Source: a virus. Taken from it: 64,000 nt of DNA. The translations under genes and the position numbers were made by a program. This document shows positions 1 through 64,000 of this stretch, piece after piece. Positions within the stretch are counted from its first letter, which is position 1. Each line of letters starts with the position of its first letter. The notes below the pieces were generated by a model. It did not search any database and had not been told where the DNA came from. It saw only the letters and a list, made by a program, of their open reading frames with translations. Location: the IMG/VR virus record IMGVR_UViG_3300030447_000342; one strand, written 5' to 3'.

Positions 1-788
1 CAAGGAACTCATCCAACATTTTTGTATCGCCGGGATTCAGCGGTTCTTCTGCCCGTGGTGTTCTCGGACGTGCCGCTCTCTGTGCTCGCACCGGTCGTGT
101 GGGTTCAGTAGCAGCGACCGGAACAGCACCGAACCAATCAACTGTCGCACGACCAGTGGCATTCCAATCAAGCTGCGGTGTCGTTACCGGTGTCGTTACT
201 CCTACGAGGTCTTCCATTGCAAGGTCTACAAGCGGGAGGTCAATCGGAATCCCATCGACAAACAACTGCCCATCTCTATAGTTCATTTCTACTGGACGCG
301 CAGCATTAACTGCTGCAGCAGTTACCGTCTCCGCCGCATTTGTCTCATTGATGGCATCAACAGCGGTATTTGTTACGGTTACATTGGCTGTTGCCCTTGT
401 ACCATTTCCAAAACTGACGGTTAACCCCATATCCCGGAAGCAAATCGGTTCTCTGCTCTCAAGCTGGAACAGTCTGTTCTCATCGCCGACAACGATAATG
501 TCATTTACCTCCATGCCGTTGTAATACTCCATTCCGAGCATAGCCGGTTTGAGAATATCGCTGTACCCCTGCTCATTGACAATGCCAATTCTGTACCCAC
601 GATAAATACCGTGGTCAGTATTGCGGACATCAAACGTGGCACCTGCGTGTTCAGAGAGGAATCTATAAACGTCTCTCGTTACAATCAACGCAATTTCGCA
701 TCCTCCACCCGTATAGGCTCGTACTCGCGCTGCTTTCTGAAGAGCCTCCTCCAAAGCATTGTTGAACTCTGCTCTCGTCACTCGTCAT
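1..788 (-). CDS. Hypothetical protein, partial: the reading frame continues past the window edge. It is absent from the supplied ORF track because no stop falls inside the window.
   Basis: The minus-strand frame has no stops from ~788 down to position 1. A GTG at 786-788 sits 9 nt after a GAGGAGGT Shine-Dalgarno. Translation (..FNNALEEALQKAARVRAYTGGGCEIALIVTRDVYRF..GIVNEQGYSDILKPAMLGMEYYNGMEVNDIIVVGDENRLFQLE..) has protein-like composition. Confidence 0.5.
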
Positions 789-993
789 CGACCTCCTCAA
801 TTGGAGACACATTACACTCGCTTACGAGCTTGTCGAAGCAGTCACAGCAAAGCTGCAAATCAACATTGTCTCCGTCATGGATACTGCCGTATCCGATATG
901 TTGTCTATGTATAGAGAAATCTTCCTGCAGGTCAAAGAGGTCAAGCTCCTTGCCGCAATAATTGCAGACACGTTTGTCTGACAAGTTTCGCAC
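778..993 (-). CDS. Small zinc-ribbon-like protein with two CxxC pairs
   Basis: 71 aa with CNYCGK and CCDCFDK cysteine pairs. Packed in the minus-strand operon. Confidence 0.4.
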   Translation of the reverse strand: MRNLSDKRVCNYCGKELDLFDLQEDFSIHRQHIGYGSIHDGDNVDLQLCCDCFDKLVSECNVSPIEEVDDE

Positions 994-1020
994 CTCCTAT
1001 GCACTTATAAAATCTGTGTT

Positions 1021-1473
1021 TTATATCACCCTTACTGTTGAAGCAGCAGGTTTGATTTTGAAACCACTGAGGAAGTCGTCCAGTTCCTCACCGCCATATG
1101 TTCCATCGGTAAACCGCAATGGCTGTTCACAGCGTTCAATCTCAGACAGGATGACCGTGTTCAAGTCACTTAGGTATAGGATGCGGTTAAATGTGCGCCC
1201 CTTGAAATTTTGCGTGTCATATGCGGTAATGAAATACATAGCGGATGATTTCTTCGTGTTTAGAATGGAGTATGTATTAGAGAAGGACGCTACATCAAAT
1301 CCTCTTTGCATTACCCATCCCGGAAGATTCCCCAACTCTATTTCCCTCCAAAGAATCTCGACCAGCTCTTTGGTATTACGCATATTATCAAGTACGACAC
1401 ACACTGAAACATTCTCTTGTTGAGAGCAGAACAATAGTGCTTCTGCCAATGTGTCTCCGGTTAACATTTCCAT
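1021..1473 (-). CDS. Hypothetical protein
   Basis: 150-aa ORF packed between neighbouring genes, immediately downstream of the polymerase gene. Confidence 0.4.
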   Translation of the reverse strand: MEMLTGDTLAEALLFCSQQENVSVCVVLDNMRNTKELVEILWREIELGNLPGWVMQRGFDVASFSNTYSILNTKKSSAMYFITAYDTQNFKGRTFNRILYLSDLNTVILSEIERCEQPLRFTDGTYGGEELDDFLSGFKIKPAASTVRVI

Positions 1474-1487
1474 GTTTTCACCTCCAA

Positions 1488-4400
1488 TTACAGAACCTTG
1501 TCATACGCTGTCAGCTTGAAATACTCACCATCGCGCTGGTAGCCTTTACAGTAAATAATGTCACCGACTTTAACCGGTTCTTTCTTAAACTCACGATTGA
1601 ATAACGTGAACCTACTTTCCTTGCCGCTACCGATTGATTTTGTGAAGACGCTGTAAGCAAATTGCTCACCATCTCTTCTCCGAACCAGTGGCTTCATATC
1701 TGTTATGTATAGCTTGCGTCTGTCCGCTTCATTGCCAGACACATATCCGATATAGCCCATCACATCATAGAAGTTACGGACTTTGATAATATCGCTTAGG
1801 TCGTCCATGCCAACTGCTTTTACCGCATCTTCTGCGCCACGCAAAATTGACATCACATCAAGAAGTGTGTAGCTCTTAGCTTCGCCACCAGACTTTGTAA
1901 CACCGACCGCGTATCGCTTCACAATTTCTTCGAGTGGTGTTCCATCAACCTCAGTCTTTTTGATTTGCTTCGCTTGACCTCTCTTGAAGATATTAAAGAA
2001 CAGGTCAACCATCCGAAGCAGCTCACGCTGATTGCCAAAGTCAGAGAAGAAATCAAGCTTAATCAGAATATCAAGCTGCCTTGAGTTAATACTCGTTTTT
2101 TCATCGAGGTCTTTCAACAAATCCATAAAACAGGAATACTTGTTTTTTGCTGCAAGGTTGTACAGTTCATCGGCAAGACCAGCGCTCATATACTTGATTG
2201 ACGTGAGACCCTTAGCGATGATTTTCCGCTCTCTATCGAAGAAGTATTCACCTCTGGACAACCCCCATTTAGGCAACGTAACTCGAATACCGACCTTATG
2301 GGCATAGCTTGTAATGTCAGCAGTCTTGTCCATATTGTCTCCGAAGATATTCAATGCTGCTGTTAAGAACTCCAATGGGTAATAGTAGCGCAAATATCCG
2401 CAGATATAACCGATGGACGAATAAGCGTCTGAGTGGTTCCACGAGAAGCCATACGCTGACGCATCCAGAATGATTTGCAGGAACGGCTTGATAACCTCTT
2501 CGCAACGCTCTGCACTCATCTTGTACGCCTTTGAGCAATAAGCCACAAAGCGTTCTTCAATCTCCGGCAAGAGCTTTTCTGTTCCTTTTTTCTTGGCAAT
2601 CGCTCGGCGGACGTTGTCTGATTCCGCGCTTGAGTAGCCGCAGAACTTAACCAAGAACTGCATAATGGTTTCCTGCATTGCGATTCGTCCTGCCTCTGGA
2701 GCAAGGAACTCATTCAGTGCATCAAAACCGTTATCGTAAAACTCGCCTTTGGCTACACTATCACGGAAGCTGGCACACGCAGGTCGGAGCAAGCCGTTAC
2801 CAAACGACATCCACTTTAGCATTGAGAAATTCGGAATCTTCGACCGAGCAATATCGAGCGTGGCATCAGACATGAACTGCTTTAGATAATGCTGTGCGCT
2901 GTCAGACTCCCATTGGAAGATAAGCGTCGTATCGTCTCGGATACTTCTCCACACATTCATATCCTCCATATCAGTGTTGTCTGGCGTCAAGCGCTCAATC
3001 CCAAGCATTTTACAGGTATCGTTGATGACACCGATATTATCCAAGCCAAGGATGTCAAGCTTGACATACATCAAGTCGTCCAGCTCTTTCATGTTAATCA
3101 TGGATACCGGATACTCGGATGTGGAGATACTGCACAGACCAACCGTTTGGTCAATAGGTAGGTCACTGATAAGGACTCCACTCGGGTGTGTACCGATGGA
3201 GACGATTGTTCCATTAACGATATCTACATACTTGAAGACATCTGGATACTTCTTTCGGATAGCATCTTCATGGAGCTCCGCTTCTTTGCAGATGTGGTTT
3301 GCCACTTGAAGATAGTTCATGTCTGCGCGGTCTTTATAGAGAGCGCGGCAAACATCGCGGATTGCGCCTTTGAGTGCAATGGTATTAAAGGTAATAATTT
3401 CTGCTGAACGAATACTCGGCAGATTCATCTTATCTTTAAGCAGGAACCGCTTAATTGTTTCTCTGTCCTTGCCAGAATAGTCCGTGTCAATATCAGCATT
3501 TGTAACACGGGACGGATTCATAAAGCGGAAGAAGTTCAAACCATACCTCATACTGTCCATCTGCGTAATCCCCAAGAGATACGCAATCATGCTACCTGAA
3601 ACTGAGCCACGACCATAGCCGCACTGGATATCGTTTTGCTTTTCCCACTCACGCAAGTAAGTTTGGAGCAGCATAAAGTCAATTGACTTCGTTGCCTTAT
3701 AAACATCGAACTCTTCATCGATAGTTTTCTGCAACTCTTCCTTTGTGTGATGCTTGAGTGCATATGGGTGGTTCTCAACTGCTGTCTGAATCTTGTCACG
3801 GAACGTCTTCTCGGGTTCAGAGTAGATATGTGGGTACTTTGTCCCTCTATCTAATTCAAACGGTTCTACCATATCTGCCATCACATTGGTGTTTTCAATG
3901 GCTTGCATATATTCTGCTTCTGGAAGCGACCCTTGCTCTCTATATGCAGCAACTAACTCGTCGTAAGCCTTAAACTTTAAGTCCCAACGTTCTTCACCAT
4001 CAAACGTAATGTTTTTAGATGCCTGTAAGATGCTTCTTCCTTTTTCATGCTCTGCATTGAGGACGTGCGTATCAGTTCCTGCAATCAAAGGGACACCGGT
4101 ACTCTTGCTAAGCAATAACAGTTTTTCGTTGTAGGTGACCTGCTTCTCATCCATGTGGTGACCGACTTCTAAAAAACAGCGGTGCTTATTTCGTTCAAGA
4201 AAATCCAGATAATACTGCTGAACCTGTTCGTCACCTTTTCCGAGAACGCCACCGACACAAGCCGTAGTGATGATAATGTTGTCAGATGTCGCAAACAATT
4301 CGTTGAACGTGATTCGTGGGACGTAGTAAAAATGGTTGTCAGTTCTGCAGAAACTCTTAGACACAAGGCTGTTGAGTTCTAAGAACCCATCGTAGTTCTT

Positions 4401-4685
4401 CGCAAGCAAGACACAGTGGTAGTTGTCTCTGATTTTTTCGTCGAGGTTAAGCGTAAGATATGCCTCGATGCCGTGGATATACTTCATTCCAGCAGCTTCG
4501 ATAGCACTTTTCTTGTGCCACCACTCAAAAACAGAGCCATGCTCCGTAAACGCCATTGCTTTCATGCCGCACTCTTTGGCACGCTCTATGTATTCACCGT
4601 ACTTTGTAACGGAGTCAATGTTGGTAACACCGTTTGAAAGGTCACTATGCAAGTGGTATAGGGTGTATTGATTGCTCATCGCCAT
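1488..4685 (-). CDS. dnaE: DNA polymerase III alpha subunit, DnaE-type replicative polymerase with an N-terminal PHP domain
   Basis: About 1065 aa. N-terminus YTLYHLHSDLSNG..MKAMAFTEHGSVFEWW..GIEAY is typical of the Pol III alpha PHP domain. Length fits Pol IIIa. Start probably at MAMSNQ, not the upstream Met that overlaps the primase gene. Confidence 0.85.
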   Translation of the reverse strand: MAMSNQYTLYHLHSDLSNGVTNIDSVTKYGEYIERAKECGMKAMAFTEHGSVFEWWHKKSAIEAAGMKYIHGIEAYLTLNLDEKIRDNYHCVLLAKNYDGFLELNSLVSKSFCRTDNHFYYVPRITFNELFATSDNIIITTACVGGVLGKGDEQVQQYYLDFLERNKHRCFLEVGHHMDEKQVTYNEKLLLLSKSTGVPLIAGTDTHVLNAEHEKGRSILQASKNITFDGEERWDLKFKAYDELVAAYREQGSLPEAEYMQAIENTNVMADMVEPFELDRGTKYPHIYSEPEKTFRDKIQTAVENHPYALKHHTKEELQKTIDEEFDVYKATKSIDFMLLQTYLREWEKQNDIQCGYGRGSVSGSMIAYLLGITQMDSMRYGLNFFRFMNPSRVTNADIDTDYSGKDRETIKRFLLKDKMNLPSIRSAEIITFNTIALKGAIRDVCRALYKDRADMNYLQVANHICKEAELHEDAIRKKYPDVFKYVDIVNGTIVSIGTHPSGVLISDLPIDQTVGLCSISTSEYPVSMINMKELDDLMYVKLDILGLDNIGVINDTCKMLGIERLTPDNTDMEDMNVWRSIRDDTTLIFQWESDSAQHYLKQFMSDATLDIARSKIPNFSMLKWMSFGNGLLRPACASFRDSVAKGEFYDNGFDALNEFLAPEAGRIAMQETIMQFLVKFCGYSSAESDNVRRAIAKKKGTEKLLPEIEERFVAYCSKAYKMSAERCEEVIKPFLQIILDASAYGFSWNHSDAYSSIGYICGYLRYYYPLEFLTAALNIFGDNMDKTADITSYAHKVGIRVTLPKWGLSRGEYFFDRERKIIAKGLTSIKYMSAGLADELYNLAAKNKYSCFMDLLKDLDEKTSINSRQLDILIKLDFFSDFGNQRELLRMVDLFFNIFKRGQAKQIKKTEVDGTPLEEIVKRYAVGVTKSGGEAKSYTLLDVMSILRGAEDAVKAVGMDDLSDIIKVRNFYDVMGYIGYVSGNEADRRKLYITDMKPLVRRRDGEQFAYSVFTKSIGSGKESRFTLFNREFKKEPVKVGDIIYCKGYQRDGEYFKLTAYDKVL

Positions 4686-5662
4686 GACAGCCTCCCGTCG
4701 TAGAGTTTTTTCCAAGTGTCTTGACCTCTATCGACAGGACTGTCCTTATCGCCAAGCAAATCTTCCTTGTCCCAAATGTATTCAACGTTGACAAACTGCT
4801 TTAACCGCTTGATATTGTGGTCATCCCTGATGCAAACATCCTTGTCAAGGGCAAAAACCACCCTGCACCCAAGGGAGACCAGCAGTTTCATCTGATTCGG
4901 ATTAAGATGCGATGTCAAAATCGCACCAGTGTTGTGTACCCCATATGTATCTGCGAGTAAAACTGACTTACATCCTTCGAAAAGAATGATTTCTCCTTTT
5001 TCCCTGATGCCTTCCATGTTTTCTGCAAGACCATAAATAGTTTTCAGCTCACCCCACGCCATAAAGTAGGTGTATTTACGCAAACCTTTTTCTTTCCATG
5101 CCGGGTCAAGCGTTCTACCACCTACATTTACGATTTTTCCATCTGGATTCCGTATTGGATAGACCAATCTATCCGAAAAGCTGTCGTAGTACACGCCAAA
5201 CTTGTCGAGTGAACCTTTGGATATGCCCTCGCGCTCCCAAACAGCTAATTTGTCCGGTCTTTTTTCATACCGTTCCATATAATCGTCTGGAAGCACAGTT
5301 GATTTTGACTGCTTCTGCACTTTTTTCGGCGGCATAAACCTCTTGGCGACCTCAACTGTCGCCAATTTCTTTCTGGTGACCACATTACCATCGACTCCGC
5401 TGTAATTTTTCAGTTTTTCGATAGCTTCAGCATAACCACACTTGTCGTAATACCGAATGAATGTCAGTACGTTACCGCCGATACCCGATGAAAAGTCGTA
5501 GAATGAGTTTGTTTCCTTACGAACGGAGAAGGAGGGGGTTTTCTCATCTTTGAATGGCGACAATGCCCAATATTCTCCGTTCTTTTCTGTGAACTCTGTA
5601 TATTGCGAGATGTATTCAAGGATATCGACTGATTCAATCAGCTCAGATAGCTCCACCCCCAC
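4676..5662 (-). CDS. DnaG-like DNA primase with a TOPRIM domain and a degenerate zinc-binding N-terminus
   Basis: SPFKDEKTPSFSV matches the DnaG zinc-binding motif CPFHxEKTPSF but the Cys/His are replaced. TOPRIM glutamate in ILFEGCKSV and DxD in VVFALDKD. Confidence 0.7.
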   Translation of the reverse strand: MGVELSELIESVDILEYISQYTEFTEKNGEYWALSPFKDEKTPSFSVRKETNSFYDFSSGIGGNVLTFIRYYDKCGYAEAIEKLKNYSGVDGNVVTRKKLATVEVAKRFMPPKKVQKQSKSTVLPDDYMERYEKRPDKLAVWEREGISKGSLDKFGVYYDSFSDRLVYPIRNPDGKIVNVGGRTLDPAWKEKGLRKYTYFMAWGELKTIYGLAENMEGIREKGEIILFEGCKSVLLADTYGVHNTGAILTSHLNPNQMKLLVSLGCRVVFALDKDVCIRDDHNIKRLKQFVNVEYIWDKEDLLGDKDSPVDRGQDTWKKLYDGRLSWR

Positions 5663-5698
5663 TCCTCCTTCCGTATTTTATTTAATTATGTTGACAGG

Positions 5699-7012
5699 TT
5701 AAAAAGGTGTCTGTGGAATATGCTGTTTTGCCTGTTCATAGAGGATGTGATTTCCATCGAACAGCAAATCTATGTATTCGTCCTGCGTCATCTGCATACC
5801 ATTACGGTTTACAGTTACACGGAGTTTTTTGTTGCCGCACTCGGCACCATCAGCTTCGATTTCCTCTGGGGTTTTATCGGAAATCATTGCAATGGTTGAT
5901 GCGTTACGAGCAATCTTTGCACTATCGGCAAGCTTACCGGTAATGGTTGCTTGAGCGGCGCCAATACCAGCAATATTCATCTCACCGCAAATCTGATTCT
6001 TCACCATATCTACAAATCTGCCAAGCTCTTGATAGCTGTCAAACGCATCGCCCTCGCCTTTACCCTTGAAGTAATCAACAATAAGAACATCAAGCCCTTG
6101 CGTATGTTTCACCTTATTCACAGCCGTAAAAATACTCTGTTGGTCAAACATTGGGATATAGATATGGGTGAACTTGCGCGTTTTTAACCATTCCTTTGCA
6201 TCCAGAATACGCTTTTCCTCTTCGTCGCTATAATTGCCAGATGTCAATCGCTTGTACTCAATACCAGATAGGTGTGCCAAGATTCTTGATGTAAACAGTC
6301 GCGTATTTAGCTCACTGTCCAGATAGAGGACTGCGTAATCCTGCTTCAGCAAGTCAACTGCACAATTCAAAAGCATCATACTCTTGCCCTGCTTTTGCTC
6401 TGCGCCAAAGATGAACAGTTCTCCACGCTCAATGGTCGCATAATCGTTCAATGCAGGAAACTTAAAGGGAATACCTGCGTATCCAGCGCCTTGCCTGCCT
6501 TTGATTTCTTCCCAGCATTTATCTACGACATCTTTGTATGGTGGGACTTCGTTTGTTGCTGAGAACTCCATCATCACATCATCCAGCATCTTGTAGATTT
6601 TCTGTTCGATGTTTTCTTCGGACGGCTGAGTGCAAAGCTTCTGGCACTCTTTGAGTTGCTGAAAAGTATCCCGCCTAAAAGCCGCATCCATAACATTGTT
6701 GACAAGCAGCTTGTACTCTTCAACAGTATTTCGAGCAATGCTGTCACTGTTGTCCATCAATGTATAGAGCTGGTCGATGCTGAGCTCATCTGCAAAACGC
6801 CTTGTCGCTTCTTTCGCAGACAGCGCTTGGATAATGTTATACGGGTCAATCGTCGTAATCCCGTCTCGTGCAAGAGAACAAATTGCCTGATAGATATAGC
6901 GGTTCTCCTCGTTAGTGAAATGGTTTGGCAACAGTTGCTCTGAGTAATATGAGAACTCCGGGTGATGAATCAGCGTAGCGATAATGCCAGCTTCGCTCTC
7001 AACCCTTGCCAT
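5699..7012 (-). CDS. DnaB-like replicative helicase
   Basis: DnaB-like N-terminal domain (IIATLIHHPEF..NRYIYQAI). Walker A FIFGAEQKQGKS. RecA-like C-terminal domain. 437 aa. Confidence 0.8.
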   Translation of the reverse strand: MARVESEAGIIATLIHHPEFSYYSEQLLPNHFTNEENRYIYQAICSLARDGITTIDPYNIIQALSAKEATRRFADELSIDQLYTLMDNSDSIARNTVEEYKLLVNNVMDAAFRRDTFQQLKECQKLCTQPSEENIEQKIYKMLDDVMMEFSATNEVPPYKDVVDKCWEEIKGRQGAGYAGIPFKFPALNDYATIERGELFIFGAEQKQGKSMMLLNCAVDLLKQDYAVLYLDSELNTRLFTSRILAHLSGIEYKRLTSGNYSDEEEKRILDAKEWLKTRKFTHIYIPMFDQQSIFTAVNKVKHTQGLDVLIVDYFKGKGEGDAFDSYQELGRFVDMVKNQICGEMNIAGIGAAQATITGKLADSAKIARNASTIAMISDKTPEEIEADGAECGNKKLRVTVNRNGMQMTQDEYIDLLFDGNHILYEQAKQHIPQTPF

Positions 7013-7036
7013 GTCTTCACTTGCCCTAATAATTCA

Positions 7037-7822
7037 TCACCTCTTTCTCATCAACTCGTAATACTCACACATATCCTGCATTTCACACAGGTGTGTGCAT
7101 TTGAAAAACTCTACTGATGGTTTGAAGTCTGATTCCTCACGAATCTTTCCGATGCTCTTCGCAAGCCATTCTTTAGATTCGGCGTATGCCTGTTCCTTAA
7201 ATGGCTCTATGATAAACAGCTTATCTCTAAAGCAGTTGAAGCAAAGACTCTTTGGCGTCTTACCATATTCTTCTTCAACTGCCGCAGAGTAGATATAAAG
7301 CTGTCTTAAATAAGCATCCAACTCTTCGTCAGCCTTAGTTGGTTTTGCTCTGCTGCTTCGTGGTTTCAAAATCCTCGACTTGTTGTCTACGACATATAGG
7401 TCACCATCTTTTTCCCCAAGGAAGTCTATGTAACCAACAAACGGGATACCGTTTACTACGAAGTCAACTTTCTTTTCGACACCAACCATGCCATACGGGA
7501 ATGGCTGAAGTGCTTTAAGATATTGCAAGCCGCCAGTAAAGTAACTACTGAACACCTTCCTGTTTGGAGCACGTCCCACAACTTCAGTTTTGAAGTCTTG
7601 CAAGTACATATCGACAATCTGCCTTGGCGTTTTTTCACCTTTGTGATACAACTCAATAAGCTTGTGCATAAAAGTACCATAGCTTGAAAAGAACATATCC
7701 TTACCATGAAACTTCTTTATGTACTTCAAGTACCACCTATACGGGCAATCCTCAAAAGCCTTTATTCGTGAGTAGCTCCACACCATGTCATCAATGAGTG
7801 GTGCGTAGTTTACTTCTCCCAT
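7037..7822 (-). CDS. PD-(D/E)XK nuclease of the Cas4/RecB family with a cysteine cluster
   Basis: N-terminal CPYRWYLKY and C-terminal CTHLCEMQDMCEY cysteines in the usual Cas4-like Fe-S arrangement. Core GYIDFLGEKDGDLYVVDNK nuclease motif. Confidence 0.65.
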   Translation of the reverse strand: MGEVNYAPLIDDMVWSYSRIKAFEDCPYRWYLKYIKKFHGKDMFFSSYGTFMHKLIELYHKGEKTPRQIVDMYLQDFKTEVVGRAPNRKVFSSYFTGGLQYLKALQPFPYGMVGVEKKVDFVVNGIPFVGYIDFLGEKDGDLYVVDNKSRILKPRSSRAKPTKADEELDAYLRQLYIYSAAVEEEYGKTPKSLCFNCFRDKLFIIEPFKEQAYAESKEWLAKSIGKIREESDFKPSVEFFKCTHLCEMQDMCEYYELMRKR

Positions 7823-7833
7823 AGGCGATTACC

Positions 7834-8205
7834 TTAGAATGGCAACCGGCTGTCATCAATTTCGCCATCATCAACCGTAGGCTGAGGGTCTGTGGCTTGA
7901 GAGCTACTCTCGTCGCCCTCAACTTCAAAGGAGAACATCTTGAAGTTGGTGTACGTCACCTTTTTCTCCTTGTCGTACTTTGTCGTGACATCAACGTCTC
8001 CAAGCTTAATGCGCTCGCCCTCTTTCAGACAAGCAGCTTTCTTTGCCGCCGCAGTCCCAATGGCAAGAACAAAACCGGAAAAGTCTTGCTCGTACTCATT
8101 GGTCTGCTTGTTCTTTCTGCTGACCGACAACCGAACCTTTGTGCTCGTGTCGCTCATGGGAGTTACTTCCCAAATTTTTGCATAGGCACCTGTACGAAAA
8201 CCCAT
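7834..8205 (-). CDS. ssb: Single-stranded DNA-binding protein
   Basis: OB-fold-sized 123-aa protein. Acidic C-terminal tail DDGEIDDSRLPF is the canonical SSB tail (D-D-D-I-P-F type). Confidence 0.75.
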   Translation of the reverse strand: MGFRTGAYAKIWEVTPMSDTSTKVRLSVSRKNKQTNEYEQDFSGFVLAIGTAAAKKAACLKEGERIKLGDVDVTTKYDKEKKVTYTNFKMFSFEVEGDESSSQATDPQPTVDDGEIDDSRLPF

Positions 8206-8211
8206 AGTGTA

Positions 8212-8907
8212 TCACTCCTCAATCTTAAACGTTTCCTTGAAATCCGACAGAAGTTTTCCTGCCAACACGGACTCTGTAATTGCAAAGTAGTTGCCGCCCT
8301 TTGCGTACTTGGATACAAACTTTTTAACATCGTCTGTTTTATCCTTATGCACACTGAGATACTCTTTCAGAGTCTCATCAAAACTCTGAATGATTTGCTC
8401 GGCAATCATTTTGTCCTCTGCTGTTTCCGCCGCTCTCTGCTTGCTACGGAATGCATCAGGGTCTGCATCAGGTGTAGCAATATTGAAAAACTTGAGCAGG
8501 AAATAACGATTCGAATATGTCAAACCAGAGCCAAATGCCTGAGAAGCATCTCCCTGTTGCCCAACAAGCGCCCACTCAACATCGATACGCTCTTCCGGGT
8601 TGTCGTTATCAACCCAAGACCACATCATATCCGCGCTAACCAAGACTTCGTTGTTGTTTTCTTCATAGATATCACCCTTGCCGGTAGTCTTGGTCTTTTT
8701 GTATGTATATGGGGACACAATTGTGCTGCCCTGCTTGATATTCGGAATCAGAGACAGACCATACTTGTCCATAAATACCGAGATTTTTGCGAGAATCTCA
8801 TCCTCGGAAACATACTTGTAACCGTAGCCACTCTTGTTCTTCTGGATGACCTCCACTTGCTTTCTGATTCTGGCAAGTTTCTGATAAATGTTCATCTGTT
8901 CTGCCAT
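8212..8907 (-). CDS. erf: ERF-family single-strand annealing protein (recombinase)
   Basis: YQKLARI..KNKSGYGYKYVSEDEIL and LTYSNRYFLLKFFNI align with P22 Erf (YARLAEI..KNQYNSFGKYKYRSCEDIL..SYARKYCLNGLFGI). Confidence 0.8.
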   Translation of the reverse strand: MAEQMNIYQKLARIRKQVEVIQKNKSGYGYKYVSEDEILAKISVFMDKYGLSLIPNIKQGSTIVSPYTYKKTKTTGKGDIYEENNNEVLVSADMMWSWVDNDNPEERIDVEWALVGQQGDASQAFGSGLTYSNRYFLLKFFNIATPDADPDAFRSKQRAAETAEDKMIAEQIIQSFDETLKEYLSVHKDKTDDVKKFVSKYAKGGNYFAITESVLAGKLLSDFKETFKIEE

Positions 8908-8908
8908 T

Positions 8909-9487
8909 TCACCCCTCCATTAAATATGTCGCTCCCATGTCGGCAAGATGCAACAGGAGCGCCAGTTTGCTACGCTCAAAAATCTTACCAATGAAAGCGT
9001 TACCACCTTTTACTGCGGTGTCCCAACCGCCCATGTGGGCACGAATTGCCAAGATTTCTTCTGGCTCAAGGCGAATGAAATTCTGAAGGATGATAATAGA
9101 CTTATCTGCGTGTTCTCCACAGGGAAATTTTTCATCAACCTCATAAACCTCTTTTTTATACCACTGCCCAGTCTCTTCATCTTTGACATTCCGAAAGCCC
9201 TTTTTGTAGTAGTTGACTTTACAAAGGTCGTGCATCAAAGAAACAATTGCGATTGTTTCCTCGCTATAGGTGCCTTGTAGTCCGGCTGCCTCGATTCCGA
9301 TTTTCAAACAATCATAAACATTAAGAGAGTGTTGCAAAAGCCCACCCTCATAGCATCCATGATACCTTGTCGAAGCCGGTGCCACGAAGAAATCAGAATG
9401 TTCGAGCCAGTCCAGTAAAGAATCCGAACCCTCTCGCGTAACTGTTTCCTTGTAGACCGCGAGGAATCTTTCCTTTAATTCGCTCAA
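8909..9487 (-). CDS. HD-domain phosphohydrolase
   Basis: H..H..D pattern: RYHGCYEGGLLQHSLNV and SLMHDLCK. Confidence 0.7.
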   Translation of the reverse strand: MSELKERFLAVYKETVTREGSDSLLDWLEHSDFFVAPASTRYHGCYEGGLLQHSLNVYDCLKIGIEAAGLQGTYSEETIAIVSLMHDLCKVNYYKKGFRNVKDEETGQWYKKEVYEVDEKFPCGEHADKSIIILQNFIRLEPEEILAIRAHMGGWDTAVKGGNAFIGKIFERSKLALLLHLADMGATYLMEG

Positions 9488-9499
9488 TGAATCTCCTCC

Positions 9500-9775
9500 T
9501 TAATCAACGCACAACAGCTTGGCGAAGTTCTGCATGATTTTTTCATTCTTGTCGTGAGTGGTGCTGAGGCTGCTGCGAGTATCATTCAACCGCTGCATAT
9601 ATGTATCGATTTCATCCATCGTGGTCTGGATGTCGCTGTTGACCGCTTGCAGATTATCAATGGTGTTCTGAACCATCTGAACCGCATATGCGGACTCTTC
9701 TGTCAATTCAGCCAGACGCTTTTCCTTTTCCTGCAGCAAGTCCAATGCCTCTTGCTTTGTCTTCTTGAAAGCCAT
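9500..9775 (-). CDS. Hypothetical coiled-coil protein
   Basis: 91 aa rich in E/K/Q/L heptads. Confidence 0.35.
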   Translation of the reverse strand: MAFKKTKQEALDLLQEKEKRLAELTEESAYAVQMVQNTIDNLQAVNSDIQTTMDEIDTYMQRLNDTRSSLSTTHDKNEKIMQNFAKLLCVD

Positions 9776-9894
9776 ACACTTTCTCCTTTCTTTCCAGATT
9801 TATACCTAAGCCGTTCGGCGATGTATGTTATTTAATTATGTTGATATATGTAAAAGAGAAACCCACTTCTGTGGGAATCTCTTCATCCGCTTCG

Positions 9895-10845
9895 TTAGAT
9901 TGAAAACGCCAGCTTCCAACGCTGATAATCTTCCATATAATTTTTTTCTATGCGGTTCTGCTTGTGCTCCAACTTGATTCTTCCGTTGAGCACATAAGTT
10001 CTGTCAGCGACAAAGTCTGTTGCTGCTTCTGAGAAATCGACCGGAATACCGGCTCGTTCTCTATCGTACATTCTGTAGAATAACCCTGACATCCATACTC
10101 TGTAGAAACTAAGTTGTTGCTGGGTGAGTCCATCTTCAATGGCTTTTGCTGATTTCTTAGATAAAATTGAACGAAGTGTCGCGGTCTTTTTTACTGCGCG
10201 AATACCACGCATCAAAGTATCGCCAGAAACTCTATCTCGTGTAATCGTTCGAGAATAATTTGGATTCTTGTAGCAGAAGCTATTGAGTTCTGCTGCTTTA
10301 TGGAACGCTGGCAGTGCTTCACGATAAAGCGGGACGTGCGTATCTTGATAGACAATTTCCATGTTGGCGAAGTCAATATCAGACGCTCTTACGAGAAGTG
10401 TATCATCTTCTTTGATGCCACCAAAAGCCATCCAATAATAACAACGGTAGGTGACATCGATTGTCTCTTCGCTCTCTTTGTCAAAGACCTCATCAAGAAT
10501 ACGTTGAAGATGGAGTGGACTTGAGACCATCTGCCGCCTAACTTTTGCTAACCCCGCTGCCTCAATATTAAGCATCCCATCGCAAGCGTCTGGAACCTTC
10601 ATGGCAATACACCATTTTACATACTCTTTTAATATCGTGAGAGACATCCACTGGCTTCTGGAGCGCAGTGCAAGTATCTCATCGATAGCTGGCTGCAGTT
10701 CTTCTCTGTCTCTTGTACAGAGGTCTGCATTCCACGAAGTTTCATACGGTTCAAACGCTTCGAAAACAGTTGTGGCAACGTTAGCCGTGTTGATACTCTT
10801 GGTATAGTCCTTAACGAATCTTGACTTTAACTCCGCATTGTACAT
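9895..10845 (-). CDS. Hypothetical protein
   Basis: 316-aa ORF in the early operon. No motif recognised. Confidence 0.4.
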   Translation of the reverse strand: MYNAELKSRFVKDYTKSINTANVATTVFEAFEPYETSWNADLCTRDREELQPAIDEILALRSRSQWMSLTILKEYVKWCIAMKVPDACDGMLNIEAAGLAKVRRQMVSSPLHLQRILDEVFDKESEETIDVTYRCYYWMAFGGIKEDDTLLVRASDIDFANMEIVYQDTHVPLYREALPAFHKAAELNSFCYKNPNYSRTITRDRVSGDTLMRGIRAVKKTATLRSILSKKSAKAIEDGLTQQQLSFYRVWMSGLFYRMYDRERAGIPVDFSEAATDFVADRTYVLNGRIKLEHKQNRIEKNYMEDYQRWKLAFSI

Positions 10846-10872
10846 AGCGAGCCTCCTACTTAGTATGTAGCA

Positions 10873-11379
10873 TTATGCTGGTACAACAGCGTTTAGGGCT
10901 GCAGCTTTCTTCCACACAGCAAGCAGCGCTTCGATGTCCAGATAGGCGATTGCACCCGTCGCCAGCAAGTTTGCTTCGGCAACTTGCTTCATGTGCTCCT
11001 CTGACAACGTAGTGATGTACTGCCCGAGGCGTTCTTTAGACATACGCTCTGGGTTTTCGCAAAGAACCATGCTGTCTCTGCGAAGCCCACTATCTGCTGC
11101 TTTGATGATAACGTGTGTAGGTTGGTTCGTCTTTTTGAGCGAACTGGTAAGTGGGAGTGCGATGATGTTGGGGCTGTATGCATTCCCCATGTTGTTCTGG
11201 AAGACGACGCCCGGACGCCAACCACTCTGTTCGCTGCCACTGCCACCGAACTTCATCAAATACACTTCACCAATCTGTGGAACCCGTTCTTTATGATTCT
11301 GAAAACCCAATGCGCTAAACCCCTTAAATACAATTATGTTGATGGTTGGAGTATAGCACGCCCAATATGGCATAGTCAA
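10873..11379 (-). CDS. PemK/MazF-family toxin-like endoribonuclease with a C-terminal extension
   Basis: IGEVYLMKFGGSGSEQSGWRPGVVFQNN..NIIALPLTSS..PTHVII..RDSMVLCENPERMSKERL fits the PemK/MazF consensus (GDIvwvdfdpt.GsEq.g.RPalVvsn..vivvPiTs..lv.qirtidk.RL). Confidence 0.7.
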   Translation of the reverse strand: MTMPYWACYTPTINIIVFKGFSALGFQNHKERVPQIGEVYLMKFGGSGSEQSGWRPGVVFQNNMGNAYSPNIIALPLTSSLKKTNQPTHVIIKAADSGLRRDSMVLCENPERMSKERLGQYITTLSEEHMKQVAEANLLATGAIAYLDIEALLAVWKKAAALNAVVPA

Positions 11380-11409
11380 GTCAATTATATAGACAACATC
11401 GAAAAATAT

Positions 11410-11733
11410 TTAACCGGCTAACAGGGTATAGGTGATTTCTTGTTCTTTGTCGTTTCTACCTCCACAAAAAACTGTGAAAACAGTTCCAATCACGGTCATT
11501 TCAGTGTCTATCTCGACACAACGTACTCGGTCAAAACATAAGGTATTTGCTCCAGATTTCAAGCAAATCATATTGGGGTTCTCGCATATCAACATAACCG
11601 GGAATGACAACTTGAATTTGCATGGGTCTGAGACGCAATACCAACTCTGGTTCTCTGTGTAAAAGGAAATCTGCTGAGGCTTATGGTTTTCACAATACTC
11701 TTTAAGTTCCTTGACTGAGACTATCTTCTTCAT
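11410..11733 (-). CDS. Hypothetical Cys-rich protein; first gene of the early leftward operon
   Basis: 107 aa. GGAGG RBS 8 nt upstream. Directly downstream of the divergent promoter region. Confidence 0.4.
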   Translation of the reverse strand: MKKIVSVKELKEYCENHKPQQISFYTENQSWYCVSDPCKFKLSFPVMLICENPNMICLKSGANTLCFDRVRCVEIDTEMTVIGTVFTVFCGGRNDKEQEITYTLLAG

Positions 11734-11743
11734 CCTGTAGTAA

Positions 11744-11772
11744 AAACCTCCATTGATTTACGAGAAATCCCG
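11744..11772 (+). promoter_or_regulatory. Candidate sigma-70-type promoter: TTGATT, 17-nt spacer, TATACT
   Basis: TTGATT at 11744-11749, a 17-nt spacer, then TATACT at 11767-11772. Overlaps the RBS of the divergent minus-strand gene. Confidence 0.45.
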
Positions 11773-11779
11773 TGTTATA

Positions 11780-11920
11780 CTACAAGTGAGTCATTGCTGA
11801 GTGGTGTCAACGATGACTTCGACCTGTCGTTAACGGGTCGTTGCACGCTGTTATTACGTTGGTGTTCATGGCAGTGTGCGTTTTGTGGTAGCTCGTCTAT
11901 ATTGGCGAGCTACCTTTTTA
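11780..11920 (+). ncRNA. Candidate ~140-nt small RNA running from the promoter to an intrinsic terminator; no ORF longer than 8 codons
   Basis: Bounded by the promoter at 11744-11772 and the terminator hairpin at 11887-11920. Internal hairpin-forming segments present. Confidence 0.35.
11887..11920 (+). terminator. Rho-independent terminator: perfect 9-bp stem followed by a T-run
   Basis: GGTAGCTCG / CGAGCTACC stem closing a 10-nt loop, followed by TTTTTA. Confidence 0.6.
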
Positions 11921-11924
11921 ATTA

Positions 11925-11975
11925 TTGACAGAAACAGTTGTTTGTGTTAATCTGTCAATAGAAACAGTTGTTGCG
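11925..11975 (+). promoter_or_regulatory. Repressor-gene promoter (TTGACA, 17 nt, TAATCT) with two direct operator-like repeats GAAACAGTTGTT
   Basis: TTGACA 11925-11930, 17-nt spacer, TAATCT 11948-11953. The repeats GACAGAAACAGTTGTT (11927-11942) and AATAGAAACAGTTGTT (11957-11972) overlap the spacer and the +1 region. Confidence 0.55.
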
Positions 11976-12046
11976 GTTTTATGCTACCACAAACACAGTG
12001 GTCTGTCAACATCAAAACTTGGGCTATTTTTTTGGAGGACTTTAAC

Positions 12047-12850
12047 ATGGACTTCGGGCAGAGGCTAAAGAGCCTTCGTGCAGAACGGAACCTCACACAG
12101 CAAAATCTTGGAGACGCAGTAGGTGTTTCCACAGTTACAATTCGTGCTTGGGAACGCAACGCTAAGAAACCCGCAATGGATGCGTTGCTTTCTCTCGGGC
12201 GGGCTCTCAATATATCGATAGACACGCTACTGGACTTCCATTTGGAGAACGCACCAAACTACGCTTTGGTTCTCACTTCTGCCGAAAAAAAACTTTTGTC
12301 CAGCTATCAAGCTCTTGACAACTATGGCAAAAAAGCAGTTGACGCAATCTGTGTACTTGAGAAGGAAAGGGTCGATGCCGCTAAAACAATTCGTGTCATT
12401 CCAAAGGTCATAGATTTTCAGCAGGTCAACAGCGAGCGATTCATTCCACGCTATACTACTCCATCTGCTGCCGGTAGCTCTGTACCTCTCGACGGGGTTG
12501 ACTTCGAGATGATTCTTGTTGATAGCTCCGTACCAGAGGAAGCAGACTACGCTGTTTATATCCAAGGTAACAGTATGTACCCATATATACATGATGGTGA
12601 TATGGTATATGTAAAAAAAGACGCAGAGCTTTCAGTTGGAGATGTTGGCATCTTCTGTGTCGATGGAGCAATGTATTGTAAGCAATACTATCTTGATGAT
12701 AATAACAATCTGGTTTTGGTTTCTGCAAACCCAGAGCTTCGCCGTACAAACATCTTCGTCTCAGCCGACAGTGGACGTTCTGTAAAAGCCTGCGGTAAGG
12801 TGCTGCTGAAAGAAAAAATTGACCTTCCAGATTATTTGTTTGAGGATTGA
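12047..12850 (+). CDS. CI/LexA-like phage repressor: N-terminal HTH_XRE plus C-terminal S24 autopeptidase
   Basis: HTH QQNLGDAVGVSTVTIRAWERNAKKP. S24 motifs GNSMYPYI (Ser) and VYVKKD (Lys). GGAGGA RBS 7 nt upstream of the ATG at 12047. Confidence 0.85.
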   Translation: MDFGQRLKSLRAERNLTQQNLGDAVGVSTVTIRAWERNAKKPAMDALLSLGRALNISIDTLLDFHLENAPNYALVLTSAEKKLLSSYQALDNYGKKAVDAICVLEKERVDAAKTIRVIPKVIDFQQVNSERFIPRYTTPSAAGSSVPLDGVDFEMILVDSSVPEEADYAVYIQGNSMYPYIHDGDMVYVKKDAELSVGDVGIFCVDGAMYCKQYYLDDNNNLVLVSANPELRRTNIFVSADSGRSVKACGKVLLKEKIDLPDYLFED

Positions 12851-12877
12851 AAAAGTAGGGCTCACGCCCTACTTTTT
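12851..12877. terminator. Bidirectional intrinsic terminator between convergent genes
   Basis: AAAAA GTAGGGC tcac GCCCTAC TTTTT. Confidence 0.6.
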
Positions 12878-13463
12878 ATAATTCCCAATGGATATTACCT
12901 GCTCCATATTTACCGATTGATGGAACAATAAACTCATTTGGCACCCCATGCTCCTTTATGGCTTTCGCACACCAGATAAGAACATACGCCGTCAATGGAG
13001 AGTCTGCTGAGATACCACTTGATATTACACTGGGACTGTAAGACGCGCTTCTGTCTGCGTCATAGTCCAAAATCTTCCCGCGTTTTGCCATCATAATTCT
13101 AAGCGCGTTTTCTGAGTTCTTCATACATACTTCTCGCTGGACTTGCTCGTGATACTCTGGTGTCCATCCTGCTTTTGGTTTGCACCACCGTTCTTTTGGA
13201 AACAACTCGCAAAGTTGCTTACCGGCGAAGATTCCCTCATATACAGGAGCAACTTCCTCAGAAACTTGTTCTTTATTGTCTGGATTATGGATAAAGCTTT
13301 TCAGTCGCTGCTCAAGGCTGCGGTCTGTCACTACACTTTTCCACTCCGAAATTACCTGCTGTTTCTTGTCATACGCCTTTCGAGTATTCCTCACTGCGTT
13401 TTTATCTGACCCAAATTTAATGAGTAAGATAACTCCGAGAATCACAGCAATCACAAGTTCCAT
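12876..13463 (-). CDS. Hypothetical membrane-anchored protein; a possible lysogeny-associated moron
   Basis: N-terminal TM helix MELVIAVILGVILLI. 195 aa. Convergent with the repressor gene. Confidence 0.4.
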   Translation of the reverse strand: MELVIAVILGVILLIKFGSDKNAVRNTRKAYDKKQQVISEWKSVVTDRSLEQRLKSFIHNPDNKEQVSEEVAPVYEGIFAGKQLCELFPKERWCKPKAGWTPEYHEQVQREVCMKNSENALRIMMAKRGKILDYDADRSASYSPSVISSGISADSPLTAYVLIWCAKAIKEHGVPNEFIVPSIGKYGAGNIHWEL

Positions 13464-13478
13464 AAAGCCACCACTACA

Positions 13479-13709
13479 TCAGCCTAACGCAGACTGGATA
13501 TGTCCTTTCGCATCATCAATCTTTTCGAGCGCATCACTGAGACTATCAACCGCATCTTCCATACGCTCAAACTTCTCTGTTCCTTGCAAGTTTTCAGGAT
13601 AGTTATCCATACAGTCTTGCTCACTGTCGCAGACTGTTTCCACAATGGATGCAGCACTGCTCAGCATTTTCAAGGCGTCTCTTAGCCGCCCTCTTCTTTT
13701 TTCATTCAC
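13479..13709 (-). CDS. Hypothetical small acidic protein
   Basis: 76-aa ORF in the operon. Confidence 0.3.
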   Translation of the reverse strand: MNEKRRGRLRDALKMLSSAASIVETVCDSEQDCMDNYPENLQGTEKFERMEDAVDSLSDALEKIDDAKGHIQSALG

Positions 13710-14061
13710 TCATACGCTCCCATACATTCGAAATGTTCAACTCAATTTTGATGAACTCTCGACCCTGCTTTGAAAAGCTAAAAGAGTTCAGTTTCGTAAT
13801 TAGCTTGAAGAACCCGTTGGTTCTTCCTCCGTGAAGCTCAAGCTCATCACACACAATGACAATACGGAGTGTCTTTGTTTTTTCTTCAATATCTGCATGG
13901 ACACTTTCGCATTCAATTTCAGATACCAACTCATCCACGCCATCACAAATCTCATCGATTTTAGAAAGCATTTCTTCTGAAATCTTATAGTCGCGTCCAA
14001 AGACCTTAGAACCATCGCTAATCAACTCCATGACGGAGTCTTTGCAAGTTGTGTACTCCAT
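13702..14061 (-). CDS. Hypothetical protein
   Basis: 119 aa, overlaps its neighbours by 8 nt. Confidence 0.35.
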   Translation of the reverse strand: MEYTTCKDSVMELISDGSKVFGRDYKISEEMLSKIDEICDGVDELVSEIECESVHADIEEKTKTLRIVIVCDELELHGGRTNGFFKLITKLNSFSFSKQGREFIKIELNISNVWERMSE

Positions 14062-14073
14062 TCCAGCCTCCTC

Positions 14074-14463
14074 TTATTCAATCGGTTTAGTGAGACCGTG
14101 GAATGTAAATGTCAAACGGACTCGGTTCTTAACCAATGGATAGACCTCCATGTTGTTTGCAAACTCTGCTACTCTCGCAAACCACTCCGGTTTGTCAAAA
14201 GCCAGCGTCTCTCCCTCGACACTGATGCTTCCCATCGTTTTGAACGGTGTATTTAATTTGTAGGAAACTTCAACGTCAGAATCCTTTGTGATGTATTTTA
14301 GTGCCGCATGAGCAAACTGCATCTGCTGCAGCTTCATCGGATTCAAAACCGTTGTCTTTTCTTCATCTGCTGCGACATCGTCCTTAACGCTATCGATGAA
14401 CTCATCCATTGCGTTTCGCAGCTCCTCGTCTGACATAAACTTCAAGTCAAAGCCGTTATCCAT
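14074..14463 (-). CDS. Hypothetical protein
   Basis: 129-aa ORF. Confidence 0.4.
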   Translation of the reverse strand: MDNGFDLKFMSDEELRNAMDEFIDSVKDDVAADEEKTTVLNPMKLQQMQFAHAALKYITKDSDVEVSYKLNTPFKTMGSISVEGETLAFDKPEWFARVAEFANNMEVYPLVKNRVRLTFTFHGLTKPIE

Positions 14464-14517
14464 TTGACCACTCCTTCAATTCAATTCTATCACAAAGATA
14501 CAGATTATCAAGGCAAA

Positions 14518-15132
14518 TCAACCAAGGTTACACACAATTTCAACCTCTCCAACTGCATTGTCGCCCAAGATATGTAGCAAAGAATTCGCAATCATGTTGA
14601 CATCAATTCTCCCGTTAAAGCACAATGAAAAGCGCTTCATATCCATACTCTGTTTGGAAGCTGCTTCGTCCAACTTGGTAGCTGGCACATCTTCTACTTC
14701 GGCATCCTCATCAGATGTTTTCCCATGCAGCAATTCATCCCACGCATCCTTTTGCGCTGTACTCATAGAGTGACCAACTGGGAACTTGATATTCAGCTTG
14801 TTCATTTGGATATACCGACGAATCGTAAGTGGTTGCACTCCGAACATGGCGGCAAAACTCGTTGCGTTGGCGCCATAGTTTTCCATCATGTGTTTGAGAT
14901 ACTCTTCTTGCATCGAAGCCGTCAGTGTCTTGAAATCATCCCATGTAATTGGCTGGTTCAAATTAACGGTCACAACTTTCCCATTCCTTTCCTTCCATTG
15001 TTTTTGCGTCATGTGGTCTGTTGACATTGAGCATTTCTTGCTCTTGCTTCCGCACTTGCGGTACTTTGCTTGCTGTGCAATACGTTTACGCTGCCAGCAA
15101 TCATACTCAAAATCAGACATCATTGCGCACAC
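14518..15132 (-). CDS. Hypothetical protein with an HTH-like segment
   Basis: ATSFAAMFGVQPLTIRRYIQ is helix-turn-helix-like. Confidence 0.4.
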   Translation of the reverse strand: MCAMMSDFEYDCWQRKRIAQQAKYRKCGSKSKKCSMSTDHMTQKQWKERNGKVVTVNLNQPITWDDFKTLTASMQEEYLKHMMENYGANATSFAAMFGVQPLTIRRYIQMNKLNIKFPVGHSMSTAQKDAWDELLHGKTSDEDAEVEDVPATKLDEAASKQSMDMKRFSLCFNGRIDVNMIANSLLHILGDNAVGEVEIVCNLG

Positions 15133-15338
15133 CTCATTCTCTTTGAAACTTCGAACTTATCCTCAAGCTCTTTCGGCGTCCGTGCTTTCCCAAGCTTCTT
15201 AAACTCTCCGTCAACAAGCTCATACAGGAAATAAAACTCACGGCTCTCTTTACTGGTAAGAATAAAGCAGAGCTCATGCTCGGCATTATAATATCCCACC
15301 CAGACTCTTTCGCCTTTTGGGTATTTGGGTTCAGCCAA
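15120..15338 (-). CDS. Hypothetical small protein
   Basis: 72 aa, overlapping junctions. Confidence 0.3.
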   Translation of the reverse strand: MAEPKYPKGERVWVGYYNAEHELCFILTSKESREFYFLYELVDGEFKKLGKARTPKELEDKFEVSKRMRCAQ

Positions 15339-16677
15339 GAAGCTCCACCGCCCTCTGCAGCAAAGTATTGTGTTCGTTTTCTAAAGCACCCGAAATCACT
15401 TCATCTAAAAGGCTGTTAAGGATTTCGCCAACACGTTTCCCTTGTTCAATGCCGAGGTTCATAATATCTCTTCCGTTGATTTGCAAGTCTTTTAATGAGA
15501 AACACTGCTCCGCTTCTAAAACCTCAGACATAATAGAACCGAGTGCAATGCATCTTTCGATTCTGGACTCCTGTGTACCCTCTGCATGGGCAAGAATATC
15601 AGCCATCCGCACGTCCAAAAACTGCGAGAACCGACGTTCGCCGAGTTTATGCAGCCATTTGCGGACTGTGCGTGGCGTTGGCTCAATCATAGTGTCGTGA
15701 TAAAGCACGAGTTCAAGAACTTCCTGCTTTGTCTTATTATCGAACCGCAGTCTATCCAAAACTTGTTCTGCAATATCACGGCTTGGTACCCCATGACCGT
15801 GGAAGTGCCCACCGTTTTCATCTTCAGTGTAGCATTGTGGCTTCCCGATGTCGTGGAGTAGTAGGGCTACCTTAACAGACACATCGGTACCCTTGTAGTT
15901 CGCAACAGCGTGGGCAATATGCTCGTACACAGTGTATTGATGATACTTGTTGTTCTGTTCAAACCCAATGCAAGGCTCCATTTCTGGAATAATCGTCGCA
16001 ATAACATCTGAGAAATTCAGCAGCACATTTAAGATGCCGTCGCCGAGCAGCATTTTGCAAAGCTCGCCATTGATTCGCTCTGCAGCAATACGTTTTAGCA
16101 TCCAAGCATCCTTGTGGATGGCAGCGGCTGTCTGTTCTTCGATAGAAAAGCCATAGGTCGCTGCGAATCTCAGCGCTCGCAAAATGCGAAGCGCATCTTC
16201 TTCAAAACGCTCATCAGGATTGCCAACACAGCGAATAATCCCTGCTTGTAAATCATCTCTCCCGTGGAAGGGGTCAATCAATCCAGCACTGTTGTACGCC
16301 ATAGCGTTGATGGTGAAATCCCTGCGAGACAAGTCCTTATAAATGCTCTCGGTAAACTCCACATAATCAGGGTGCCTCCCGTCTGTATAGTTTCCATCAA
16401 TTCGAAACGTTGTGACCTCATACTTCCCAACAGTGCCCATGTCAACCGTTACTGTTCCATGCTGCAGCCCAGTATCAATTGTCTTTATACCATGACGATG
16501 CATTAGTTCCTTAACTTCGTCCGGTGTAGCAGAGGTACAGATATCCCAATCTTTTGGTTCTTTCCCAAGCAAACTGTCTCGGACACATCCGCCAACCACA
16601 TATGCCTCATGGTTTTCATATCGGAGATTCAGCAGAACTGCTCGCGCACCTTTAGGGATAGAAATCCTATGCATCAA
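15331..16677 (-). CDS. cca: CCA-adding tRNA nucleotidyltransferase: PolyA_pol head domain plus HD domain
   Basis: AYVVGGCVRDSLLGKEPKDWDICT..RRDFTINAMAY (class II NTase head). LLLHDIGKP HD motif in the C-terminal half. Confidence 0.8.
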   Translation of the reverse strand: MMHRISIPKGARAVLLNLRYENHEAYVVGGCVRDSLLGKEPKDWDICTSATPDEVKELMHRHGIKTIDTGLQHGTVTVDMGTVGKYEVTTFRIDGNYTDGRHPDYVEFTESIYKDLSRRDFTINAMAYNSAGLIDPFHGRDDLQAGIIRCVGNPDERFEEDALRILRALRFAATYGFSIEEQTAAAIHKDAWMLKRIAAERINGELCKMLLGDGILNVLLNFSDVIATIIPEMEPCIGFEQNNKYHQYTVYEHIAHAVANYKGTDVSVKVALLLHDIGKPQCYTEDENGGHFHGHGVPSRDIAEQVLDRLRFDNKTKQEVLELVLYHDTMIEPTPRTVRKWLHKLGERRFSQFLDVRMADILAHAEGTQESRIERCIALGSIMSEVLEAEQCFSLKDLQINGRDIMNLGIEQGKRVGEILNSLLDEVISGALENEHNTLLQRAVELLG

Positions 16678-17689
16678 TCGCCCTCCTGTTTACACTCATA
16701 ACGAACTCCTCAACTTTCTTCATATCCGGGTTATCTGGGAGGCTCGTGTTTTGTTTTGCATAATTGAGTCGTTTTTCAAAGTCAGAAACCATTTCAAAAA
16801 ACTCTGGTCTATATGTTCCATCTTCCAGTTGATAGTCACCCTTACGGATACTCATCAGCAGAGGCAGGTCATCACCACGATATGTGACAATATCCTCTTT
16901 CTCCAGAATATCCAAGCAGAGAAGGTACAAACGAATAAGATGCATCGCGTGTTTGTTCAAATGCTCATCGTCCTTCTTGTGGTTTCTGTGGTTGAGCTTC
17001 TCATACGTCCCGATAACATTCGTCAGGTCGTTGATTACACTATTGAACTCTCTGACCGGATACTTTTTAAGCTGGATATCTGCAAAAATCTCACGGTCTA
17101 AATCCTCTCGCGGACTCTCATCTGTATAGAGAACAATGCTGCCGTTTTCAAAAATCGTGTATCGACTCTCAAATGATTTAACGGCGCCTTTCATAGAGTT
17201 GAGGATATGTTCCTCTCTTCTTGCCTGTGACAGCCTATCTCGCGCAAGAGCATTCTCCAAGCGCCGGAGCTGCTGATTCGCATAACCTCCAAAAGAATGG
17301 ACTGCTCGTTTGGACAGAAACATTTTTCTGTTGGCAATCATTTCTCTACCAATGTCTGAGATATAGAAATAGTGCTCTGGCTTACACCCAAGCATTTCAA
17401 TCGTATTTGGATTACAATTTAGGAGCAGGCTCACCAGCTTATTAAAAGCATAGATTGTCGTATCCGTTTGTGTATTAACGACCTGCTCAAAGCTCGTCAG
17501 ACCAAGCAAATCTGATTCACTGTTCAACGCACACCCTCTTACATCAACATCGGATGTTTCGACGTTCGTTCCATAGGAATAGCTGCCACCAAGCGTAAGA
17601 AAGATAATCTTGCGCCCGAGGTGCTCGTTTGTTCTAAGGAAATCATAAGCAGAACCGTTGACCATCTCTTTGATTTGCTCAATCGTCAT
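16667..17689 (-). CDS. Pol-beta-superfamily nucleotidyltransferase (PF10127/RlaP-like), of the kind often operonic with RtcB
   Basis: LTLGGSYSYGTNVETSDVDVRG fits the GS..G...SD.D.RG nucleotidyltransferase signature. Confidence 0.55.
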   Translation of the reverse strand: MTIEQIKEMVNGSAYDFLRTNEHLGRKIIFLTLGGSYSYGTNVETSDVDVRGCALNSESDLLGLTSFEQVVNTQTDTTIYAFNKLVSLLLNCNPNTIEMLGCKPEHYFYISDIGREMIANRKMFLSKRAVHSFGGYANQQLRRLENALARDRLSQARREEHILNSMKGAVKSFESRYTIFENGSIVLYTDESPREDLDREIFADIQLKKYPVREFNSVINDLTNVIGTYEKLNHRNHKKDDEHLNKHAMHLIRLYLLCLDILEKEDIVTYRGDDLPLLMSIRKGDYQLEDGTYRPEFFEMVSDFEKRLNYAKQNTSLPDNPDMKKVEEFVMSVNRRAIDA

Positions 17690-17693
17690 AACC

Positions 17694-18908
17694 TTACTCC
17701 TTTTCTTCTCTCGCCCTGAGTGCTGAAATGCACCCAGCTAAAATCTGTGCAGCTCTTACGGCTTCATCAGCCGTGTTTTTCTTTGAGAACGAAATTCTGA
17801 TGGAAGACCGCGCTTCATCTTTGGATAATCCCATTGCAGATAAAACGTGACTTGGTTCTGCTTCGTGACTCCTACACGCAGACCCGGCAGAAACACAAAC
17901 TCCATTGCCGTCCAACATAAGCAAGAGCGTTTCGCCATCAACGCCGTCCATTCTCAAGTTAATTGTCTTTCCGGGTGTAAGAATCGACATACCATTTACA
18001 TGGACGCAGCTTTCATCACCCGTATCTTTAAGCGCTTCATTCAGCGCCATGAAAAATCGCTGTTTCAATGTTGAAACCCACACCGTATCTTCGTGCAAAC
18101 TCTTCGATAAAATCTCACAAGCCCTTCCGAATCCTACGATACCAGCAACATTTTCTGTTCCGCCCCTCAGCCCGAACTCTTGCTCTGAACCACCATATAC
18201 AATGGGTGTAAGTTTGGACTTATCCTTTGCGTACAAAGCTCCAATGCCTTTACACCCATGAATCTTATGTGATGACACCGAAAGGAAATCGCAACCGATT
18301 TTCACTACATCAATAGGATAGCATCCTGCAGCTTGCACGCAATCTGTGTGGAACAGAATCCCGCGCTTCATGCAAATCGTTCCAATATCTTCGATTGGGT
18401 TGATTGCGCCTGTTTCATTGTTCGCAAACATCACAGATACGAGCCCCGTATCTGCCCGTAATGCGTCCTCAATGACAGCAGGAGAGACCCTGCACTCATT
18501 GGATACCGGAATATACTCTACATGAAACCCGTCTTTTATAAGCGATTCTGCGGCTCGTAGGACGGAATCATGCTCAACTGCCGATACCAAAATGTGTGTT
18601 TTCCCAACACTTTTCAGGTAGTCCTTCAATCCATGAAAGACTAAATTGTTTGCTTCACTCCCACCGGATGTAAAAATAATTTGTTCTGGCTCTGCATTGA
18701 TTAAAGCTGCCACTTGCGCTCTAGCTTTCTGCACAGCCTCATTCGCAGCTCGTCCAAACTTATAGAGAGTTCCTGCATTACCGTACTCTGTTGTCAGATA
18801 CGGCATCATTGCATCAAGAACCCGCTCATCCATTTGTGTAGTGGCAGCATTGTCCAAGTAAATCACAAGTGACCACTCCTTTTGTTTTATATGATGCACT
18901 AATACCAC
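17694..18908 (-). CDS. Cysteine desulfurase, class V aminotransferase of the IscS/NifS family
   Basis: IYLDNAATTQMD N-terminus, the SGGSEANN motif and the SxHK lysine region (SVSSHKIHG). Confidence 0.8.
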   Translation of the reverse strand: MVLVHHIKQKEWSLVIYLDNAATTQMDERVLDAMMPYLTTEYGNAGTLYKFGRAANEAVQKARAQVAALINAEPEQIIFTSGGSEANNLVFHGLKDYLKSVGKTHILVSAVEHDSVLRAAESLIKDGFHVEYIPVSNECRVSPAVIEDALRADTGLVSVMFANNETGAINPIEDIGTICMKRGILFHTDCVQAAGCYPIDVVKIGCDFLSVSSHKIHGCKGIGALYAKDKSKLTPIVYGGSEQEFGLRGGTENVAGIVGFGRACEILSKSLHEDTVWVSTLKQRFFMALNEALKDTGDESCVHVNGMSILTPGKTINLRMDGVDGETLLLMLDGNGVCVSAGSACRSHEAEPSHVLSAMGLSKDEARSSIRISFSKKNTADEAVRAAQILAGCISALRAREEKE

Positions 18909-18954
18909 TCATCAAGCGCCTTTCAAAGCCTTGTGGCACAAGTGATTCAAGCCA

Positions 18955-19545
18955 TCATTTATTTCTAACAGCCTCGTTATGCGAATTTGCAGCGATGATT
19001 TCATCAAGCGTCCGAGGAGTGTAATCCATCCACGGCATCATCACCCCGACATTGAACATTTGGCAGGGTTTCGTGTACAGTTCCTCCATCAGATATTTGT
19101 CGTGTTCCATCATGTTCCATTCGAAGGAATTATGGACATGACCATACAGGTGGAAGGAGCCATAAAAGTGATTCTTAAAACATGGAATTGGGTAGTGGCA
19201 AAGAATCACTGTTCGCCCATTGTCCTTCACTTCGAGATACTCTGTGACTTTAACAAACTCTCGTAAGAATTTGTTGTCATTGCACCGGTCATGGTTCCCC
19301 TTAATCAGAAACTTCTGTCCTTTTAAGGAACGCAAAATCGGAATAGCATCTTGTGCCTTACACCAAAACATATCTCCAAGAACGTACACGGTGTCGCCCG
19401 GAGAAACCACAGCATTCCACCGGTCAACAAGAGCCTCGTCCATCTCCAGAAGTGATTTGAACGGACGATTGTCAAAGGCAATCACGTTTGCATGACCATA
19501 ATGCCAATCTGAAATGTAGAACTGTTTATTGCTTTGTTCTTGCAT
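18955..19545 (-). CDS. Calcineurin-like metallophosphoesterase
   Basis: DWHYGH, GDMF and GNHD metal-binding motifs. Confidence 0.65.
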   Translation of the reverse strand: MQEQSNKQFYISDWHYGHANVIAFDNRPFKSLLEMDEALVDRWNAVVSPGDTVYVLGDMFWCKAQDAIPILRSLKGQKFLIKGNHDRCNDNKFLREFVKVTEYLEVKDNGRTVILCHYPIPCFKNHFYGSFHLYGHVHNSFEWNMMEHDKYLMEELYTKPCQMFNVGVMMPWMDYTPRTLDEIIAANSHNEAVRNK

Positions 19546-19828
19546 TTTTCAACTCCTCGATTCTGTTTGCCGCAAGAACAAGCAGCCACTTAGGAACACG
19601 GCTTTCATCTCCCATTCGCCCCGGTGCAAGCGTTGTTCCGTATTGACGGAGGAGAATGACCACTTCGTCATCCAGAATCTGTTTGGCTACGTCGTGCAAG
19701 TTTCCGATTGCCTGTAATTTTTGCGGCTCGTGCGACTTTCTTTTGAGGTACTCCGGCTTACTTGCTGGGCATTCATAGCAAGAATACATCTCATAAATAC
19801 CACAGCCACCGTCTTTATAGCAACTCAT
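19526..19828 (-). CDS. Hypothetical protein
   Basis: 100-aa ORF. Confidence 0.35.
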   Translation of the reverse strand: MSCYKDGGCGIYEMYSCYECPASKPEYLKRKSHEPQKLQAIGNLHDVAKQILDDEVVILLRQYGTTLAPGRMGDESRVPKWLLVLAANRIEELKNARTKQ

Positions 19829-19839
19829 ATTTTTCCTCC

Positions 19840-20154
19840 TTAGAACGGAAGGTGTTCGTCTTGCTCAACACGAATAAGCTCCCGAACCCTTAACAAAAAC
19901 TCTTCCTCATCCAGAGCTTGGATGTCTTGGTATCGTAGGTACTCAATCAATTCATGGACAGCCGTCGTCAGTGCTATATCGATTTTGTTTTCGACATCTG
20001 TCTGCTGGCTCAATAGTTCTTCCGTGTGTCGTCTATTTCGTTCTATTGCCGTGCCTAAATCTCCTTGCGTATTTTCAAGGCGACATTCTAAGCGACCGAG
20101 TTTCTCATAGATATCGCAAATACAAGTGGCAACTTCAGTCGGTGTCATATCCAT
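19840..20154 (-). CDS. Hypothetical protein
   Basis: 104-aa ORF. Confidence 0.35.
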   Translation of the reverse strand: MDMTPTEVATCICDIYEKLGRLECRLENTQGDLGTAIERNRRHTEELLSQQTDVENKIDIALTTAVHELIEYLRYQDIQALDEEEFLLRVRELIRVEQDEHLPF

Positions 20155-20969
20155 TTTTCAACATACTCTCTTTCTTGCGAGAAAATGGGAGGCTCTCGGT
20201 CAATAACCCAACGGTTTCTGAAAACTTCAACCGTTTCAGTATTATTGAGAACAGGGACGGTCTCTCTAACTCTTGTTTTGTAGCAAGCCGAACCACGCTT
20301 ACAGTCAACAGGGAAGTCATTCCAGTTGATTCCGCAGTCCTTCCAGAGCATATCTTGAATAACGTTACAGCTTTTACCATGAAGCTCTTTCTGACTAAAG
20401 TTTGCCTGCCCAACTGCCTCGATACTGTTGCGAGTTGCATCTTGCTGACGCCAAATCAGGCAGTTGCAAACTTCGTCTTTGGGAATAGAAAAAACTCTGG
20501 CATCAAACATGGCTGTACCCATCTTTGCGACCAGAGTTTCAATGTACTTATTTGTGCCATTGTCACTGCTGCGCATTGCTTCGGGGAAGTTCTTCCACAG
20601 CTCAGCAGTATAGGCATTTGAAAAGGCAAGCGTAGCCATCGAAGCGGAAACGCTGCACATCTTTTGGATGTTGTATCCGAACCATGCATCCGTTGTGATT
20701 GTTGCATAGTCTGTAAGCACCAACGTGATTTCATCTGACTGCGTATATCCGAAAACACAACCCTGAATGTTTTCACACAGGTACTTCATTGTGTTTTGCA
20801 TCGTTGTCATCAAGATGCGGTCAAACGGCTTTTCCATACCTCTTGTGAATGTATGAAACGCCTTTCCATCCACTCTGATAATGGTTGGAATCCGACGGGT
20901 CAGATAATTACGAGCGATATTCTCGTAACCTTTCATTCTGTCGCCGAGTGAATCATATTTCTTACTCAA
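20145..20969 (-). CDS. Thg1-like protein (tRNA-His guanylyltransferase / 3'-5' nucleotide polymerase family)
   Basis: IIRVDGKAFHTF, GYTQSDEITLVL, FDARVFSIP..LIWRQQDATRNSI and CGINWNDFP..KRGSACYK align with Thg1 (VVRLDGRNFHRF, YGQSDEYSF, FDGRVVVYP..LSWRQADCHINNL, FNINYNNELP..RKGTVL). Confidence 0.75.
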   Translation of the reverse strand: MSKKYDSLGDRMKGYENIARNYLTRRIPTIIRVDGKAFHTFTRGMEKPFDRILMTTMQNTMKYLCENIQGCVFGYTQSDEITLVLTDYATITTDAWFGYNIQKMCSVSASMATLAFSNAYTAELWKNFPEAMRSSDNGTNKYIETLVAKMGTAMFDARVFSIPKDEVCNCLIWRQQDATRNSIEAVGQANFSQKELHGKSCNVIQDMLWKDCGINWNDFPVDCKRGSACYKTRVRETVPVLNNTETVEVFRNRWVIDREPPIFSQEREYVEKWI

Positions 20970-21013
20970 ATTGGTTCACCTCCAAAGTATGTATGCAGGC
21001 TTGGCACCTGCAA

Positions 21014-21514
21014 TTATGATGCGAAGTATCCAGACGGCATTTCAACAAATGGATATGCCGGGGTGGGAATCAGGCACAGACCCGTTTCTGTGCAAGCATT
21101 TGGTTGATTCATGTCAGTTGCTTGTTTGAGGTCGAAGATGATGACTCCCTCATCTGCAAAGCGAACGCCCGGTGCCTTTAACGGAACATTCATCTCGACA
21201 CCAATACCGGCTTTTACAAGTGCCGTCAGCGCACGATTTCCAACCGGAATCATCCTCTTCTTTGGCTTTCCGTCTTTCATAGAATCCGACGTAAAGAACT
21301 TCATTGCGTTCGGTGTTTCTTTGGCACAAGGCTGCAATGCAATTTGTGTTTTGTCTCTGCTGATGAACAGCCGCACAAATGGCGGATAGCCAATCTCAGA
21401 AGCCGTTGCAAGGTTAAAGGAGATGCGGTTCTTCAGGATTCGAACCTCTGCAATACTGAATGTACGAGGGACGCCAACCACATCAAAGTTGTCTAAGATA
21501 CTCATTGTTTCCAT
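21014..21514 (-). CDS. Hypothetical protein, frame-shifted by one nucleotide relative to the recombinase 3' end
   Basis: 166-aa ORF whose start overlaps the recombinase stop. N-terminus SILDNFDVVGVPR resembles the recombinase C-terminus SDILDGFFVIKPRK. Confidence 0.4.
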   Translation of the reverse strand: METMSILDNFDVVGVPRTFSIAEVRILKNRISFNLATASEIGYPPFVRLFISRDKTQIALQPCAKETPNAMKFFTSDSMKDGKPKKRMIPVGNRALTALVKAGIGVEMNVPLKAPGVRFADEGVIIFDLKQATDMNQPNACTETGLCLIPTPAYPFVEMPSGYFAS

Positions 21515-22451
21515 CCTTTCGAGGTTTAATTACAAAAAAGCCATCCAATATCCGAGGAACATCAGATGCAGACAAATCTGCCACCTCATCAACTGATGGA
21601 ACCGGGACAACATTTTCGCCTTTTAGAATCTGTTGTACTTCAAGCCAAAGTGCTCTCGGAATAATTGCCTTGTGGTAACCTTGGATAAAAAACTGATTGG
21701 CACGCCCGTCATTCCGAATAGAGCGATGCGAAAAGATATCTACGGTAACGGTTTTCTGCATCAAAACGTCACCAGAATATTTCTCATTTGTCAAAATTGT
21801 TTTTACCGTAGAGTATGTCCATTGACCGCCCCGTGGAGATGGGATACCTTGCTGGTTTAGGATGTAACAGATTTCAGGAATCGTTCTGTCATCGTAGAAC
21901 ATTTGATAAATCAGCCGCACGACATTCGCTTCGGGCTCGTAAATCTCCAGCAGTCGTTTATCTCTGGTGTACCCGTAGAGGTCTGCGAGTTTTGGAAGCC
22001 CCTTCTCGAATCTTTTCTGGAACCCCCATTTCACGCTCTCAGACTTCGCTTCCGATTCACCTTGTGCAATAGCAGCCATGACGACCATCAGAAGCTCGCC
22101 GGTCTGCGTCAAGGTATTGATTGCAATATCCTCGAAGTAAACAGCAACCGGCTTATCCAGTGCCTTGAGCATACGCACAGTGGCAACACAATCAACGACA
22201 TTGCGTGCGAACCTTGCAATGTTCTTCACGATAATCATATTGATTTTACCCGCTTTACAATCATCAATCATCCGTAAGAAATCCGTGCGTTTCTTTACGG
22301 AAGTCCCGGAAATCCCTTCATCGGCGTAGATGTCATAAAGTCGCCAGCCCGGATGCTTCGACACATATTCTTTGTAATACTGGCACTGCAACTCATAACT
22401 TGCGAGCTGGTCTTTACTGTCCGTACTGACCCTGCAATACGGCGCAACCAT
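21483..22451 (-). CDS. Serine recombinase: resolvase-type catalytic domain plus recombinase domain. Candidate integrase, but short.
   Basis: YCRVSTDSKDQ catalytic Ser motif. GGQWTYSTVKTILTNEKYSGD recombinase-domain motif. Probable start MVAPYCRV at 22451. Confidence 0.75.
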   Translation of the reverse strand: MVAPYCRVSTDSKDQLASYELQCQYYKEYVSKHPGWRLYDIYADEGISGTSVKKRTDFLRMIDDCKAGKINMIIVKNIARFARNVVDCVATVRMLKALDKPVAVYFEDIAINTLTQTGELLMVVMAAIAQGESEAKSESVKWGFQKRFEKGLPKLADLYGYTRDKRLLEIYEPEANVVRLIYQMFYDDRTIPEICYILNQQGIPSPRGGQWTYSTVKTILTNEKYSGDVLMQKTVTVDIFSHRSIRNDGRANQFFIQGYHKAIIPRALWLEVQQILKGENVVPVPSVDEVADLSASDVPRILDGFFVIKPRKDGNNEYLRQL

Positions 22452-22572
22452 CAATGGGTCTTCTTCGCTGTGCTCAGTAGTCTTTTTAATCGAAGCGGGA
22501 ATACACTGGACTTGTGCGCTATGCTCATAAGCATCGCGTATCTCATTTTGCTTATTTGTTTCCAAACTTGTG

Positions 22573-22612
22573 TCACCCCTTTCGAATATGTATGTTAGTA
22601 ATATAGGGTGAC
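22573..22612. promoter_or_regulatory. Imperfect inverted repeat upstream of the serine recombinase; candidate att or operator site
   Basis: GTCACCC and GGGTGAC 7-bp inverted arms flanking an AT-rich ATATGTATGTTAGTAATATA core. Confidence 0.25.
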
Positions 22613-22738
22613 CTATCGTGATGCGGGTGAGGATTTGCACCCCACATGACCTAACAGAGCATCGGTCTCCATCGCTTTTCTGGGCGACATCCGAACTGTA
22701 ATTTGTAAGCGTCTACCTATTCCGCCACCGCATCATTA

Positions 22739-23080
22739 TTATCTCAGCGTATTAAACAAAGGCACCGTCGGTGTTTGCACCGGAGCGCCTTGCTCGACAG
22801 CAAAAATTTTCCAATCAAAGTTCTTGCCATACCGTTCTGCCCATGCGATATCATCAAGAACTACGGCGTTATCATTCAGGTCTTCGCCTTCAAGATAAGA
22901 CTCCTTGACTTCGTCGGGGGAGATATCGTAAACCTCAGCAACACGTCGGCACATCTCATCATGCGCTGCGTCGTGCGTATCGAAATACTCGGGTTCAGAG
23001 ATTTCTCGCTCCATTACTTCAATCAGCATATACTTCATAGCATTTTTCTCCTTATAAAACTCAGGTTTTATTCGTAACAT
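22739..23080 (-). CDS. Hypothetical acidic protein
   Basis: 113-aa ORF. Confidence 0.35.
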   Translation of the reverse strand: MLRIKPEFYKEKNAMKYMLIEVMEREISEPEYFDTHDAAHDEMCRRVAEVYDISPDEVKESYLEGEDLNDNAVVLDDIAWAERYGKNFDWKIFAVEQGAPVQTPTVPLFNTLR

Positions 23081-23376
23081 ACGAACACATGACCCACGAA
23101 ATCGCCACCGCCGATGAGATATGAACCAACATATTTCAGTTTGTCCTTCTCATCTTCTCGGATTTCCTCGCCAGTCATCTTTGTCACAACCTTCATCGGG
23201 TATGTCTGGTTTTCGGTGTCAACCATACACCAAAGGCAAGGTCGAATCATGTCTTGAACATCCACATAAAGAACTTGTTCGTTGCATCTTGCAACGCGGT
23301 CATCGAAGTACAGCATCGGGATATTGATTACCTGTTCTGCTGTAATCTCCAATGGATACTTGTAGATTACCCTCAC
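23068..23376 (-). CDS. Hypothetical protein
   Basis: 102-aa ORF. Confidence 0.35.
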   Translation of the reverse strand: MRVIYKYPLEITAEQVINIPMLYFDDRVARCNEQVLYVDVQDMIRPCLWCMVDTENQTYPMKVVTKMTGEEIREDEKDKLKYVGSYLIGGGDFVGHVFVCYE

Positions 23377-23385
23377 GTTTGCCTC

Positions 23386-23907
23386 CTATAGATTTAGAGA
23401 TTCCAAAAGCCCTCGTTGCGGCGAGAACTCTTTATACAATTCGACCTCCTTGGTCAGCCGAGCTAAGATTGCTTCTTCCTTGACCGCGTATCTTCCCAAG
23501 TAAACTTTCTTATGGTTATAAGTAATGCTGGCAACCCACTTCTTACGTTCTTTGTCGAAGTAGACGCCAGCGACACCGGATGTATTGCACGAATACAAGC
23601 TGCGATTCCTGTCGTTCTCAGAACGCTCGCAACATCGCAAATTTTTCTTCCTGTTATCCGCTTTGTTTTTGTTAATGTGGTCAACACATTGACCGGGTTT
23701 CGCGTGCATCACAAGTCGGTGGAATCGGACAAAGCGTCGAATACCATTATAGAAGTAACTGCTGACGAGGTAACCGTCCTTGTCGCAATACCAACTGTCG
23801 CGTCCCTTTATGAGCGGCAAGTCCTCCAAATCGAATAAGAACTCGCTTGTCTTTATCCGAAGAACGCCGTATGTGTCGTGAAGTTCAACCTGCATTGCTT
23901 CGCCCAA
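23386..23907 (-). CDS. HNH endonuclease with an AP2 DNA-binding domain (homing-endonuclease type)
   Basis: HNH core HRLVMHAKPGQCVDHINKNKADNRKKNLR. AP2-like SGVAGVYFDKERKKWVASITYNHKKVYLGRY. Confidence 0.7.
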   Translation of the reverse strand: MGEAMQVELHDTYGVLRIKTSEFLFDLEDLPLIKGRDSWYCDKDGYLVSSYFYNGIRRFVRFHRLVMHAKPGQCVDHINKNKADNRKKNLRCCERSENDRNRSLYSCNTSGVAGVYFDKERKKWVASITYNHKKVYLGRYAVKEEAILARLTKEVELYKEFSPQRGLLESLNL

Positions 23908-24224
23908 GAGTAGCCGGGGGTTCGGCTAATTGTCTGTCGAGTATTCCTTTTATGGAATCCGCGCTAATTCGAAATGATGTGCATCCAATGCTGTTAAATT
24001 TATCTACGATGGCTTCGTCAATAAAGTCATCACATTGCCCCTCATCTGGGACTTCAAACCTGCACACTTTTTTGTGTAAGCATTTATCACATAACAATTA
24101 TCCCACCTCTTCACTGTAACCGCTTTCCGCATCGGTCGTTTTTCTAACTCCCTCAACCGATGTGCATAAGCATTGGTCGTAAACCAGAACTCACGAGCGT
24201 TGCTTGCAAAGCGAGTGAGTAAAA

Positions 24225-24250
24225 GGAAAAAACCGCCCGCGTAGCGGGCT
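24225..24250 (-). terminator. Rho-independent terminator on the minus strand
   Basis: On the minus strand: GCCCGC tac GCGGGC followed by GGTTTTTTCC. Confidence 0.55.
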
Positions 24251-24349
24251 TCTGGTTTACGAGCATAGTGCCGAATTCTTACTTTTGCCTTTGGCGAAAA
24301 GCTGCTGAAGGAAATATGTATAACAGCAAATCTACAAAGCGGTTGGTCG

Positions 24350-24565
24350 TTATTCTTTGTCTGCGGGGAATAGTTTGCCATCATGTAGGCAGTCTCTTGC
24401 TTTCTGGCTCATTTCAACGAGGCTGTCCACCAGCTTCTTCAAGCCGTCTACAGTGCTTTCACCGTCGTAATCGCAGCCGATAGCCCAGATATCAAAAAGC
24501 CATTCATCAACGCAATCCGGTTCGCACATCTTGCAGCCGGTTGTTTCATCTGTCCAAGTCCTCAC
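24350..24565 (-). CDS. Hypothetical small protein
   Basis: 71 aa, tightly packed. Confidence 0.3.
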   Translation of the reverse strand: MRTWTDETTGCKMCEPDCVDEWLFDIWAIGCDYDGESTVDGLKKLVDSLVEMSQKARDCLHDGKLFPADKE

Positions 24566-24567
24566 GG

Positions 24568-24750
24568 CTATTCCTCCAACTCAAATCCCTTGTGGCAAAA
24601 ACCGGTTACATCAGAGATATAATCGGTAATGTCTTCGAGGTCTGTCATGTTATTAGGGATTTCTATCTCAAGTGGGAGTAGTACGGCACCGCATTCGCAG
24701 TCGTCTTCATCAATATCCCACTGGATGTTGATTGCCTTTCTTTTCTTCAT
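24568..24750 (-). CDS. Hypothetical small acidic protein
   Basis: 60-aa ORF. Confidence 0.3.
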   Translation of the reverse strand: MKKRKAINIQWDIDEDDCECGAVLLPLEIEIPNNMTDLEDITDYISDVTGFCHKGFELEE

Positions 24751-24814
24751 AGCATTACTCCTTGTCCCTGTGACTTGGCGGTGGATTGATGTACGATAAG
24801 ACGTTCTTCATGGA

Positions 24815-25027
24815 CTAACTTTTCGCACTAACCCCGTTCTGAACGAGATATTTTGCAATCGCTACAGGGTCAAGTGTCTGACATTCCATGATAAGTCTGG
24901 TGATGATTGTCACATCATCAGCCGGGGTTCGCTCCGCTTCGAAGTTATAGAAGTCTCTTACGATACACTCGCTGCGATTAACGCCAGAACAAGTTAATTC
25001 ATTTTTGCAAAAATCGCACTTCCTCAT
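24815..25027 (-). CDS. Hypothetical small protein
   Basis: 70-aa ORF. Confidence 0.3.
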   Translation of the reverse strand: MRKCDFCKNELTCSGVNRSECIVRDFYNFEAERTPADDVTIITRLIMECQTLDPVAIAKYLVQNGVSAKS

Positions 25028-25320
25028 GTTGAGACCTCCTCGTCACATATCGGACAGTATCCTGTGGTTTCGCCGGACTGTATATTCACATGGTGCCCAC
25101 ATCTTGGGCAGTGAGTAATTTTATCTCTCGTCTCTCTTTGCAAGAACTTTTTAATACAGCCTCCACAATCATAGCTGACCTTGCAATTGTTCCCGCAACA
25201 ATCGCCATCGCTCACAAAAGAGCAAAGCACATTCTCGCAAGTATCACCGCCGCAAAACTCTATCAGCTCATCGATATTCATATTGGCTATTTTCCTCTTA
25301 ATTTCCTCGAAATTAGTCAT
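25024..25320 (-). CDS. Hypothetical Cys-rich (zinc-binding-like) protein
   Basis: 98 aa with many CxxC/CxC pairs (CGGDTCEN, CCGNNC, CPRCGH, CPICD). Confidence 0.35.
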   Translation of the reverse strand: MTNFEEIKRKIANMNIDELIEFCGGDTCENVLCSFVSDGDCCGNNCKVSYDCGGCIKKFLQRETRDKITHCPRCGHHVNIQSGETTGYCPICDEEVST

Positions 25321-25324
25321 CGAA

Positions 25325-25612
25325 TTAACCTTTCATTTCGCGCCACACGCCGCAAACTTTACAGCTAATGTTAGAGCATTCTCCACAGTTCGTACCATCC
25401 GGTGCCCACCCGCACCCAGAATCGTGAACTCCGCCAAGCTCATCAATATAGTAATCATCTGAATCTGTCGGAAAAAACAGAGCGATACAATGCGGGACGC
25501 CAACTTCATCTCCATAATCATTTAATGCCAGCCGACCATTAGGTTTAAGAATTAGGTCGGAGTCATTGGTGATAAACTTCTTTTTAATTGTGTCGTACAC
25601 TTTATACCACAT
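25325..25612 (-). CDS. Hypothetical Cys-rich protein
   Basis: 95 aa; CGWAPDGTNCGEC. Confidence 0.3.
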   Translation of the reverse strand: MWYKVYDTIKKKFITNDSDLILKPNGRLALNDYGDEVGVPHCIALFFPTDSDDYYIDELGGVHDSGCGWAPDGTNCGECSNISCKVCGVWREMKG

Positions 25613-25618
25613 ATCAAA

Positions 25619-25975
25619 TCAGCCTTTCATCCATTCGTGTATGAATTTAATTGCCGCGCCTTCACTTTTTTGTTCTGCATTAAACTCCATATCATCGAAA
25701 CCAAGCTGTTCAAAAATACATTCTGCCATAATCTGCAACGCTCCACGAAAACCGTAGTCGGCAACCATCTGTTCCAGAGAATCATAGTATGAGGAGCAGT
25801 ATGTGCAAATTTCGTCCAGAGTATAGTCCTGCAGGTCAACAACAGCGTGACATACAATATAATTCCCAAACCACTCTCTGTACTCGATGTAGCTGTATCG
25901 TGTATCCGTCACCTTTGCCATATACTGGGCACAATCTGGGTCTGTGCAGGTATAGTTAAGTTTCAGCTTCTTCAT
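25619..25975 (-). CDS. Hypothetical protein
   Basis: 118-aa ORF. Confidence 0.35.
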   Translation of the reverse strand: MKKLKLNYTCTDPDCAQYMAKVTDTRYSYIEYREWFGNYIVCHAVVDLQDYTLDEICTYCSSYYDSLEQMVADYGFRGALQIMAECIFEQLGFDDMEFNAEQKSEGAAIKFIHEWMKG

Positions 25976-26240
25976 GTCTGCCGTTTACCTCGTTTACCAG
26001 CGATTCCAGCATATCTTTTAGCTCTGTGTCATCTGGCATAATGACATCATAGTTGAATGGGAAGAGGCGCTTAACGCCAAGAACCTGTTCCTTATTGGAA
26101 TAGACGACCTCGGTCACCGAAACCATACACATTTCCATGTACTTCTTTGTAAGCTCGTCTTTTGTATCGCCAACTACTTTGAACCAATAGTCTTCATACT
26201 CATCATCCATATGGTCAAAGACGAAATCTTCTCTTTTCAT
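25956..26240 (-). CDS. Hypothetical acidic protein
   Basis: 94-aa ORF. Confidence 0.3.
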   Translation of the reverse strand: MKREDFVFDHMDDEYEDYWFKVVGDTKDELTKKYMEMCMVSVTEVVYSNKEQVLGVKRLFPFNYDVIMPDDTELKDMLESLVNEVNGRHEEAET

Positions 26241-26261
26241 AAAAATTTTCCCTCCATACTG

Positions 26262-26591
26262 TTACCCGATTCCTACCGCGCTAAGCTCCATTGAAACAGC
26301 GCAATCATCTTTCCCAAACTCGACAGTTTCATTTGTCCCGCCAAATAACAGTAATCCGTCCACCTCAATAAAGCCATGCGGATTCCATCTGATTGACTGC
26401 GCAATACCAACGACCTTTTCCACTCCGTGTTCATCGTATTGAATGATGGGTAGGTTTCCGATATTTTCACAGGATTTCCGAACGGCTTCAATGGAGTAGA
26501 CAACACCATTACCGTCGCAGAATGTTGAGCCGGAGGTAAATGCACCATCAACTGGGATTTCCACATGAATCCGAATGTTTCTACACCTCAT
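26262..26591 (-). CDS. Hypothetical protein
   Basis: 109-aa ORF. Confidence 0.3.
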   Translation of the reverse strand: MRCRNIRIHVEIPVDGAFTSGSTFCDGNGVVYSIEAVRKSCENIGNLPIIQYDEHGVEKVVGIAQSIRWNPHGFIEVDGLLLFGGTNETVEFGKDDCAVSMELSAVGIG

Positions 26592-26603
26592 ACAATCACC
26601 ATC

Positions 26604-26939
26604 CTACCACCGTTTTTTGTCTTGATATCGATTTGGCAGAGGCAAAGAAAGCTGCTCCCCATCGTCACGAAGTTCAACCGAGAATTTGTTGGTATAATCC
26701 TCACCGTCCTTGTTTGCATAGACGAGAATCTCAAACTTATACGGGTTCCAATTGACAACGAGATTATCATCAATGAAGTATGCGTTCCTGATGACTGCCA
26801 AATCCTGATGCCAAATTCCGTCCGAAGTCTCAATGCCAACATAGATTTCATTCTGATATTCCGGGTTAACATTCTGTTCTGCAACCAACTTCAACCCTTT
26901 AGGTAGCTCAATAGCAATACGATTATCGCCGCTCTTCAT
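26604..26939 (-). CDS. Hypothetical protein
   Basis: 111-aa ORF. Confidence 0.3.
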   Translation of the reverse strand: MKSGDNRIAIELPKGLKLVAEQNVNPEYQNEIYVGIETSDGIWHQDLAVIRNAYFIDDNLVVNWNPYKFEILVYANKDGEDYTNKFSVELRDDGEQLSLPLPNRYQDKKRW

Positions 26940-27159
26940 CAGAACCCCTCCTCTTATTCTCCAACTTATTTATCCGATATACTATAAACAAGTTCTTTTC
27001 GTAGCTCATCCTTTAATCTGCGTTTAGCCAACCGCTTATTGGACTTTTTAGCTTTTGCCCACCCATTGTGGTTGTTCGCCCAGCAAGCATATCTGTGGCT
27101 GAACTCGGACTGCCAGCCAAGTTTCCCTTTATAAGTGTTAGCTCTCTTCATAGCTCACA

Positions 27160-27597
27160 TCACATTTCTGCTCTGACTCGCATAAGGATTTTACCAAGGC
27201 GATTTTCTCCAACGCCATCACAGATGCCCCAGATGCGGTCGCCCCAAGTATTACCTTCAATGAGCTCGGCATCCTTGGTCGCAGCAAGCTTGTCTGCCAA
27301 ATCAGGATTCTGTGAGAACTTTGCCTTGCAAATCTCATACATAACGGTATCTTTGACCGCCTCCCAGTCACCACGGAGCTTAACCCTACGCCCAAGCCTC
27401 TTTGCCTCTGACGGATTCAGACGGCAAAACTCAGTCATACGTTCTGGGCATTTAGCCGCTTGAAACGCTGCCTCGTTATTCTCAAAACACATTCCGTTGT
27501 AGGTAACTGGTGCCGAGTAGAAGTTACTCAGAAAATAATACTCGCCTCTAAACTCGCTGATACTTGCTCCCATACTGTCAGTCAACCTCCCACGCAT
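27160..27597 (-). CDS. NADAR-domain protein (YbiA/DUF1768 family; ADP-ribose/NAD-related N-glycosidase fold)
   Basis: YFLSNFYSAPVTYNGMCFENNEAAFQAAK..RLNPSEAKRLGRRVKLRGDWEAVKDTVMYEICKAKFSQNPDLADKLAAT..ELIEGNTWGDRIWG is the NADAR signature. Probable start MRGRL at 27597. Confidence 0.65.
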   Translation of the reverse strand: MRGRLTDSMGASISEFRGEYYFLSNFYSAPVTYNGMCFENNEAAFQAAKCPERMTEFCRLNPSEAKRLGRRVKLRGDWEAVKDTVMYEICKAKFSQNPDLADKLAATKDAELIEGNTWGDRIWGICDGVGENRLGKILMRVRAEM

Positions 27598-28201
27598 AAT
27601 CGAAATGTCTCCGGTACGAATTTCCTTTACGAACGTCGCCCTTATAGCGTCTGATTTTTCTATTGGAATATGTTTTCCAAAACGTCTGCCTGTTTGAGTT
27701 CTTGGGGTACTGGATGTAACTTCCGACCGGCTGATAAACGCCGTCTCTCCAACCCCAGTCTGTATAGCCGATACCTGACTTATATCCATAGGTCATAATA
27801 CGCATCAGCTTTTCTTTCTTCTGTTTGCGCATCTTGCGCCGATATGCTCTCCCGGTTTTTCTCGGTTCACACAGTTTACCATGCGGCTTGTCCGCCTCAA
27901 AAGCATCGCTACAATAACCACTGATAAAAAATTCAGTCTGGACTTTATCGCAACCGCAGTATTCAAGCTGCGGTTCGTAGCCACCCTCTCTTGCAACCCT
28001 GACCCTATGCTCAATGCCTTCACAAATCGGGCATTCATCGCAAGTGAACTTTCTTCCATAGAACTCAAGCATGATTGACCTCCTGCTGAAAAGTCTTACT
28101 GCTTCGTCAAGATGTACTCCGTATTTGCTGTTTGGATGGTAATTGTGTCTTCGCCGTTTCCCCACGGAGTAAAATCCAAAACAGTAGATGTATGTAGGCA
28201 A
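27578..28201 (-). CDS. Hypothetical Cys- and basic-rich protein
   Basis: 207 aa with CDECPICEG..CGCDK cysteines. Confidence 0.4.
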   Translation of the reverse strand: MPTYIYCFGFYSVGKRRRHNYHPNSKYGVHLDEAVRLFSRRSIMLEFYGRKFTCDECPICEGIEHRVRVAREGGYEPQLEYCGCDKVQTEFFISGYCSDAFEADKPHGKLCEPRKTGRAYRRKMRKQKKEKLMRIMTYGYKSGIGYTDWGWRDGVYQPVGSYIQYPKNSNRQTFWKTYSNRKIRRYKGDVRKGNSYRRHFDYAWEVD

Positions 28202-28407
28202 TGATACCGGTCGTCATAATCGGGCAAATACTTGATAAAGCCACGTTCTCCGACCTCCAAGTAAACAACGTATGCCTTTCGACCGAGCACCTCGTCATGC
28301 AATGGATTTGCTCTGCCGTTTTTGCTCTTAATCGATGTAATCGTGTAATAAGCCGCTGGGACATATGTCCTGCTTAGCTCATATCCCTTCCACAAATCCA
28401 TAATCAT
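28096..28407 (-). CDS. Hypothetical protein
   Basis: 103-aa ORF. Confidence 0.3.
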   Translation of the reverse strand: MIMDLWKGYELSRTYVPAAYYTITSIKSKNGRANPLHDEVLGRKAYVVYLEVGERGFIKYLPDYDDRYHCLHTSTVLDFTPWGNGEDTITIQTANTEYILTKQ

Positions 28408-28678
28408 CCTCCATCAATTGCAGTTTCGTCCGCGCTCCTCGCTTTGCGCTGGCGTGTCTTCCTTTTTGCTTCCTCTCTCCGAACTCTTTTACATATTCAC
28501 GGTTCGCCTTACACTGATTGCAGTTATTTCTTTGTTTGCAGAACCAGCACCCGTCTTGCCCCCACCAAAACCAGTCTGTCATTGATGGTCTTGGTTTTCT
28601 TTTCGCCTTACCCACAATTATGCCTCTCACAAGGGAACGGACAACTATCGCACTGCGAATAGTCACAAGCATTTTCAT
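28379..28678 (-). CDS. Hypothetical basic protein
   Basis: 99 aa, K/R-rich. Confidence 0.3.
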   Translation of the reverse strand: MKMLVTIRSAIVVRSLVRGIIVGKAKRKPRPSMTDWFWWGQDGCWFCKQRNNCNQCKANREYVKEFGERKQKGRHASAKRGARTKLQLMEDDYGFVEGI

Positions 28679-28853
28679 AGTCGCACAGGCAAAGACACTT
28701 CAACCAATATGCAAGACCGCCAATGACTGCTGCTGTTGCCAGTGCAAACAGAATTGCACGAAAAATCATGTCCATCACCTCACCAGCAATCGTAGTCAGT
28801 AATGTTTTTTTCTTCGCCGCAGACAGGGCACTTAATTGTAATCGCCGTTCCAA
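28608..28853 (-). CDS. Hypothetical small membrane/Cys protein
   Basis: 81 aa with a TM-like segment and a Cys cluster. Confidence 0.3.
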   Translation of the reverse strand: MERRLQLSALSAAKKKTLLTTIAGEVMDMIFRAILFALATAAVIGGLAYWLKCLCLCDYENACDYSQCDSCPFPCERHNCG

Positions 28854-29142
28854 TGCCTGTTCCGGTCAGCTCGTACAAATACTTGCTGCCATTTTTACAT
28901 GACTTGTAGTGACTGTCTCTGAACGCTCTTTCTGCTTTCTTCTCGTTATCTGATATCTGGCATAAGGAGTGGGTGCGATTATACTCAGCCAGCTCAACTG
29001 CCTTTCGAATCTCTTCGTCCTTATTCCATTCGGCAACTTTCTTTCGCAAGCTTTCGTTCAATTCGACAAGGGAATCATATTCGTCCTGCGCGGCTTTCAA
29101 TAACCCCTTGAAATCTCTGTGAACTCTAAACATTTGTGCCAC
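28780..29142 (-). CDS. Hypothetical protein with C-terminal CxxC
   Basis: 120-aa ORF. Confidence 0.35.
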   Translation of the reverse strand: MAQMFRVHRDFKGLLKAAQDEYDSLVELNESLRKKVAEWNKDEEIRKAVELAEYNRTHSLCQISDNEKKAERAFRDSHYKSCKNGSKYLYELTGTGIGTAITIKCPVCGEEKNITDYDCW

Positions 29143-29216
29143 TCCTTTCGATTCTTTTCTTCAAGCAATCGTTGGCTGGATTGCTCAAAGAAAAGAGCCG
29201 AATAACTCGGCTCTAT

Positions 29217-29696
29217 TTATATGTAAGCGGCTTGTAATGAGCCGCTTCGTTCTCTTCGTAACATTCCGAGAAGCCTGTCTGCGTCTACGTCTGTCAAAAT
29301 CCTGTACCATTCAGAATGGAAGAACCGCTCCAAACTTTTTAACAATCCCTCGTCTTCATTACGAAGTGCCGAACGATAATCATCTGCTGCGACTGCAACA
29401 ATGGCATTCGCCAAATTGCGCCAAGGGTCGTCGTTGCTTTTTCTCAACCGCCCAAGGCTTACCGATGGTTGTGCCATTGCTCTCTCCGGCATTTCACCTT
29501 GCGGAACACCTCTCGGCAAACACCCACAAGATTTTACGGCACCATTTTTGAGGAATCGCCCATCAACGATGCAGGTCTTGCCACATCTACATTCGCACAG
29601 CCACCTTGGTTGACCGCTGTTACTGTTTTCAGCTCGCTTGACCACTTTTAATTCCCCGAATGTTCTGTTGGTCAAGTCTGTTGATTTACCACTCAT
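29217..29696 (-). CDS. Hypothetical protein
   Basis: 159-aa ORF. Confidence 0.4.
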   Translation of the reverse strand: MSGKSTDLTNRTFGELKVVKRAENSNSGQPRWLCECRCGKTCIVDGRFLKNGAVKSCGCLPRGVPQGEMPERAMAQPSVSLGRLRKSNDDPWRNLANAIVAVAADDYRSALRNEDEGLLKSLERFFHSEWYRILTDVDADRLLGMLRRERSGSLQAAYI

Positions 29697-29701
29697 AAAA
29701 A

Positions 29702-30787
29702 TCAGTCCTTTTCTGCGAGAAGGAAGTCAGGATTGATGACCTTGAAGCTGATGTTGCTCTGGACATTGCGCATAACTACACCTTCTCGTTTTTGTTCCTT
29801 ACGAACCACTGATTTTCCCTTGGAATACTCGACCAGCTCAGCGATAGTTTCGGGCAGGGTCTTGTCCTCCTCAACAATCGGAACAGTCTTAATTCCATAC
29901 GGCTCAAGCAGTTTCTTGATTTCTGCCGTGCCACACTTGTGGTCTGGATAAATCAGGTTGAAGGCAAACAAGTCGTACCCACTAATGTGGTACTTGTTGC
30001 CCTGAATCTGGTTGCCGCAAATCTCACCTTGTAAAACGATGGTTTCATAATCACCGACAAGGTGTTTCAGCACATCTTCGATGTGAAGCTGGCGTGCAAT
30101 CGTCCAGTATGAGCTGTTGTCAGGCGTGCCAAGATAGATATTTCGGCTGCAAACGCCAAACTCATACTTGCGTTTGGAAACTTTGCGCAGGTAATACGTC
30201 GCTGACTGCCCATCAACTTTCTCTGTGACAGAGAACTTCGTTCCCTTGTTACGCTCCATCTCAAAGAGCGTCGTAAGGTTTTGAATGCGGGTCTCATCCG
30301 TCTTGGCAATCCAGTCGGGGAATCCTCCCTTGCGCTTGGGCTTCATAAACAGTTTGCGATACCACTTGAATCGCATCAGGAAGCGAGCGATTGCGCTCTG
30401 CGGTTTTTGCGGTTGCTTCGTCAAGAGCTGTGCTTCTTGCTGCGCTTCTGGGTCATACTTCTTAATGCCCAAAGCGTCTGTCACATCGGCGCCAAGAATG
30501 GCAGGAGTACCATTCGGAAGGATTGACAGTGGGAGAACCAAACCCTGACTGACCTGACCACGCAGCTTAATGGTGCGGACTCTGAACTTTCTGTCTCTCA
30601 AGAACTCGAACTCTGGGCGCTCTGGGACGATAGAATCGACCTCAATGTAAACGATATGCTCTCCTGTATGGAACTCGCCTTTCTGAACCACACATTCCCA
30701 ACCATCGACCTGCGCAACTTCAATGCGGTCAGCTCCTGCAATCGGGCGAAGAGATGCAATCTCACGGATTGTTGCCAAATGTCGCAT
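29702..30787 (-). CDS. ATP-dependent RNA ligase (Rnl family, DraRnl-like with a tRNA-binding-like N-terminal domain)
   Basis: N-terminus LATIREIASLRPIAGADRIEVAQVDGWECVVQKGEF. Nucleotidyltransferase motif I KVDGQSATYY (KxDG). Downstream ligase motifs. Confidence 0.6.
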   Translation of the reverse strand: MRHLATIREIASLRPIAGADRIEVAQVDGWECVVQKGEFHTGEHIVYIEVDSIVPERPEFEFLRDRKFRVRTIKLRGQVSQGLVLPLSILPNGTPAILGADVTDALGIKKYDPEAQQEAQLLTKQPQKPQSAIARFLMRFKWYRKLFMKPKRKGGFPDWIAKTDETRIQNLTTLFEMERNKGTKFSVTEKVDGQSATYYLRKVSKRKYEFGVCSRNIYLGTPDNSSYWTIARQLHIEDVLKHLVGDYETIVLQGEICGNQIQGNKYHISGYDLFAFNLIYPDHKCGTAEIKKLLEPYGIKTVPIVEEDKTLPETIAELVEYSKGKSVVRKEQKREGVVMRNVQSNISFKVINPDFLLAEKD

Positions 30788-30823
30788 AGGACACCCTCCT
30801 TTGAATTATTAAAACCATCGTTT

Positions 30824-31315
30824 TTAGCTTCTGCTGATAACTCTTTTGAACTTCAATGAGCTATTTGCGATGTAATCATCAATCAGTTTGCTCTGTGCTT
30901 TTGTCTCTGCATAGGCAGTGATGGTAATGGACTTTTTGCTCCAGTCCAAGGTATAGCTGTCTGCAGCGACATTCGTGATGTGATGTGTTGCCAGAAAATC
31001 TCGAAACTCTTGCATCGCCTCCAAATTATCCGACATAATGACGTTCACATAGGTCTTGTCTTTTGAGAACCTGTTGCTTAATGCGACAGCTAAACAGCAG
31101 CCAACACCGCTTGCAATGGAAACAGTTGCAAGGGCGAGGCTGCTGTCACTTGTTACGATATCTTTTGTGATGCTAAGGTAGATAAAATTTGACAAGCCGA
31201 GAGCGACTCCGGCAAGGACACAACGATTTCTCTGTACCAAGATTGTCTTGGCTGTACCAAGCGTGTTGTCCAGCACCTTAGCGAAAAATAAAATGACCAG
31301 ATATACGGCTGTCAA
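30824..31315 (-). CDS. Hypothetical integral membrane protein
   Basis: 163 aa with several hydrophobic helices. Confidence 0.4.
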   Translation of the reverse strand: MTAVYLVILFFAKVLDNTLGTAKTILVQRNRCVLAGVALGLSNFIYLSITKDIVTSDSSLALATVSIASGVGCCLAVALSNRFSKDKTYVNVIMSDNLEAMQEFRDFLATHHITNVAADSYTLDWSKKSITITAYAETKAQSKLIDDYIANSSLKFKRVISRS

Positions 31316-31331
31316 ATAATCTCCTCCTTAT

Positions 31332-31547
31332 TTAGAAATCAAAAAACTCTTGGTAAGCCCATACGCCGACAAAGATACCAGCGGGGATGCACCACAAAAG
31401 CAGAAAGGCTGGGTTATGCAGCTTGATGCTCCAAACAATTGGCATAATCATCGTAAGAATGATTAGCGCAATCGAGACGATGGAGACAGCAATGCAAATT
31501 AGAACTTTAACCCAATCTTTTGCATTGTCCCACCATTTTCCCATCAC
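31332..31547 (-). CDS. Hypothetical small membrane protein
   Basis: 71 aa, two TM helices. Confidence 0.3.
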   Translation of the reverse strand: MMGKWWDNAKDWVKVLICIAVSIVSIALIILTMIMPIVWSIKLHNPAFLLLWCIPAGIFVGVWAYQEFFDF

Positions 31548-32434
31548 GGTTCGAGACTAATGATGGGCGTTGAGCCAGTCACCGTAGGCAGCTCGCCGTT
31601 CCACTGCTCATACTTGATTTTTTCAATCAACTCATTGGTAAGTGAAGCCGCAATCTTGCGGTTTGCGTCGGCTTCTGCCTCCGCAGCAATACGCAATGTC
31701 TCTGCTTTTGCTTCTGCTTCAATAACTGCTTTCTCTGCGTTAATCTGTGCGACCTCTCTGTCTTTCTCAGCCTGAACCTTGGCGGTTTGCTTTTCAATAT
31801 TCGCCAACTCAAGCTCCTGCTGAGCAGTGACTTTCTTCTGGATAGCCGCAGCCGTTTCATCGTCAACTGAGATATCCGTAAAGTTTACAGTGTCAATAAT
31901 GATGCCATACTGGTCGAACTTCTCACGCAAATAGGTATCCAACTCGGCATTGATTTCAGTACGCTTGTCGCCAAAGATGTCAGTGACAGGGTAGTTTGCG
32001 GAAACTTCCTGCGTCCACGCCACAACCTTGGGCTTAATAAACGAATCCTTGATTGCCTCGCCAGATTTTCCTTTGAACATTGCAAAGGTTTCGGAGACTC
32101 GTGCCTCATCAAAACGATATGAGAACTCAATATTCACTCGGACAGTCTTACCATCAGAGGTAGGGATGTTGAAACTCTCATCCTTGGGTGAGTCGCCCTT
32201 ATCCTCAGCCGTCAGATATGACTGCTCAATACCGATAGAATACTTGGTCACCTTTTTGGTCGGAGCAACCAGATGCCAGCCCTGTTCCAAGACCTCGCCA
32301 TCAACGCCGCCGTTCATGTTATACACAACGCCGACGTAACCTGCGGGAATCTTCTCCAGACACACAACGCAGCAAACCAAGCCGATAATCAACACAAGTG
32401 CCAGCAAGATTGCGCCAAGTTTACCCTTCTTCAT
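31544..32434 (-). CDS. SPFH/band-7 (stomatin/prohibitin-like) membrane protein with a C-terminal coiled coil
   Basis: N-terminal TM segment. SPFH core GYVGVVYNMNGG..RVNIEFSYRFDEARV. A/E/K-rich coiled-coil tail. Confidence 0.7.
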   Translation of the reverse strand: MKKGKLGAILLALVLIIGLVCCVVCLEKIPAGYVGVVYNMNGGVDGEVLEQGWHLVAPTKKVTKYSIGIEQSYLTAEDKGDSPKDESFNIPTSDGKTVRVNIEFSYRFDEARVSETFAMFKGKSGEAIKDSFIKPKVVAWTQEVSANYPVTDIFGDKRTEINAELDTYLREKFDQYGIIIDTVNFTDISVDDETAAAIQKKVTAQQELELANIEKQTAKVQAEKDREVAQINAEKAVIEAEAKAETLRIAAEAEADANRKIAASLTNELIEKIKYEQWNGELPTVTGSTPIISLEP

Positions 32435-32606
32435 TCCTTTACTTCCTTTTCTTCGTCAGTTTTTTTCTCCGTTTCCTCGGAGATTTCTTTCTTCGCATCA
32501 TTGTACAATCGCATTCCAACTCCGCCGACGCCCTTAAAGGCGAAACTCAAACAGAACCAGATAAGCACAAGCACAATGACTACGATGAGCCAGAACACGA
32601 TGTTCA
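32431..32606 (-). CDS. Small membrane protein translationally coupled to the SPFH gene (NfeD-like partner?); below the ORF-track size cutoff
   Basis: 57 aa MNIVFWLIVVIVLVLIWF.. . AGGAGG RBS. Its stop overlaps the SPFH start (GAATGAAG). Confidence 0.4.
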
Positions 32607-33002
32607 TGTTGTTGCCTCCTGCTCTAAGACTCTTGGTATGTATGTGCGGGTTTCCATACGCTCTTCGACCTTTCTGGTCTTACCCAGCGCTTCACGCACA
32701 AGGTTCAAAAGGTTTTTGCCTTTGTCGCTTTCAAGAAACTGAACGAGCGGCTCAAGAATTTCTACCGTATCCTTGCACTCGCGCCGTGTTTGACGACACT
32801 TTGCAAGCTGTGTAGCAACCTTGGCTCGCTCTTTGTAATCAAGACCGTCAAGCTCCAGTTTGTGAAGGTAGTCCTGCGTGAGCCTATCCATGCGGTTCAC
32901 CTCATCATAGTTCCACGCATAGTCCCTTTGCGCATTCTCCATCAGCTTACAGAAACTACTGATAGATTCTGAAAACTGTGGTGCCGCCTTTACTTTACTC
33001 AC
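32604..33002 (-). CDS. Hypothetical coiled-coil protein
   Basis: 132-aa ORF. Confidence 0.35.
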   Translation of the reverse strand: MSKVKAAPQFSESISSFCKLMENAQRDYAWNYDEVNRMDRLTQDYLHKLELDGLDYKERAKVATQLAKCRQTRRECKDTVEILEPLVQFLESDKGKNLLNLVREALGKTRKVEERMETRTYIPRVLEQEATT

Positions 33003-33016
33003 GCAAGCCTCCTTTC

Positions 33017-34291
33017 TCAGCCGTAGCTGACCTCGTCTTTGTCTGTTCGGATAGAAATAAACACCGGGAACTGTAAACTCCCAGCACCGGTGTTTTTGTC
33101 ATATGATATTTCCTTGTATTTTACCTCGCACAACCGTCCGGGCATTTCATCTTTAGCCGCCCAAAAAGCTGTACGCTGCTCATCGGAAAAGCCAGACCCA
33201 ACATTTACTTCGTTGCCTTTATAGTCCAGCACAAATGCGCCCAGCGTTCCTGCAAGCCTGCCGCTTCCTTCTTCACAACGCAAGATATGCAAATCCATAG
33301 TGTAGAAGCGTTTGACTTTGAGAATTCCGTTGTGACGCTTTCGCTTATATGGAACATCAAAGTTGACCATTAAGCCCTCTTTGTCCTCCCGAACCATTTG
33401 CTCTAATAGCTCATCGATTTTTGTCTGGTCTTTACCGTGATATAAAACAGGGAGGATGTTGACTCGACCATCTTGCGGAATGAAGCGATGAAGCTGGTCT
33501 AAGAAAGACCGGCGATACCCATAGCCGCCCTCGCTTACACCAGCATCGAACTCTTCTGTCGTAAGCACATCAAAAACAGTGTAGCAAACTGCCGTTTTAT
33601 CAGTGTCTTCTGAGTTGATAATGCCCGTTGCCTTGCGGAATGCCTCATTGTCAGACAGTGCTCCTTTATCGCGTAAGGTAAGTTCACCGTCAAAAACATA
33701 GCTATCGTTATCGTCGATTTTGAGCGCGTCCAGAATGTGCCCGAGCCCTTCGTAGGGGACTCCGCTTCTTGCGAACAGTTGCCCTTTGTAGTATGTTGCT
33801 CTGACACCATTCAGTTTTTGAGTGAGCCAAAACTCTGTGCCGTCCTTGACTGGGTATTTGTCGATTGGATATGCCTGCTGAACCTCCCATTCGGGAATCA
33901 GTCCGGGGATAACCTTGTTCACAGTTTTCGCTGTGACACCCAACCGAAGTGTCTTTGACAGAAGTTCAATGTAAAACTCGGATGACTCCGGGTCAGTTAA
34001 ACACTGCACGAAGACCCGCACTTGATATACAGTTGCTGCGTCCAATGCTTTTCGCTTTGCCAACACCTCACAAATTTCGAAGATGTCGGTCATTGTGATT
34101 GTAATTGCTGGGTCATACTCGACAGGCGTTCGCAGTGTTTGTTCCGAAATCTTGTACGTTAGCATTGGATTCAAAGCGTAGTACAAAATCTTACGAAAAT
34201 TCTCAACATCTTTGAAGGCTTGCAAGACCTGCATTTTACTAATCGCGCCGCTTGCGTTCTGCAAACAGCGGACGATTGCTATTTCTTCCAT
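33017..34291 (-). CDS. ATP-dependent polynucleotide ligase (DNA/RNA ligase nucleotidyltransferase superfamily)
   Basis: Motif I variant KLNGVRATYY, motif III FDGELTL, motif IV EGLMVNF, motif V LKVK. Confidence 0.6.
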   Translation of the reverse strand: MEEIAIVRCLQNASGAISKMQVLQAFKDVENFRKILYYALNPMLTYKISEQTLRTPVEYDPAITITMTDIFEICEVLAKRKALDAATVYQVRVFVQCLTDPESSEFYIELLSKTLRLGVTAKTVNKVIPGLIPEWEVQQAYPIDKYPVKDGTEFWLTQKLNGVRATYYKGQLFARSGVPYEGLGHILDALKIDDNDSYVFDGELTLRDKGALSDNEAFRKATGIINSEDTDKTAVCYTVFDVLTTEEFDAGVSEGGYGYRRSFLDQLHRFIPQDGRVNILPVLYHGKDQTKIDELLEQMVREDKEGLMVNFDVPYKRKRHNGILKVKRFYTMDLHILRCEEGSGRLAGTLGAFVLDYKGNEVNVGSGFSDEQRTAFWAAKDEMPGRLCEVKYKEISYDKNTGAGSLQFPVFISIRTDKDEVSYG

Positions 34292-34300
34292 ACAATCACC

Positions 34301-35047
34301 TTACGGCTGTGAGCCGTAGGCTGGCATCGGATTGAGCTTGTGCAGGTTCTGCGTATGCTTCTTTGCAATTACTTTGTCGATGTCTTCATCCCCACTACTA
34401 CCGTGCATGATGTAGTTGTCGAGCTGCATATAGGTAAAGCCCAGATTGTCTTCGTCTGTCTTACCGCAAAGACCGTCCGATGGAGTCTTGTCTACCAGCT
34501 CACGAGGAATGGGGAGTTCGTAGCCAATCTGACGAACCTCATGCACCATGATGTTTGCGAGTGGGCTGAAGTCACCAGCGCTGTCACCGAACTTTGTGGA
34601 GTATCCAACATAATCCTCGGAGCGATTGCAGGTGTTTGCCACCCGACCTCCGCGAGCCAATGACTGCGCGACCATATAGAGTGTCGCCATACGCAGCCTT
34701 GGAGGGAGATTGACCGCTGCCTGATTGCTTACTCCAGACGGCATTGCTCTGCCGACTGCATCAACCATCTTGCTGTATGCGCCGCCAATGTCAACTGTAA
34801 TACTTGCAATGCCAAGCGTATCGACCAGCAGCTTGGAGTCTGCGATATCTTTCTGCCGACCATTCGGCATCAGCACACCGATAACCCGCTCTGTGCCAAG
34901 GGCTTCAACACAAAGTGCTGCGACCACGCTGCTATCTTTGCCACCGGAAATGCCGATAACAGCACAACAGTCGTTGCCGTTTGCAGCGAAATATTCTCGA
35001 ATCCACTGCACGATTTCATCTTTTGTTCTTTTCGGATTTGCCAGCAT
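34301..35047 (-). CDS. nadE: NAD+ synthetase, NadE-type PP-loop ATPase
   Basis: PP-loop GISGGKDSS. LRMATLYMVAQ. YSTKFGDSAGDFSPLANIMVHEVRQIGYELPIPRELVDKTPSDGL aligns with NadE TKYGDGGADLLPL..K.P.ADL. Confidence 0.75.
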   Translation of the reverse strand: MLANPKRTKDEIVQWIREYFAANGNDCCAVIGISGGKDSSVVAALCVEALGTERVIGVLMPNGRQKDIADSKLLVDTLGIASITVDIGGAYSKMVDAVGRAMPSGVSNQAAVNLPPRLRMATLYMVAQSLARGGRVANTCNRSEDYVGYSTKFGDSAGDFSPLANIMVHEVRQIGYELPIPRELVDKTPSDGLCGKTDEDNLGFTYMQLDNYIMHGSSGDEDIDKVIAKKHTQNLHKLNPMPAYGSQP

Positions 35048-35048
35048 A

Positions 35049-35501
35049 CTATACCTCTTTTCTCCACAACTCTACTGTGTACTTATCAGACAGTTCCTTT
35101 TGGATAAGACCCAAAATCACATTCCAGTCCCCACCGCCAAGACCGCATCCAATCTTAAACGGCATGGCAATTGTTTCTTCTGCAGGTACGGTCAACTTAA
35201 TCCGTTTTAAGCAGCTCTGAAATGCGGTGTAATCTGTGTACAGTTTCCCATCATATCCGTAGTTGCTCTGCGCAAACATATTGACAACGACTTTACCGTC
35301 GTTAGCTTGAACGAACTGCGTCCGACCGAACGCATTGCGCTCTTCGTTGCAGAAGCCAACATAGGCGTTATAGACTTCTGGATACTTGGCTCGAACCTGC
35401 TTCGCCACACCACTACCCATTCTCGCCTGACAGTTAACCTGATGGCAAATATATTTGGCGTGGGTCTGAAACAAATCTCCATCAATAATTTGTACCGGCA
35501 T
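35049..35501 (-). CDS. Macro-domain protein (ADP-ribose binding/processing)
   Basis: VQIIDGDLF..HAKYICHQVNCQARMGSGVAKQV..GCGLGGGDW resembles the Macro fold (GDIT..D.IVNAAN..GGGV). Confidence 0.7.
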   Translation of the reverse strand: MPVQIIDGDLFQTHAKYICHQVNCQARMGSGVAKQVRAKYPEVYNAYVGFCNEERNAFGRTQFVQANDGKVVVNMFAQSNYGYDGKLYTDYTAFQSCLKRIKLTVPAEETIAMPFKIGCGLGGGDWNVILGLIQKELSDKYTVELWRKEV

Positions 35502-36991
35502 CAGAACGTTCCTCCGTGAAGATTCTTACGAACCTCATCCAGCGTGAACTGCTTTTCAAACTTTCCATCTCTAAACACGGTGCGCAGTTCATTGCTGTCC
35601 TGTGCTTCAGCCCAAGTAAGACCATCAACGTAATCGTAGCCGTCACCAGTTTTGACTACGCGGCAGCAACCACGCTGAGACTTCTTAAAATGTCCTGTGT
35701 CTGTCTTGGGATTCTTGAAAATCATAATCGGTTTGCCGTCGGCATCTTCTGCATATGTCGCTTTAACTGCAATGCCGAATGTATCCCTCGTGTACGGATT
35801 GTACTGTTTGCTTCCATCGCTCTCGATTGTCTCTAAGCACTCCATTGAGAATGAACCGACACCGAGCGAAACATTATTGATTGCAAAGCCGTTTTTCTCC
35901 AAAAGAGAATAGATTTGCTCACAGCGCTGCGGAGTAATGCTGTCTCCGTAAATTGCCTTGACGTGCGGATTCAGCACCTTGTACCCCTTGCTATTTACTG
36001 TGCCGCCAAAGATGTCCCACAGACGATATACGGTCTCAGTGATTACACTAACAGGGTCACCGCTGTCGCCGCGAATTGAGATGAAGCCATCGTGATTTAG
36101 GATGTCATCTTTGAGCTGAGGGAGGACTTTTTCAACAAGATTCCAATAGTCATAGCTGTCGCTAACCATTGAGAAACTTTGATGCGGATACACCTCACAA
36201 AGAAGTCGTCGAATCTGTGTCACCTCATCACCGTCAACAGCAAAGTTGGAACACATTACGCTGTGTTCTGTTGAGAGCGCACCATATGCGACAGGTTCCT
36301 TGCTACAATCACAGTTGTAATTATGCTCAAGCCACAAAATCGCAGGCACTGTCGCCGTATTCAAGAAGCTCAGGCAGAAAGCCGCTGCGCTCTTTGTTGC
36401 ACTTTCAACGCTCTCTTGCCCGCGCATAGAAAAATCGCCAAGGAGTCTCGCACGAACCACACTGTCATCGCAAGTGCGTTCTGCATACTCATTGACGATT
36501 TTACGATATCTGTACCCAACCTCAGCGGAGACTTGCGTATGCCACATTGTGCAAGAGAGCATCGTCTCGATGGTGTTGACCAGCCATACGAAGTTAGGGT
36601 GTGTATTTGAGATTTCAATTTGTGGGACTTTGATATTGGTTCTCGTTCCTTCGGGAACAGCACGAATCTGTAACGGAAGATAGCCGAGGTCGTGCAATTC
36701 ACGAAGCCGTTTCTCTCCAACGCCTTTTGTTCCGATTGTTGCCCCAAGAACTCTGGTGTACTCCTTGAGTACACTATCAAACGGGACATTAAAGAAGTGG
36801 TCGTTGAATGCCTCAATAAGATATTCCTGAATGAATGCCTGAAGTCCAAACAGTGTAACCTTATCGGTATCACCGAGGCGACTCATGCGTGGCGTGTAGT
36901 AGGAGACCATTTTGGTCAAGCCCTTCGGATACTGTTCAGCGTGACAAGTCTTATAGAAGTCCAGACACAGGAGCGGATTATATGTAATCAT
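35501..36991 (-). CDS. Nicotinamide phosphoribosyltransferase family protein (NadV/NAMPT-like; a Namat-like ADPR-PP-dependent enzyme cannot be excluded)
   Basis: 496 aa. The LDFYKTCH N-terminal motif and overall architecture match the NAMPT family. Co-localised with the Prs-like gene. Confidence 0.8.
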   Translation of the reverse strand: MITYNPLLCLDFYKTCHAEQYPKGLTKMVSYYTPRMSRLGDTDKVTLFGLQAFIQEYLIEAFNDHFFNVPFDSVLKEYTRVLGATIGTKGVGEKRLRELHDLGYLPLQIRAVPEGTRTNIKVPQIEISNTHPNFVWLVNTIETMLSCTMWHTQVSAEVGYRYRKIVNEYAERTCDDSVVRARLLGDFSMRGQESVESATKSAAAFCLSFLNTATVPAILWLEHNYNCDCSKEPVAYGALSTEHSVMCSNFAVDGDEVTQIRRLLCEVYPHQSFSMVSDSYDYWNLVEKVLPQLKDDILNHDGFISIRGDSGDPVSVITETVYRLWDIFGGTVNSKGYKVLNPHVKAIYGDSITPQRCEQIYSLLEKNGFAINNVSLGVGSFSMECLETIESDGSKQYNPYTRDTFGIAVKATYAEDADGKPIMIFKNPKTDTGHFKKSQRGCCRVVKTGDGYDYVDGLTWAEAQDSNELRTVFRDGKFEKQFTLDEVRKNLHGGTF

Positions 36992-37212
36992 TCAGCTTTT
37001 CCTCTTTTCTTTAGTTTTTCACCATATTTCGCAAAAAACACAGCAAACGCGAACGGTGCTGCAACAATCCAGAAAACACCTACCATAATATACCCGTCTT
37101 CGAACCCATTATATTTGTTATATGGTTCTACGATAACGTACAAGCGGCAAAGTGCGAATGTTACAATCGCACCAATGCAGAGGTACAGGAGCACTAAAAG
37201 GACTGTCATCAT
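36988..37212 (-). CDS. Hypothetical small membrane protein
   Basis: 74 aa, two TM helices. Confidence 0.35.
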   Translation of the reverse strand: MMTVLLVLLYLCIGAIVTFALCRLYVIVEPYNKYNGFEDGYIMVGVFWIVAAPFAFAVFFAKYGEKLKKRGKAE

Positions 37213-38414
37213 TCCTCTTCACCCGCCTTAAAGTTATAAATCGGCTTGATGATGGCATCAATAGTCACTGTTGGTTCGACATTGTTTACGATATCATCCA
37301 TACCTTTGTATGCCATCGGGCATTCATCGAGCGTGCTTCTTCCAACAGATGTAGTGTAGATACCCTCCATCTGCTTCTTGAACTCAGAAACTGTGAATGT
37401 CTCTTTCGCCGCGCTGCGGCTCATCAAACGCCCAGCTCCATGCGGGGCAGAGAAGTTCCAGTCTTCATTTCCTTTGCCGGTACACAGCAAACTACCGTCT
37501 CTCATGTTGATAGGAATCAGCAGCCGCTCACCAGCTTGTGCAGAGACCGAGCCCTTGCGAAGAATCATATTCTCTACATCGATGTAGTTGTGAATAGTTG
37601 TAAACTGCTCTTCGACATGGAAGCCCATACCCTTAACAATGGTGTCCATCATTGCTTGGCGGTTAAGTTCAGCAAAACGTTGAGCAATTTTCATGTCATG
37701 GATATACTGCTCAAACAATTCTCCCTCAACGTATGCAAGCTGCTTTGGAACTCCCGGCTTCTTCGCCTTCATGCCTTTAAGAACAGATTGGATTTCTTTT
37801 TGTCTTCCAGCCGCTTTTAACTCGTTGACAACCTCCTCGATTTCTTCCTTGGAATACGAGGTTAACGCCTTGAACGCAGCTTCCTGATAGAAGTTAGCAA
37901 TCTCCAGACCAAGGTGTCTACTACCGGAATGCACCACAATATAGATGTGTCCATCATCATCTTTGTTGGCTTCGATGAAATGATTCCCTCCACCAAGCGT
38001 ACCGATGCTTTTATATGCGCGGTCTACATTGACCATCTTTACACAGCACAGTTCCGACAGGTCGATGCTACTTGCATATCTATGAGCTTCTGTGCGAATC
38101 TCGAAACCGGACGGAACTCCTGCACGAATAACTTTGTCCAGCTTCTGCGGTTCGATATGCGTTTCTTTGATACGGATAGTTTCCATGCCGCATCCAATGT
38201 CAACGCCGACAAGGTTCGGGCAAATCTTATCCTTGATGGTCATCGTGGTTCCGATTGTACAACCAGCCCCAGCATGAATGTCTGGCATCATACGGACTTT
38301 GCTTCCCTCGATGTACGGTTGATTCAAAAGATTGATAACCTGAGAGATAGACTCATTATCGACCACGTCGGTAAACACCTTTGCGACGCCAAACTTACCC
38401 TGTAACTCAAGCAT
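37209..38414 (-). CDS. rtcB: RtcB RNA 3'-phosphate/5'-OH ligase
   Basis: MMPDIHAGAGCTIGTT..NLVGVDIGCGM and the HGAGR motif HGAGRLMSR. Confidence 0.85.
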   Translation of the reverse strand: MLELQGKFGVAKVFTDVVDNESISQVINLLNQPYIEGSKVRMMPDIHAGAGCTIGTTMTIKDKICPNLVGVDIGCGMETIRIKETHIEPQKLDKVIRAGVPSGFEIRTEAHRYASSIDLSELCCVKMVNVDRAYKSIGTLGGGNHFIEANKDDDGHIYIVVHSGSRHLGLEIANFYQEAAFKALTSYSKEEIEEVVNELKAAGRQKEIQSVLKGMKAKKPGVPKQLAYVEGELFEQYIHDMKIAQRFAELNRQAMMDTIVKGMGFHVEEQFTTIHNYIDVENMILRKGSVSAQAGERLLIPINMRDGSLLCTGKGNEDWNFSAPHGAGRLMSRSAAKETFTVSEFKKQMEGIYTTSVGRSTLDECPMAYKGMDDIVNNVEPTVTIDAIIKPIYNFKAGEEE

Positions 38415-38433
38415 TTGCCCGCCTCCTTTAAGA

Positions 38434-39222
38434 TTAGATTAGCGAAATCTTTTCGCTGTGTCCGCGATAGATACTGTCTGTGGTAAACACATGGCGGATT
38501 AAGCCATCCGTGAGAACTGTTCCGCTGTGAATTGTGTTTTCACAATGGGTCACATACAAATACACTTCATTCGCGCCAGCCTCTTTTAGTGCCTTAGCTG
38601 TAAAAGTGAATGTGCCACCGCGAGAACAAATATCATCGACAATCAGCACATTTCTATCGGCAACCTTTTCTGGGCTCGTCAGTTCCAGCCGTTCAATTTT
38701 CCCGGTGCGCCAGTCTCTATGCTTGATGCAGAACACATACTCTCTACCAGCTTGCGATGAATATCGTTTTGCTGCTCCCTCATCAGGATAGCACAACAAC
38801 ACATTTTTGTCATCCAACTTGTCCAGAGCTTTCTGGATGTGCGGCTGCGCGTCATATACCTTGACTCTGTCAAGCAATGCTGCTGATACATTCGAGTGAG
38901 GGTCATCGACTAACACGTCGTCAAAATCCAGCGTGTTGATAAACTCCGCAAACCATTTTAGCGTAAACACTTCGTCCGCATTTTTTACTCTATCCATTCT
39001 GGCATTTGGAATGTATGGGAGCAGCAAGCGGAGGCGAACGTCCCGGTCATGGTCGCGGATATGATTTACCAGATACCATAGAAGGATGCACTCCTCATCG
39101 CCGTCATACTTCCATGTGATATTGAAGATGCGAGTCATTGAGCCAAACGGATTATACCTGAAAGAGGTTGTACCATCGGGGAACTTTGTAAACTCGACCT
39201 GCTTGTCGTTGACAAGAATCAT
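38434..39222 (-). CDS. Ribose-phosphate pyrophosphokinase homolog (Prs-like; candidate ADP-ribose pyrophosphokinase Adps)
   Basis: Type I PRTase/PRPP-binding loop NVLIVDDICSRGGT. Prs-like N-domain. Confidence 0.75.
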   Translation of the reverse strand: MILVNDKQVEFTKFPDGTTSFRYNPFGSMTRIFNITWKYDGDEECILLWYLVNHIRDHDRDVRLRLLLPYIPNARMDRVKNADEVFTLKWFAEFINTLDFDDVLVDDPHSNVSAALLDRVKVYDAQPHIQKALDKLDDKNVLLCYPDEGAAKRYSSQAGREYVFCIKHRDWRTGKIERLELTSPEKVADRNVLIVDDICSRGGTFTFTAKALKEAGANEVYLYVTHCENTIHSGTVLTDGLIRHVFTTDSIYRGHSEKISLI

Positions 39223-39779
39223 GCCGTGACCCCCTCGTTCTCGATGTTAATCTGGCACATTTTCATTGCCGACAGTGCAGTCTTGTGACTCTCTGGTGTC
39301 ACGCCAGCGCAGCAGGAAGCATCGACCGTAATCTTAACTTCCGGCATAAACGCCTTGAGCAGCAAGGCATTTGAGATAACACAGATATCGGTACAAAGAC
39401 CGACAAGGACAATTTCTTCTATGCCATCACCAAACGCAACTTCTGGATATAGGCGACCAGCAAGTGCTAATGAACCAAACGTTTTCTTCTCGAAACCATT
39501 CATCTGGTCATCCGCTGGATGCTTGCTCTGAATTGCTGCTTTAACTGAGCTATGAATCTGCCAGCCATTACTTGCAGATATACAGTGTTTTACCGGCAAC
39601 AATCTTCCTTCTTGCGTTTCGAGGTAATCATCAGAATGGGTGTCTTGTGTCCACAAAACTTCCCCATCAAACTCTTCGATTTTCTTGACGACCTTCGGCA
39701 CAATAGCCTGTGCCTCTGGTGTCCCGAGCGTACCATCAATAAAGTCGTTCTGCATATCAACGACAACAAGAACCTTCAT
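39219..39779 (-). CDS. Isochorismatase-family cysteine hydrolase (PncA-like nicotinamidase candidate)
   Basis: VVDMQNDF, the conserved Lys FEKKTFGS, and the catalytic Cys in GLCTDICV. Confidence 0.7.
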   Translation of the reverse strand: MKVLVVVDMQNDFIDGTLGTPEAQAIVPKVVKKIEEFDGEVLWTQDTHSDDYLETQEGRLLPVKHCISASNGWQIHSSVKAAIQSKHPADDQMNGFEKKTFGSLALAGRLYPEVAFGDGIEEIVLVGLCTDICVISNALLLKAFMPEVKITVDASCCAGVTPESHKTALSAMKMCQINIENEGVTA

Positions 39780-39934
39780 TCTTCGCCCTCCGTTTTAAGC
39801 TTGTTCTTAATATTCTTTTCACGCTTACGGTTATAAGCTCGTTTATTTGGAACAATTTGAGTAACGGGGCGAGCACAAGTCCAGAAATTGCGTGCTTTCT
39901 TCGCTTGAAGTTTTCGCCTATTCTTGTCTGTCAT
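39780..39934 (-). CDS. Small highly basic protein (52 aa), translationally coupled; below the ORF-track cutoff
   Basis: MTDKNRRKLQAKKARNFW..KRAYNRKREKNIKNKLKTEGEE. GGAGG RBS 8 nt upstream. Its TGA overlaps the next ATG. Confidence 0.35.
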
Positions 39935-40216
39935 TGAACTCGCCTCCGGTTCTCAATTTGCCGACCGCTTTCCGCATGGGGCGTGATTGTTACAGAAGCC
40001 CCATGTGCACAAAGTGACATTTTTAGCAAGCAATTTCCGGGTTATTATTTTTATTCGCTGAATAAAAATTATAACCTCGGAAATGCGAGGCTAAAAATGA
40101 AGAACTCAAATCTTTTCTTCTGCTTTAAGCGAGAAGATACTACACGTTTTGCTGAGACATATGTATGTAGTCAATCTTCAAAGCGGTCTTTATCACAGCG
40201 GTTATCCGCTTATGTT

Positions 40217-40771
40217 TTAGGTCACAATACGTCTCCCATCCATGCTCAGGAGCTGTGCAAACGCCTCGTCTTCCTCTTGCTGCTTCTCCACCTCATCATT
40301 CTGGATAGCCACAAACACGACACTGCACATACCGATGAGGTCATCGATGGAGAAATCCTCTTCCTCAATGGTTTCGTCTTCGTCTGGTTCCTCTTCAAGA
40401 GAGTCGAGGAAGTCGTCATCTGCATCGGCGTACTCTTCATCTTCCTCTTCTTCGTCGTCCCATGCGCCGTAGTCATCGCCCCATTCGAGGACATCCTCTT
40501 TGTAGTCTTCGAAGTCATCGTCATCGAGACCATCATAATCAAAGGCGCTGTTACGACGGTAGTAATAGTACCCGCTGGGGAGGTTGCCAAGGAAGTCTCG
40601 GATGTCCCTCCAGCCGTAGTCGGCGATAGCATCGCGGATATCTTCTTCGACGCTGTCATCGTAATCATCATCGTCATAGATGTCCTCACAGACATCGCAG
40701 TCAAAGTCGTTGCAAAAGTCTTTCAGTTCACACCACTCAGTGATATTGTCAATAAATTCATTCCTTGTCAT
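40217..40771 (-). CDS. Extremely acidic (D/E/Y-rich) protein; candidate DNA mimic or anti-restriction protein
   Basis: 184 aa with long runs such as DDDDYDD, EEEEDEEYADADDD and EEEPDEDETIEEED. Confidence 0.5.
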   Translation of the reverse strand: MTRNEFIDNITEWCELKDFCNDFDCDVCEDIYDDDDYDDSVEEDIRDAIADYGWRDIRDFLGNLPSGYYYYRRNSAFDYDGLDDDDFEDYKEDVLEWGDDYGAWDDEEEEDEEYADADDDFLDSLEEEPDEDETIEEEDFSIDDLIGMCSVVFVAIQNDEVEKQQEEDEAFAQLLSMDGRRIVT

Positions 40772-40774
40772 GTT

Positions 40775-41257
40775 TTAATCCTCCATTTCCACTATTTCAG
40801 TTGAGACCCTAACGAGCTTGGACAATGCTTTTTCTGTCAGGAACGCATATTGTACGCCAAGCTGCGTACTGGTTAACTCTTTTCGCATTGCTGTAGCCGC
40901 CACGTCAATCGACACATTGCTATTTCTCAGCTTTGTAAATTTACTTTTCAAATTACTTCCTCCGCCAGCCATATATCCGATTACCAAATCGACATTTGGA
41001 GCGGTGCCGAGCCTTGAAGAAACCACGAACCGAAGCCAGTCCTCAGACCTTTCATCAAACTCCAGAACAGAGAGTCCATCCAAGTCTGTGAGCAGATATG
41101 TTTGGACATATCCCACCCGAGAGTTTTTAACTGCCATCGGCAAGGCATCGAAATAATTTTTGGCAAGATAAAAGCCGCATCCGAAATCTCGGTGCGGCTT
41201 ACACTTGTTCAGGGTTGGTACATCGAAATCTGCCGGAGTACCGTGATACAGATACAT
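40775..41257 (-). CDS. Hypothetical protein with an N-terminal L-Y-H-G-T motif
   Basis: MYLYHGTPADF: an HGT motif of the type seen in H-Y-E-class ADP-ribosyltransferases and Tpt1/KptA. Otherwise unassigned. Confidence 0.4.
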   Translation of the reverse strand: MYLYHGTPADFDVPTLNKCKPHRDFGCGFYLAKNYFDALPMAVKNSRVGYVQTYLLTDLDGLSVLEFDERSEDWLRFVVSSRLGTAPNVDLVIGYMAGGGSNLKSKFTKLRNSNVSIDVAATAMRKELTSTQLGVQYAFLTEKALSKLVRVSTEIVEMED

Positions 41258-41278
41258 GGCAACCCTCCTCTATAAAAT

Positions 41279-41355
41279 TGGTCTGGGTGAGAGGACTCGA
41301 ACCCCCGACATCTTGCTCCCAAAGCAAGCGCACTACCATCTGTGCTACACCCAGA
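41279..41355 (-). tRNA. tRNA-Pro (anticodon UGG), CCA encoded
   Basis: Cloverleaf parsed by hand. Anticodon loop TTTGGGA closed by CTTGC/GCAAG. T-loop TTCGAGT. 3' CCA. Confidence 0.8.
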
Positions 41356-41383
41356 TATAATGGTTTTGTTTCCGAACACACAC

Positions 41384-41444
41384 GCACTACTGATGGGTTC
41401 GAACCATCCTCACCATAAGCATCGCCATCAATGCTTAGTAGTGC
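41384..41444 (-). ncRNA. Aberrant 61-nt tRNA-like element: acceptor stem and T-arm present, only one internal arm, no CCA
   Basis: GCACTAC..AGCA[ttgatggcga]TGCT..GATGG TTCGAAC CCATC..GTAGTGC. Too short for D-arm plus anticodon arm. Confidence 0.3.
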
Positions 41445-41482
41445 GTGCCGGGGCAGAAAGGAAAACGGATATGTCAGTCCGT

Positions 41483-41558
41483 TGGAGCTGGTGACAGGGC
41501 TCGAACCCGCAACCCAGTGAGTACAAATCACTTGCGCTACCAATTACGCTACACCAGC
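41483..41558 (-). tRNA. tRNA-Thr (anticodon UGU), CCA encoded
   Basis: Anticodon loop TTTGTAC closed by AGTGA/TCACT. Acceptor GCTGGTG/CACCAGC. 3' CCA. Confidence 0.8.
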
Positions 41559-41602
41559 GTGCACCCTCGTCTTTCCGAGGTGTCAGCTTTTAGCTAAAAG
41601 GC

Positions 41603-41671
41603 TGCTGATGACTGGACTTGAACCAGCGGCTCGCACTTCCGGTGCTGCTCTACCAACTGAGCTACATCAGC
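41603..41671 (-). ncRNA. Aberrant tRNA-like element with a truncated anticodon arm (4-bp stem, 5-nt loop), 1-nt variable region, no CCA
   Basis: Normal acceptor GCTGATG/CATCAGC, D-arm GCTC AGTTGGTA GAGC and T-arm GCTGG TTCAAGT CCAGT. The anticodon region GCAC cggaa GTGC cannot form a 7-nt loop. Confidence 0.3.
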
Positions 41672-41785
41672 ATAGATACGCCCTGCGCCCGTAGGACTCC
41701 GTGTGCACCCGGCTGTGTCTCTTACAGAGATAACAGTTGAGTGATGAACTAACCGTACAAACGTAAGCATGACCAACAGAGCAGA

Positions 41786-41861
41786 TGGAGCTGGAACTCG
41801 GAGTCGAACCGAGAACCCACGCTGTACGAAAGCGTTACTCTACCAGTTGAGCTATTCCAGC
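41786..41861 (-). tRNA. tRNA-Thr (anticodon CGU), CCA encoded
   Basis: ACGCT TTCGTAC AGCGT anticodon arm. T-arm CTCGG TTCGACT CCGAG. 3' TCCA. Confidence 0.8.
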
Positions 41862-42020
41862 ATAGATGCCATCCTGAAACTATGGCGATGTCATTAACAC
41901 CACCAATACAAACTCACTATGATGGCAGTTTTGATAGCGTGAAAGGAGAATCATGGATAAATCATCGTGGCACAAGGGATTGCAGGGATAGAAAACAAGC
42001 TCTAATGCCGAAGATGATTT

Positions 42021-42095
42021 TGGCAGGGGCAGTAGGATTTGAACCTACGAATAACGGAGTCAAAGTCCGCTGTGTTACCGCTTCACCATACCCCT
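42021..42095 (-). tRNA. tRNA-Gln (anticodon UUG), CCA encoded
   Basis: GCGGA CTTTGAC TCCGT anticodon arm. D-loop AAGCGGTAA. Acceptor AGGGGTA/TGCCCCT. Confidence 0.75.
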
Positions 42096-42213
42096 GTATC
42101 TGCAGGCTCATGCAGCGGCGTCCCGCCAAACCAACCTGTAACCGACTTCCAGAGCAGGCTCTGACGTGTCGTAAAGGCATTTCCTTTAACGCATAATTTA
42201 ATGGTTTCTTACT

Positions 42214-42290
42214 TGGAGCGGCGTACCAGACTCGAACTGGCACCACCGGTTTGGAAGACCGGAGTGCTAACCGTTGAACACCAACACCGC
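42214..42290 (-). tRNA. tRNA-Gly (anticodon UCC), CCA encoded
   Basis: CCGGT CTTCCAA ACCGG anticodon arm. 3' GCTCCA. Confidence 0.8.
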
Positions 42291-42476
42291 ATGGTCGGCT
42301 TCTCGCTTAGATTGTCACACGCTACCGGCAACTACGCTCCGAAAAGTCGTAGCCCCTATTCCGTCAGGTCAAACCGGTCTTGACGCATCAAGACAAGCGC
42401 AGTTTTCAGCAAGCATTTTCATTCTTTGTGAGGTAAGCCGATAATCTCTCACATCAGTTGGGAGCTACCCAACAAC

Positions 42477-42552
42477 TGGCAGGGGTGAATGGATTCGAAC
42501 CACCATCTGACGGTTTTGGAGACCGCTATGTTAGCCATTGCACCACACCCCT
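42477..42552 (-). tRNA. tRNA-Trp (anticodon CCA), CCA encoded
   Basis: GCGGT CTCCAAA ACCGT anticodon arm. Acceptor AGGGGTG/CACCCCT. Confidence 0.8.
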
Positions 42553-42642
42553 TGGCGGAGTGGACAGGACTTGAACCTGCACATCCTTTCGGATTACTCA
42601 CGGTTTAGCAAACCGCTGCCTTACCGTTAGGCTTACCACTCC
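42553..42642 (-). tRNA. tRNA-Ser (anticodon GCU), long variable arm, CCA encoded
   Basis: GCGGT TTGCTAA ACCGT anticodon arm. Long extra arm. Directly abuts tRNA-Trp. Its 5' end overlaps the stop region of the downstream CDS by ~10 nt. Confidence 0.8.
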
Positions 42643-43314
42643 ATCGGGATTACTTTATTATACAGAGCAATAAACTGCTCATTGACCTGCTTGTCCACAT
42701 GATAATGTCCAAAGAACCACCGCTTGAATGTGAGGTCGGAACAAACCCTATCTAAAAAGCTGACCATCGGGTCGTTCTCGTACCAGCTTGCGAGCAGAGT
42801 CTGAACACTCCTTGGCGCACAATGTGTAATTACATAGTCAACTCGCCAATGATTTTGTTCGAGCGCTGCAATCGCTCGTTCCATTTCTTCTCTGGACGGC
42901 ATTTCCTCTTTCCACCATGAGATATGTTCCACGCGATACTCTTTATCAACAGAGCGAGCACCGCCCATGCAGAAGATTTTCTTTCCATCAATCGTGAGCA
43001 CCTGCCCTCTGTCCAGATGATAGATGTCAGGAGCGATTTCACGCACCTTTCCGCCAAATTTGTCAATCAGCGGGAACTGGTAGAGCATATCAAAGTTCTC
43101 ATGGTTGCCATCAATCCAAAGTGTCGTGAAGTTTTTCGCTGTCAGCCAGTCTTGCCACCACATCTCTCGATGCGAACCGTCCCAGCAGAGTCCAAAATCG
43201 CCACATATGATTACGAAATCATTCTTCGTCAATTCCTTTTGTTGTGGGAACTTTGTTGTATTAAGCTTGGCAATATCAATGTTTGCGTGTGTATCTCCAG
43301 TGACATAAATCATG
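42633..43314 (-). CDS. Calcineurin-like metallophosphoesterase
   Basis: MIYVTGDTHAN, ICGDFG and GNHEN metal-binding motifs. AAAGGAA RBS before the Met at 43314. Confidence 0.65.
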
Positions 43315-43579
43315 CTCAGTTCCTTTCTCATCTGCAGTCCATATGTATATTCTGTTCTGGTCTCTTCGTTTATCTCCTGTAGCGACGGGATTTAGATGAG
43401 CTGAAAGCGAGTTCAAATCCCAAGCGGCGATGATGAAATCATTGGGAGACAATGGGTTCGACAGTCGCTCATCGGATGGAGATGACAAGACATCCCGAAT
43501 AGTTTTAATGAGCTGTACAGCGAGCTTAGGCGCCTTCGCAGCAGGCTGCGGGCGGGGAATTGTGCTGTCCAGCAAAGTG

Positions 43580-43630
43580 ATACTTCAGCCTTTGGCGTGA
43601 AGCACATTCCTTACGAAATGTTATTCACTG
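43580..43630 (-). repeat. Copy A of the conserved two-hairpin RNA-like motif, ~300 nt downstream of the RT gene
   Basis: Minus strand: CAGTGAATAA-[ACATTTC GTAA GGAATGT]-GC-[TTCAC-G-CC AAA GGC TGAAG]. A GNRA-tetraloop hairpin followed by a GCC/GGC-capped hairpin. Confidence 0.6.
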
Positions 43631-43735
43631 CAAATGATAATTTGATTATCCTGTAATCTACATTGAGGTAGCTCCCTACGAGGAGGAGCTCCGGCACCCA
43701 GTGACTGGCGTGCGACATCTTTTGGTCGTCTCGTT

Positions 43736-43762
43736 GAATCCATTGTGGCACAATGGATTCAA
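43736..43762. other. Perfect 12-bp hairpin with a 3-nt loop, inside the structured non-coding region between motif copies A and B
   Basis: GAATCCATTGTG gca CACAATGGATTC. Confidence 0.5.
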
Positions 43763-43861
43763 GTGATTCGGGCTGCTCACCGGTGGTTCGCAGCCTCGAA
43801 GGATGACTTGAGTCTGCAGGTGAATGCGCCTCCGGGGAGGTTTTCCTCCCTATCAAGTTGT

Positions 43862-43912
43862 TACTTATGCCTTTGGCGATAAGCATTGCTTTCGCAATTA
43901 TGCATTACAGGA
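43862..43912 (-). repeat. Copy B of the two-hairpin motif, 20 nt downstream of the RT stop codon
   Basis: Minus strand: CTGTAAT-GCATA-[ATTGC GAAA GCAAT]-GC-[TTATC-G-CC AAA GGC ATAAG]-TAACAA. Confidence 0.6.
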
Positions 43913-43932
43913 TTGCGGGTTATTTATAGACG

Positions 43933-45069
43933 TTACCGCAGGTCGTCCTTCATCATGCGGATTACATCCACATTCATTTTCTTGTTGATGTAAGCTACAA
44001 TTGCGTCGATGGTCTCTTTTTCGACCATACGATAATAGCTATGCAGACCATACATTACCTGTACATCATTCCGCTCCCAAGCGACACCATTGTTCTTATC
44101 TGTGATGTAATTGTACAGCATTGACTGGAACTGCTTTTTCTTTTTATGACCGACCGTAATCTCGTTGTCCTTATTCAGCATAACGCCAAGATTCCAGTTG
44201 CGCCCCGCTGATGAACCATACCGAGTCTTGCTTGCATTGATTGTGAATGGGGCACCAAAACTGCTCAATGTACTTACTACCAGCTCTTCAACAGAGCGAA
44301 CATCAAAATCATACTTGGATGAAATAATGAAGTCATCCGCATATCTGGTATAAATGAAGCTCTGTTTTTCAAAATTACGGAGCGTATTCGACAGTTTGAA
44401 ATCAACCGGAATCATCATTACGTTTGTGATGAGCGGTGAAATTGGGGTGCCCTGCGGTAGCCCACCATTTAAGAACGCTAACGACATAGCTGTCCGCAAT
44501 GCTGCCTCGCCCTGTGGCTCTTTTACAATCTCACTAAAAGGAAAAACCATCGAGAACATTGAGATGGCATAATCCAATGTTGTGCTGCCAAAAAAGTCGT
44601 GCAGGTCAAGCTTTGCGAACCATTTGCTGCTGTTCTTCTGGTGACGCTTAACCGCATCGACTGTACTCCGCTTCTTTACATAAGCAAACGCGGCAGTATG
44701 ATAGAGTGCATGGAAATCATCCTCGAAAATCGTTTTGAGTCTTCTCAAGGCGTCCATCAGCTCTGCCTTTGGCGCATCGATTCTACGAAGACCACCAGAT
44801 TTCTTTGGGATGTAAAAGGTCTCATACAACTCGCTCCGTTCCTTTGCACGAAGCTCTGCTGTATCGTTATTAAATCGCACGAGTTTTCCGATTAAAGCTT
44901 CAACACCAATCTTGCTGGAAAAATGTTCACTGACATTTTCGACCTCGTATGTTCTTGTGTTTGCAATATTGGCATTGACAACCGGAGGTGTCTGATAGTT
45001 TTGAAACAGGTACTCTTCCAGTGTCATCTGATGATAAATCGGTGACTGCCTAACAGTGATATAGACCAT
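43933..45069 (-). CDS. Reverse transcriptase. Retron/group-II-like RT motifs, no maturase or endonuclease domains, and no DGR-type SQ motif.
   Basis: FYIPKKSGGLRRIDAP (RT motifs 1-2). AYVKKRSTVDAVKRH (region 2a, NAxxH-like). LDLHDFFGS (motif A). LPQGTPISPLITN (motif B', QGxxxSP). YTRYADDFIISS (motif C, YADD). FTINASKTRYG and NLGVML (motifs 6-7). AAGGAGG RBS. Confidence 0.8.
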   Translation of the reverse strand: MVYITVRQSPIYHQMTLEEYLFQNYQTPPVVNANIANTRTYEVENVSEHFSSKIGVEALIGKLVRFNNDTAELRAKERSELYETFYIPKKSGGLRRIDAPKAELMDALRRLKTIFEDDFHALYHTAAFAYVKKRSTVDAVKRHQKNSSKWFAKLDLHDFFGSTTLDYAISMFSMVFPFSEIVKEPQGEAALRTAMSLAFLNGGLPQGTPISPLITNVMMIPVDFKLSNTLRNFEKQSFIYTRYADDFIISSKYDFDVRSVEELVVSTLSSFGAPFTINASKTRYGSSAGRNWNLGVMLNKDNEITVGHKKKKQFQSMLYNYITDKNNGVAWERNDVQVMYGLHSYYRMVEKETIDAIVAYINKKMNVDVIRMMKDDLR

Positions 45070-45095
45070 TTCTTCCCCTCCTTGTCCAATAACTA

Positions 45096-45104
45096 ACTGT
45101 AACC
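45096..45104. repeat. Short inverted repeat ACTGTAACC, just upstream of the RT start, complementary to the CGTTACAGT segment of motif copy C (a1/a2-like)
   Basis: rc(ACTGTAACC) = GGTTACAGT versus CCGTTACAGT at 45429-45438: 8 of 9 nt match. Confidence 0.3.
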
Positions 45105-45388
45105 TACATATGTCTGCTGCTTCCCAGAATTCCTAAGTCTGAAGACTACGTCGTCCCTGTGGGAGGTGGTGCGAGCTCTTGCAAGATGCGAGATTTTTTT
45201 TCTTTGATTTCATTGCGACTGAAAGCATGAGTCTGATGTTAGCACATTTCGTCCTTGTATCGAAGATTTGGCGAAAAGTGCTTGACATTTGGTTTGCTTT
45301 ATGGCGTGATGCTGCCGACCCGTGGCAGCCGGTTTGCTTTCAGGGTTCCACCGCGTCATCCTCCGGGGGTCATCCTCCCGACAATTTG

Positions 45389-45439
45389 TTACTTTAGCCT
45401 TTGGCGTAAAGCTCTCTTACGAGAAAATCCGTTACAGTC
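45389..45439 (-). repeat. Copy C of the two-hairpin motif, ~320 nt upstream of the RT start
   Basis: Minus strand: CTGTAAC-GGATT-[TTCTC GTAA GAGA]-GC-[TTTAC-G-CC AAA GGC TAAAG]-TAACAA. Confidence 0.6.
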
Positions 45440-45441
45440 TG

Positions 45442-45462
45442 TGGCGCATTAAGGCTGCGCCA
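45442..45462. other. Perfect 7-bp hairpin whose loop contains the stop codon of the upstream gene, immediately 5' of motif copy C
   Basis: TGGCGCA ttaaggc TGCGCCA. The TAA stop (rc of tta at 45449-45451) lies in the loop. Confidence 0.5.
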
Positions 45463-46255
45463 TACCTAATAATTCAAACAGTTCTTCGTCCGTAAAGACA
45501 TTTTGAGTTGTGAATGGCTTGATGAAAAACACGCCGTCCTCTCGTTGTTCGACAATCGTGTCAGGGCTCAACGTGCACACCGGTCTTACCCCGGAACAGC
45601 TTGATGCTGTCAGCCTGTTTAACACACCAGAGCGATTCGAAATCGCCGCTCTTTCGGTCTCAACATCGTCTAACAGCCAGAAGCTCATAAATCCACGGTC
45701 TGAATCAAGCCCTGCATAACGAGCTTTCAGGTCGAACAAGTCGGCTGTCGGATTCGGACGAATGCCTTTTCTTTTGAATAAGTCAAAGCGCCGCCCATCT
45801 TGGAGGCTAAAAATGTCTGCAATTGATGGTAGGCGAATCAACGAAGACACTCGGTTCTCTCCGACCACATACTCTTTCCTAACCAAAGAAGCAATCTCGT
45901 GGTCTTCAAAGAAATACAGAAACCCGTAATGGTCTTCATAGCGAGCATAACTATACCTCACAAAGGCACCGGGCGAAGAATCATTATCGTGCATTGCGTG
46001 ATACCACATCATCTGGTCACTGTTCAAGAACGAAAACAGATTTGACACTGGATACTTCGCATTATTAACACGCCTATAATGCCCAGTCTCTTCCGCCGCA
46101 TCGAAGCACAGGTAGTCGATAGCTTTTTCTGTGATAAAATCACAGTTTGGATTGCCTTTCAGCCAAACAATCGGGTACGGGTTGTCTTTGTCCACACCGT
46201 ACTTGCCCATCACGAGTTGTGCGCCAACCTTGAGAGCACCAACGGTCGTGTCCAT
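45449..46255 (-). CDS. Hypothetical protein (268 aa) immediately upstream of the RT-associated non-coding region
   Basis: ORF with a good start context. No recognised motif. Not a detectable DGR variable protein (no VR/TR pair found). Confidence 0.45.
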   Translation of the reverse strand: MDTTVGALKVGAQLVMGKYGVDKDNPYPIVWLKGNPNCDFITEKAIDYLCFDAAEETGHYRRVNNAKYPVSNLFSFLNSDQMMWYHAMHDNDSSPGAFVRYSYARYEDHYGFLYFFEDHEIASLVRKEYVVGENRVSSLIRLPSIADIFSLQDGRRFDLFKRKGIRPNPTADLFDLKARYAGLDSDRGFMSFWLLDDVETERAAISNRSGVLNRLTASSCSGVRPVCTLSPDTIVEQREDGVFFIKPFTTQNVFTDEELFELLGMAQP

Positions 46256-46288
46256 ACCTTACCCCCCTCCCTTCGTTCTTTTTGAAAA

Positions 46289-46966
46289 TTAAAACGCATC
46301 CAGCAGCGGCTGGAATGCGTCACAAATAATCAGCTTATTCAGCCCCTTGCCCCTGATGTACTTGACGAAGTTGCTCACACCCAGAGCACAAATCACTCTG
46401 ACCGTAGTGACAACACCAAGCGTAATGCCGCAAGCTGAGACTGGAGTTTCTTCCGCCGCCTCATCGTGTGTAAAATTCATGGAGTTGAGGAGGTCTTTCT
46501 TCATCTTGTAGTCAGACCAATCAGCAGCATAGTGCTGACCAGCCTCCAGCAGAGTTCTGAAATCAAACATCGCCTTTACATACGGATTGTCGAAGTGTTT
46601 CTCAACAATCTTTTTTCTCAGCTCGATGTTATCAACGCACAAGAACACATAGCCGGATAACTGCTGCCCGTTCCACCCATCCTTGTAAAGCTTCAGGTCA
46701 TCCTTAACATCAGGATTGATGTCGAAAAGAATATCCGCCAATGCCTCGACCTTAGAGCGCCCAATGTCCTGCTGACGGAAAATCTGATTTGCCAGATTGT
46801 GCGGACTTACTGTGTCCATATCCCACAGTGCGATGTTCGTGAGTCCTAAGCGAACCAGTAGCTCCGCAACCGTCGCGCCGACAGAACCACACCCGACGAT
46901 ATGGATTCTACAATCAACCTTCTCGGGCTGGAAATATTCATAGCTCTTTGACAGGTCAATAGCCAT
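46289..46966 (-). CDS. E1-like ThiF/MoeB-family adenylyltransferase
   Basis: Rossmann motif RIHIVGCGSVGATVAELLVRLG. LWDMDTVSPHNLANQ (D.D.V..SNLNRQ-like). Confidence 0.7.
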   Translation of the reverse strand: MAIDLSKSYEYFQPEKVDCRIHIVGCGSVGATVAELLVRLGLTNIALWDMDTVSPHNLANQIFRQQDIGRSKVEALADILFDINPDVKDDLKLYKDGWNGQQLSGYVFLCVDNIELRKKIVEKHFDNPYVKAMFDFRTLLEAGQHYAADWSDYKMKKDLLNSMNFTHDEAAEETPVSACGITLGVVTTVRVICALGVSNFVKYIRGKGLNKLIICDAFQPLLDAF

Positions 46967-46967
46967 A

Positions 46968-47900
46968 TTACTTACCTCCTAAGTATGCATAAGGGTCGTA
47001 GTCATCTTCGTCTTCCCAGCCATGCATTGATTCTTGGCAGGCATTCTGTCCATGCCAACCAGCGCCAATTCTGGTTCTGGGTTTCTCTCCCTCGTTCTTT
47101 TTACCAGATGACTTATCCTTGTTTTCTTCTTTCTTACTGTCCTTCTTGTCGTCGGACTTACCTGCAAGTGGATTGTACGGAGTACCAGCCGGAGCTCCCC
47201 TGTATCCCTGATTGTAGTAACCGCCGTATCCGCTCTGACCGCCATACGCATAGGACTTTGACTTCACCATATCCTTCGCGTTTTTGATAAACTCATCAAG
47301 TCCTTCATTCTGACCGATAATCTTGACCGTGATATCTTTATCCTCAAACATCACGTTCTTCTTGAGGTCATAGATTTTATTTGTGCTTGCAAATGACTTG
47401 TTCCAAATCATAAAGATGTAGAAGTCATTATCGCCAAGCATCCCGAGGATTTCCTCTTGATGATTGAGGTCAACAGAGGATGGAGACGTACCCATATTTA
47501 CATGAGAATGTCCCTGCATATAGATGTGGTTGAAACGCTCATCTTCGATGTTTTCCTGAATCCACAGAGCATATTTCTCGGTGTCCATCTCAACCGTTGC
47601 GCCGGTTACCTCCTGCGGATAGACAACGATGTCATCGATGACATACTCGTCAAGCGATTCATCTTCAGTTCGACGTGCGACACCATGCCATGCGACCTCT
47701 TTATCGAACTCTTTGATAAGCATAGTCATCTTTGCCCACGCCTCTGCGCTGAAGTAAACTACTGCCTTTCTGTCACCACATGAGAACGCTTTGGTAAAAG
47801 AAAGCTTTCCATCCGAGAGCTTTGTAAGTGACAAAGCCTTCTCAAAATCTTGACGGCACTCATCAATGAGTTCCTGCGTCAACTTAATTGGTCTGCTCAT
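46968..47900 (-). CDS. JAB/MPN (JAMM) metalloprotease-domain protein with a low-complexity G/Y/K-rich C-terminus ending ..YLGGK
   Basis: JAMM motif HIYMQGHSHVNMGTSPSSVDLNHQ (H-x-H-x7-S-x2-D) with an upstream Glu in AWHGVARRTEDE. Confidence 0.65.
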   Translation of the reverse strand: MSRPIKLTQELIDECRQDFEKALSLTKLSDGKLSFTKAFSCGDRKAVVYFSAEAWAKMTMLIKEFDKEVAWHGVARRTEDESLDEYVIDDIVVYPQEVTGATVEMDTEKYALWIQENIEDERFNHIYMQGHSHVNMGTSPSSVDLNHQEEILGMLGDNDFYIFMIWNKSFASTNKIYDLKKNVMFEDKDITVKIIGQNEGLDEFIKNAKDMVKSKSYAYGGQSGYGGYYNQGYRGAPAGTPYNPLAGKSDDKKDSKKEENKDKSSGKKNEGEKPRTRIGAGWHGQNACQESMHGWEDEDDYDPYAYLGGK

Positions 47901-49377
47901 TTTGCGCCTCCTCCGTCTGCTCATCCTTTGCCTCCTGCTCATCAAGCCATCTAATTGCTTCGTTCGGCTTTACAACGCGACCATCTGGCAACTCAATACA
48001 ACGACTGACCGTGTTATTTGACCACATGGTTCTCATAAACTCGCCCATAACTGCACTGTCGCCGAAGTTCAGACTCTTACAGGACGCAATACACTGCTCA
48101 AGTGCACCGATATAATTTCGTTTTCTCAGCAGTTCATTGATAGTCCTGCTGTAATTGCCCATGCAATGATAACGGTCAATATGCGTATTAGGCATATAAC
48201 CATCAAATGTGTAATCAGAAAAATCACCAGTCTGCGCAGAAACACTACCATTCAGGTCGAATCTATATGCTGCGCAAAAGCGGATTCTAAGCCGAGGATT
48301 TTCACTTACGAAAATCTCCTGCATCAGCTTCTGCATTTTCTCTGAAGCTGCCGCATTGTGACCGTTGCCACCATCCGGTCGATACACATAACTGCTTCTA
48401 TTGTTGATTGCTCGCTCAGCCATATCTCTGTCAAAGTATTCAAGGTAGTCTTTAACCGAGAAATACATATCCGTATTGCTAACATGAGACAGGACAAGTC
48501 TGTTGTTGCAGAGGAAATAATCCATGATTTCAGAGTCTCCACCGCCCTCTGCAATTCTTTGCTCAAGTCCCAACAATCTGATGCACTTGTCATTGCGGCG
48601 CGACAGATACGCGCCGATAGAATCATTGAGTCGCTGAATCTCCATGTCAATAGATTGGATTTCATTGCGAACAGTATCACATTCGATGCGCTCATATCTG
48701 GTTTCAAAATCACCCAGTAACTGACGAATCCGCGCTGTTCTGAAATCATATCCCTCGGCAAGCTTTGCAATGCACTTCTCATAGTTTGCTGAATTTGTTT
48801 CTCGCAAAGATTGCATCAATGCAAGCTCATCTTCTGTCAAACCATCATCCTGATTCAGATACCACGGCATGAATGCAAGAATAGATACCTGAAGATAATG
48901 CATTTTCTTAACATCAAGATTGTCAACGAAGACAATCACCGACTTCTTGTCAGGGTTGATATAACAATCAACATTGAATGACTTCCGATAAAACGCTTTG
49001 ACCTTATCAAGACGGTGATACTCTGGGTAGATAGAAGTAAACTTGTCCTCCACAATCTGCATACAAGCCAGATTGCTATTTTGGTCAGCATTGAAGCTAT
49101 GAACTATGAGCGCACCGCTGGCATTCATTTGATAACTGCTACAGATAGCACTAACCGCACGTTCTGCTGGAACGTTACGGATAGTGTTCCCATCATAATT
49201 GGTCGAACCGAAAGTCAGGTAAACACTTTCGTCCTCTTTGATTCGAGGTGCAACCAGTGCACGAAGCGTTGAAAGGAACGAACAGTCATTGCCAAAATAG
49301 CTTCCGGTAATGTTCTGAAAAAAGCTATTAGCCGCCTCTGACGTAAACGGTGTCGATGTAATGCTTGTCTTGAACAC
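47884..49377 (-). CDS. Hypothetical protein (497 aa), first gene of the JAB / E1 / 268-aa / RT string
   Basis: Long ORF, no motif recognised. Overlaps the JAB gene start. Confidence 0.5.
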   Translation of the reverse strand: MFKTSITSTPFTSEAANSFFQNITGSYFGNDCSFLSTLRALVAPRIKEDESVYLTFGSTNYDGNTIRNVPAERAVSAICSSYQMNASGALIVHSFNADQNSNLACMQIVEDKFTSIYPEYHRLDKVKAFYRKSFNVDCYINPDKKSVIVFVDNLDVKKMHYLQVSILAFMPWYLNQDDGLTEDELALMQSLRETNSANYEKCIAKLAEGYDFRTARIRQLLGDFETRYERIECDTVRNEIQSIDMEIQRLNDSIGAYLSRRNDKCIRLLGLEQRIAEGGGDSEIMDYFLCNNRLVLSHVSNTDMYFSVKDYLEYFDRDMAERAINNRSSYVYRPDGGNGHNAAASEKMQKLMQEIFVSENPRLRIRFCAAYRFDLNGSVSAQTGDFSDYTFDGYMPNTHIDRYHCMGNYSRTINELLRKRNYIGALEQCIASCKSLNFGDSAVMGEFMRTMWSNNTVSRCIELPDGRVVKPNEAIRWLDEQEAKDEQTEEAQNEQTN

Positions 49378-49403
49378 AGAAACACCTCAATTCATTTTTA
49401 TCT

Positions 49404-49488
49404 TGGTGGGGAATATCGGATTTGAACCGATACGGCATACGCCAACAGAACTTAAATCTGTTGTGTCTTCCAATTCCACCAATTCCCC
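49404..49488 (-). tRNA. tRNA-Leu (anticodon UAA), long variable arm, CCA encoded
   Basis: ACAGA TTTAAGT TCTGT anticodon arm. Extra arm GGCGTATGCCGTATC. Confidence 0.8.
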
Positions 49489-49530
49489 ATGAAAAGAGCC
49501 GCCCCATGAAGGGCGGCTCTAATCTAAAAC

Positions 49531-49758
49531 TTAGGCGTTGTCCGCCTTAACGACATTCAGCAGGAAGCACTTCTCGGTAATGCCGAACTGCTGGAAGGTC
49601 TTATCGAGGTCGCCGGGGTTCAGAGAAGAACCATCGAGGTGCATGACACCACGAGTGTAATCAACGCCGTTTGCCTCAAGGCAGGAGCGCAGGGTGGTAT
49701 TCTCATCGATGATGACAGCCTCACGCTTAACATTGTTGCCAACAGTAACCTTAATCAT
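49531..49758 (-). CDS. Hypothetical small protein
   Basis: 75-aa ORF between tRNA genes. Confidence 0.35.
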   Translation of the reverse strand: MIKVTVGNNVKREAVIIDENTTLRSCLEANGVDYTRGVMHLDGSSLNPGDLDKTFQQFGITEKCFLLNVVKADNA

Positions 49759-49831
49759 TATGTATTCTCCTTTTATTCGTTTTTTGTTTTTTGGGTGGTG
49801 GGGCGGCTATGCCGCCCCGTTGCAGTGTCTC

Positions 49832-50230
49832 TTACTGAGCGACAGTGATGTTGCTCATCACGGTTGCCTTCTCAGCCGCAATCTCTTCGAGAACAGTGGG
49901 GAGCTTCTCTTCGAGCTTGTTGAGGTTGATGATGGCAGCGCCGAGGCGGTCAGCGACCCAATCCTTCACATCGCCGGTAACACCGTCGAGGAACAGGGTG
50001 ATGCACGCCAGCTTGTCATCGTCACGGGTCTCGGAGCCGAAGGATGCGCCAACTGCGTTGATATTGCCTGCACCATGAGTGGTGCCGACACCGAAGATGG
50101 GCTCCTTGCCATCCTCGCCGCCCTTCAGGACGAGCTCCTTGGGACGATACTTCTCGATGGTCTTGATGTCCTCAAGCTTCATTGCGGAAGTGACGACGAC
50201 TGCGTCGCCTGCGATAACGATTTTTGCCAT
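49832..50230 (-). CDS. Hypothetical protein
   Basis: Probable start MAKIVIAGDA with an AAGGAG RBS. GC-richer segment. Confidence 0.4.
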   Translation of the reverse strand: MAKIVIAGDAVVVTSAMKLEDIKTIEKYRPKELVLKGGEDGKEPIFGVGTTHGAGNINAVGASFGSETRDDDKLACITLFLDGVTGDVKDWVADRLGAAIINLNKLEEKLPTVLEEIAAEKATVMSNITVAQ

Positions 50231-50404
50231 GTGTATGTACTCCTTGATTTCAAATGTACCCCTATTAGTTCGTCTTACGACTATCCGCCCACACCACGAG
50301 GAGGTTGGAGCCATTGTGGACATAAAACCACTGAAGCAACTGCCCCAGTGGTTATGGTTTTATCTTGCACCACTTCCGTGGTGCTGATACTTTTGATACA
50401 CAGA

Positions 50405-51064
50405 TTAGAAACTGAAAGCCGGGGCGACGCCACAGGAACTCCTTGCGCCGTTACGGTCCGCGCCGCCGTTCGCGCCCACACCGCAGAAGGCGCCGCTGAT
50501 GCCGTAACTAGGAGAACGCAGCATAGTGTACTCAGCGGAACCATTACGCTTCTTGCCCCAAGGGACATCTTCTTGCCGGTAATATTCGTACCAATGACCT
50601 TCGCCCGGTGCCGAATAGATGTTCCGTCCAAAGGTTTCTTTTTCAGACTTAATCCAAAACTTGCACTCCGTTTCGAGCAATTCGTTCGCTCCGTCATAGG
50701 TGTTTGCAGTAAGCTTGATTACTGGTTCGACCACCTCAAGAATCTCGTCTGGCATGAGCTGGTAAATTACGCCATCTTCGTCGTTCATCTTATGGAACAG
50801 CTCTGTTGCACCCCAAGAGCCTCTGTTTGTGTCGTTGCTATTCCAACGATGCCGGTTTGGAAGGCAGTCAACCATCTCCCAAGTTAGTGGGAGGATACGA
50901 CCACTTTTTGTAACATCGTGTTTGAATCCAATGATACGGAACTGAACCAGTGTATCGTCTTTTAATCTGACGTTTTTGAAATCGCCTAATCTAAGGAAGT
51001 CGGGTGCCATATCCCCAAGCCCCTTCAGCGAACGCCACGGCATATTATCCAAACATTCAGGCAT
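50405..51064 (-). CDS. Hypothetical protein
   Basis: 219-aa ORF. Confidence 0.45.
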   Translation of the reverse strand: MPECLDNMPWRSLKGLGDMAPDFLRLGDFKNVRLKDDTLVQFRIIGFKHDVTKSGRILPLTWEMVDCLPNRHRWNSNDTNRGSWGATELFHKMNDEDGVIYQLMPDEILEVVEPVIKLTANTYDGANELLETECKFWIKSEKETFGRNIYSAPGEGHWYEYYRQEDVPWGKKRNGSAEYTMLRSPSYGISGAFCGVGANGGADRNGARSSCGVAPAFSF

Positions 51065-51092
51065 ATGTTACCTCCGTCCATAATCATTTAGT

Positions 51093-51182
51093 TGGCGGGG
51101 AGTGTAGGATTCGAACCCACGGACGGCTTTCACCGCCAACGGTTTTCAAGACCGCCACCATAAGCCACTCGGTCAACTCCCC
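51093..51182 (-). tRNA. tRNA-Ser (anticodon UGA), long variable arm, CCA encoded
   Basis: GCGGT CTTGAAA ACCGT anticodon arm. Acceptor GGGGAGT/ACTCCCC. Confidence 0.8.
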
Positions 51183-51199
51183 AAATAAAAAGAGACGGG

Positions 51200-51862
51200 T
51201 CATTCGCCCGTCTCAGTCTCAGTTTCATCTTCTTCATCTTCCGGCTCATCCACGCCATCGATATCATATTCATCATACGGAAACTCTGTAAAGACTTCAC
51301 AGCCGCTTTCTTTTTCCGTTATAATCATCGGTCGATAGATATGGAAACCGTAATCTTCTGAAAGCTCTTTCAAAAATCCATCAAGGATTTCATCGACAGC
51401 TTCATAGCCATACGCTTCTAAGATATTTGTTCCGTCGTTGTCACCCTCCTGCAGCGCGATTGCGAGGAAATCTGCCATAGCCAAACGGAGTTCATCATCT
51501 CGCTCATACATAGCATCCTCTATGTCCATCCATGTTTCATCGCTTTCTTCTTTGCCGCCATCTGGATTATCTCCCGGAACATACTTGTTGTCTGTAATCA
51601 CAACAGGAAAGAGATAGCGTGTGTAGAATTTCTTCGACACCGCTGTACAGTCCTCCTCACTCACGCAAGGTTCTTTGTACTCAATTTTTTCGTTGCCCTT
51701 TGCAACAGCCAAAACTGGGAGGTCGTTTTCCTCGGTAAGATACACGGCATACTCCGTGTCGGTGTTCTCAGCAATGAGAACCATTTCTTTGTTCAAACGT
51801 TTTCTGCTTGCTTGGAAAAACCCCCATACTGCATCAGCGGGGATATGAATATGAACTCCCAT
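51200..51862 (-). CDS. Hypothetical protein with a highly acidic C-terminus
   Basis: Start MGVHIHIP with an AAGGAGG RBS. The track's longer ORF reads through the tRNA-Lys gene and is rejected. Confidence 0.45.
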   Translation of the reverse strand: MGVHIHIPADAVWGFFQASRKRLNKEMVLIAENTDTEYAVYLTEENDLPVLAVAKGNEKIEYKEPCVSEEDCTAVSKKFYTRYLFPVVITDNKYVPGDNPDGGKEESDETWMDIEDAMYERDDELRLAMADFLAIALQEGDNDGTNILEAYGYEAVDEILDGFLKELSEDYGFHIYRPMIITEKESGCEVFTEFPYDEYDIDGVDEPEDEEDETETETGE

Positions 51863-51888
51863 AAGGAACCTCCTTATATATTTGACTT

Positions 51889-51964
51889 TGGTACTCCCGA
51901 CGAGGCTCGAACTCGTGACCCCAGCATTAAAAGTGCCGTGCTCTACCAACTGAGCTACGGAAGT
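51889..51964 (-). tRNA. tRNA-Lys (anticodon UUU), CCA encoded
   Basis: CGGCA CTTTTAA TGCTG anticodon arm. T-arm CACGA GTTCGAG CCTCG. Confidence 0.8.
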
Positions 51965-52135
51965 ATATTGACCGGCTATTACGGTATGCCCAGAAAGGTG
52001 GACACGCTTGAGTTCCACAAACAGTTTTGCCCGCAAAAGATGGAGGTGAATATTTGATGGAGGTGTTTATCTTAATGCAGGTACGAAGAAAGGAACTTAC
52101 AAATGAACGAAGGACACGCGCATGGCAAAACTGTC

Positions 52136-52219
52136 TGGTGCAGGATAAGAGACTTGAACTCTTACGCCGGAGGCAGCGGGACTTGAATCCGCCGTGTCTG
52201 CCAATTCCACCAATCCTGC
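52136..52219 (-). tRNA. tRNA-Leu (anticodon CAA), type II with a long variable arm, CCA encoded; A:C mismatch closing the anticodon stem
   Basis: GCGG(A) TTCAAGT (C)CCGC anticodon arm. Extra arm CTGCCTCCGGCG. T-arm AAGAG TTCAAGT CTCTT. Confidence 0.65.
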
Positions 52220-52226
52220 ATATTTC

Positions 52227-52427
52227 TTATATCCAACCAGCTAATACTGCGATTGTTGTCACACTCAAAACGGTTAGTACAATGTTGTCATACACTATTC
52301 GGTTGTGGAGATTTTTGCTTGCTCGCTCAACCTTTCTTTGGAGTCGCTCAATTTCTTCGTTTTTGCTTTCGCGCTCAAATTTGTATTTGCACCACGCTTC
52401 GCCTGATATGAAGTCACCACGCTCCAT
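52227..52427 (-). CDS. Hypothetical small protein with a C-terminal TM helix
   Basis: 66-aa ORF. Confidence 0.3.
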   Translation of the reverse strand: MERGDFISGEAWCKYKFERESKNEEIERLQRKVERASKNLHNRIVYDNIVLTVLSVTTIAVLAGWI

Positions 52428-52455
52428 GTTTATACCTCCTTACCAAAGTCATGTT

Positions 52456-52782
52456 TTATCGAATGCCGTCTACCCACAACTCTAACGTGCGACGATTTGC
52501 GTACTGTTTACAGAGTTCTTCGATGGATACACCATGTGCCTTTGCATCCGTTTTCATTGCCGTAAACTGGTCTCTGTATTTTTTGACCATCTTTTCAACG
52601 GCAAGAAAATGCTCTTTGTCTTTAGGATAGAAGGCAATATCATCAAGGCAGACACTGCTTATATCTCCCGTGTGGCAAATTACTTTCCAGCAATTTTTGC
52701 ATGGCGCATCATCTATGCTCACCATATGATTGATGCAGTCACTGCAGTGGACAACCACTCCATTTACCTTAATTGGTTTCAT
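52456..52782 (-). CDS. Hypothetical Cys-rich protein
   Basis: 108 aa; CSDCINH and CKNCWKVICH cysteine cluster. Confidence 0.4.
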   Translation of the reverse strand: MKPIKVNGVVVHCSDCINHMVSIDDAPCKNCWKVICHTGDISSVCLDDIAFYPKDKEHFLAVEKMVKKYRDQFTAMKTDAKAHGVSIEELCKQYANRRTLELWVDGIR

Positions 52783-52804
52783 TGGTTGCTCCTCCTTTTA
52801 TGAG

Positions 52805-52880
52805 GTGGTGGAGATAGCCGGACTCGAACCGGCGACCCTCTGCTTGCAAAGCAGATGCTCTCCCAGCTGAGCTATACCCC
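52805..52880 (-). tRNA. tRNA-Ala (anticodon UGC) with the G3:U70 identity pair, CCA encoded
   Basis: GGGGGTA TA GCTC AGCTGGGA GAGC; TCTGC TTTGCAA GCAGA; acceptor 3' TATCTCC A CCA. Near-identical architecture to bacterial tRNA-Ala. Confidence 0.85.
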
Positions 52881-53007
52881 CATACTTTACGGCATAAAAC
52901 CCAAGTCAACTCCGCCGTTTGATGTTCCCCACACTAATACCTCAATGCTTCGGATTGCATCAATAAGCCTTGCGCTCCGATACCCAAGGAATGAACATCG
53001 TTCCCAC

Positions 53008-53087
53008 TGGCGCCGAGAGCCGGTCTTGAACCGCCATTATAGCCTGATGTTGACAGCGCTATGTTTTACCAATTAAACTACCTCGGC
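53008..53087 (-). ncRNA. Aberrant tRNA-like element: normal acceptor, D- and T-arms, but an extended 8-bp bulged anticodon stem with loop UCAACAU; CCA encoded
   Basis: GCCGAGG TA GTTT AATTGGTA AAAC; ATAGC-g-CTG [tcaacat] CAG-GCTAT; T-arm GGCGG TTCAAGA CCGGC with one G:G mismatch; GCCA end. Confidence 0.3.
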
Positions 53088-53116
53088 AAAAAGCGCCGTC
53101 GAAAAAACGGCGGCGC
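53088..53116 (-). terminator. Minus-strand intrinsic terminator directly upstream of the aberrant tRNA-like gene
   Basis: Minus strand: GCGCCGCCG ttttttc GACGGCGC followed by TTTTTGCC. Confidence 0.5.
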
Positions 53117-53376
53117 TAAAAAACTCATTCAATCTATCTCACTTAATCTCCGCTACATTGAATTAGGGCTGGTCTCGTGCTTTTCCCATAGTAGAGCCTC
53201 CTAACTACATCCCATGTGGTGCGCCGAATGTCGGCGCTGTTGAAGCATTAGGTATTGCAGATTGAACTGCTTTATATAAACAACTCGCTACCGTCCAGCC
53301 AAGTGGTACTCCCTGCGGTCACATATACACCCGACGAACCATCAGTCTTGGATTTTATAAAAGGTTGGTGTTTATG

Positions 53377-53450
53377 CTTTAAGGCTTGAGCTTTGTTCAA
53401 AGAAAATCTTTAAGCGTTGAGCCTTTAACCTTCAGCTTTGACTTTTGAGT
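53377..53450. repeat. Direct iteron-like repeats CTTTAAG-n2-TTGAGC inside a 570-bp gene-free region
   Basis: CTTTAAGGCTTGAGCTTT (53377-53394), CTTTAAGCGTTGAGCCTTT (53408-53426) and a related AGCTTTGACTTTTGAG. Confidence 0.35.
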
Positions 53451-53670
53451 TTTACAGTGATATTTCACCAGAACCAAGCCGACGTTCATCTTATGTCGCT
53501 TGGTTGCAGTGACTCTTTTCATCATAATTTGATTTTGTAAAACCCATTACAAAAAAATAGACAGCTTAGCAGGCTGGAGCCAAATTCTTTTTTACTTTAC
53601 TTATCTGTATTTGGCGAAAACAGAGAAGGCATATGATTCAGGGTTTTCGGACGGCAGCGAAGTTGATTGC

Positions 53671-54312
53671 TTAATAGGCGATTTCCAGCTCAGTCAGAGC
53701 GTTGGACACAGACAGAGCGGAATCAATCTCGACAACGAAGTCATTGATTTCCTTTTCCAGCGTAGTCAACTCTGTCGTAATGTTGATGGGGTCAACAATC
53801 TCCATCGTCTGAGCAGCGATGAAGTCAGCACGAACCTTTTTGATTTCGTCGCTGGCACCCTTCATATCGACATTACCGTATAGGGACTTGACATACTCGT
53901 CGGCACGCATCTCCAGCGTATCGCCGTTGTTCTTATCCGCCTCAAGACGAGCACGGCGATTGTCATTGTCCAGCTTCTTGAGAAGCAACTGCTTCAGCGG
54001 GATACCGTGGTTCTTCATCTCGATTGCTTCGGCAACCGTGTACTCTTTGCCACCAATCGTTACCTTGACAGTAGCGTTGGACAGCGTAACCGCACGCTTG
54101 ATAGCGTCGCGGCGAGCGATGAGGTCTTTTGCCGACTGATATGCAGCACGAATTTCTTCGCTATAAGTGCCGATGCTAACACCAGCAACCTTGTTGTTGC
54201 TGTGCTTATTTGCAAAAACGAACGTGCCCTGCTGGATGCTCTTCTGAATACGAGCGTCGAGCGTCTTCAGCTCACAGAGCGCCTTATGGACGGTCATCTT
54301 TTCAGTAGTCAT
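53671..54312 (-). CDS. Hypothetical protein
   Basis: 213-aa ORF. Helical, K/E-rich. Confidence 0.45.
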   Translation of the reverse strand: MTTEKMTVHKALCELKTLDARIQKSIQQGTFVFANKHSNNKVAGVSIGTYSEEIRAAYQSAKDLIARRDAIKRAVTLSNATVKVTIGGKEYTVAEAIEMKNHGIPLKQLLLKKLDNDNRRARLEADKNNGDTLEMRADEYVKSLYGNVDMKGASDEIKKVRADFIAAQTMEIVDPINITTELTTLEKEINDFVVEIDSALSVSNALTELEIAY

Positions 54313-54345
54313 TGATTTACTCTCCTAATCTTTGAAATTTGAAAA

Positions 54346-54612
54346 TCACTTGCTGTTTGCAACAGCAGATTTCAGGGTAGAACCCGGCTTAAACACCGGA
54401 ACACGCTTGGCAGGGATATTCACTGGAATATTTGCCCTCGGATTGCGTCCAACTCTTGCTGCTCGTTCCTTACTCTCAAAGGTTCCGAAACCGACGAGCT
54501 GGACTTTGTCGCCAGATACGAGCGCATCAGAAATGATACTGATAACCGCTTCGAGTGCGACTTCTGCACTCACCTTGGTCATTCCCGCTCTCTGTGCAAG
54601 TTCGCTAACCAT
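54346..54612 (-). CDS. HU/IHF-family DNA-binding protein
   Basis: MVSELAQRAGMTKVSAEVALEAV..GDKVQLVGFGTFE..RNPRANIPVNIPAKRVPVFKPG is the classic HU fold signature. Confidence 0.75.
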   Translation of the reverse strand: MVSELAQRAGMTKVSAEVALEAVISIISDALVSGDKVQLVGFGTFESKERAARVGRNPRANIPVNIPAKRVPVFKPGSTLKSAVANSK

Positions 54613-54638
54613 GTCTTCCTTGTTTATCGAAACCACCC

Positions 54639-55451
54639 TCACTTCCAGTTTGTTGTGATACGACCATCAGGATGGATGATGATGTTGGAGTAACCATCCC
54701 CATAGTCATTATGGCGTTGCTGCCACATATCGCCCAGCGTTACACGGGCGTGCTTTCCTGCATAATCAAAGGTTGCATAGACAAAGAAATCTCCAATGCG
54801 GAATGTGTGAACATCAATTTCTGTGTCGTTCTGCAAATCGTTCCAAACACCCACCGGATAGTCTTTCTTTTCGAGACCGCTCAAGAAGCGGAACGAAAAG
54901 CTATTCGCTTCCATCTTCATATACTCTTTGATGAAAGCAAGCGTGGGGTTCTCAATCACCGTCTGCACAGTGCATCCCGGATAATCGACTGGGTCTGCTC
55001 CAACATAATCGTTGCGAGAAAGATTGATGTGTGCCAGTCCATTCAACTCTGTGTTAAAGCCTGTGGTGTTGATAGAACAAAATACGTTGTTGCAATTATC
55101 TTTATAGGTCTGCACAATGTGTGCGATATGCTCAGGATACAAACCCGGCTCGCCGCCAGTGATTGATAATCTGGCATCGGGGTGTTCGGATAAAACCCGC
55201 TTTAGCGCTTCGATTTGTGCTTCAAAGTCATTGTCCCCAGACATCGGGTTCTGCCGCTCCAAGCAAAACGGGCAATGAAACGGACATTCCTGCGTCGTAA
55301 TCATCTGAACATTGATGCGATAATAAAGCGGGCGTCCGAGAGAAGTCTGCGCAGTACGGCTGTTCAATCTGTACTGCAAATCTCTGTTCATTTCTGCCCG
55401 TACATCCTCGTAAGAACTGAGGAACGGTATCTGATTCATTTTGCTACTCAT
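54639..55451 (-). CDS. Radical SAM domain protein
   Basis: CPFHCPFC (CxxxCxxC) cluster near the N-terminus. 270 aa. Confidence 0.7.
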   Translation of the reverse strand: MSSKMNQIPFLSSYEDVRAEMNRDLQYRLNSRTAQTSLGRPLYYRINVQMITTQECPFHCPFCLERQNPMSGDNDFEAQIEALKRVLSEHPDARLSITGGEPGLYPEHIAHIVQTYKDNCNNVFCSINTTGFNTELNGLAHINLSRNDYVGADPVDYPGCTVQTVIENPTLAFIKEYMKMEANSFSFRFLSGLEKKDYPVGVWNDLQNDTEIDVHTFRIGDFFVYATFDYAGKHARVTLGDMWQQRHNDYGDGYSNIIIHPDGRITTNWK

Positions 55452-55452
55452 C

Positions 55453-55605
55453 TAAGGAACCCTCCATTCCTCGTCAACTTGCGAAGTCCTGTAATTCCTC
55501 TTGCGCTTCGCTTATGGTGTCAGCGGAAAACTGAAAGACACCATAGAGAAAAACTTCAATATGCCCACGGACATATCTGAACTCGTAATTCCCATAACTC
55601 ATGTC
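55453..55605 (-). CDS. Possible small protein (~42-50 aa) immediately upstream of the radical SAM gene
   Basis: MSYGNYEFRYVRGHIEVFLYGVFQFSADTISEAQEELQDFAS. Start context weak. Confidence 0.25.
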
Positions 55606-56019
55606 TTACACCTCCCGCAATTTTTTATGGGAGAAGGTTTTACCTCAATAGGTTCGGGCGCGACTCCGAAAACTATTTTCAACTCCAACCTTCCAAGGAT
55701 GCACTTTCATGTTTGTTTTCAACTCCCACGCGGTGGCAGCATTTCCTCCACTTGAACACTTTCGTAGTCCCGCACGCCCCGTAATGGCTTTCAGATTTTG
55801 GATGCCTCCTCACTTACCTTCACCAATACAGGGTCTAAGCGTTAGGTGAGTTGTGCGCACAGGGTTCACATCCCATTAAACCCACCCCACGGAATCGTAC
55901 CGTGCCAGCCTTACGACATCGAACCTCGCTTTAGCGTGAACCAAACCCGACCAACAATCAGGTAGATTCCGCCATACCCATACCACCGGAGTTCAAGGAA
56001 CCCCGGAAAACCGAGCTGT

Positions 56020-56418
56020 TTAACCATGCCAGACCAACTGATTGAAGAGCTCGGTATCGACAAATGCCTTGTCGTTGCTGCCGATATTGTCGAACATTTT
56101 TCTTGCCGCATCACGCTTAATTACAACGTAACGACCAGTGGGATAAACACCCTTCTGCATTTCGACCTTGGTTACACTGTTCGGCTTGTTGGTAGCTTCC
56201 ATCAGTGTTACACCCAACGCCATGTTTGCACGGCATTTTTCGCACGGCTCGTAGTCGATAACCATATGCATCGGCGCTTCAAAATCCTCGTGCTTCCGAC
56301 CGTCACCAATGTGACCGAGAAGTGCAACCTCATTGCGCTCTTCGCCACACCAGAAGCAAACCGGAATTGTTGGGTTAAAACCGTGCTTTGGAGATAACTT
56401 GATTCCTGCGTTTGACAT
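56020..56418 (-). CDS. Hypothetical zinc-ribbon-like protein
   Basis: CFWCGEE .. CEKC cysteine pairs. 132 aa. Confidence 0.4.
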   Translation of the reverse strand: MSNAGIKLSPKHGFNPTIPVCFWCGEERNEVALLGHIGDGRKHEDFEAPMHMVIDYEPCEKCRANMALGVTLMEATNKPNSVTKVEMQKGVYPTGRYVVIKRDAARKMFDNIGSNDKAFVDTELFNQLVWHG

Positions 56419-56564
56419 TTATCAGACCTCCTAACAGAAATCGTTCAGCCACGCTGACACTCAACCCGTTCAAGAAACCTCAGACTTTTCATTGAGTAAA
56501 ACCCTTTTGTATGATTGCAAGTTTTCGACGGTGTTGTAGTGAAAGGAGCTAAAACTTCGAGGCA

Positions 56565-56804
56565 TTACTGGATTACAATATGCCTCGTGAAAAGCAGATA
56601 CAGACCGAACGGGAGAGTAATCAAAGTTGCTGTACAGTCCTTGTCCTCAAACGTTGTGCCTGTGGATGCCATCCAGAAAACTCCGATGGTGATGAGAAGA
56701 AGCACCGCGCCCATCAGCTTCTGTCTGGCAAAAAGTTTCCGGCGGCGCTGGTTTCTTGTTCTCGACCTTTGACGGGGATACGCGACCCCAGTATATGTAG
56801 CCAT
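56565..56804 (-). CDS. Hypothetical small membrane protein
   Basis: 79 aa. Basic N-terminus followed by TM helices. An overlapping plus-strand ORF is ambiguous. Confidence 0.3.
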   Translation of the reverse strand: MATYTGVAYPRQRSRTRNQRRRKLFARQKLMGAVLLLITIGVFWMASTGTTFEDKDCTATLITLPFGLYLLFTRHIVIQ

Positions 56805-56973
56805 ACAGAAACCTCCTGCTTTTGATTTTCCTCACTCTGCGTTTACACGGGCTTGTGACCGTTTATCAAAAACTCGATAAGCCGCATTACGGCGACCGCG
56901 TTGGCTCCCCACCTCATTTAACGCCGCCAATTTCCCTTTTGCCTACGGCGTACCAGCATCGGTCGAATAAAAC

Positions 56974-57246
56974 TCAGATAGTGGCATAAGCGGTATGACC
57001 GCTGCCCCATTTAACAAGAACCCTCGGACAAAGCACATTACCAATGATGGTAACGCCATCAGAGCAGCGGGCAATGTGCTTTCCGTCCTCATGGTGAAAA
57101 CTCACTTTGGAACCGGAGCGATTTACAAGCCCTCTCACTCGTTCTTTGAAAACATCATAGGACATATGAAAAACTCCTTTAGCGAATTGTCGGATATCCG
57201 CAGACGGTGGCTTAAATGCCACCGTTTCGCCGTTATTACGGCTCAT
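56974..57246 (-). CDS. Hypothetical protein
   Basis: 90-aa ORF. Confidence 0.3.
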   Translation of the reverse strand: MSRNNGETVAFKPPSADIRQFAKGVFHMSYDVFKERVRGLVNRSGSKVSFHHEDGKHIARCSDGVTIIGNVLCPRVLVKWGSGHTAYATI

Positions 57247-57349
57247 CAGTGCGGCTCAGGGTATAAGAAAACCACCGGCGGAAGCCCATTAGAAAACAAC
57301 TGCCATATGGCATGGACTCGCAGTGGTTCAAATACCCTCACTGAGATAT

Positions 57350-58099
57350 TTAGTTGTCTTTCTTGGTTTTGAAATCCAGCTCATAGGTCTTGCCTGTGAC
57401 AATGCGGTGGCAAACCTCAGCCAGATAATTGCGGAAATACCGGTGATTTGCGCAGGTCACGGTCAGCGCCTTGCGGTTCTTCTTGGAATAAACCGACATC
57501 AGGAAGTTGACATCATGGCTCGTTGCCTTGTACTGCTCGCCGAGCATAGCGGTGATAACCGTCTGCAAAGTCTTGAGCAGGTTCGTCTTACTGGTCGGAT
57601 TCTTGCCCATATCAAACTCGCGGGCGATTTCGCTCATAGCATAGCTGTCATTGACAGCCTTGGGGTCGATACCAAGGTCAACCGCTTTCTGCGCGGTCAA
57701 CAGGAAGTTCATCTTCTGCGCGATACTCGACCAATTCTCATTGGCGCCGATAGAACCACAATACTTGTGGAGCTTGAGCAGGTCAATCTGCCGTTCCTTG
57801 TCCACGATAGCGCGAACCGGCACCTTGTCATCACCCTTCTGCTCGTCCTTAACCCCGATAGTCACAAAGGACAGGGTCGTGACGGCGGTAAGCATGGGAT
57901 TATCAGTGTTCTTGCAATCCTCGAAGCACATATCCCGAACGGTAGCGGTGTACTCATTGATTTTCTCGGTCATGGCTTTGTCGGCTTTGGAAGCGTCCTC
58001 AAACTTGCCATTCTGGATTGCATCATTGTAATCCTTGACAAGGGCTTCGGTTTCAGAGCGCAACTGTGCCAATTTAGCGGTGTTTTCTTCTCTGGTCAT
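57350..58099 (-). CDS. Hypothetical protein (possible structural or scaffold-like)
   Basis: 249-aa ORF. No motif recognised. Confidence 0.45.
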   Translation of the reverse strand: MTREENTAKLAQLRSETEALVKDYNDAIQNGKFEDASKADKAMTEKINEYTATVRDMCFEDCKNTDNPMLTAVTTLSFVTIGVKDEQKGDDKVPVRAIVDKERQIDLLKLHKYCGSIGANENWSSIAQKMNFLLTAQKAVDLGIDPKAVNDSYAMSEIAREFDMGKNPTSKTNLLKTLQTVITAMLGEQYKATSHDVNFLMSVYSKKNRKALTVTCANHRYFRNYLAEVCHRIVTGKTYELDFKTKKDN

Positions 58100-58649
58100 T
58101 TTGAAATGCCCCTTTCACAGATTTTTTGGTGATAACAAAGTTTATCACTCAAGAAAGCCGCTGAAAGATTTCTCAGTCAGCGGCTCTATCAATGATAAAC
58201 TCAAGGACACGGCGGCGGCTCTGCACTCGGCTCATGGGGCATACCCTGCCCATGCAACTATTGCAGTATCGAACGCCGCTCATATCATTTCTAATACTCG
58301 CGTCGATTGAGTGAAGTTCTGCTTATTCACAATACTCAACCAAATCCGACTTTCATATCTATATGCCCTCATTTTCGGCTCCTCGGAGCACAACACCCTT
58401 GGGTGGAAAACTCGGACGATACTACTAACCATCAGAGGTCTTTTTCGTATAGCCATCAGTTATGCAAGCCGCACTTAGGTTCATAGGCACAAACCTCCGG
58501 GGATTTTCACTATCTCGTACCATGAGCCTAACTCTCATGCACCGGCGACGCCTTTGATAGCAAAGGTACTCACATTGACACTCACTCAATGGTGTGTTGG
58601 CTTGCCATACCCGAAAGTGGCGGACATCTCCGCTTGTATTTCGTGGCTT

Positions 58650-58835
58650 GCCGTGCGGGGTCTTGCCCTGCACCCTTAACCGCAAGGGGTGTACCCTGTG
58701 GCGGCGGGGCGGCGGGGTCTTGCCCTGCACCCTTAACCGCAAGGGGTGTACCCTGTGGCGGCGGGGCGGCGGGGTCTTGCCCTGCACCCTTAACCGCAAG
58801 GGGTGTACCCTGTGGCGGCGGGGCGGCGGGGTCTT
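58650..58835. repeat. Three perfect tandem copies (plus a partial fourth) of a 57-bp GC-rich unit
   Basis: Unit GGGGTCTTGCCCTGCACCCTTAACCGCAAGGGGTGTACCCTGTGGCGGCGGGGCGGC repeated head-to-tail. The core AACCGCAAGGGGTGTACCCTGT recurs once more at 60040-60061. Confidence 0.8.
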
Positions 58836-58941
58836 GCCCCCCCCTTGCGCTTGCCGTGTGCCGTCCTTGCGGTTGCGTGTGCGGTCTGTCCAAAAAGAAA
58901 GGGCGGGGGCGTTGTGCCCCCGCCTTGTGCGGTCTGCGTAT

Positions 58942-59895
58942 TCAGTTGTTCGGGGTCAAGCCAAGGGCAAGCGCCTTTTTCTGGACTTGTTCAACGGTCT
59001 TTGCAATCGCCCTTTGCGTCACTCCAAGATAGGTTGCAATTGCCTTGTACCCCTTGCCCTGCATACGCAGTCTCAACACTTGCGCTTGACGGTCGGTCAA
59101 GTCCAGTCGTGCAACGGTCGTTTCGTAGTCCTCTACGGTCTGCCGGTCGGCGGTGTAGTTGCCGTCGCAGTTGTACCCGCCAAGGTCGGCGTACTTGTGC
59201 AAGCGGTAGTAAATGGTTTCAAGCCCGTTTTCGCTGTCCTCTATGTAAGTATAGCCGTTGCGGGGGTCGGTCTGCGTTGCGCGGCTGTCCTGCACAGCTT
59301 GACGCACAGCGCGGTAAACTTCCTGTATCGGGGTTGTTGTTTCGTCACGGTATGCGCGGCTGTCCTCTGTGCGGATATAGACACGGCGGGAAAGTCGGCG
59401 GGTTGTGTACGGCGTGTCAAGCCAAGGGGCGGCGGGGTCGGCGTGTTCGGCGGCTTGTTCGAGAATGGCAAGGGCGGCGGCGTTCACAAGGTCGATGCCG
59501 TCGGAAAGGGTTTCACCCACAAGGGCGGCAACGGCTTTTTCTGCGTCCTTGTCCACGGTTTCGGTTGTCAAGTCACCGTCGGCGTTGTACGCCGTGCGGG
59601 TTGCCTTGTTCGTTGCCGTGCGCAAGTTGTCCAGCGTTGCAAGGTCGGCGGCTATGCCCCTTTTCAGTTGGACTAATGCGGGGTTGTATCCGTTGTCGGA
59701 TACGGTTTCACGGTCGGCGGCGGTCTTGCGTTGCGGGTCAATACACTTGTTCAAAACAGAGTATGCAACGGCGGTTGCAAGGGCGGTCAATTCCTGCGTG
59801 CTGTCCTTGCCGCTTGCAAGGGCGGTTTCATAGTTGCGCTTGACTTGTTCAAAGTCGGGGCGGCTTTTCGCCGTGTTGGTGGTGTTGGTGTTCAT
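58942..59895 (-). CDS. GC-rich-island protein with a C-terminal sigma-70 region-4/LuxR-like HTH
   Basis: DLTDRQAQVLRLRMQGKGYKAIATYLGVTQRAIAKTVEQVQKK. Probable start MNTNTTN with an AAGGAAA RBS. ~65% GC versus ~47% in flanking DNA. Confidence 0.5.
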   Translation of the reverse strand: MNTNTTNTAKSRPDFEQVKRNYETALASGKDSTQELTALATAVAYSVLNKCIDPQRKTAADRETVSDNGYNPALVQLKRGIAADLATLDNLRTATNKATRTAYNADGDLTTETVDKDAEKAVAALVGETLSDGIDLVNAAALAILEQAAEHADPAAPWLDTPYTTRRLSRRVYIRTEDSRAYRDETTTPIQEVYRAVRQAVQDSRATQTDPRNGYTYIEDSENGLETIYYRLHKYADLGGYNCDGNYTADRQTVEDYETTVARLDLTDRQAQVLRLRMQGKGYKAIATYLGVTQRAIAKTVEQVQKKALALGLTPNN

Positions 59896-60328
59896 GTTTT
59901 CGTTTCCTTTCTGCCGTGTCGGTCGGGCGTGTTGGTGGTGTTGGTGGTGTAGGGGTTGCCCGCCGTGGTTGTCCGGCATGGATAGACTACCACAACGGCG
60001 GCACAATGTCAACACAATTTTTTTGCATACGCAGACAACCGCAAGGGGTGTACCCTGTTCGCCTTGCTTTTTCCGCTGTCCGTGTCGGTCTGTCCGCCGT
60101 TTCTACTTGCCCTTTCTGTGCTATGGCAAGTAGGGGGGGCGGTTATGGTATTTTTGCCCCCTGTCCTTGCCGCACACAGATGTAGTCGGTTCATCTAACT
60201 GACACGCCCCATTTTTAACTCAGTCCATCAACCCCTTGTGTTTCAAGGCTTTTCTGTCCAGAAGAATATTATTGGTTAAGCCTTTTGCGTGGTTGCTTTT
60301 ATCACAGGATTCAACTTTCCAAAAAAGA

Positions 60329-60358
60329 AAAAGGCTTAACTACGCAGCCTTTTATTTA
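60329..60358. terminator. Bidirectional intrinsic terminator
   Basis: AAAAGGCT taactacgc AGCCTTTT followed by ATTT. A- and T-runs on both sides. Confidence 0.55.
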
Positions 60359-60403
60359 CCGTTCATTTTGATTTGTTTTTTCTTATTCTGTCTATATTCT
60401 TCC

Positions 60404-60437
60404 CTTATATCTAAGTAGAATCTATGCTATAATATAG
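60404..60437 (+). promoter_or_regulatory. Promoter for the tyrosine recombinase gene, with an extended -10 (TGCTATAAT) embedded in the palindrome GCTATAATATAGC
   Basis: TTATAT, 17-nt spacer, TATAAT. Palindrome GCTATA-A-TATAGC overlaps the -10. AAAGGAGA RBS before the ATG at 60492. Confidence 0.5.
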
Positions 60438-60491
60438 CATATCAAGTAAATTAAATAAATGACTTCTTGCATCTGAAAGGAGATTCCATCG

Positions 60492-61319
60492 ATGGCTCAG
60501 ATTATCCAGTTAGACTTCAACAAGACGAATAGTGCCTCCGGTGTCATCGACATCGCAACCATCCAGCAGAGCTGCCGTAAGCTCAAGGCTGGTCTCATCG
60601 CTCCTGCCACCGAGGAGGTGCACACTGACCTTGCTGTCGAGCACGCTGCTGAGCCCATCAAGAGTATGGATGACATCATCCGCATCTCCCAGTTCCTCAT
60701 TGGACAGAAGCGTTTCAGAGACAATATGCTGTTCATCGTTGGCATTAACTTTGGACTTCGTATCAGCGACCTTCGCTCTCTGCGCTTCATCCACATCATC
60801 AATGATGACTGCACTTTTCGTGACCGGTTCCCCATTCTGGAAAAGAAGACCCGAAACACACGCAAGCATCAGCGCAACCGCTACATCACCATTAACACCG
60901 CAGTTGTCGAAGCTGTCACCCTGTACCTTGAGAACACTCCAAACGTTCGTCTCAGTGACTATATGTTCCGCAGCCAGTCCAATAATGGAGTGAACGAGAA
61001 TAAGCCCATCAGCAAACAAGCCGTTGACTCAATGCTCAAAGGCATTGCTCGTGACCTTGGACTTGGTAACCGTATGGCAACTCACTCATTGCGTAAGACC
61101 TTTGCTTATCATCAGATGGTGATGAGTGGTAATGACCCTCGCAAACTCCTGCTCCTCCAGAAGATGTTCGGTCACTCGACCGCTGCTCAGACTCTGGACT
61201 ACATCGGTATCACCAGCGAAGAAATTGATGAAGCATACCGGAGCCTCAATCTCGGTAGCATCAACCACAACTATCTGGTCGATAGCGACATTGGAGAAAG
61301 CGAGTCTCTGATGGCATAA
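60492..61319 (+). CDS. Tyrosine site-specific recombinase (phage integrase/Xer-like, small)
   Basis: Box I GLRISD. Box II HSLRKTFA. LQKMFGHSTAAQTLDYI with the catalytic Tyr. Confidence 0.75.
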   Translation: MAQIIQLDFNKTNSASGVIDIATIQQSCRKLKAGLIAPATEEVHTDLAVEHAAEPIKSMDDIIRISQFLIGQKRFRDNMLFIVGINFGLRISDLRSLRFIHIINDDCTFRDRFPILEKKTRNTRKHQRNRYITINTAVVEAVTLYLENTPNVRLSDYMFRSQSNNGVNENKPISKQAVDSMLKGIARDLGLGNRMATHSLRKTFAYHQMVMSGNDPRKLLLLQKMFGHSTAAQTLDYIGITSEEIDEAYRSLNLGSINHNYLVDSDIGESESLMA

Positions 61320-61632
61320 TCCATCACCCATTGCACCTTGACAACTTCATACCGCCAAAACAAAAAAAGACACAGCGTGTGTCCTAACCGTTCCCGCAAA
61401 GCCTTGTCTTGCAACGGTTTCGCAGATGCACTCTATAAAAAGTATTGAGAACAAGAATTGAACTCTACTGGACAGGGCATTCAAAGCAAGTTACAGGCGC
61501 TGCATTGATAGCGACGGTATAGCCAGCCGAGCGGCTTTTGTGTGTCCTAAAATTTTCGCACCCCCACTAATTCCAAAGAAAGGTCGTGATTTCTATACAA
61601 ACGACTATCCATAAAGGTGGTGCTTACCACCG

Positions 61633-62850
61633 ATGAACACCATCACTGTTGTCGATGCCCGAATGGGACGTGGTAAATCCTCCGCTGCCATTCGTTATAT
61701 GAACCGTTACAAAGACTCCAAGCGGTTTCTCTACATCACCCCATATCTGGACGAGGTAGGGCGTATCTGCGAGCGTTGTGATTTTGACCAGCCGGACAGT
61801 GACCACATGAGTAAGTCTACCGAACTCAAACTGCATATGCGGCTCGGACACAATATCGCCGCCACACACTCACTGTTTTACTTAATGGACACAGAAGCCT
61901 TGGAGCTCGTTCGCCAAAAGCACTACTCGCTCATCGTAGATGAAAGCATCCAAGTAATTGAGCGTTTGAATATCACTAACAAGGATTTTGACCTCATTAT
62001 AAACCAGCTCGCCACAGAACATGATGATGGTCGCATCGAGTGGCTGGACGATAGCTATACCGGTCGTTTCTACGACTACAAGGAAATGGCGAACACCGGC
62101 TCCCTGTTCCGATTGGACTCTGCTCTTCTCAACATCTTGAACCCAGAGTTACTCCGGTCTTTCGACGAAGTGTTTATGCTGACATATCTGTTTGACGGAC
62201 AGTATCAGAAGGCATACCTTGACTTCTTTGGATTTGATTACAACATCATCGGTGTCGAGCAGGATGAAAGCGGATACCGTTTCTCGGACAGACCTGACGC
62301 TCCACCTCCGCTGGACTACCGTGAACTGATTCGCATAGTCGATGACCCCAAACTCAATGCCGTTGGTGATAAGCACTATGCCTTGTCTAAGGCTTGGTAT
62401 GACCGCAGGGGGTATGACAATCCCGAAATCCGTAAACTTCGAAATGGCTTAAAGAAGTTCTTTCAAAGTATTCCAGATGGCAGTAGCGAGACGCGGCTTT
62501 GGTCTTGTTTCAAGAGTGATGTCAATAAGCTGGTTGACTCCCGTACCGGGCGCTTCCGCAATAACTTCCTGCAGACGAGCGCCAGAGCTACAAACCAGTA
62601 CAAGAGCAGGACTGACATTGCCTATATGGTGAACCGATTTGCCGACCCCAATATTATGAAGTTTTTTGCCAAGCAGAATGTCACGATTAACCCCGAACAC
62701 TTTGCCTTGTCAGAAATGCTACAGTGGATATGGCGTAGTGCCATTCGAGATGATAAGCCCATTAACCTATACATACCGAGCAGGCATATGAGAGAGCTGC
62801 TCATTAACTGGATTAACACCACAAACCAAGGAGGATGCCCAATTGAATAA
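61633..62850 (+). CDS. P-loop NTPase (Walker A at the N-terminus; Zot-like or replication/assembly ATPase-like)
   Basis: Walker A VVDARMGRGKSSAAI. Walker B YSLIVDESIQV. 405 aa. Confidence 0.5.
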   Translation: MNTITVVDARMGRGKSSAAIRYMNRYKDSKRFLYITPYLDEVGRICERCDFDQPDSDHMSKSTELKLHMRLGHNIAATHSLFYLMDTEALELVRQKHYSLIVDESIQVIERLNITNKDFDLIINQLATEHDDGRIEWLDDSYTGRFYDYKEMANTGSLFRLDSALLNILNPELLRSFDEVFMLTYLFDGQYQKAYLDFFGFDYNIIGVEQDESGYRFSDRPDAPPPLDYRELIRIVDDPKLNAVGDKHYALSKAWYDRRGYDNPEIRKLRNGLKKFFQSIPDGSSETRLWSCFKSDVNKLVDSRTGRFRNNFLQTSARATNQYKSRTDIAYMVNRFADPNIMKFFAKQNVTINPEHFALSEMLQWIWRSAIRDDKPINLYIPSRHMRELLINWINTTNQGGCPIE

Positions 62851-63018
62851 ACGATACCACCGACCGCTGCCAGAGGATTATCTCGTGGAGGAGCGTGTTC
62901 CATATACATACGAAGATGCCGACCTGCTAAATGATGATGAAGCCCTCGAACGGTTCATTGAGAGCGAGCGGTTTGCATTCCGCGAGGAATGGTTCCGTTA
63001 TGCAGAAGAGAACGAGTA
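62842..63018 (+). CDS. Possible small acidic protein (TTG start) overlapping the NTPase stop; below the ORF-track cutoff
   Basis: AAGGAGG RBS 7 nt before the TTG. 58 codons, ..DEALERFIESERFAFREEWFRYAEENE. Confidence 0.3.
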
Positions 63019-63070
63019 ACTTATGCTATATCAACATAATTAAATAAAATACGAAGTGAGGTGACCCATA

Positions 63071-64000
63071 CTGGCTAAACAGTTAGTATGTCAGAAATAC
63101 ATTTTCAAGCTTCATAGCAGCCGCCTGCGAAAGGCGAAGTGGAAGCTTACGCTCCCCATTGCAGAGGCAAGAAAGAATGACGAGGTAATCTCCCTCGCCG
63201 ACAGTCAGGTACTCCGCTGGCTGGACGAATTGAACGGCATCACCGATGCTGAGACGCAGGCGCGGAAAATCAAAGGAGAAATCAAGCGGCTTCGTAAAGA
63301 GCCGAATAGCGTTCCAAATCGTCGTCAAATCAAGAAGCTGTATGCGCAACTGGATGATATCCAGTTTAAGCCGGACTATCTCTGCGTCATCATCGATAAA
63401 GAGAAGGACTACCATCGAGCTTGCCGTGGATTTAGTATTAACGGTCTTCGGTATCAGCGGTTACTTGGAACGAATGGCGGCGTCAAGAACGAGACCATCG
63501 TGTTCATCAGTGAGCGCCATGCCGATGAGATTCGCCGCCGCATTGACAACGGTCGCAACATGGAAAAAGAAATGGTACCTGCCAAACTGGAGGCGTATAA
63601 GGCACTTACCTGCAGCGCATCAATCCCTGTGTCAGTTCCGCATGGCATTCTTGTTGTTAGCGACTGTGAGACCGAGTTCTTGTCGGATATCATCTACCTG
63701 AATGACGAGCAGGACGGAGAGCCAATCATGGAAGAGCGTAAGCAGGTCATGGTGCAACTCAACGAATCCGATGGATACGGCTTGATGCTCCCATCACTTG
63801 CTGCCCGATGGGGTGAAGAGCTTGGCTTAGACTACCTTGTCAGCGGCGTGAACACACGTTTCTCTTGGGAGAAGGGCATGGTCTTCACGTTCGACTTTTT
63901 GGATTTCGCAGAAAATGTCGCTAAGAACTATATTGTTAAAGACGCTTGGGGTAACGATGTGGACATTCGTAATGTTGAGCTGATTCTTACCACGTCCATG
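63071..64000 (+). CDS. Hypothetical protein, 3'-partial: the frame is open to the window end. Start uncertain (CTG/ATA near 63068-63073 after a GAGGTGA Shine-Dalgarno). Absent from the ORF track.
   Basis: Frame 2 has no stop from 63065 to 64000 (>310 codons). ..LDELNGITDAETQARKIKGEIKRLRK..NGGVKNETIVFISERHADEIRRRIDNGRNMEKEMVPAKLEAYKAL.. Protein-like composition. An in-frame stop immediately upstream at 63062-63064. Confidence 0.45.
   Translation, partial: MAKQLVCQKYIFKLHSSRLRKAKWKLTLPIAEARKNDEVISLADSQVLRWLDELNGITDAETQARKIKGEIKRLRKEPNSVPNRRQIKKLYAQLDDIQFKPDYLCVIIDKEKDYHRACRGFSINGLRYQRLLGTNGGVKNETIVFISERHADEIRRRIDNGRNMEKEMVPAKLEAYKALTCSASIPVSVPHGILVVSDCETEFLSDIIYLNDEQDGEPIMEERKQVMVQLNESDGYGLMLPSLAARWGEELGLDYLVSGVNTRFSWEKGMVFTFDFLDFAENVAKNYIVKDAWGNDVDIRNVELILTTSM

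What the first reader, a model, noticed from the sequence alone, without database searches (positions are those of the whole stretch)
15331..20969. Phage-encoded tRNA maturation/repair toolkit: CCA enzyme, RlaP-like NTase, cysteine desulfurase, phosphoesterase, Thg1-like 3'-5' polymerase
Together with RtcB (37209-38414), two ATP-dependent ligases (29702-30787, 33017-34291) and a second phosphoesterase (42633-43314), this phage can in principle rebuild tRNA 3' ends (CCA), repair 5' ends (Thg1-like), and reseal anticodon-loop or other breaks (RtcB, Rnl). This is the expected armoury against host anticodon nucleases (PrrC/RloC/VapC/PARIS-like tRNA cleavage). A Thg1-like enzyme in a phage is rare.
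Basis: partly seen in the sequence, partly recalled or inferred. Interest (0 to 1): 0.7.

Follow-up and report, generated by a model that had tools for sequence, protein, structure and literature searches.

The report
Gut phage tRNA end-repair gene block
A very common ~125-kb temperate phage of human-gut Clostridia carries a tight block of intact genes for enzymes that rebuild both ends of tRNAs (a reverse 3'-5' polymerase, an RlaP nucleotidyltransferase and a CCA-adding enzyme) next to a phosphoesterase and a cysteine desulfurase; the kind of toolkit is already known from comparative genomics, so this is a clean new example, not a new principle.

Summary
Window 15331-20969 (minus strand) carries seven tightly packed ORFs. 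Five are enzymes with intact catalytic motifs: a Thg1-like protein (TLP), a metallophosphoesterase, a class I cysteine desulfurase, RlaP and a CCA-adding enzyme with an HD domain. All seven are under strong purifying selection (dN/dS 0.01-0.12).

TLP, RlaP and CCA recur together in diverged relatives, once in a different gene order. TLP neighbourhoods in other phages often hold RNA ligase, RlaP, CCA or phosphoesterase genes. All 13 window tRNA genes encode CCA and have paired acceptor stems, so repair or maintenance fits better than maturation.

Three points do not hold:
- Thg1-like genes are not rare in phages (164 INPHARED records; PHROG 4717).
- The second "ligase" (33017-34291) is a DNA ligase.
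- Relatives that lack TLP, RlaP and CCA still keep the cysteine desulfurase, so synteny does not tie it to tRNA repair. Fe-S supply is an equally good explanation.

Such phage RNA-repair sets (RlaP, CCA, Thg1, RtcB, Rnl, tRNAs, NAD salvage) were described by Iyer et al. 2021. No tRNA-directed activity or counter-defence role was tested here.

Verdict: new member of a known kind, of moderate interest.

The parts
20145..20969 (-). Thg1-like protein (TLP), 274 aa; predicted template-dependent 3'-5' RNA polymerase that rebuilds 5'-truncated tRNA acceptor stems
   Evidence: PF04446 at 5.7e-29 and phrog_4717 at 1.7e-91. Best solved relative is BtTLP 4kgk at 2e-61, with D34/D79/E80 aligned to D30/D75/E76. 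It lacks the HINNLYN-type motif of true Thg1, reading WRQQDATRNSI at 173. E16, R32, D34, D79 and E80 are invariant in 75 phage and prophage relatives. dN/dS is 0.05.
19840..20154 (-). orf104, small conserved protein of unknown function; the sequence looks coiled-coil by eye
   Evidence: No Pfam, PHROG or NCBIfam hit. Conserved at 90-100% in the lineage and 47% in L140; dN/dS 0.10-0.12. Its start overlaps the TLP stop by 10 nt.
19526..19828 (-). orf100, small conserved protein with an N-terminal Cys cluster (C3, C9, C17, C20); function unknown
   Evidence: No family hit. dN/dS 0.06-0.07; 48% identical in L140, and 44% relatives lie about 6 kb from the TLP in L037 and L119.
18955..19545 (-). Metallophosphoesterase MPE1, 196 aa; inferred RNA end-healing phosphoesterase, substrate unknown
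   Evidence: Metallophos 27.7 bits and phrog_547 at 7.5e-46. Motif residues D13, H15, D58, N84, H85, H117, H136 and H138 are invariant. Best solved relative is aq_1665 (1xm7), of unknown function. There is a weak match to ligase-associated PdeM. The family is common in phages, with 1667 INPHARED records.
17694..18866 (-). Class I (IscS/NifS-like) cysteine desulfurase, 390 aa (404 aa if the GTG at 18908 is the start)
   Evidence: Aminotran_5 at 3.8e-81. Aligns with A. fulgidus IscS2 4r5f/4eb5 at 2e-86; PLP lysine K215, catalytic C345 and H113 are present in 404-aa numbering. Below the equivalog cut-offs for NifS (403/531), IscS (331/643) and DndA (361/480). phrog_12787 has 'unknown function'. 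dN/dS 0.05.
16667..17689 (-). RlaP-family Pol-beta nucleotidyltransferase, 340 aa; predicted to add 1-2 nucleotides to the 3'-OH of damaged RNA
   Evidence: PF10127 at 64.4 bits against 23, and a full-length phrog_388 match at 1.7e-52. G35-S36 and D47-x-D49 are invariant. Family activity comes from PMC12776372. No sequence match to a solved structure. dN/dS 0.02.
15331..16677 (-). Class II CCA-adding tRNA nucleotidyltransferase with a C-terminal HD(IG) phosphohydrolase domain, 447/448 aa
   Evidence: PolyA_pol at 1e-37 plus PolyA_pol_RNAbd, HD and tRNA_NucTran2_2. phrog_2244 at 2e-75. NF009814 scores 287.1 against a cut-off of 290. Solved CCA enzymes 6ibp and 1miv align at 3e-54 and 3e-49. Motifs GGxVRD 29-34, DxD 43-45, RRD 118-120, EDxxR 160-164 and HD 275-276 are present. 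Its start overlaps the RlaP stop by 8-11 nt.
15120..15338 (-). orf72, small conserved protein that follows this block directly; function unknown
   Evidence: Follows the CSD directly in L110, L111, L112 and L141, and follows CCA in the window, L139 and L140. dN/dS 0.02. No family hit.
29702..30787 (-). Distal partner: ATP-dependent RNA ligase of the DraRnl/Rnl5 type (N-terminal OB fold plus RNA_ligase)
   Evidence: PF21189 at 5.5e-32 and PF09414 at 4.5e-23. TIGR02306 at 160.9 against 151. phrog_968 at 4.5e-76.
37209..38414 (-). Distal partner: RtcB 3'-phosphate/5'-OH RNA ligase, embedded in the NAD-salvage cluster
   Evidence: PF01139 at 2e-65; phrog_1075 at 5e-142.
42633..43331 (-). Distal partner: second metallophosphoesterase MPE2, 232 aa, abutting the tRNA array
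   Evidence: Metallophos at 8.8e-14; phrog_1649 at 1.1e-40. MPE2-type genes lie within 3 kb of the TLP in 8 of 42 TLP lineages. No solved relative by sequence.
41279..53087 (-). Array of 13 tRNA genes, the presumed clients; all encode 3' CCA
   Evidence: ARAGORN. 3' ends and acceptor stems were read.

Best explanation
The block is an accessory module of a large, tRNA-rich, SPbeta-like temperate phage of gut Clostridia. Its three nucleic-acid enzymes keep tRNA termini, and possibly other small-RNA termini, usable during infection.

Proposed steps:
1. The Thg1-like protein uses the 3' strand of the acceptor stem as template and re-adds lost 5' nucleotides in the 3'-5' direction.
2. [quoted passage not shown] The distal 5'-phosphate ligase (Rnl5-type) can then seal a full-length tRNA.
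3. The CCA enzyme rebuilds the 3' CCA. Its HD domain may clear blocking 2',3'-cyclic or 3'-phosphates.
4. RtcB seals simple 2',3'-cyclic-phosphate/5'-OH breaks directly.
5. The two metallophosphoesterases are the likely end-healing enzymes.

The cysteine desulfurase is a neighbour, not a proven member. It mobilises sulfur, most likely for Fe-S enzymes of the phage (a radical SAM protein, and a probable NrdG partner of its NrdD) and/or for thiolation of tRNAs.

Shown here: gene integrity, family membership, catalytic residues, selection, and co-occurrence in relatives.
Inferred: the substrates, the order of the steps, and the purpose, which would be to counter host or competitor tRNA-damaging nucleases.
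For: - Family membership and intact catalytic residues for all five enzymes.
- Strong purifying selection on every ORF.
- Linkage in relatives. TLP-x-x-MPE1-CSD-x-RlaP-CCA is kept at 70-83% identity in L140. L111, at 58-68% identity, holds the same five genes in another order: MPE2-TLP...RlaP-CCA-MPE1-CSD. RlaP, CCA and TLP lie within 7 kb in a Clostridiaceae genome, L120. RlaP and CCA are adjacent in every family member that has them.
- Wider association. Across 42 TLP lineages (85% clusters), the genes found within 10 kb are Rnl in 14, RlaP in 10, MPE2 in 9, MPE1 in 8 and CCA in 7.
- Repair fits better than maturation. All 13 window tRNA genes, and 6 more in a close relative, encode CCA. No acceptor-stem mismatch was seen.
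- Biochemistry of the families. BtTLP repairs 5'-truncated tRNA (PMC3061083 abstract; PMC3701042). RlaP adds 1-2 NMP to RNA 3'-OH and prefers cleaved-tRNA mimics (PMC12776372).
- The same window holds RtcB, an Rnl5-type ligase, NAD salvage, macro and NADAR genes. This matches the counter-defence sets described for large phages (PMC7824862).
Against: - No activity, expression or phenotype data exist for this phage.
- The five-gene block is confined to one phage family. TLP neighbourhoods in Bacillus, Staphylococcus and Fusobacterium phages look different. 15 of the 42 TLP lineages have none of these genes within 10 kb.
- CSD is retained without TLP, RlaP or CCA in L110, L112 and L141. MPE1 is retained without them in L110.
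- RlaP is not next to a ligase here. The nearest RNA ligase is 12 kb away.
- My literature searches found no bacterial defence known to trim tRNA 5' ends. The characterised systems cut the anticodon arm or T-loop. The TLP's natural substrate is therefore unknown.
- The module lies between the integration and repressor genes, a typical hot-spot for unrelated accessory genes.
- The neighbourhood enrichment was judged only against a rough uniform-placement expectation, not a proper null.
Confidence: 0.55

Rival explanations
1. Accessory-gene hot-spot. The genes are independently useful cargo that accumulates between the recombinase and the repressor. They share no pathway, and the adjacency reflects where insertions are tolerated.
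For: Presence and absence is mosaic among relatives. L139 lacks the TLP. L110 has MPE1 and CSD with FolD, GP88 and a PAPS-reductase-like gene in place of RlaP, CCA and TLP. L112 and L141 have CSD alone. A 91%-identical TLP sits in another context beside NAD-salvage genes in L045. HNH/AP2 homing-endonuclease-like genes lie nearby.
Against: RlaP and CCA always travel as an overlapping pair. The TLP/RlaP/CCA trio reassembles in a different order in L111 and recurs in L120. RNA-repair genes recur near TLPs in many unrelated lineages.
Confidence: 0.25
2. Housekeeping support for the phage's own large tRNA set, not damage repair. This would mean routine CCA-end turnover repair, 5'-end proofreading after processing, and thiolation (s2U34, s4U8) of phage tRNA-Lys(UUU), Gln(UUG) and Glu(UUC) with sulfur from the desulfurase.
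For: There are at least 19 tRNA genes in close relatives, including the three s2U34-type tRNAs. The CSD lies in the same block. In Firmicutes, dedicated desulfurase/thiolase pairs serve tRNA thiolation (B. subtilis YrvO-MnmA and NifZ-ThiI; my own knowledge, not tested here).
Against: Every tRNA gene examined already encodes CCA, and none has a 5' mismatch needing editing. No tRNA-His gene was seen in the roughly 80 kb examined: the 64-kb window, about 10 kb beyond its right end and about 6 kb beyond its left end. No phage MnmA, ThiI or TtcA thiolase was found among the ORFs scanned. CSD persists in relatives without the other enzymes.
Confidence: 0.2
3. Lysogenic-conversion function. The block is expressed from the prophage and protects the lysogen's tRNAs against tRNase toxins of competitors (colicin-, CDI- or toxin-antitoxin-type) or of superinfecting phages.
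For: The block lies between the large serine recombinase (21483-22640) and the S24/HTH repressor (11981-12850, opposite strand), where temperate phages often keep prophage-expressed genes. Contigs of 200-400 kb carry these genes, which suggests integrated copies.
Against: The block has the same orientation as the long run of replication and nucleotide-metabolism genes. No promoter or terminator evidence was found either way. The companions RtcB, NAD salvage and tRNAs are typical lytic-cycle counter-defence genes.
Confidence: 0.1
4. For the cysteine desulfurase alone: it is a sulfur donor for DNA phosphorothioation (DndA- or SspA-like), not for RNA or Fe-S work.
For: The DndA model TIGR03235 scores 361 bits, and solved DndA and SspA structures align. 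PAPS-reductase-domain genes (the DndC/SspD fold class) lie 3-5 kb upstream of the CSD in L110 and L141.
Against: The score is below the DndA cut-off of 480, and the NifS model scores higher. No PAPS-reductase-like gene occurs in the window by tblastn, and no DndCDE or SspBCD hit appeared among the ORFs scanned.
Confidence: 0.05

Closest known systems
Phage RNA-repair and translation-rescue gene sets described by comparative genomics (Burroughs & Aravind 2016, NAR 44:8525; Iyer et al. 2021, Viruses 13:63, PMC7824862)
   Same: The repertoire is the same: RlaP, CCA-adding enzyme, Thg1, RtcB and ATP-dependent RNA ligases, phosphoesterases, many tRNA genes, and NAD salvage, Macro and NADAR genes in one genome.
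   Different: This genome is about 125 kb, temperate and SPbeta-like, from gut Clostridia, not a jumbo phage. TLP, RlaP and CCA lie in one compact block. RlaP is paired with CCA, not with a ligase. A cysteine desulfurase sits inside the block, and that paper never mentions one (0 occurrences).
Bacillus thuringiensis Thg1-like protein (BtTLP, PDB 4kgk/4kgm)
   Same: Sequence match at E 2e-61. The catalytic D/D/E, E12 and R28 equivalents are conserved, and the eukaryotic Thg1 anticodon-recognition motif is absent.
   Different: The phage protein has an insertion of roughly 20-30 residues around positions 120-151 and is phage-encoded. Neither protein has a known physiological substrate.
Phage T4 Pnkp-Rnl1 tRNA repair against the PrrC anticodon nuclease
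   Same: The logic is the same: a phage repairs tRNA damage inflicted by host abortive-infection nucleases (established knowledge; cited).
   Different: No Pnkp-type kinase-phosphatase or Rnl1 was found here. Sealing would rely on RtcB or an Rnl5-type ligase. The block adds end-rebuilding polymerases (TLP, RlaP, CCA) that the classical T4 pathway does not use, although T4 does encode an RlaP, NrdC.11.
Pseudomonas RtcB-RlaP-RtcA operons (PfRlaP and PaRlaP, PMC12776372)
   Same: An RlaP-family nucleotidyltransferase with the GS and DxD motifs, in a genome that also encodes RtcB.
   Different: Here RlaP overlaps a CCA-adding enzyme gene and lies 19.5 kb from rtcB. No RtcA was found. No sequence-level match to a solved structure.
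Large (~130 kb) Clostridioides difficile temperate phages (AR1086-1, pCD1602_4)
   Same: They are the closest cultured relatives for RlaP (48%) and CCA (46%). Genome size is similar, NrdD/NrdG are present, and AR1086-1 has a KptA RNA 2'-phosphotransferase near RlaP.
   Different: No DNA-level similarity was found. In AR1086-1 these genes are annotated as hypothetical, and no desulfurase or Thg1 is annotated within the roughly 7 kb either side of RlaP that was inspected.

Membership tests
Thg1/TLP 3'-5' polymerase superfamily (PF04446) | Match to the Thg1 catalytic (palm) domain above the curated threshold | tested here: met
   101.1 bits against 29.2; phrog_4717 at 1.7e-91.
Thg1/TLP 3'-5' polymerase superfamily (PF04446) | Three conserved carboxylates (hTHG1 D29/D76/E77; BtTLP D30/D75/E76) | tested here: met
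   D34, D79 and E80 align to them. They are invariant in 75 relatives.
TLP subgroup (as opposed to true tRNA-His guanylyltransferase) | Closest to bacterial TLPs, and lacking the Thg1 HINNLYN-type motif that reads the His anticodon | tested here: met
   BtTLP matches at 2e-61 against 2e-4 to 4e-8 for eukaryotic Thg1 chains. The region reads WRQQDATRNSI where the Thg1 chains read ..HINNLYN...
TLP subgroup | Template-dependent 3'-5' addition to 5'-truncated tRNA | not testable with these tools
   Needs an enzyme assay.
Class II CCA-adding tRNA nucleotidyltransferase | Head-domain motifs A (GGxVRD..DxD), B (RRD) and D (EDxxR) | tested here: met
   Found at positions 29-45, 118-120 and 160-164.
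Class II CCA-adding tRNA nucleotidyltransferase | Score above NCBIfam's equivalog cut-off for a CCA enzyme | tested here: inconclusive
   NF009814 scores 287.1 against 290. PcnB and A-adding models score far below their cut-offs. Sequence alone does not settle CCA-adding versus CC- or A-adding specificity.
RlaP (PF10127) nucleotidyltransferases | Pfam match above threshold, with the Pol-beta GS and DxD motifs | tested here: met
   64.4 bits against 23. G35, S36, D47 and D49 are invariant. The third catalytic Asp reported for PfRlaP could not be mapped with confidence.
RlaP (PF10127) nucleotidyltransferases | Gene adjacency to an RNA ligase, the feature the family is named for | tested here: not met
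   The neighbours are a CCA enzyme and a desulfurase. Rnl lies 12 kb away and RtcB 19.5 kb away.
Class I cysteine desulfurases (IscS/NifS) | PLP-binding lysine, catalytic cysteine loop and active-site histidine | tested here: met
   K215, C345 and H113 in the alignment to 4r5f.
Specific desulfurase equivalogs (NifS, IscS, DndA) | Score above the curated equivalog cut-off | tested here: not met
   NifS 403/531, DndA 361/480, IscS 331/643. The subfamily and the sulfur acceptor stay unassigned.
Calcineurin-like metallophosphoesterases | Motifs DxH, GD, GNH(D/E), H and GHxH | tested here: met
   D13/H15, D58, N84/H85, H117 and H136/H138 are invariant.
RNA end-healing phosphoesterases (for example the Pnkp phosphatase module) | Detectable homology to a characterised 2',3'-cyclic phosphodiesterase or 3'-phosphatase acting on RNA | tested here: not met
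   For MPE1 the only solved sequence relative is aq_1665, of unknown function. MPE2 has none. The role is inferred from neighbourhood only.
Phage tRNA repair system (functional class) | Restores tRNAs damaged during infection and rescues phage growth | not testable with these tools
   Needs genetics and tRNA end sequencing.

The most novel reading that the evidence does not exclude
The block, with RtcB and Rnl5, is a complete pathway that rebuilds both strands of a damaged tRNA acceptor end and then restores the lost thio-modification, with the desulfurase feeding host MnmA or ThiI. If so, gut Clostridia would possess undiscovered immune nucleases that attack tRNA 5' and 3' termini rather than anticodon loops. 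It would also give bacterial-type Thg1-like proteins their first physiological role. The natural presence/absence variants of this abundant phage family (L139, L110 and L141 against the window and L140) would serve as ready-made knock-outs.
Probability: 0.15. Interest if true: 0.7.

Novelty: new member of a known kind. Interest (0 to 1): 0.4.

Why it matters
The physiological role of bacterial-type Thg1-like proteins is still open. A 2019 review of the family does not mention phages at all. Phage RNA-repair sets rest mostly on gene-neighbourhood inference.

This phage is extremely common in human gut metagenomes. The exact TLP sequence is indexed in 1,196 blocks of the assembly collection and the exact DnaB in 15,670. 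It carries TLP, RlaP and CCA as one compact unit, and natural relatives lack parts of that unit. That makes it a practical system for asking what damages tRNA ends in gut Firmicutes and whether phages repair that damage.

The embedded cysteine desulfurase is the least expected element. This family gives only 59 INPHARED hits, many of them short unannotated records, and its PHROG has no assigned function. It deserves its own test.

Tried and rejected
- Megablast of 12-24 kb against INPHARED found no match, so no named phage could be assigned.
- Sequence searches of solved structures with RlaP and MPE2 gave nothing. MPE1 hit only a protein of unknown function.
- The promoter and terminator scan found fewer promoter-like sites than shuffled sequence and about as many terminator-like sites. 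It gives no operon boundaries.
- The exact-sequence look-up of the Pol III alpha protein failed. DnaB was used instead to see the left flank.
- Burroughs & Aravind 2016 (PMC5062991) is not held in the library. It is cited only through Iyer et al. 2021.
- Mitochondrial-type 5' editing of phage tRNAs was considered and rejected. All 13 acceptor stems pair at positions 1-7.
- De novo CCA addition to phage tRNAs was considered and rejected. All 19 genes checked encode CCA.
- G-1 addition to a phage tRNA-His was considered. No tRNA-His gene was found in the roughly 80 kb examined, but the genome was not covered fully, so this stays open.
- A TcdA- or ThiF-type partner for the desulfurase was considered. 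The ThiF-like gene (46289-46966) is 27 kb away, is below every equivalog cut-off and matches ThiF and Cap2-like E1s best. No link could be made.
- Structure prediction was not used. The enzymes already have clear sequence-level assignments, and a fold match would not reveal the substrate of the phosphoesterases.

Full report
**What is there**

On the minus strand of window 15331-20969 lie seven ORFs. In order of transcription they are:
- a Thg1-like protein (TLP, 20145-20969, 274 aa)
- orf104 (19840-20154)
- orf100 (19526-19828)
- a metallophosphoesterase (MPE1, 18955-19545, 196 aa)
- a cysteine desulfurase (CSD, 17694-18866, 390 aa; 404 aa if the upstream GTG at 18908 is the start)
- an RlaP nucleotidyltransferase (16667-17689, 340 aa)
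- a CCA-adding enzyme with an HD domain (15331-16677, 448 aa)

All five enzymes pass Pfam's curated thresholds. Four match PHROG families with the corresponding names. The desulfurase matches a PHROG of "unknown function".

Spacing runs from a 20-nt overlap to an 88-nt gap. RlaP/CCA, TLP/orf104 and orf100/MPE1 overlap. A consensus scan found no convincing internal promoter or terminator, but the scan was uninformative overall. Co-transcription is therefore plausible, not shown.

**Are the genes functional?**

The TLP aligns with the solved Bacillus thuringiensis TLP (4kgk) at E 2e-61. D34, D79 and E80 fall on BtTLP D30, D75 and E76, the carboxylates shown to be essential (PMC3701042). E16 and R32 match BtTLP E12 and R28. 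In 75 phage and prophage relatives down to 44% identity these residues are invariant.

The protein is of the TLP type. It matches BtTLP far better than eukaryotic Thg1 chains, and it reads WRQQDATRNSI where Thg1 has its HINNLYN-type segment.

The other enzymes:
- CCA enzyme: motifs GGxVRD/DxD, RRD and EDxxR plus an H..HD..D set. It aligns with solved CCA-adding enzymes 6ibp and 1miv at 3e-54 and 3e-49. It misses NCBI's CCA equivalog cut-off by 3 bits.
- RlaP: the GS and DxD motifs are present.
- MPE1: all metallophosphoesterase motifs are present.
- CSD: the PLP lysine, the cysteine loop and the histidine of class I desulfurases are present.

Against natural variants at 90-99% amino-acid identity, dN/dS is 0.01-0.12 for all seven ORFs and for the flanking orf72 and orf166. 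These are real genes under selection.

**What the element is**

The window is part of a large temperate phage.
- It encodes Pol III alpha, DnaG, DnaB, an ERF recombinase and a PD-(D/E)XK nuclease.
- It has a large serine recombinase and an S24/HTH repressor on the opposite strand.
- It has 13 tRNA genes.
- To the right of the window are proteins with YonV and YonG domains (SPbeta-type) and six more tRNA genes in close relatives.
- To the left are ThyX, a dNMP kinase and NrdD.

IMG/VR contigs of about 120-133 kb carry the block. The exact TLP protein is indexed in 1,196 blocks of the assembly collection and the exact DnaB in 15,670, mostly human-gut assemblies. No named phage matches at DNA level.

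The closest genome hit for the TLP is a Flavonifractor contig at 65%. The closest cultured relatives for RlaP and CCA are roughly 130-kb Clostridioides difficile phages at 46-48%. The host is therefore probably a gut clostridial lineage; this is inferred.

**Is the grouping meaningful?**

Within the phage's own lineage (37 loci above 90% identity) the block is invariant, which says little. More distant relatives are informative.

| Locus | CSD identity | Arrangement |
|---|---|---|
| L140 | 75% | TLP-x-x-MPE1-CSD-x-RlaP-CCA, same order as the window |
| L139 | 67% | MPE1-CSD-RlaP-CCA, no TLP; a PTH2 peptidyl-tRNA hydrolase and a NADAR gene lie upstream |
| L111 | 58% | All five genes, rearranged: MPE2-TLP...RlaP-CCA-MPE1-CSD |
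| L120 (Clostridiaceae genome) | not applicable | RlaP, CCA and TLP within 7 kb |
| L110 | 59% | MPE1 and CSD with FolD, GP88 and a PAPS-reductase-like gene; no TLP, RlaP or CCA |
| L112, L141 | 58%, 70% | CSD alone |

In every case the CSD block is followed by the same small gene, orf72.

I clustered TLP-bearing loci from IMG/VR, GTDB genomes and INPHARED at 85% TLP identity, giving 42 lineages, and counted genes within 10 kb:

| Family | Lineages with it within 10 kb |
|---|---|
| Rnl-type ligase | 14 |
| RlaP | 10 |
| MPE2-type phosphoesterase | 9 (8 of them within 3 kb) |
| MPE1-type phosphoesterase | 8 |
| CCA | 7 |
| NAD-salvage genes | 4-5 per gene |
| CSD | 2 (the window's own lineage and its partial copy L034) |

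15 lineages had none of these. In Bacillus phage FADO, Staphylococcus phage PMBT8 and Fusobacterium phage FNU3 the TLP sits among hypothetical genes.

A gene placed at random in a roughly 130-kb genome that has one such partner would fall within 10 kb about 15% of the time. The Rnl, RlaP and MPE2 figures therefore look enriched, but I did not compute a proper null.

My reading:
- TLP, RlaP and CCA, and loosely a phosphoesterase and an RNA ligase, form a fluid but recurrent association.
- RlaP-CCA is a tight pair in this family.
- The desulfurase is a stable resident of the locus whose retention does not depend on the RNA enzymes.

**Repair or maturation?**

All 13 tRNA genes in the window end in CCA. 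So do six further tRNA genes in a close relative. The CCA enzyme is thus not needed to complete the phage's own transcripts.

All 13 acceptor stems pair at positions 1-7 (read). Mitochondrial-style 5' editing is therefore not required.

No tRNA-His gene appeared in the roughly 80 kb examined. This weakens a G-1-addition role but does not exclude it.

These points favour maintenance or repair of damaged ends. They do not identify the damage. The tRNA-directed defences I could find in the literature cut anticodon arms or T-loops, not 5' ends.

**Mechanism proposed**

The enzyme steps come from family biochemistry. Their order and the in vivo substrate are inferred.
- Simple anticodon-loop or other breaks with 2',3'-cyclic-phosphate and 5'-OH ends are sealed by RtcB (37209-38414).
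[quoted passage not shown] An Rnl5/DraRnl-type ligase (29702-30787; TIGR02306 above cut-off) then seals the 3'-OH/5'-P ends.
- Lost 3' CCA is rebuilt by the CCA enzyme. Its HD domain and the two metallophosphoesterases are candidates for removing blocking phosphates.
- Lost 5' nucleotides of the acceptor stem are re-added by the TLP, using the 3' strand as template (PMC3061083, PMC3701042, PMC4820378).

**The desulfurase**

Two clients are plausible for the mobilised sulfur, and I cannot separate them.
- Fe-S enzymes of this anaerobe phage: a radical SAM protein at 54639-55451, and an NrdG activase as the expected partner of the NrdD seen to the left of the window. NrdG itself was seen only in the C. 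difficile relative.
- tRNA thiolation: the phage encodes tRNA-Lys(UUU), Gln(UUG) and Glu(UUC).

A DndA-like role in DNA phosphorothioation is less likely.

**Comparison with what is known**

Iyer et al. 2021 (PMC7824862) describe large phages that combine tRNA genes, RtcB and ATP-dependent RNA ligases, kinases and phosphoesterases, RlaP, the CCA-adding enzyme and, "sporadically", Thg1. They also describe NAD salvage, Macro and NADAR genes. Their source for the RNA-repair inference is Burroughs & Aravind 2016.

The window also has NadE, a DarG-like macro domain, NAMPT, a PRPP synthetase-like gene, a nicotinamidase-like gene and NADAR. The finding is thus a new, compact and very prevalent example of a known kind.

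Prevalence in INPHARED by tblastn, out of 50,697 records:

| Family | Records with a match |
|---|---|
| MPE1-like | 1,667 |
| CCA-like | 408 |
| RlaP-like | 292 |
| TLP | 164 |
| CSD | 59 (many are short unannotated records or uncultured faecal contigs) |

The Thg1-like gene is uncommon but not rare. The desulfurase is the scarcer item.

- 33017-34291 is an ATP-dependent DNA ligase (DNA_ligase_A_M plus an OB domain; phrog_114), not an RNA ligase.
- The second phosphoesterase ORF ends at 43331.
- RlaP is not ligase-adjacent here.

**Verdict**

Observation confirmed. Interpretation partly supported. New member of a known kind. Interest is moderate. The module offers a tractable, abundant natural system for the unresolved physiological role of bacterial-type TLPs, and it contains an unexplained phage desulfurase. 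Nothing found here departs from the established picture.

Noticed in passing
window 34301-39779 and 27160-27789: An NAD-centred counter-defence cluster is interleaved with RtcB. It holds NadE (34301-35047), a DarG-like macro domain (35049-35501), NAMPT (35501-36991), a PRPP-synthetase-like gene (38434-39222) and a nicotinamidase/isochorismatase gene (39219-39779). A NADAR-domain protein lies at 27160-27789.
   Followed up: partly
window 43933-45069: A phage-encoded retron-type reverse transcriptase lies beside the tRNA array and MPE2. The NCBIfam retron St85 RT model scores 175 bits, below its cut-off of 235; RVT_1 scores 1e-19. No msr/msd RNA or effector was looked for.
   Followed up: no
window 46289-49377: A ThiF/E1-like adenylyltransferase (46289-46966) lies among the tRNA genes. 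Its best models are ThiF and the anti-phage '6A-MBL cap2_3' protein, all below cut-off. It is followed by two large ORFs with no family match (46968-47945 and 47884-49377). A possible link to the desulfurase could not be established.
   Followed up: partly
window 10873-11733 and 11981-12850: A MazF/PemK toxin gene (10873-11379) follows a small upstream ORF (11410-11733). The pair sits at the head of the leftward operon, which diverges from the S24/HTH repressor. MazF leaves 2',3'-cyclic-phosphate/5'-OH ends, the kind RtcB seals, so the phage may both cut and repair RNA. This is speculation.
   Followed up: no
loci L038, L048, L050, L065, L124, L125, L131, L132 (TLP at about 10001 in most): An MPE2-type metallophosphoesterase lies within 3 kb of the TLP in 8 of 42 otherwise unrelated TLP lineages, often directly adjacent. 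I did not find this TLP-phosphoesterase pairing in the papers I read. It might point to a 5'-end processing partner.
   Followed up: partly
protein P0020; window 40775-41257: One 79%-identical relative of the desulfurase is recorded as a 451-aa protein carrying DUF3990 (PF13151) fused to the desulfurase domain. The window encodes a separate DUF3990 protein at 40775-41257. The fusion could be real or a gene-calling read-through.
   Followed up: no
L110 4161-4976; L141 2293-3267: In relatives that lack TLP, RlaP and CCA, a PAPS-reductase-domain (PP-loop) gene lies 3-5 kb upstream of the desulfurase. The window has no homologue.
   Followed up: partly
window 58000-60000: There is a local GC jump to 0.56 with positive GC skew and strongly negative AT skew. 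Long ORFs overlap on both strands, and 58942-60015 carries a LuxR/sigma-70 region-4-like HTH. This region may be foreign or non-coding.
   Followed up: no
window 31544-32434; L086 7389-8198: An SPFH/Band 7 (prohibitin-like) gene is present in the window. One also lies two genes downstream of the TLP in Fusobacterium phage FNU3.
   Followed up: no
L139 2659-3526; L142 1220-1831: Relatives carry further RNA and translation rescue genes near the same locus. L139 has a PTH2 peptidyl-tRNA hydrolase, a YAcAr domain and NADAR. C. difficile phage AR1086-1 has a KptA RNA 2'-phosphotransferase about 5 kb from RlaP.
   Followed up: no
window 53008-53087: ARAGORN calls an unusual 80-nt tRNA-Asp(GTC) here. 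In the close relative L135 the corresponding position (1058-1130) is called a 73-nt tRNA-Ala(TGC). The identity of this tRNA-like gene is uncertain.
   Followed up: no

What the first reader, a model, noticed from the sequence alone, without database searches (positions are those of the whole stretch)
27160..27597. NADAR-domain protein, and a Macro domain elsewhere (35049-35501): ADP-ribosylation reversal modules
NADAR (YbiA-like) proteins reverse guanine ADP-ribosylation of DNA by DarT-type toxins. Macro domains remove ADP-ribose from proteins/nucleic acids or degrade ADPR-derived signals. Both in one phage suggests a layered counter-defence against ADP-ribosyltransferase-based immunity.
Basis: partly seen in the sequence, partly recalled or inferred. 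Interest (0 to 1): 0.55.

Follow-up and report, generated by a model that had tools for sequence, protein, structure and literature searches.

The report
Phage NAD-rebuilding operon plus orphan NADAR
Both genes are real, but the Macro gene is a helper enzyme inside a phage operon that rebuilds NAD+ after bacterial immunity destroys it. The NADAR gene resembles known phage enzymes that strip ADP-ribose off DNA, and the operon itself looks like an undescribed nicotinic-acid version of a known pathway.

Summary
Both domain calls are correct. The NADAR ORF (27160-27573/27597, minus strand) has every catalytic residue. It is 50% identical to AdfN-Bas32, a validated phage anti-DarTG1 enzyme.

The Macro ORF (35049-35501, minus strand) is a Poa1p/TARG1/DarG-class macrodomain, but it has Gln and Gly where DarG and TARG1 have their catalytic Lys and Asp. 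Its start codon overlaps the stop codon of a Namat homologue (E 7e-121 to SPbetaL1 Namat), inside a conserved module: nicotinamidase, Adps, (RtcB), Namat-like, Macro, NadE. That placement matches Adpp, the ADPR-1''-phosphate phosphatase of NARP1-AP, which counters RES-type NAD+ depletion. It does not match an eraser of ADP-ribosylation.

Two further observations appear undescribed:
- The Namat-like enzyme has Ala or Ser in place of the Asp that binds nicotinamide. In related loci this change occurs only where NadE, and usually nicotinamidase, sits alongside. This points to a deamidated route: nicotinate plus ADPR-PP gives NaAD, which NadE converts to NAD+.
- In sister phages the NADAR orthologue sits inside this operon, once exactly in the Macro slot.

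As stated, the finding is two new members of known kinds. The operon is a new variant of a known kind.

The parts
27160..27573 (-). Orphan NADAR protein of the YbiA clade, 137 aa (an alternative start at 27597 gives 145 aa)
   Evidence: Pfam NADAR E 2e-27. 50% identity, E 3e-47, to AdfN-Bas32. Catalytic E34/K41/E106/D112/W115 are present and invariant in the family. AF2 and Foldseek match YbiA and PnNADAR.
35049..35501 (-). Macro-domain protein, Adpp-like (Poa1p-like, predicted ADPR-1''-phosphate phosphatase)
   Evidence: PDB and profile hits and fold search. 28% identity (E 3e-16) to Vibrio phage Gary Adpp and 35% (E 1e-23) to the NARP1-linked Macro of phage PN09. His20 aligns with Poa1p His23, Gln78 with the TARG1 K84/DarG Lys position, and Gly122 with the TARG1 D125 position. 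The ATG overlaps the Namat stop codon.
35501..36991 (-). Namat-like ADPR-PP:pyridine transferase with a remodelled pyridine pocket (Asp215 to Ala, Ala242 to Ser, SPbetaL1 numbering) and a 12+2 aa insertion in the adenine-clamp motif
   Evidence: E 7e-121 to SPbetaL1 Namat 9W5X, against about 1e-42 for canonical NAMPT.
38434..39222 (-). Adps-like short PRPS homologue (ADP-ribose pyrophosphokinase)
   Evidence: 38% identity, E 3e-38, to the validated Gary Adps, against 1e-13 for canonical PRPS. phrog_619 at 3e-77. It has the PYIPNARxDR and DDICSRGGTFTF motifs.
39219..39779 (-). PncA-like nicotinamidase; its stop overlaps the Adps start by 4 nt
   Evidence: Pfam Isochorismatase 2e-25. The best PDB hits are nicotinamidases (1ILW at 7e-13, also 3O90, 2WT9, 3PL1), with the Asp/Lys/Cys triad and the Asp-His-His metal site aligned.
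34301..35047 (-). NH3-dependent NAD+ synthetase NadE; it starts 1 nt after the Macro stop
   Evidence: Pfam NAD_synthase 2e-51. TIGR00552 nadE 168 bits against a 63.65 cut-off.
37209..38414 (-). RtcB RNA ligase inserted between Adps and Namat; an optional passenger, absent in L005 and most relatives
   Evidence: Pfam RtcB 2e-65. Present in 22 of 80 NadE-anchored loci.
40775..41257 (-). DUF3990 protein (Pfam ADP-ribosyltransferase clan) upstream of the module, conserved in the closest relatives
   Evidence: Pfam DUF3990 7e-25. Clan membership is stated in PMC7955679. Synteny is seen in L003, L004 and the window clade.

Best explanation
The window is the early, nucleic-acid-metabolism region of a large gut phage. 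(1) The Macro protein is the accessory phosphatase (Adpp type, Poa1p-like) of a NARP1-type NAD+ reconstitution operon. Some bacterial immune NADases of the RES type cleave NAD+ into nicotinamide and ADPR-1''-phosphate. The Macro enzyme would remove the 1''-phosphate to give ADP-ribose. Adps would pyrophosphorylate this to ADPR-PP, and the Namat-like transferase would join it to a pyridine base. In this phage lineage the transferase has lost the Asp that binds the amide of nicotinamide, and it is always flanked by a nicotinamidase and NadE. The base is therefore probably nicotinate, and the product NaAD, which NadE amidates to NAD+. (2) The NADAR protein is an orphan YbiA-clade N-glycosidase of the AdfN kind. 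It most likely cleaves the ribose-base bond of ADP-ribosylated guanine in phage DNA, which is DarT1-type damage, and releases free ADP-ribose. Shown here: domain identities, residues, gene order and its conservation. Inferred: all enzymatic activities and the defence systems targeted.
For: Macro and operon:
- Namat identity: E 7e-121 to the crystallised SPbetaL1 Namat; clamp residues R40 and F392 and catalytic His245, R306 and D308 are kept.
- Adps identity: 38% identity, E 3e-38, to the validated Gary Adps.
- The Macro ATG overlaps the Namat stop, and NadE starts 1 nt after the Macro stop.
- The module PncA/Adps/Namat/Macro/NadE is conserved at 55-81% identity in L003-L007 and across IMG/VR loci.
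- Published work shows that Macro proteins within two genes of NARP1 (15% of NARP1 phages) are ADPR-1''P phosphatases that overcome aRES (10.64898/2026.01.28.702374). The window Macro aligns with that set, including the HQxNC, GQ and IGCGLxGGDW motifs.

NADAR:
- 50% identity to AdfN-Bas32, which neutralises DarT1 and rescues phages from DarTG1.
- All catalytic residues defined for PnNADAR and E. coli C7 NADAR are present.
- Every NADAR subtype tested so far hydrolyses guanine-ADPr in vitro.

Deamido variant:
- Asp215 hydrogen-bonds nicotinamide in Namat and corresponds to NAMPT Asp219, the specificity determinant.
- In loci anchored on NadE or NADAR, the Namat homologues carry 74 Ala, 50 Ser and no Asp at this position.
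- In loci anchored on canonical Namats, 0 of 65 Asp/Glu enzymes have NadE or PncA nearby. All 15 Ala/Ser enzymes have NadE, and 12 of 15 have PncA.
- Ala242 to Ser co-varies completely with this change.
Against: - No activity was measured.
- The Macro protein is only 28-35% identical to validated or listed Adpp proteins. Its closest cultured-phage relatives (about 40%, Bacillus phage Kirov and Geobacillus E3) are not next to NARP1, so the family is broader than Adpp.
- The residues mutated in the Adpp study are not given in the text.
- RtcB lies between Adps and Namat, and RNA-repair genes are nearby, so a role for the Macro protein in RNA repair is not excluded.
- The NADAR gene is 7.5 kb from the operon here, and no DarT-type system could be checked in the unknown host.
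- YbiA and T4 NADAR are active in vitro yet fail to protect against DarT1 in cells.
- The window NADAR passes the NCBIfam model for riboflavin-intermediate N-glycosidase (77.6 bits against 73.7).
- The Ala/Ser Namat clade is monophyletic, so the covariation with NadE and PncA is essentially one evolutionary event.
- The clamp motif carries an insertion, so use of ADPR-PP rather than PRPP is itself unverified.
Confidence: 0.6

Rival explanations
1. One reading: both proteins erase ADP-ribose from macromolecules. NADAR reverses guanine-ADPr (DarT1). Macro acts like DarG or TARG1 on thymine-ADPr DNA or on proteins. Together they form a layered defence against ADP-ribosyltransferase immunity.
For: The Macro model's best Foldseek E-value is to the T. 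aquaticus DarG macrodomain (1.5e-12, TM 0.78). The only NCBIfam hit is the DarG model. NADAR and Macro co-occur in DNA viruses more often than chance (PMC9503650).
Against: Gln78 replaces the catalytic Lys of DarG/TARG1, and Gly122 replaces TARG1 Asp125. The DarG model scores 59.8 bits against a 250 cut-off, and validated Adpp also hits it weakly (34.9). There is no DarT-binding C-terminal domain, since the protein is only 150 aa. The gene is translationally coupled to Namat and NadE in every relative examined.
Confidence: 0.1
2. NADAR is a second feeder enzyme of the NAD+ reconstitution operon. It would release free ADP-ribose from an N-glycosidic ADPR adduct or cyclic form made by immune NADases or signal synthases (for example cADPR, N7-cADPR, His-ADPR or base-ADPR). 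This would parallel Adpp (ADPR-1''P) and RyDEP (2'/3'cADPR).
For: Orthologues at 65-86% identity sit inside the operon in at least three arrangements. Macro-NADAR-NadE occurs in 33 loci (L063 type). NadE-NADAR occurs in L120. Namat-NADAR-NadE without Macro occurs in L135, with overlapping start and stop codons. The YbiA clade has a known small-molecule N-glycosidase activity, reflected in the TIGR02464 pass.
Against: In the window the gene is 7.5 kb away, among unrelated small ORFs. No NADAR has been shown to act on a soluble ADPR derivative. Counter-defence genes cluster for other reasons. AdfN-Bas32, at 50% identity, works on DNA.
Confidence: 0.3
3. Macro, and possibly NADAR, serve tRNA or RNA repair. 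Macro would dephosphorylate the ADPR-1''P left after NAD-dependent removal of a 2'-phosphate (the KptA/Tpt1 plus 2H route), as Poa1p does in yeast.
For: RtcB lies inside the operon. Nearby are an RNA ligase (29702-30787), a CCA-adding enzyme, a Thg1-like enzyme, Metallophos proteins and 13 tRNAs. The Gary NARP1-AP locus is also flanked by RNA ligases. Poa1p is the closest characterised homologue.
Against: No KptA/Tpt1, 2H or Nudix protein was found among the 58 distinct ORFs scanned against Pfam. RtcB ligation needs no 2'-phosphate removal. Macro keeps its position next to Namat and NadE in relatives that lack RtcB (L005 and most IMG/VR loci).
Confidence: 0.12
4. NADAR is a YbiA-type housekeeping N-glycosidase that clears riboflavin-pathway intermediates.
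For: It passes the TIGR02464 cut-off (77.6 against 73.7), and its best solved relative is E. coli YbiA.
Against: There are no riboflavin genes nearby and no RibA/RibD fusion. The validated anti-DarT1 enzyme AdfN-Bas32 scores 66.3 on the same model, and the SPbetaL3 NADAR scores 80.6, so the label does not discriminate. E. coli YbiA itself hydrolyses guanine-ADPr.
Confidence: 0.05

Closest known systems
NARP1-AP (Adps, Adpp, Namat) of Vibrio phage Gary; Osterman et al. 2026 preprint 10.64898/2026.01.28.702374
   Same: A Macro-domain, Poa1p-like protein sits directly beside Namat, with Adps in the same co-directional cluster. It shares the sequence motifs of the listed NARP1-linked Macro proteins. 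The expected role is ADPR-1''P to ADPR, feeding NAD+ rebuilding.
   Different: The gene order here is Adps-(RtcB)-Namat-Macro rather than Adps-Macro-Namat. The operon additionally carries a nicotinamidase and NadE. The transferase has Ala/Ser instead of the nicotinamide-binding Asp, plus an insertion in the clamp motif. Identity to Gary Adpp is only 28%.
AdfN (anti-DarT factor NADAR), especially AdfN-Bas32 of the T5-like phage IrisVonRoten; Johannesman et al. 2025, PMC11825919
   Same: A stand-alone phage NADAR of about 140-150 aa with no adjacent DarT. It is 50% identical, has the same catalytic Glu and Lys, and has a YbiA-type Glu at the PnNADAR E125 position.
   Different: The host and phage lineage differ (a gut Clostridia-type metagenomic phage). 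Orthologues are embedded in NAD+ operons, which has not been reported for AdfN. Activity was not tested.
DarG macrodomain (DarTG2 antitoxin) and human TARG1
   Same: The same macrodomain subclass by fold (TM 0.78) and by profile.
   Different: The catalytic Lys (and the Asp of TARG1) is replaced by Gln and Gly. There is no DarT-binding domain and no partner toxin.
Yeast Poa1p (ADP-ribose-1''-phosphate phosphatase, PDB 6LFQ)
   Same: Fold TM 0.85. His20 aligns with functional His23, and the Asn of the HxxNC motif is conserved.
   Different: Poa1p Ser30 and Phe152 are Arg27 and Gly122 here, as in phage Adpp proteins. Identity is about 19-23%.
Canonical NARP1 (SPbetaL1 Adps/Namat) and the Preiss-Handler pathway (PncA-PncB-NadD-NadE)
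   Same: It uses Adps and Namat homologues like NARP1, and PncA and NadE like Preiss-Handler.
   Different: It combines both sets in one operon and lacks PncB and NadD. The predicted shortcut is nicotinate plus ADPR-PP to NaAD. This was not found in any NARP paper searched.

Membership tests
AdfN / NADAR superfamily | NADAR (YbiA-like) fold | tested here: met
   Pfam PF08719 E 2e-27. AF2 pLDDT 87, Foldseek TM 0.84 to 2B3W and 0.77 to 8BAU.
AdfN / NADAR superfamily | Catalytic Glu and Lys (T4 AdfN E36/K43; PnNADAR E43/K50), plus an acidic residue at the PnNADAR E125 position | tested here: met
   E34, K41 and E106 are present, with D112 and W115. All are invariant in 23 homologues. Glu at the E125 position marks the YbiA subfamily.
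AdfN / NADAR superfamily | Orphan gene: no adjacent DarT toxin | tested here: met
   Flanking ORFs have no Pfam or PHROG hit. No DarT was found among the scanned ORFs.
AdfN / NADAR superfamily | Hydrolyses guanine-ADPr on DNA and rescues phage from DarTG1 | not testable with these tools
   Supported only by homology: 50% identity to the validated AdfN-Bas32.
Adpp of NARP1-AP | Macro-domain protein within two genes of an Adps and Namat pair | tested here: met
   The Macro gene abuts Namat with overlapping stop and start. Adps is two genes upstream. This matches the criterion given.
Adpp of NARP1-AP | Poa1p-like macrodomain sequence related to listed Adpp proteins | tested here: met
   E 3e-16 to Gary Adpp and 1e-23 to PN09. 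Poa1p TM 0.85. The aligned His is invariant.
Adpp of NARP1-AP | ADPR-1''-phosphate phosphatase activity that is required to overcome aRES | not testable with these tools
   Needs biochemistry and a phage challenge assay.
Canonical NARP1 (nicotinamide-using) | Namat keeps the nicotinamide-binding pocket (Asp215, Ala242 and others) | tested here: not met
   Asp215 is Ala and Ala242 is Ser in the window and throughout its clade. The other pocket and catalytic residues are kept.
Canonical NARP1 (nicotinamide-using) | Namat adenine clamp motif GSXxXxXxTRD and SCL Arg | tested here: inconclusive
   R40, F392 and TRD are conserved, but 12+2 residues are inserted inside the motif, so the placement of the second aromatic residue is ambiguous.
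DarG (DarTG2 antitoxin macrodomain) | Catalytic Lys, a C-terminal DarT-binding domain, and an adjacent DarT | tested here: not met
   Gln78 occupies the Lys position. The protein is a single 150-aa domain. The NCBIfam DarG model scores 59.8 bits against 250. No DarT was found.
YbiA riboflavin-intermediate N-glycosidase | Family model score, and a riboflavin gene context or fusion | tested here: inconclusive
   TIGR02464 scores 77.6 against 73.7, a pass, but there is no riboflavin context. Validated AdfN-Bas32 scores 66.3 on the same model.

The most novel reading that the evidence does not exclude
The Macro gene sits in the variable accessory slot of an undescribed deamidated NAD+ reconstitution pathway. 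The nicotinamidase turns the released nicotinamide into nicotinate. Adps makes ADPR-PP. A Namat-derived transferase (Asp215 to Ala/Ser, Ala242 to Ser) joins the two into NaAD, and NH3-dependent NadE finishes NAD+. The pathway would be closed and need no host enzyme. The slot between the transferase and NadE holds interchangeable feeder enzymes that convert different immune-made ADPR derivatives into ADPR: Macro in the window, NADAR in L135, both in the L063 type, and a HAD-like phosphatase in phage Phass-1. This would give this NADAR clade a new small-molecule role.
Probability: 0.4. Interest if true: 0.72.

Novelty: new variant of a known kind. Interest (0 to 1): 0.55.

Why it matters
As written, the finding adds two more examples of known phage counter-defence enzymes, AdfN-type NADAR and Adpp-type Macro. 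That is useful for annotation but not surprising.

The context matters more. A large, abundant group of gut phages has a transferase whose nicotinamide-binding Asp is replaced, and in the related loci examined this variant always sits beside NadE (331 IMG/VR contigs encode a NadE relative). This predicts a new enzymatic reaction, nicotinate plus ADPR-PP to NaAD, and a fourth way for phages to rebuild NAD+.

It also predicts that NADAR and HAD-type enzymes, like Macro and RyDEP, can act as adaptors that widen the range of immune NAD+ breakdown products a phage can recycle. Each prediction can be tested directly with four or five purified proteins and LC-MS. The results would also indicate which NAD+-cleaving chemistries gut Clostridia use for defence.

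Tried and rejected
- Megablast of 26000-37000 against cultured phages found nothing, so all context had to come from metagenomes.
- I first matched the specificity Asp of NAMPT (D219) to the Asp of the GDFSMRG motif and concluded the transferase was nicotinamide-specific. Residue counting against SPbetaL1 Namat showed that Asp is D188. The true equivalent lies in GTDT, which reads NTAT in the window. The earlier conclusion was reversed.
- I looked for an NMNAT/NadD-like gene, which is present upstream in L003/L004. tblastn found none in the window.
- I looked for KptA, 2H, Nudix and Sir2 among the 58 distinct ORFs scanned against Pfam. None was found.
- A PDB sequence search with the DUF3990 protein gave no hit.
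- The promoter and terminator scan of 26000-41500 was no better than shuffled sequence, so it says nothing about operon boundaries.
- The residues mutated in the Adpp study could not be recovered from the text or the supplements.
- The Gary NARP1-AP locus has no NADAR within 7 kb, so the link between NADAR and the operon is not universal.
- The supplement with AdfN accessions was not available. AdfN-Bas32 was identified instead through its T5-like homologue.
Full report

The minus-strand ORF ending at 27160 matches Pfam NADAR (E 2.2e-27). It also matches E. coli YbiA 2B3W (9e-17) and Phytophthora NADAR 8BAU (3e-7). The closest metagenomic homologues (96-97% identity) are 137 aa, so the likely start is the ATG at 27573 rather than 27597. 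Either start leaves the domain intact. An AlphaFold2 model (pLDDT 87) superposes on YbiA (TM 0.84) and on PnNADAR (TM 0.77).

The minus-strand ORF 35049-35501 only just passes Pfam Macro (24.7 bits against 22). It is nonetheless clearly a macrodomain of the TARG1/DarG/Poa1p/BT1257 class:
- by sequence and profile;
- by PHROG 335 (1e-40);
- by fold (pLDDT 88.8, TM 0.78-0.86).

The window is phage-like. It has a DNA polymerase, a DnaB-type helicase, a primase, 13 tRNAs and a CCA-adding enzyme. It recurs at 98-100% identity on IMG/VR contigs of up to 133 kb. No cultured phage is close at the DNA level.

**NADAR.** From the alignments to 8BAU and 2B3W and the residue list of Schuller et al. 2023, every functional position is occupied. 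E34, K41, R62, W70, K74, E106, D112 and W115 correspond to PnNADAR E43, K50, R79, W89, R93, E125, D130 and W133. Of the eight, seven are invariant across 23 homologues and R62 is nearly invariant (90% or more). Glu at the E125 position places the protein in the YbiA subfamily. It is not in the DarT1-linked (Asp) subfamily or the T4-like phage (His) subfamily.

Phage NADARs are already known as AdfN, orphan antitoxin-like enzymes that remove guanine-ADPr from phage DNA and defeat DarTG1. One of them, AdfN-Bas32 from the T5-like phage IrisVonRoten, was located through its homologue. It is 50% identical to the window protein (E 3e-47). tblastn finds relatives in 493 cultured-phage records, the best being SPbetaL3 at 62%.

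The NCBIfam label 'riboflavin intermediates N-glycosidase' is passed narrowly (77.6 against 73.7). That label does not discriminate, because AdfN-Bas32 scores 66.3 on the same model and E. coli YbiA itself hydrolyses guanine-ADPr in vitro. One caution applies: YbiA and T4 NADAR did not protect cells from DarT1 despite their in-vitro activity.

**Macro and its neighbourhood.** All genes here are on the minus strand. In the direction of transcription they run as follows:

| Coordinates | Gene | Evidence |
|---|---|---|
| 40775-41257 | DUF3990 | |
| 40217-40771 | acidic 184-aa protein | |
| 39219-39779 | PncA-like nicotinamidase | best PDB hits are nicotinamidases, with triad and metal site aligned; |
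| 38434-39222 | short PRPS homologue (Adps-like) | |
| 37209-38414 | RtcB | |
| 35501-36991 | NAMPT-like protein (Namat-like) | |
| 35049-35501 | Macro | |
| 34301-35047 | NadE | |
| 33017-34291 | ATP-dependent DNA ligase | |

The NAMPT-like protein matches the crystallised SPbetaL1 Namat at E 7e-121, against about 1e-42 for canonical NAMPTs (PDB codes confirmed). The PRPS homologue is 38% identical (E 3e-38) to the biochemically validated Adps of Vibrio phage Gary, against 1e-13 for canonical PRPS. This is therefore a NARP1-type pair.

The gene junctions are tight:
- The Macro ATG overlaps the Namat stop codon.
- NadE starts one base after the Macro stop.
- PncA and Adps overlap by 4 nt.

A January 2026 preprint shows that Macro proteins within two genes of NARP1 occur in 15% of NARP1 phages. 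These Poa1p-like proteins dephosphorylate ADPR-1''P, the product of RES-domain 'aRES' NADases. This lets NARP1 rebuild NAD+ (NARP1-AP, enzyme 'Adpp'). The window Macro aligns with that published set (28% to Gary Adpp, 35% to PN09).

The Macro protein keeps His20, which aligns with Poa1p His23 (a residue mutated in PDB 6LFS). It has Gln78 where DarG and TARG1 have the catalytic Lys, and Gly122 where TARG1 has Asp125. The Poa1p and TARG1 sequences were supplied from memory and checked against the published mutant positions. The NCBIfam DarG model is far below threshold (59.8 against 250). The Macro gene is therefore best read as the Adpp slot of an NAD+ reconstitution operon, not as an eraser of DNA or protein ADP-ribosylation.

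The module is conserved in divergent relatives, with Macro at 55-64%, Namat at about 80% and NadE at 67-77% identity. This holds with or without RtcB.

**Beyond the finding: an apparently undescribed operon variant.** Anchoring on NadE in IMG/VR returned 331 contigs. Of the best 80 loci, 70 carry PncA, 64 Namat, 61 Adps, 44 Macro and 36 NADAR within 8 kb.

In SPbetaL1 Namat the nicotinamide ring is held by Phe189, Arg192, Asp215, Ala242, Arg306, Asp13' and Tyr15', and Asp215 makes the hydrogen bond. Asp215 corresponds to human NAMPT Asp219, described as fundamental for substrate specificity. From my own recollection of Khan et al. 2006, the D219S mutant lets NAMPT accept nicotinate.

The window enzyme reads FLNTATVPA where SPbetaL1 has FTGTDTIPA, so it has Ala at this position. 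The comparison across loci is as follows:

| Locus set | Residue at position 215 | NadE within 6 kb | PncA within 6 kb |
|---|---|---|---|
| 124 Namat homologues from NadE- or NADAR-anchored loci | 74 Ala, 50 Ser, 0 Asp | loci were selected by NadE or NADAR | not tabulated |
| Set anchored on SPbetaL1 and Gary Namat | 65 Asp/Glu | 0 of 65 | 0 of 65 |
| Same set | 15 Ala/Ser | 15 of 15 | 12 of 15 |

Ala242 to Ser co-varies completely with this change, while the catalytic core is untouched. The Ala/Ser enzymes form one clade, so this is one ancient event kept through divergence down to about 40% identity. The complete gut phage Phass-1 shows the same architecture and the same substitutions.

A nicotinamidase in the same operon would destroy the substrate of a canonical Namat. 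NadE has no substrate in canonical NARP1. Both make sense if the transferase couples nicotinate with ADPR-PP to give NaAD, which NadE then amidates. None of the NARP papers available mentions NadE, nicotinate, nicotinamidase or NADAR in this context. A metagenomic survey of gut jumbo phages lists NAD genes but not this logic. This step is inference, and no activity is shown.

**NADAR revisited.** Orthologues of the window NADAR sit inside the same operon in several arrangements:
- PncA-Adps-Namat-Macro-NADAR-NadE, with overlapping junctions (33 loci of the L063 type).
- NADAR directly after NadE (L120, 86% identity).
- Namat-NADAR-NadE without Macro, where NADAR occupies exactly the Macro slot (L135).

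In Phass-1 the same slot holds a HAD-like protein with a DxDxT motif.

Together with the RyDEP precedent, a glycosidase inserted in NARP1 that turns 2'/3'cADPR into ADPR, this suggests a variable slot for feeder enzymes. It also suggests a possible small-molecule role for this NADAR clade. In the window itself the gene lies 7.5 kb downstream among unannotated small ORFs, as in its whole clade. I therefore keep the AdfN-like DNA role as the leading explanation and the feeder role as a serious rival.

**Rivals.**
- A DarG-like role for Macro fails on the catalytic residues.
- An RNA-repair role, clearing ADPR-1''P after KptA action, fits the surrounding RtcB, RNA ligase and tRNA genes. However, no KptA or 2H gene was found, and Macro stays with Namat and NadE in relatives that lack RtcB.
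- gcADPR degradation by Macro has no support.
- A riboflavin housekeeping role for NADAR is unlikely in this context.

**Verdict.** As stated, the finding consists of new members of two known kinds (AdfN-like NADAR and Adpp-like Macro) and would rate about 0.3. The operon that contains the Macro gene appears to be a new variant of NARP1. It comes with a concrete, testable biochemical prediction and an unexpected recurrent link to NADAR, which raises the overall interest to about 0.55.

Noticed in passing
window 35501-36991 (-); also L003-L007, L012-L171, L201-L223: The Namat-like transferase has Ala (Ser in a sister group) at the nicotinamide-binding Asp215 position and Ser at Ala242. In related loci this variant is found only where NadE, and usually a nicotinamidase, is adjacent. 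This suggests a route through nicotinate and NaAD.
   Followed up: yes
L063 7577-7990; L120 10001-10414; L135 9998-10423: Orthologues of the window NADAR are embedded in the NAD operon in three different arrangements. In L135 NADAR replaces Macro directly after the transferase.
   Followed up: partly
L011 (phage Phass-1, OQ749652) 8459-12897: A complete gut phage that uses genetic code 15 has nicotinamidase, Adps, an Ala-type transferase, a 139-aa HAD-like protein (FDFDDTVF motif) and NadE. A third kind of enzyme therefore occupies the accessory slot.
   Followed up: partly
window 35501-36991 (-), residues about 379-405: A 12+2 residue insertion interrupts the Namat adenine-clamp consensus GSXxXxXxTRD (GSFS-MECLETIESDGSK-QYN-PY-TRD). 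Its effect on ADPR-PP selectivity is unknown.
   Followed up: partly
window 40775-41257 (-): A DUF3990 protein, a family in the Pfam ADP-ribosyltransferase clan that is also seen as an Rhs toxin tip, lies upstream of the NAD module and is conserved there in the closest relatives. It may be a phage-encoded enzyme that consumes NAD+.
   Followed up: partly
window 40217-40771 (-): A 184-aa protein that is extremely rich in Asp and Glu, with no family match. It may be a DNA mimic or another counter-defence protein. A terminator-like hairpin follows it at 40093-40072.
   Followed up: no
window 43933-45069 (-): A reverse transcriptase (Pfam RVT_1, E 1e-19) is encoded among the tRNA genes of the phage.
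   Followed up: no
window 46289-47945 (-): A ThiF/E1-like protein (46289-46966) lies immediately downstream of a protein (46968-47945) with an exact JAMM/MPN+ motif (HSHx7Sx2D). This is a ubiquitin-like conjugation or deconjugation pair in a phage.
   Followed up: no
window 10873-11379, 15331-16677, 20145-20969, 29702-30787, 37209-38414, 41279-53087: The window carries a dense tRNA-maintenance set: a CCA-adding enzyme, a Thg1-like tRNA-His guanylyltransferase, RtcB, a DRB0094-type RNA ligase and 13 tRNAs. There is also a MazF/PemK-like endoribonuclease toxin gene.
   Followed up: no
window 58000-60000: A local GC jump (0.56 against about 0.46) with reversed GC skew. It covers an ORF with a LuxR/HTH C-terminus (58942-60015) and lies just before plus-strand genes that include a tyrosine integrase (60492-61319). 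This may be a mobile insertion or a module boundary.
   Followed up: no
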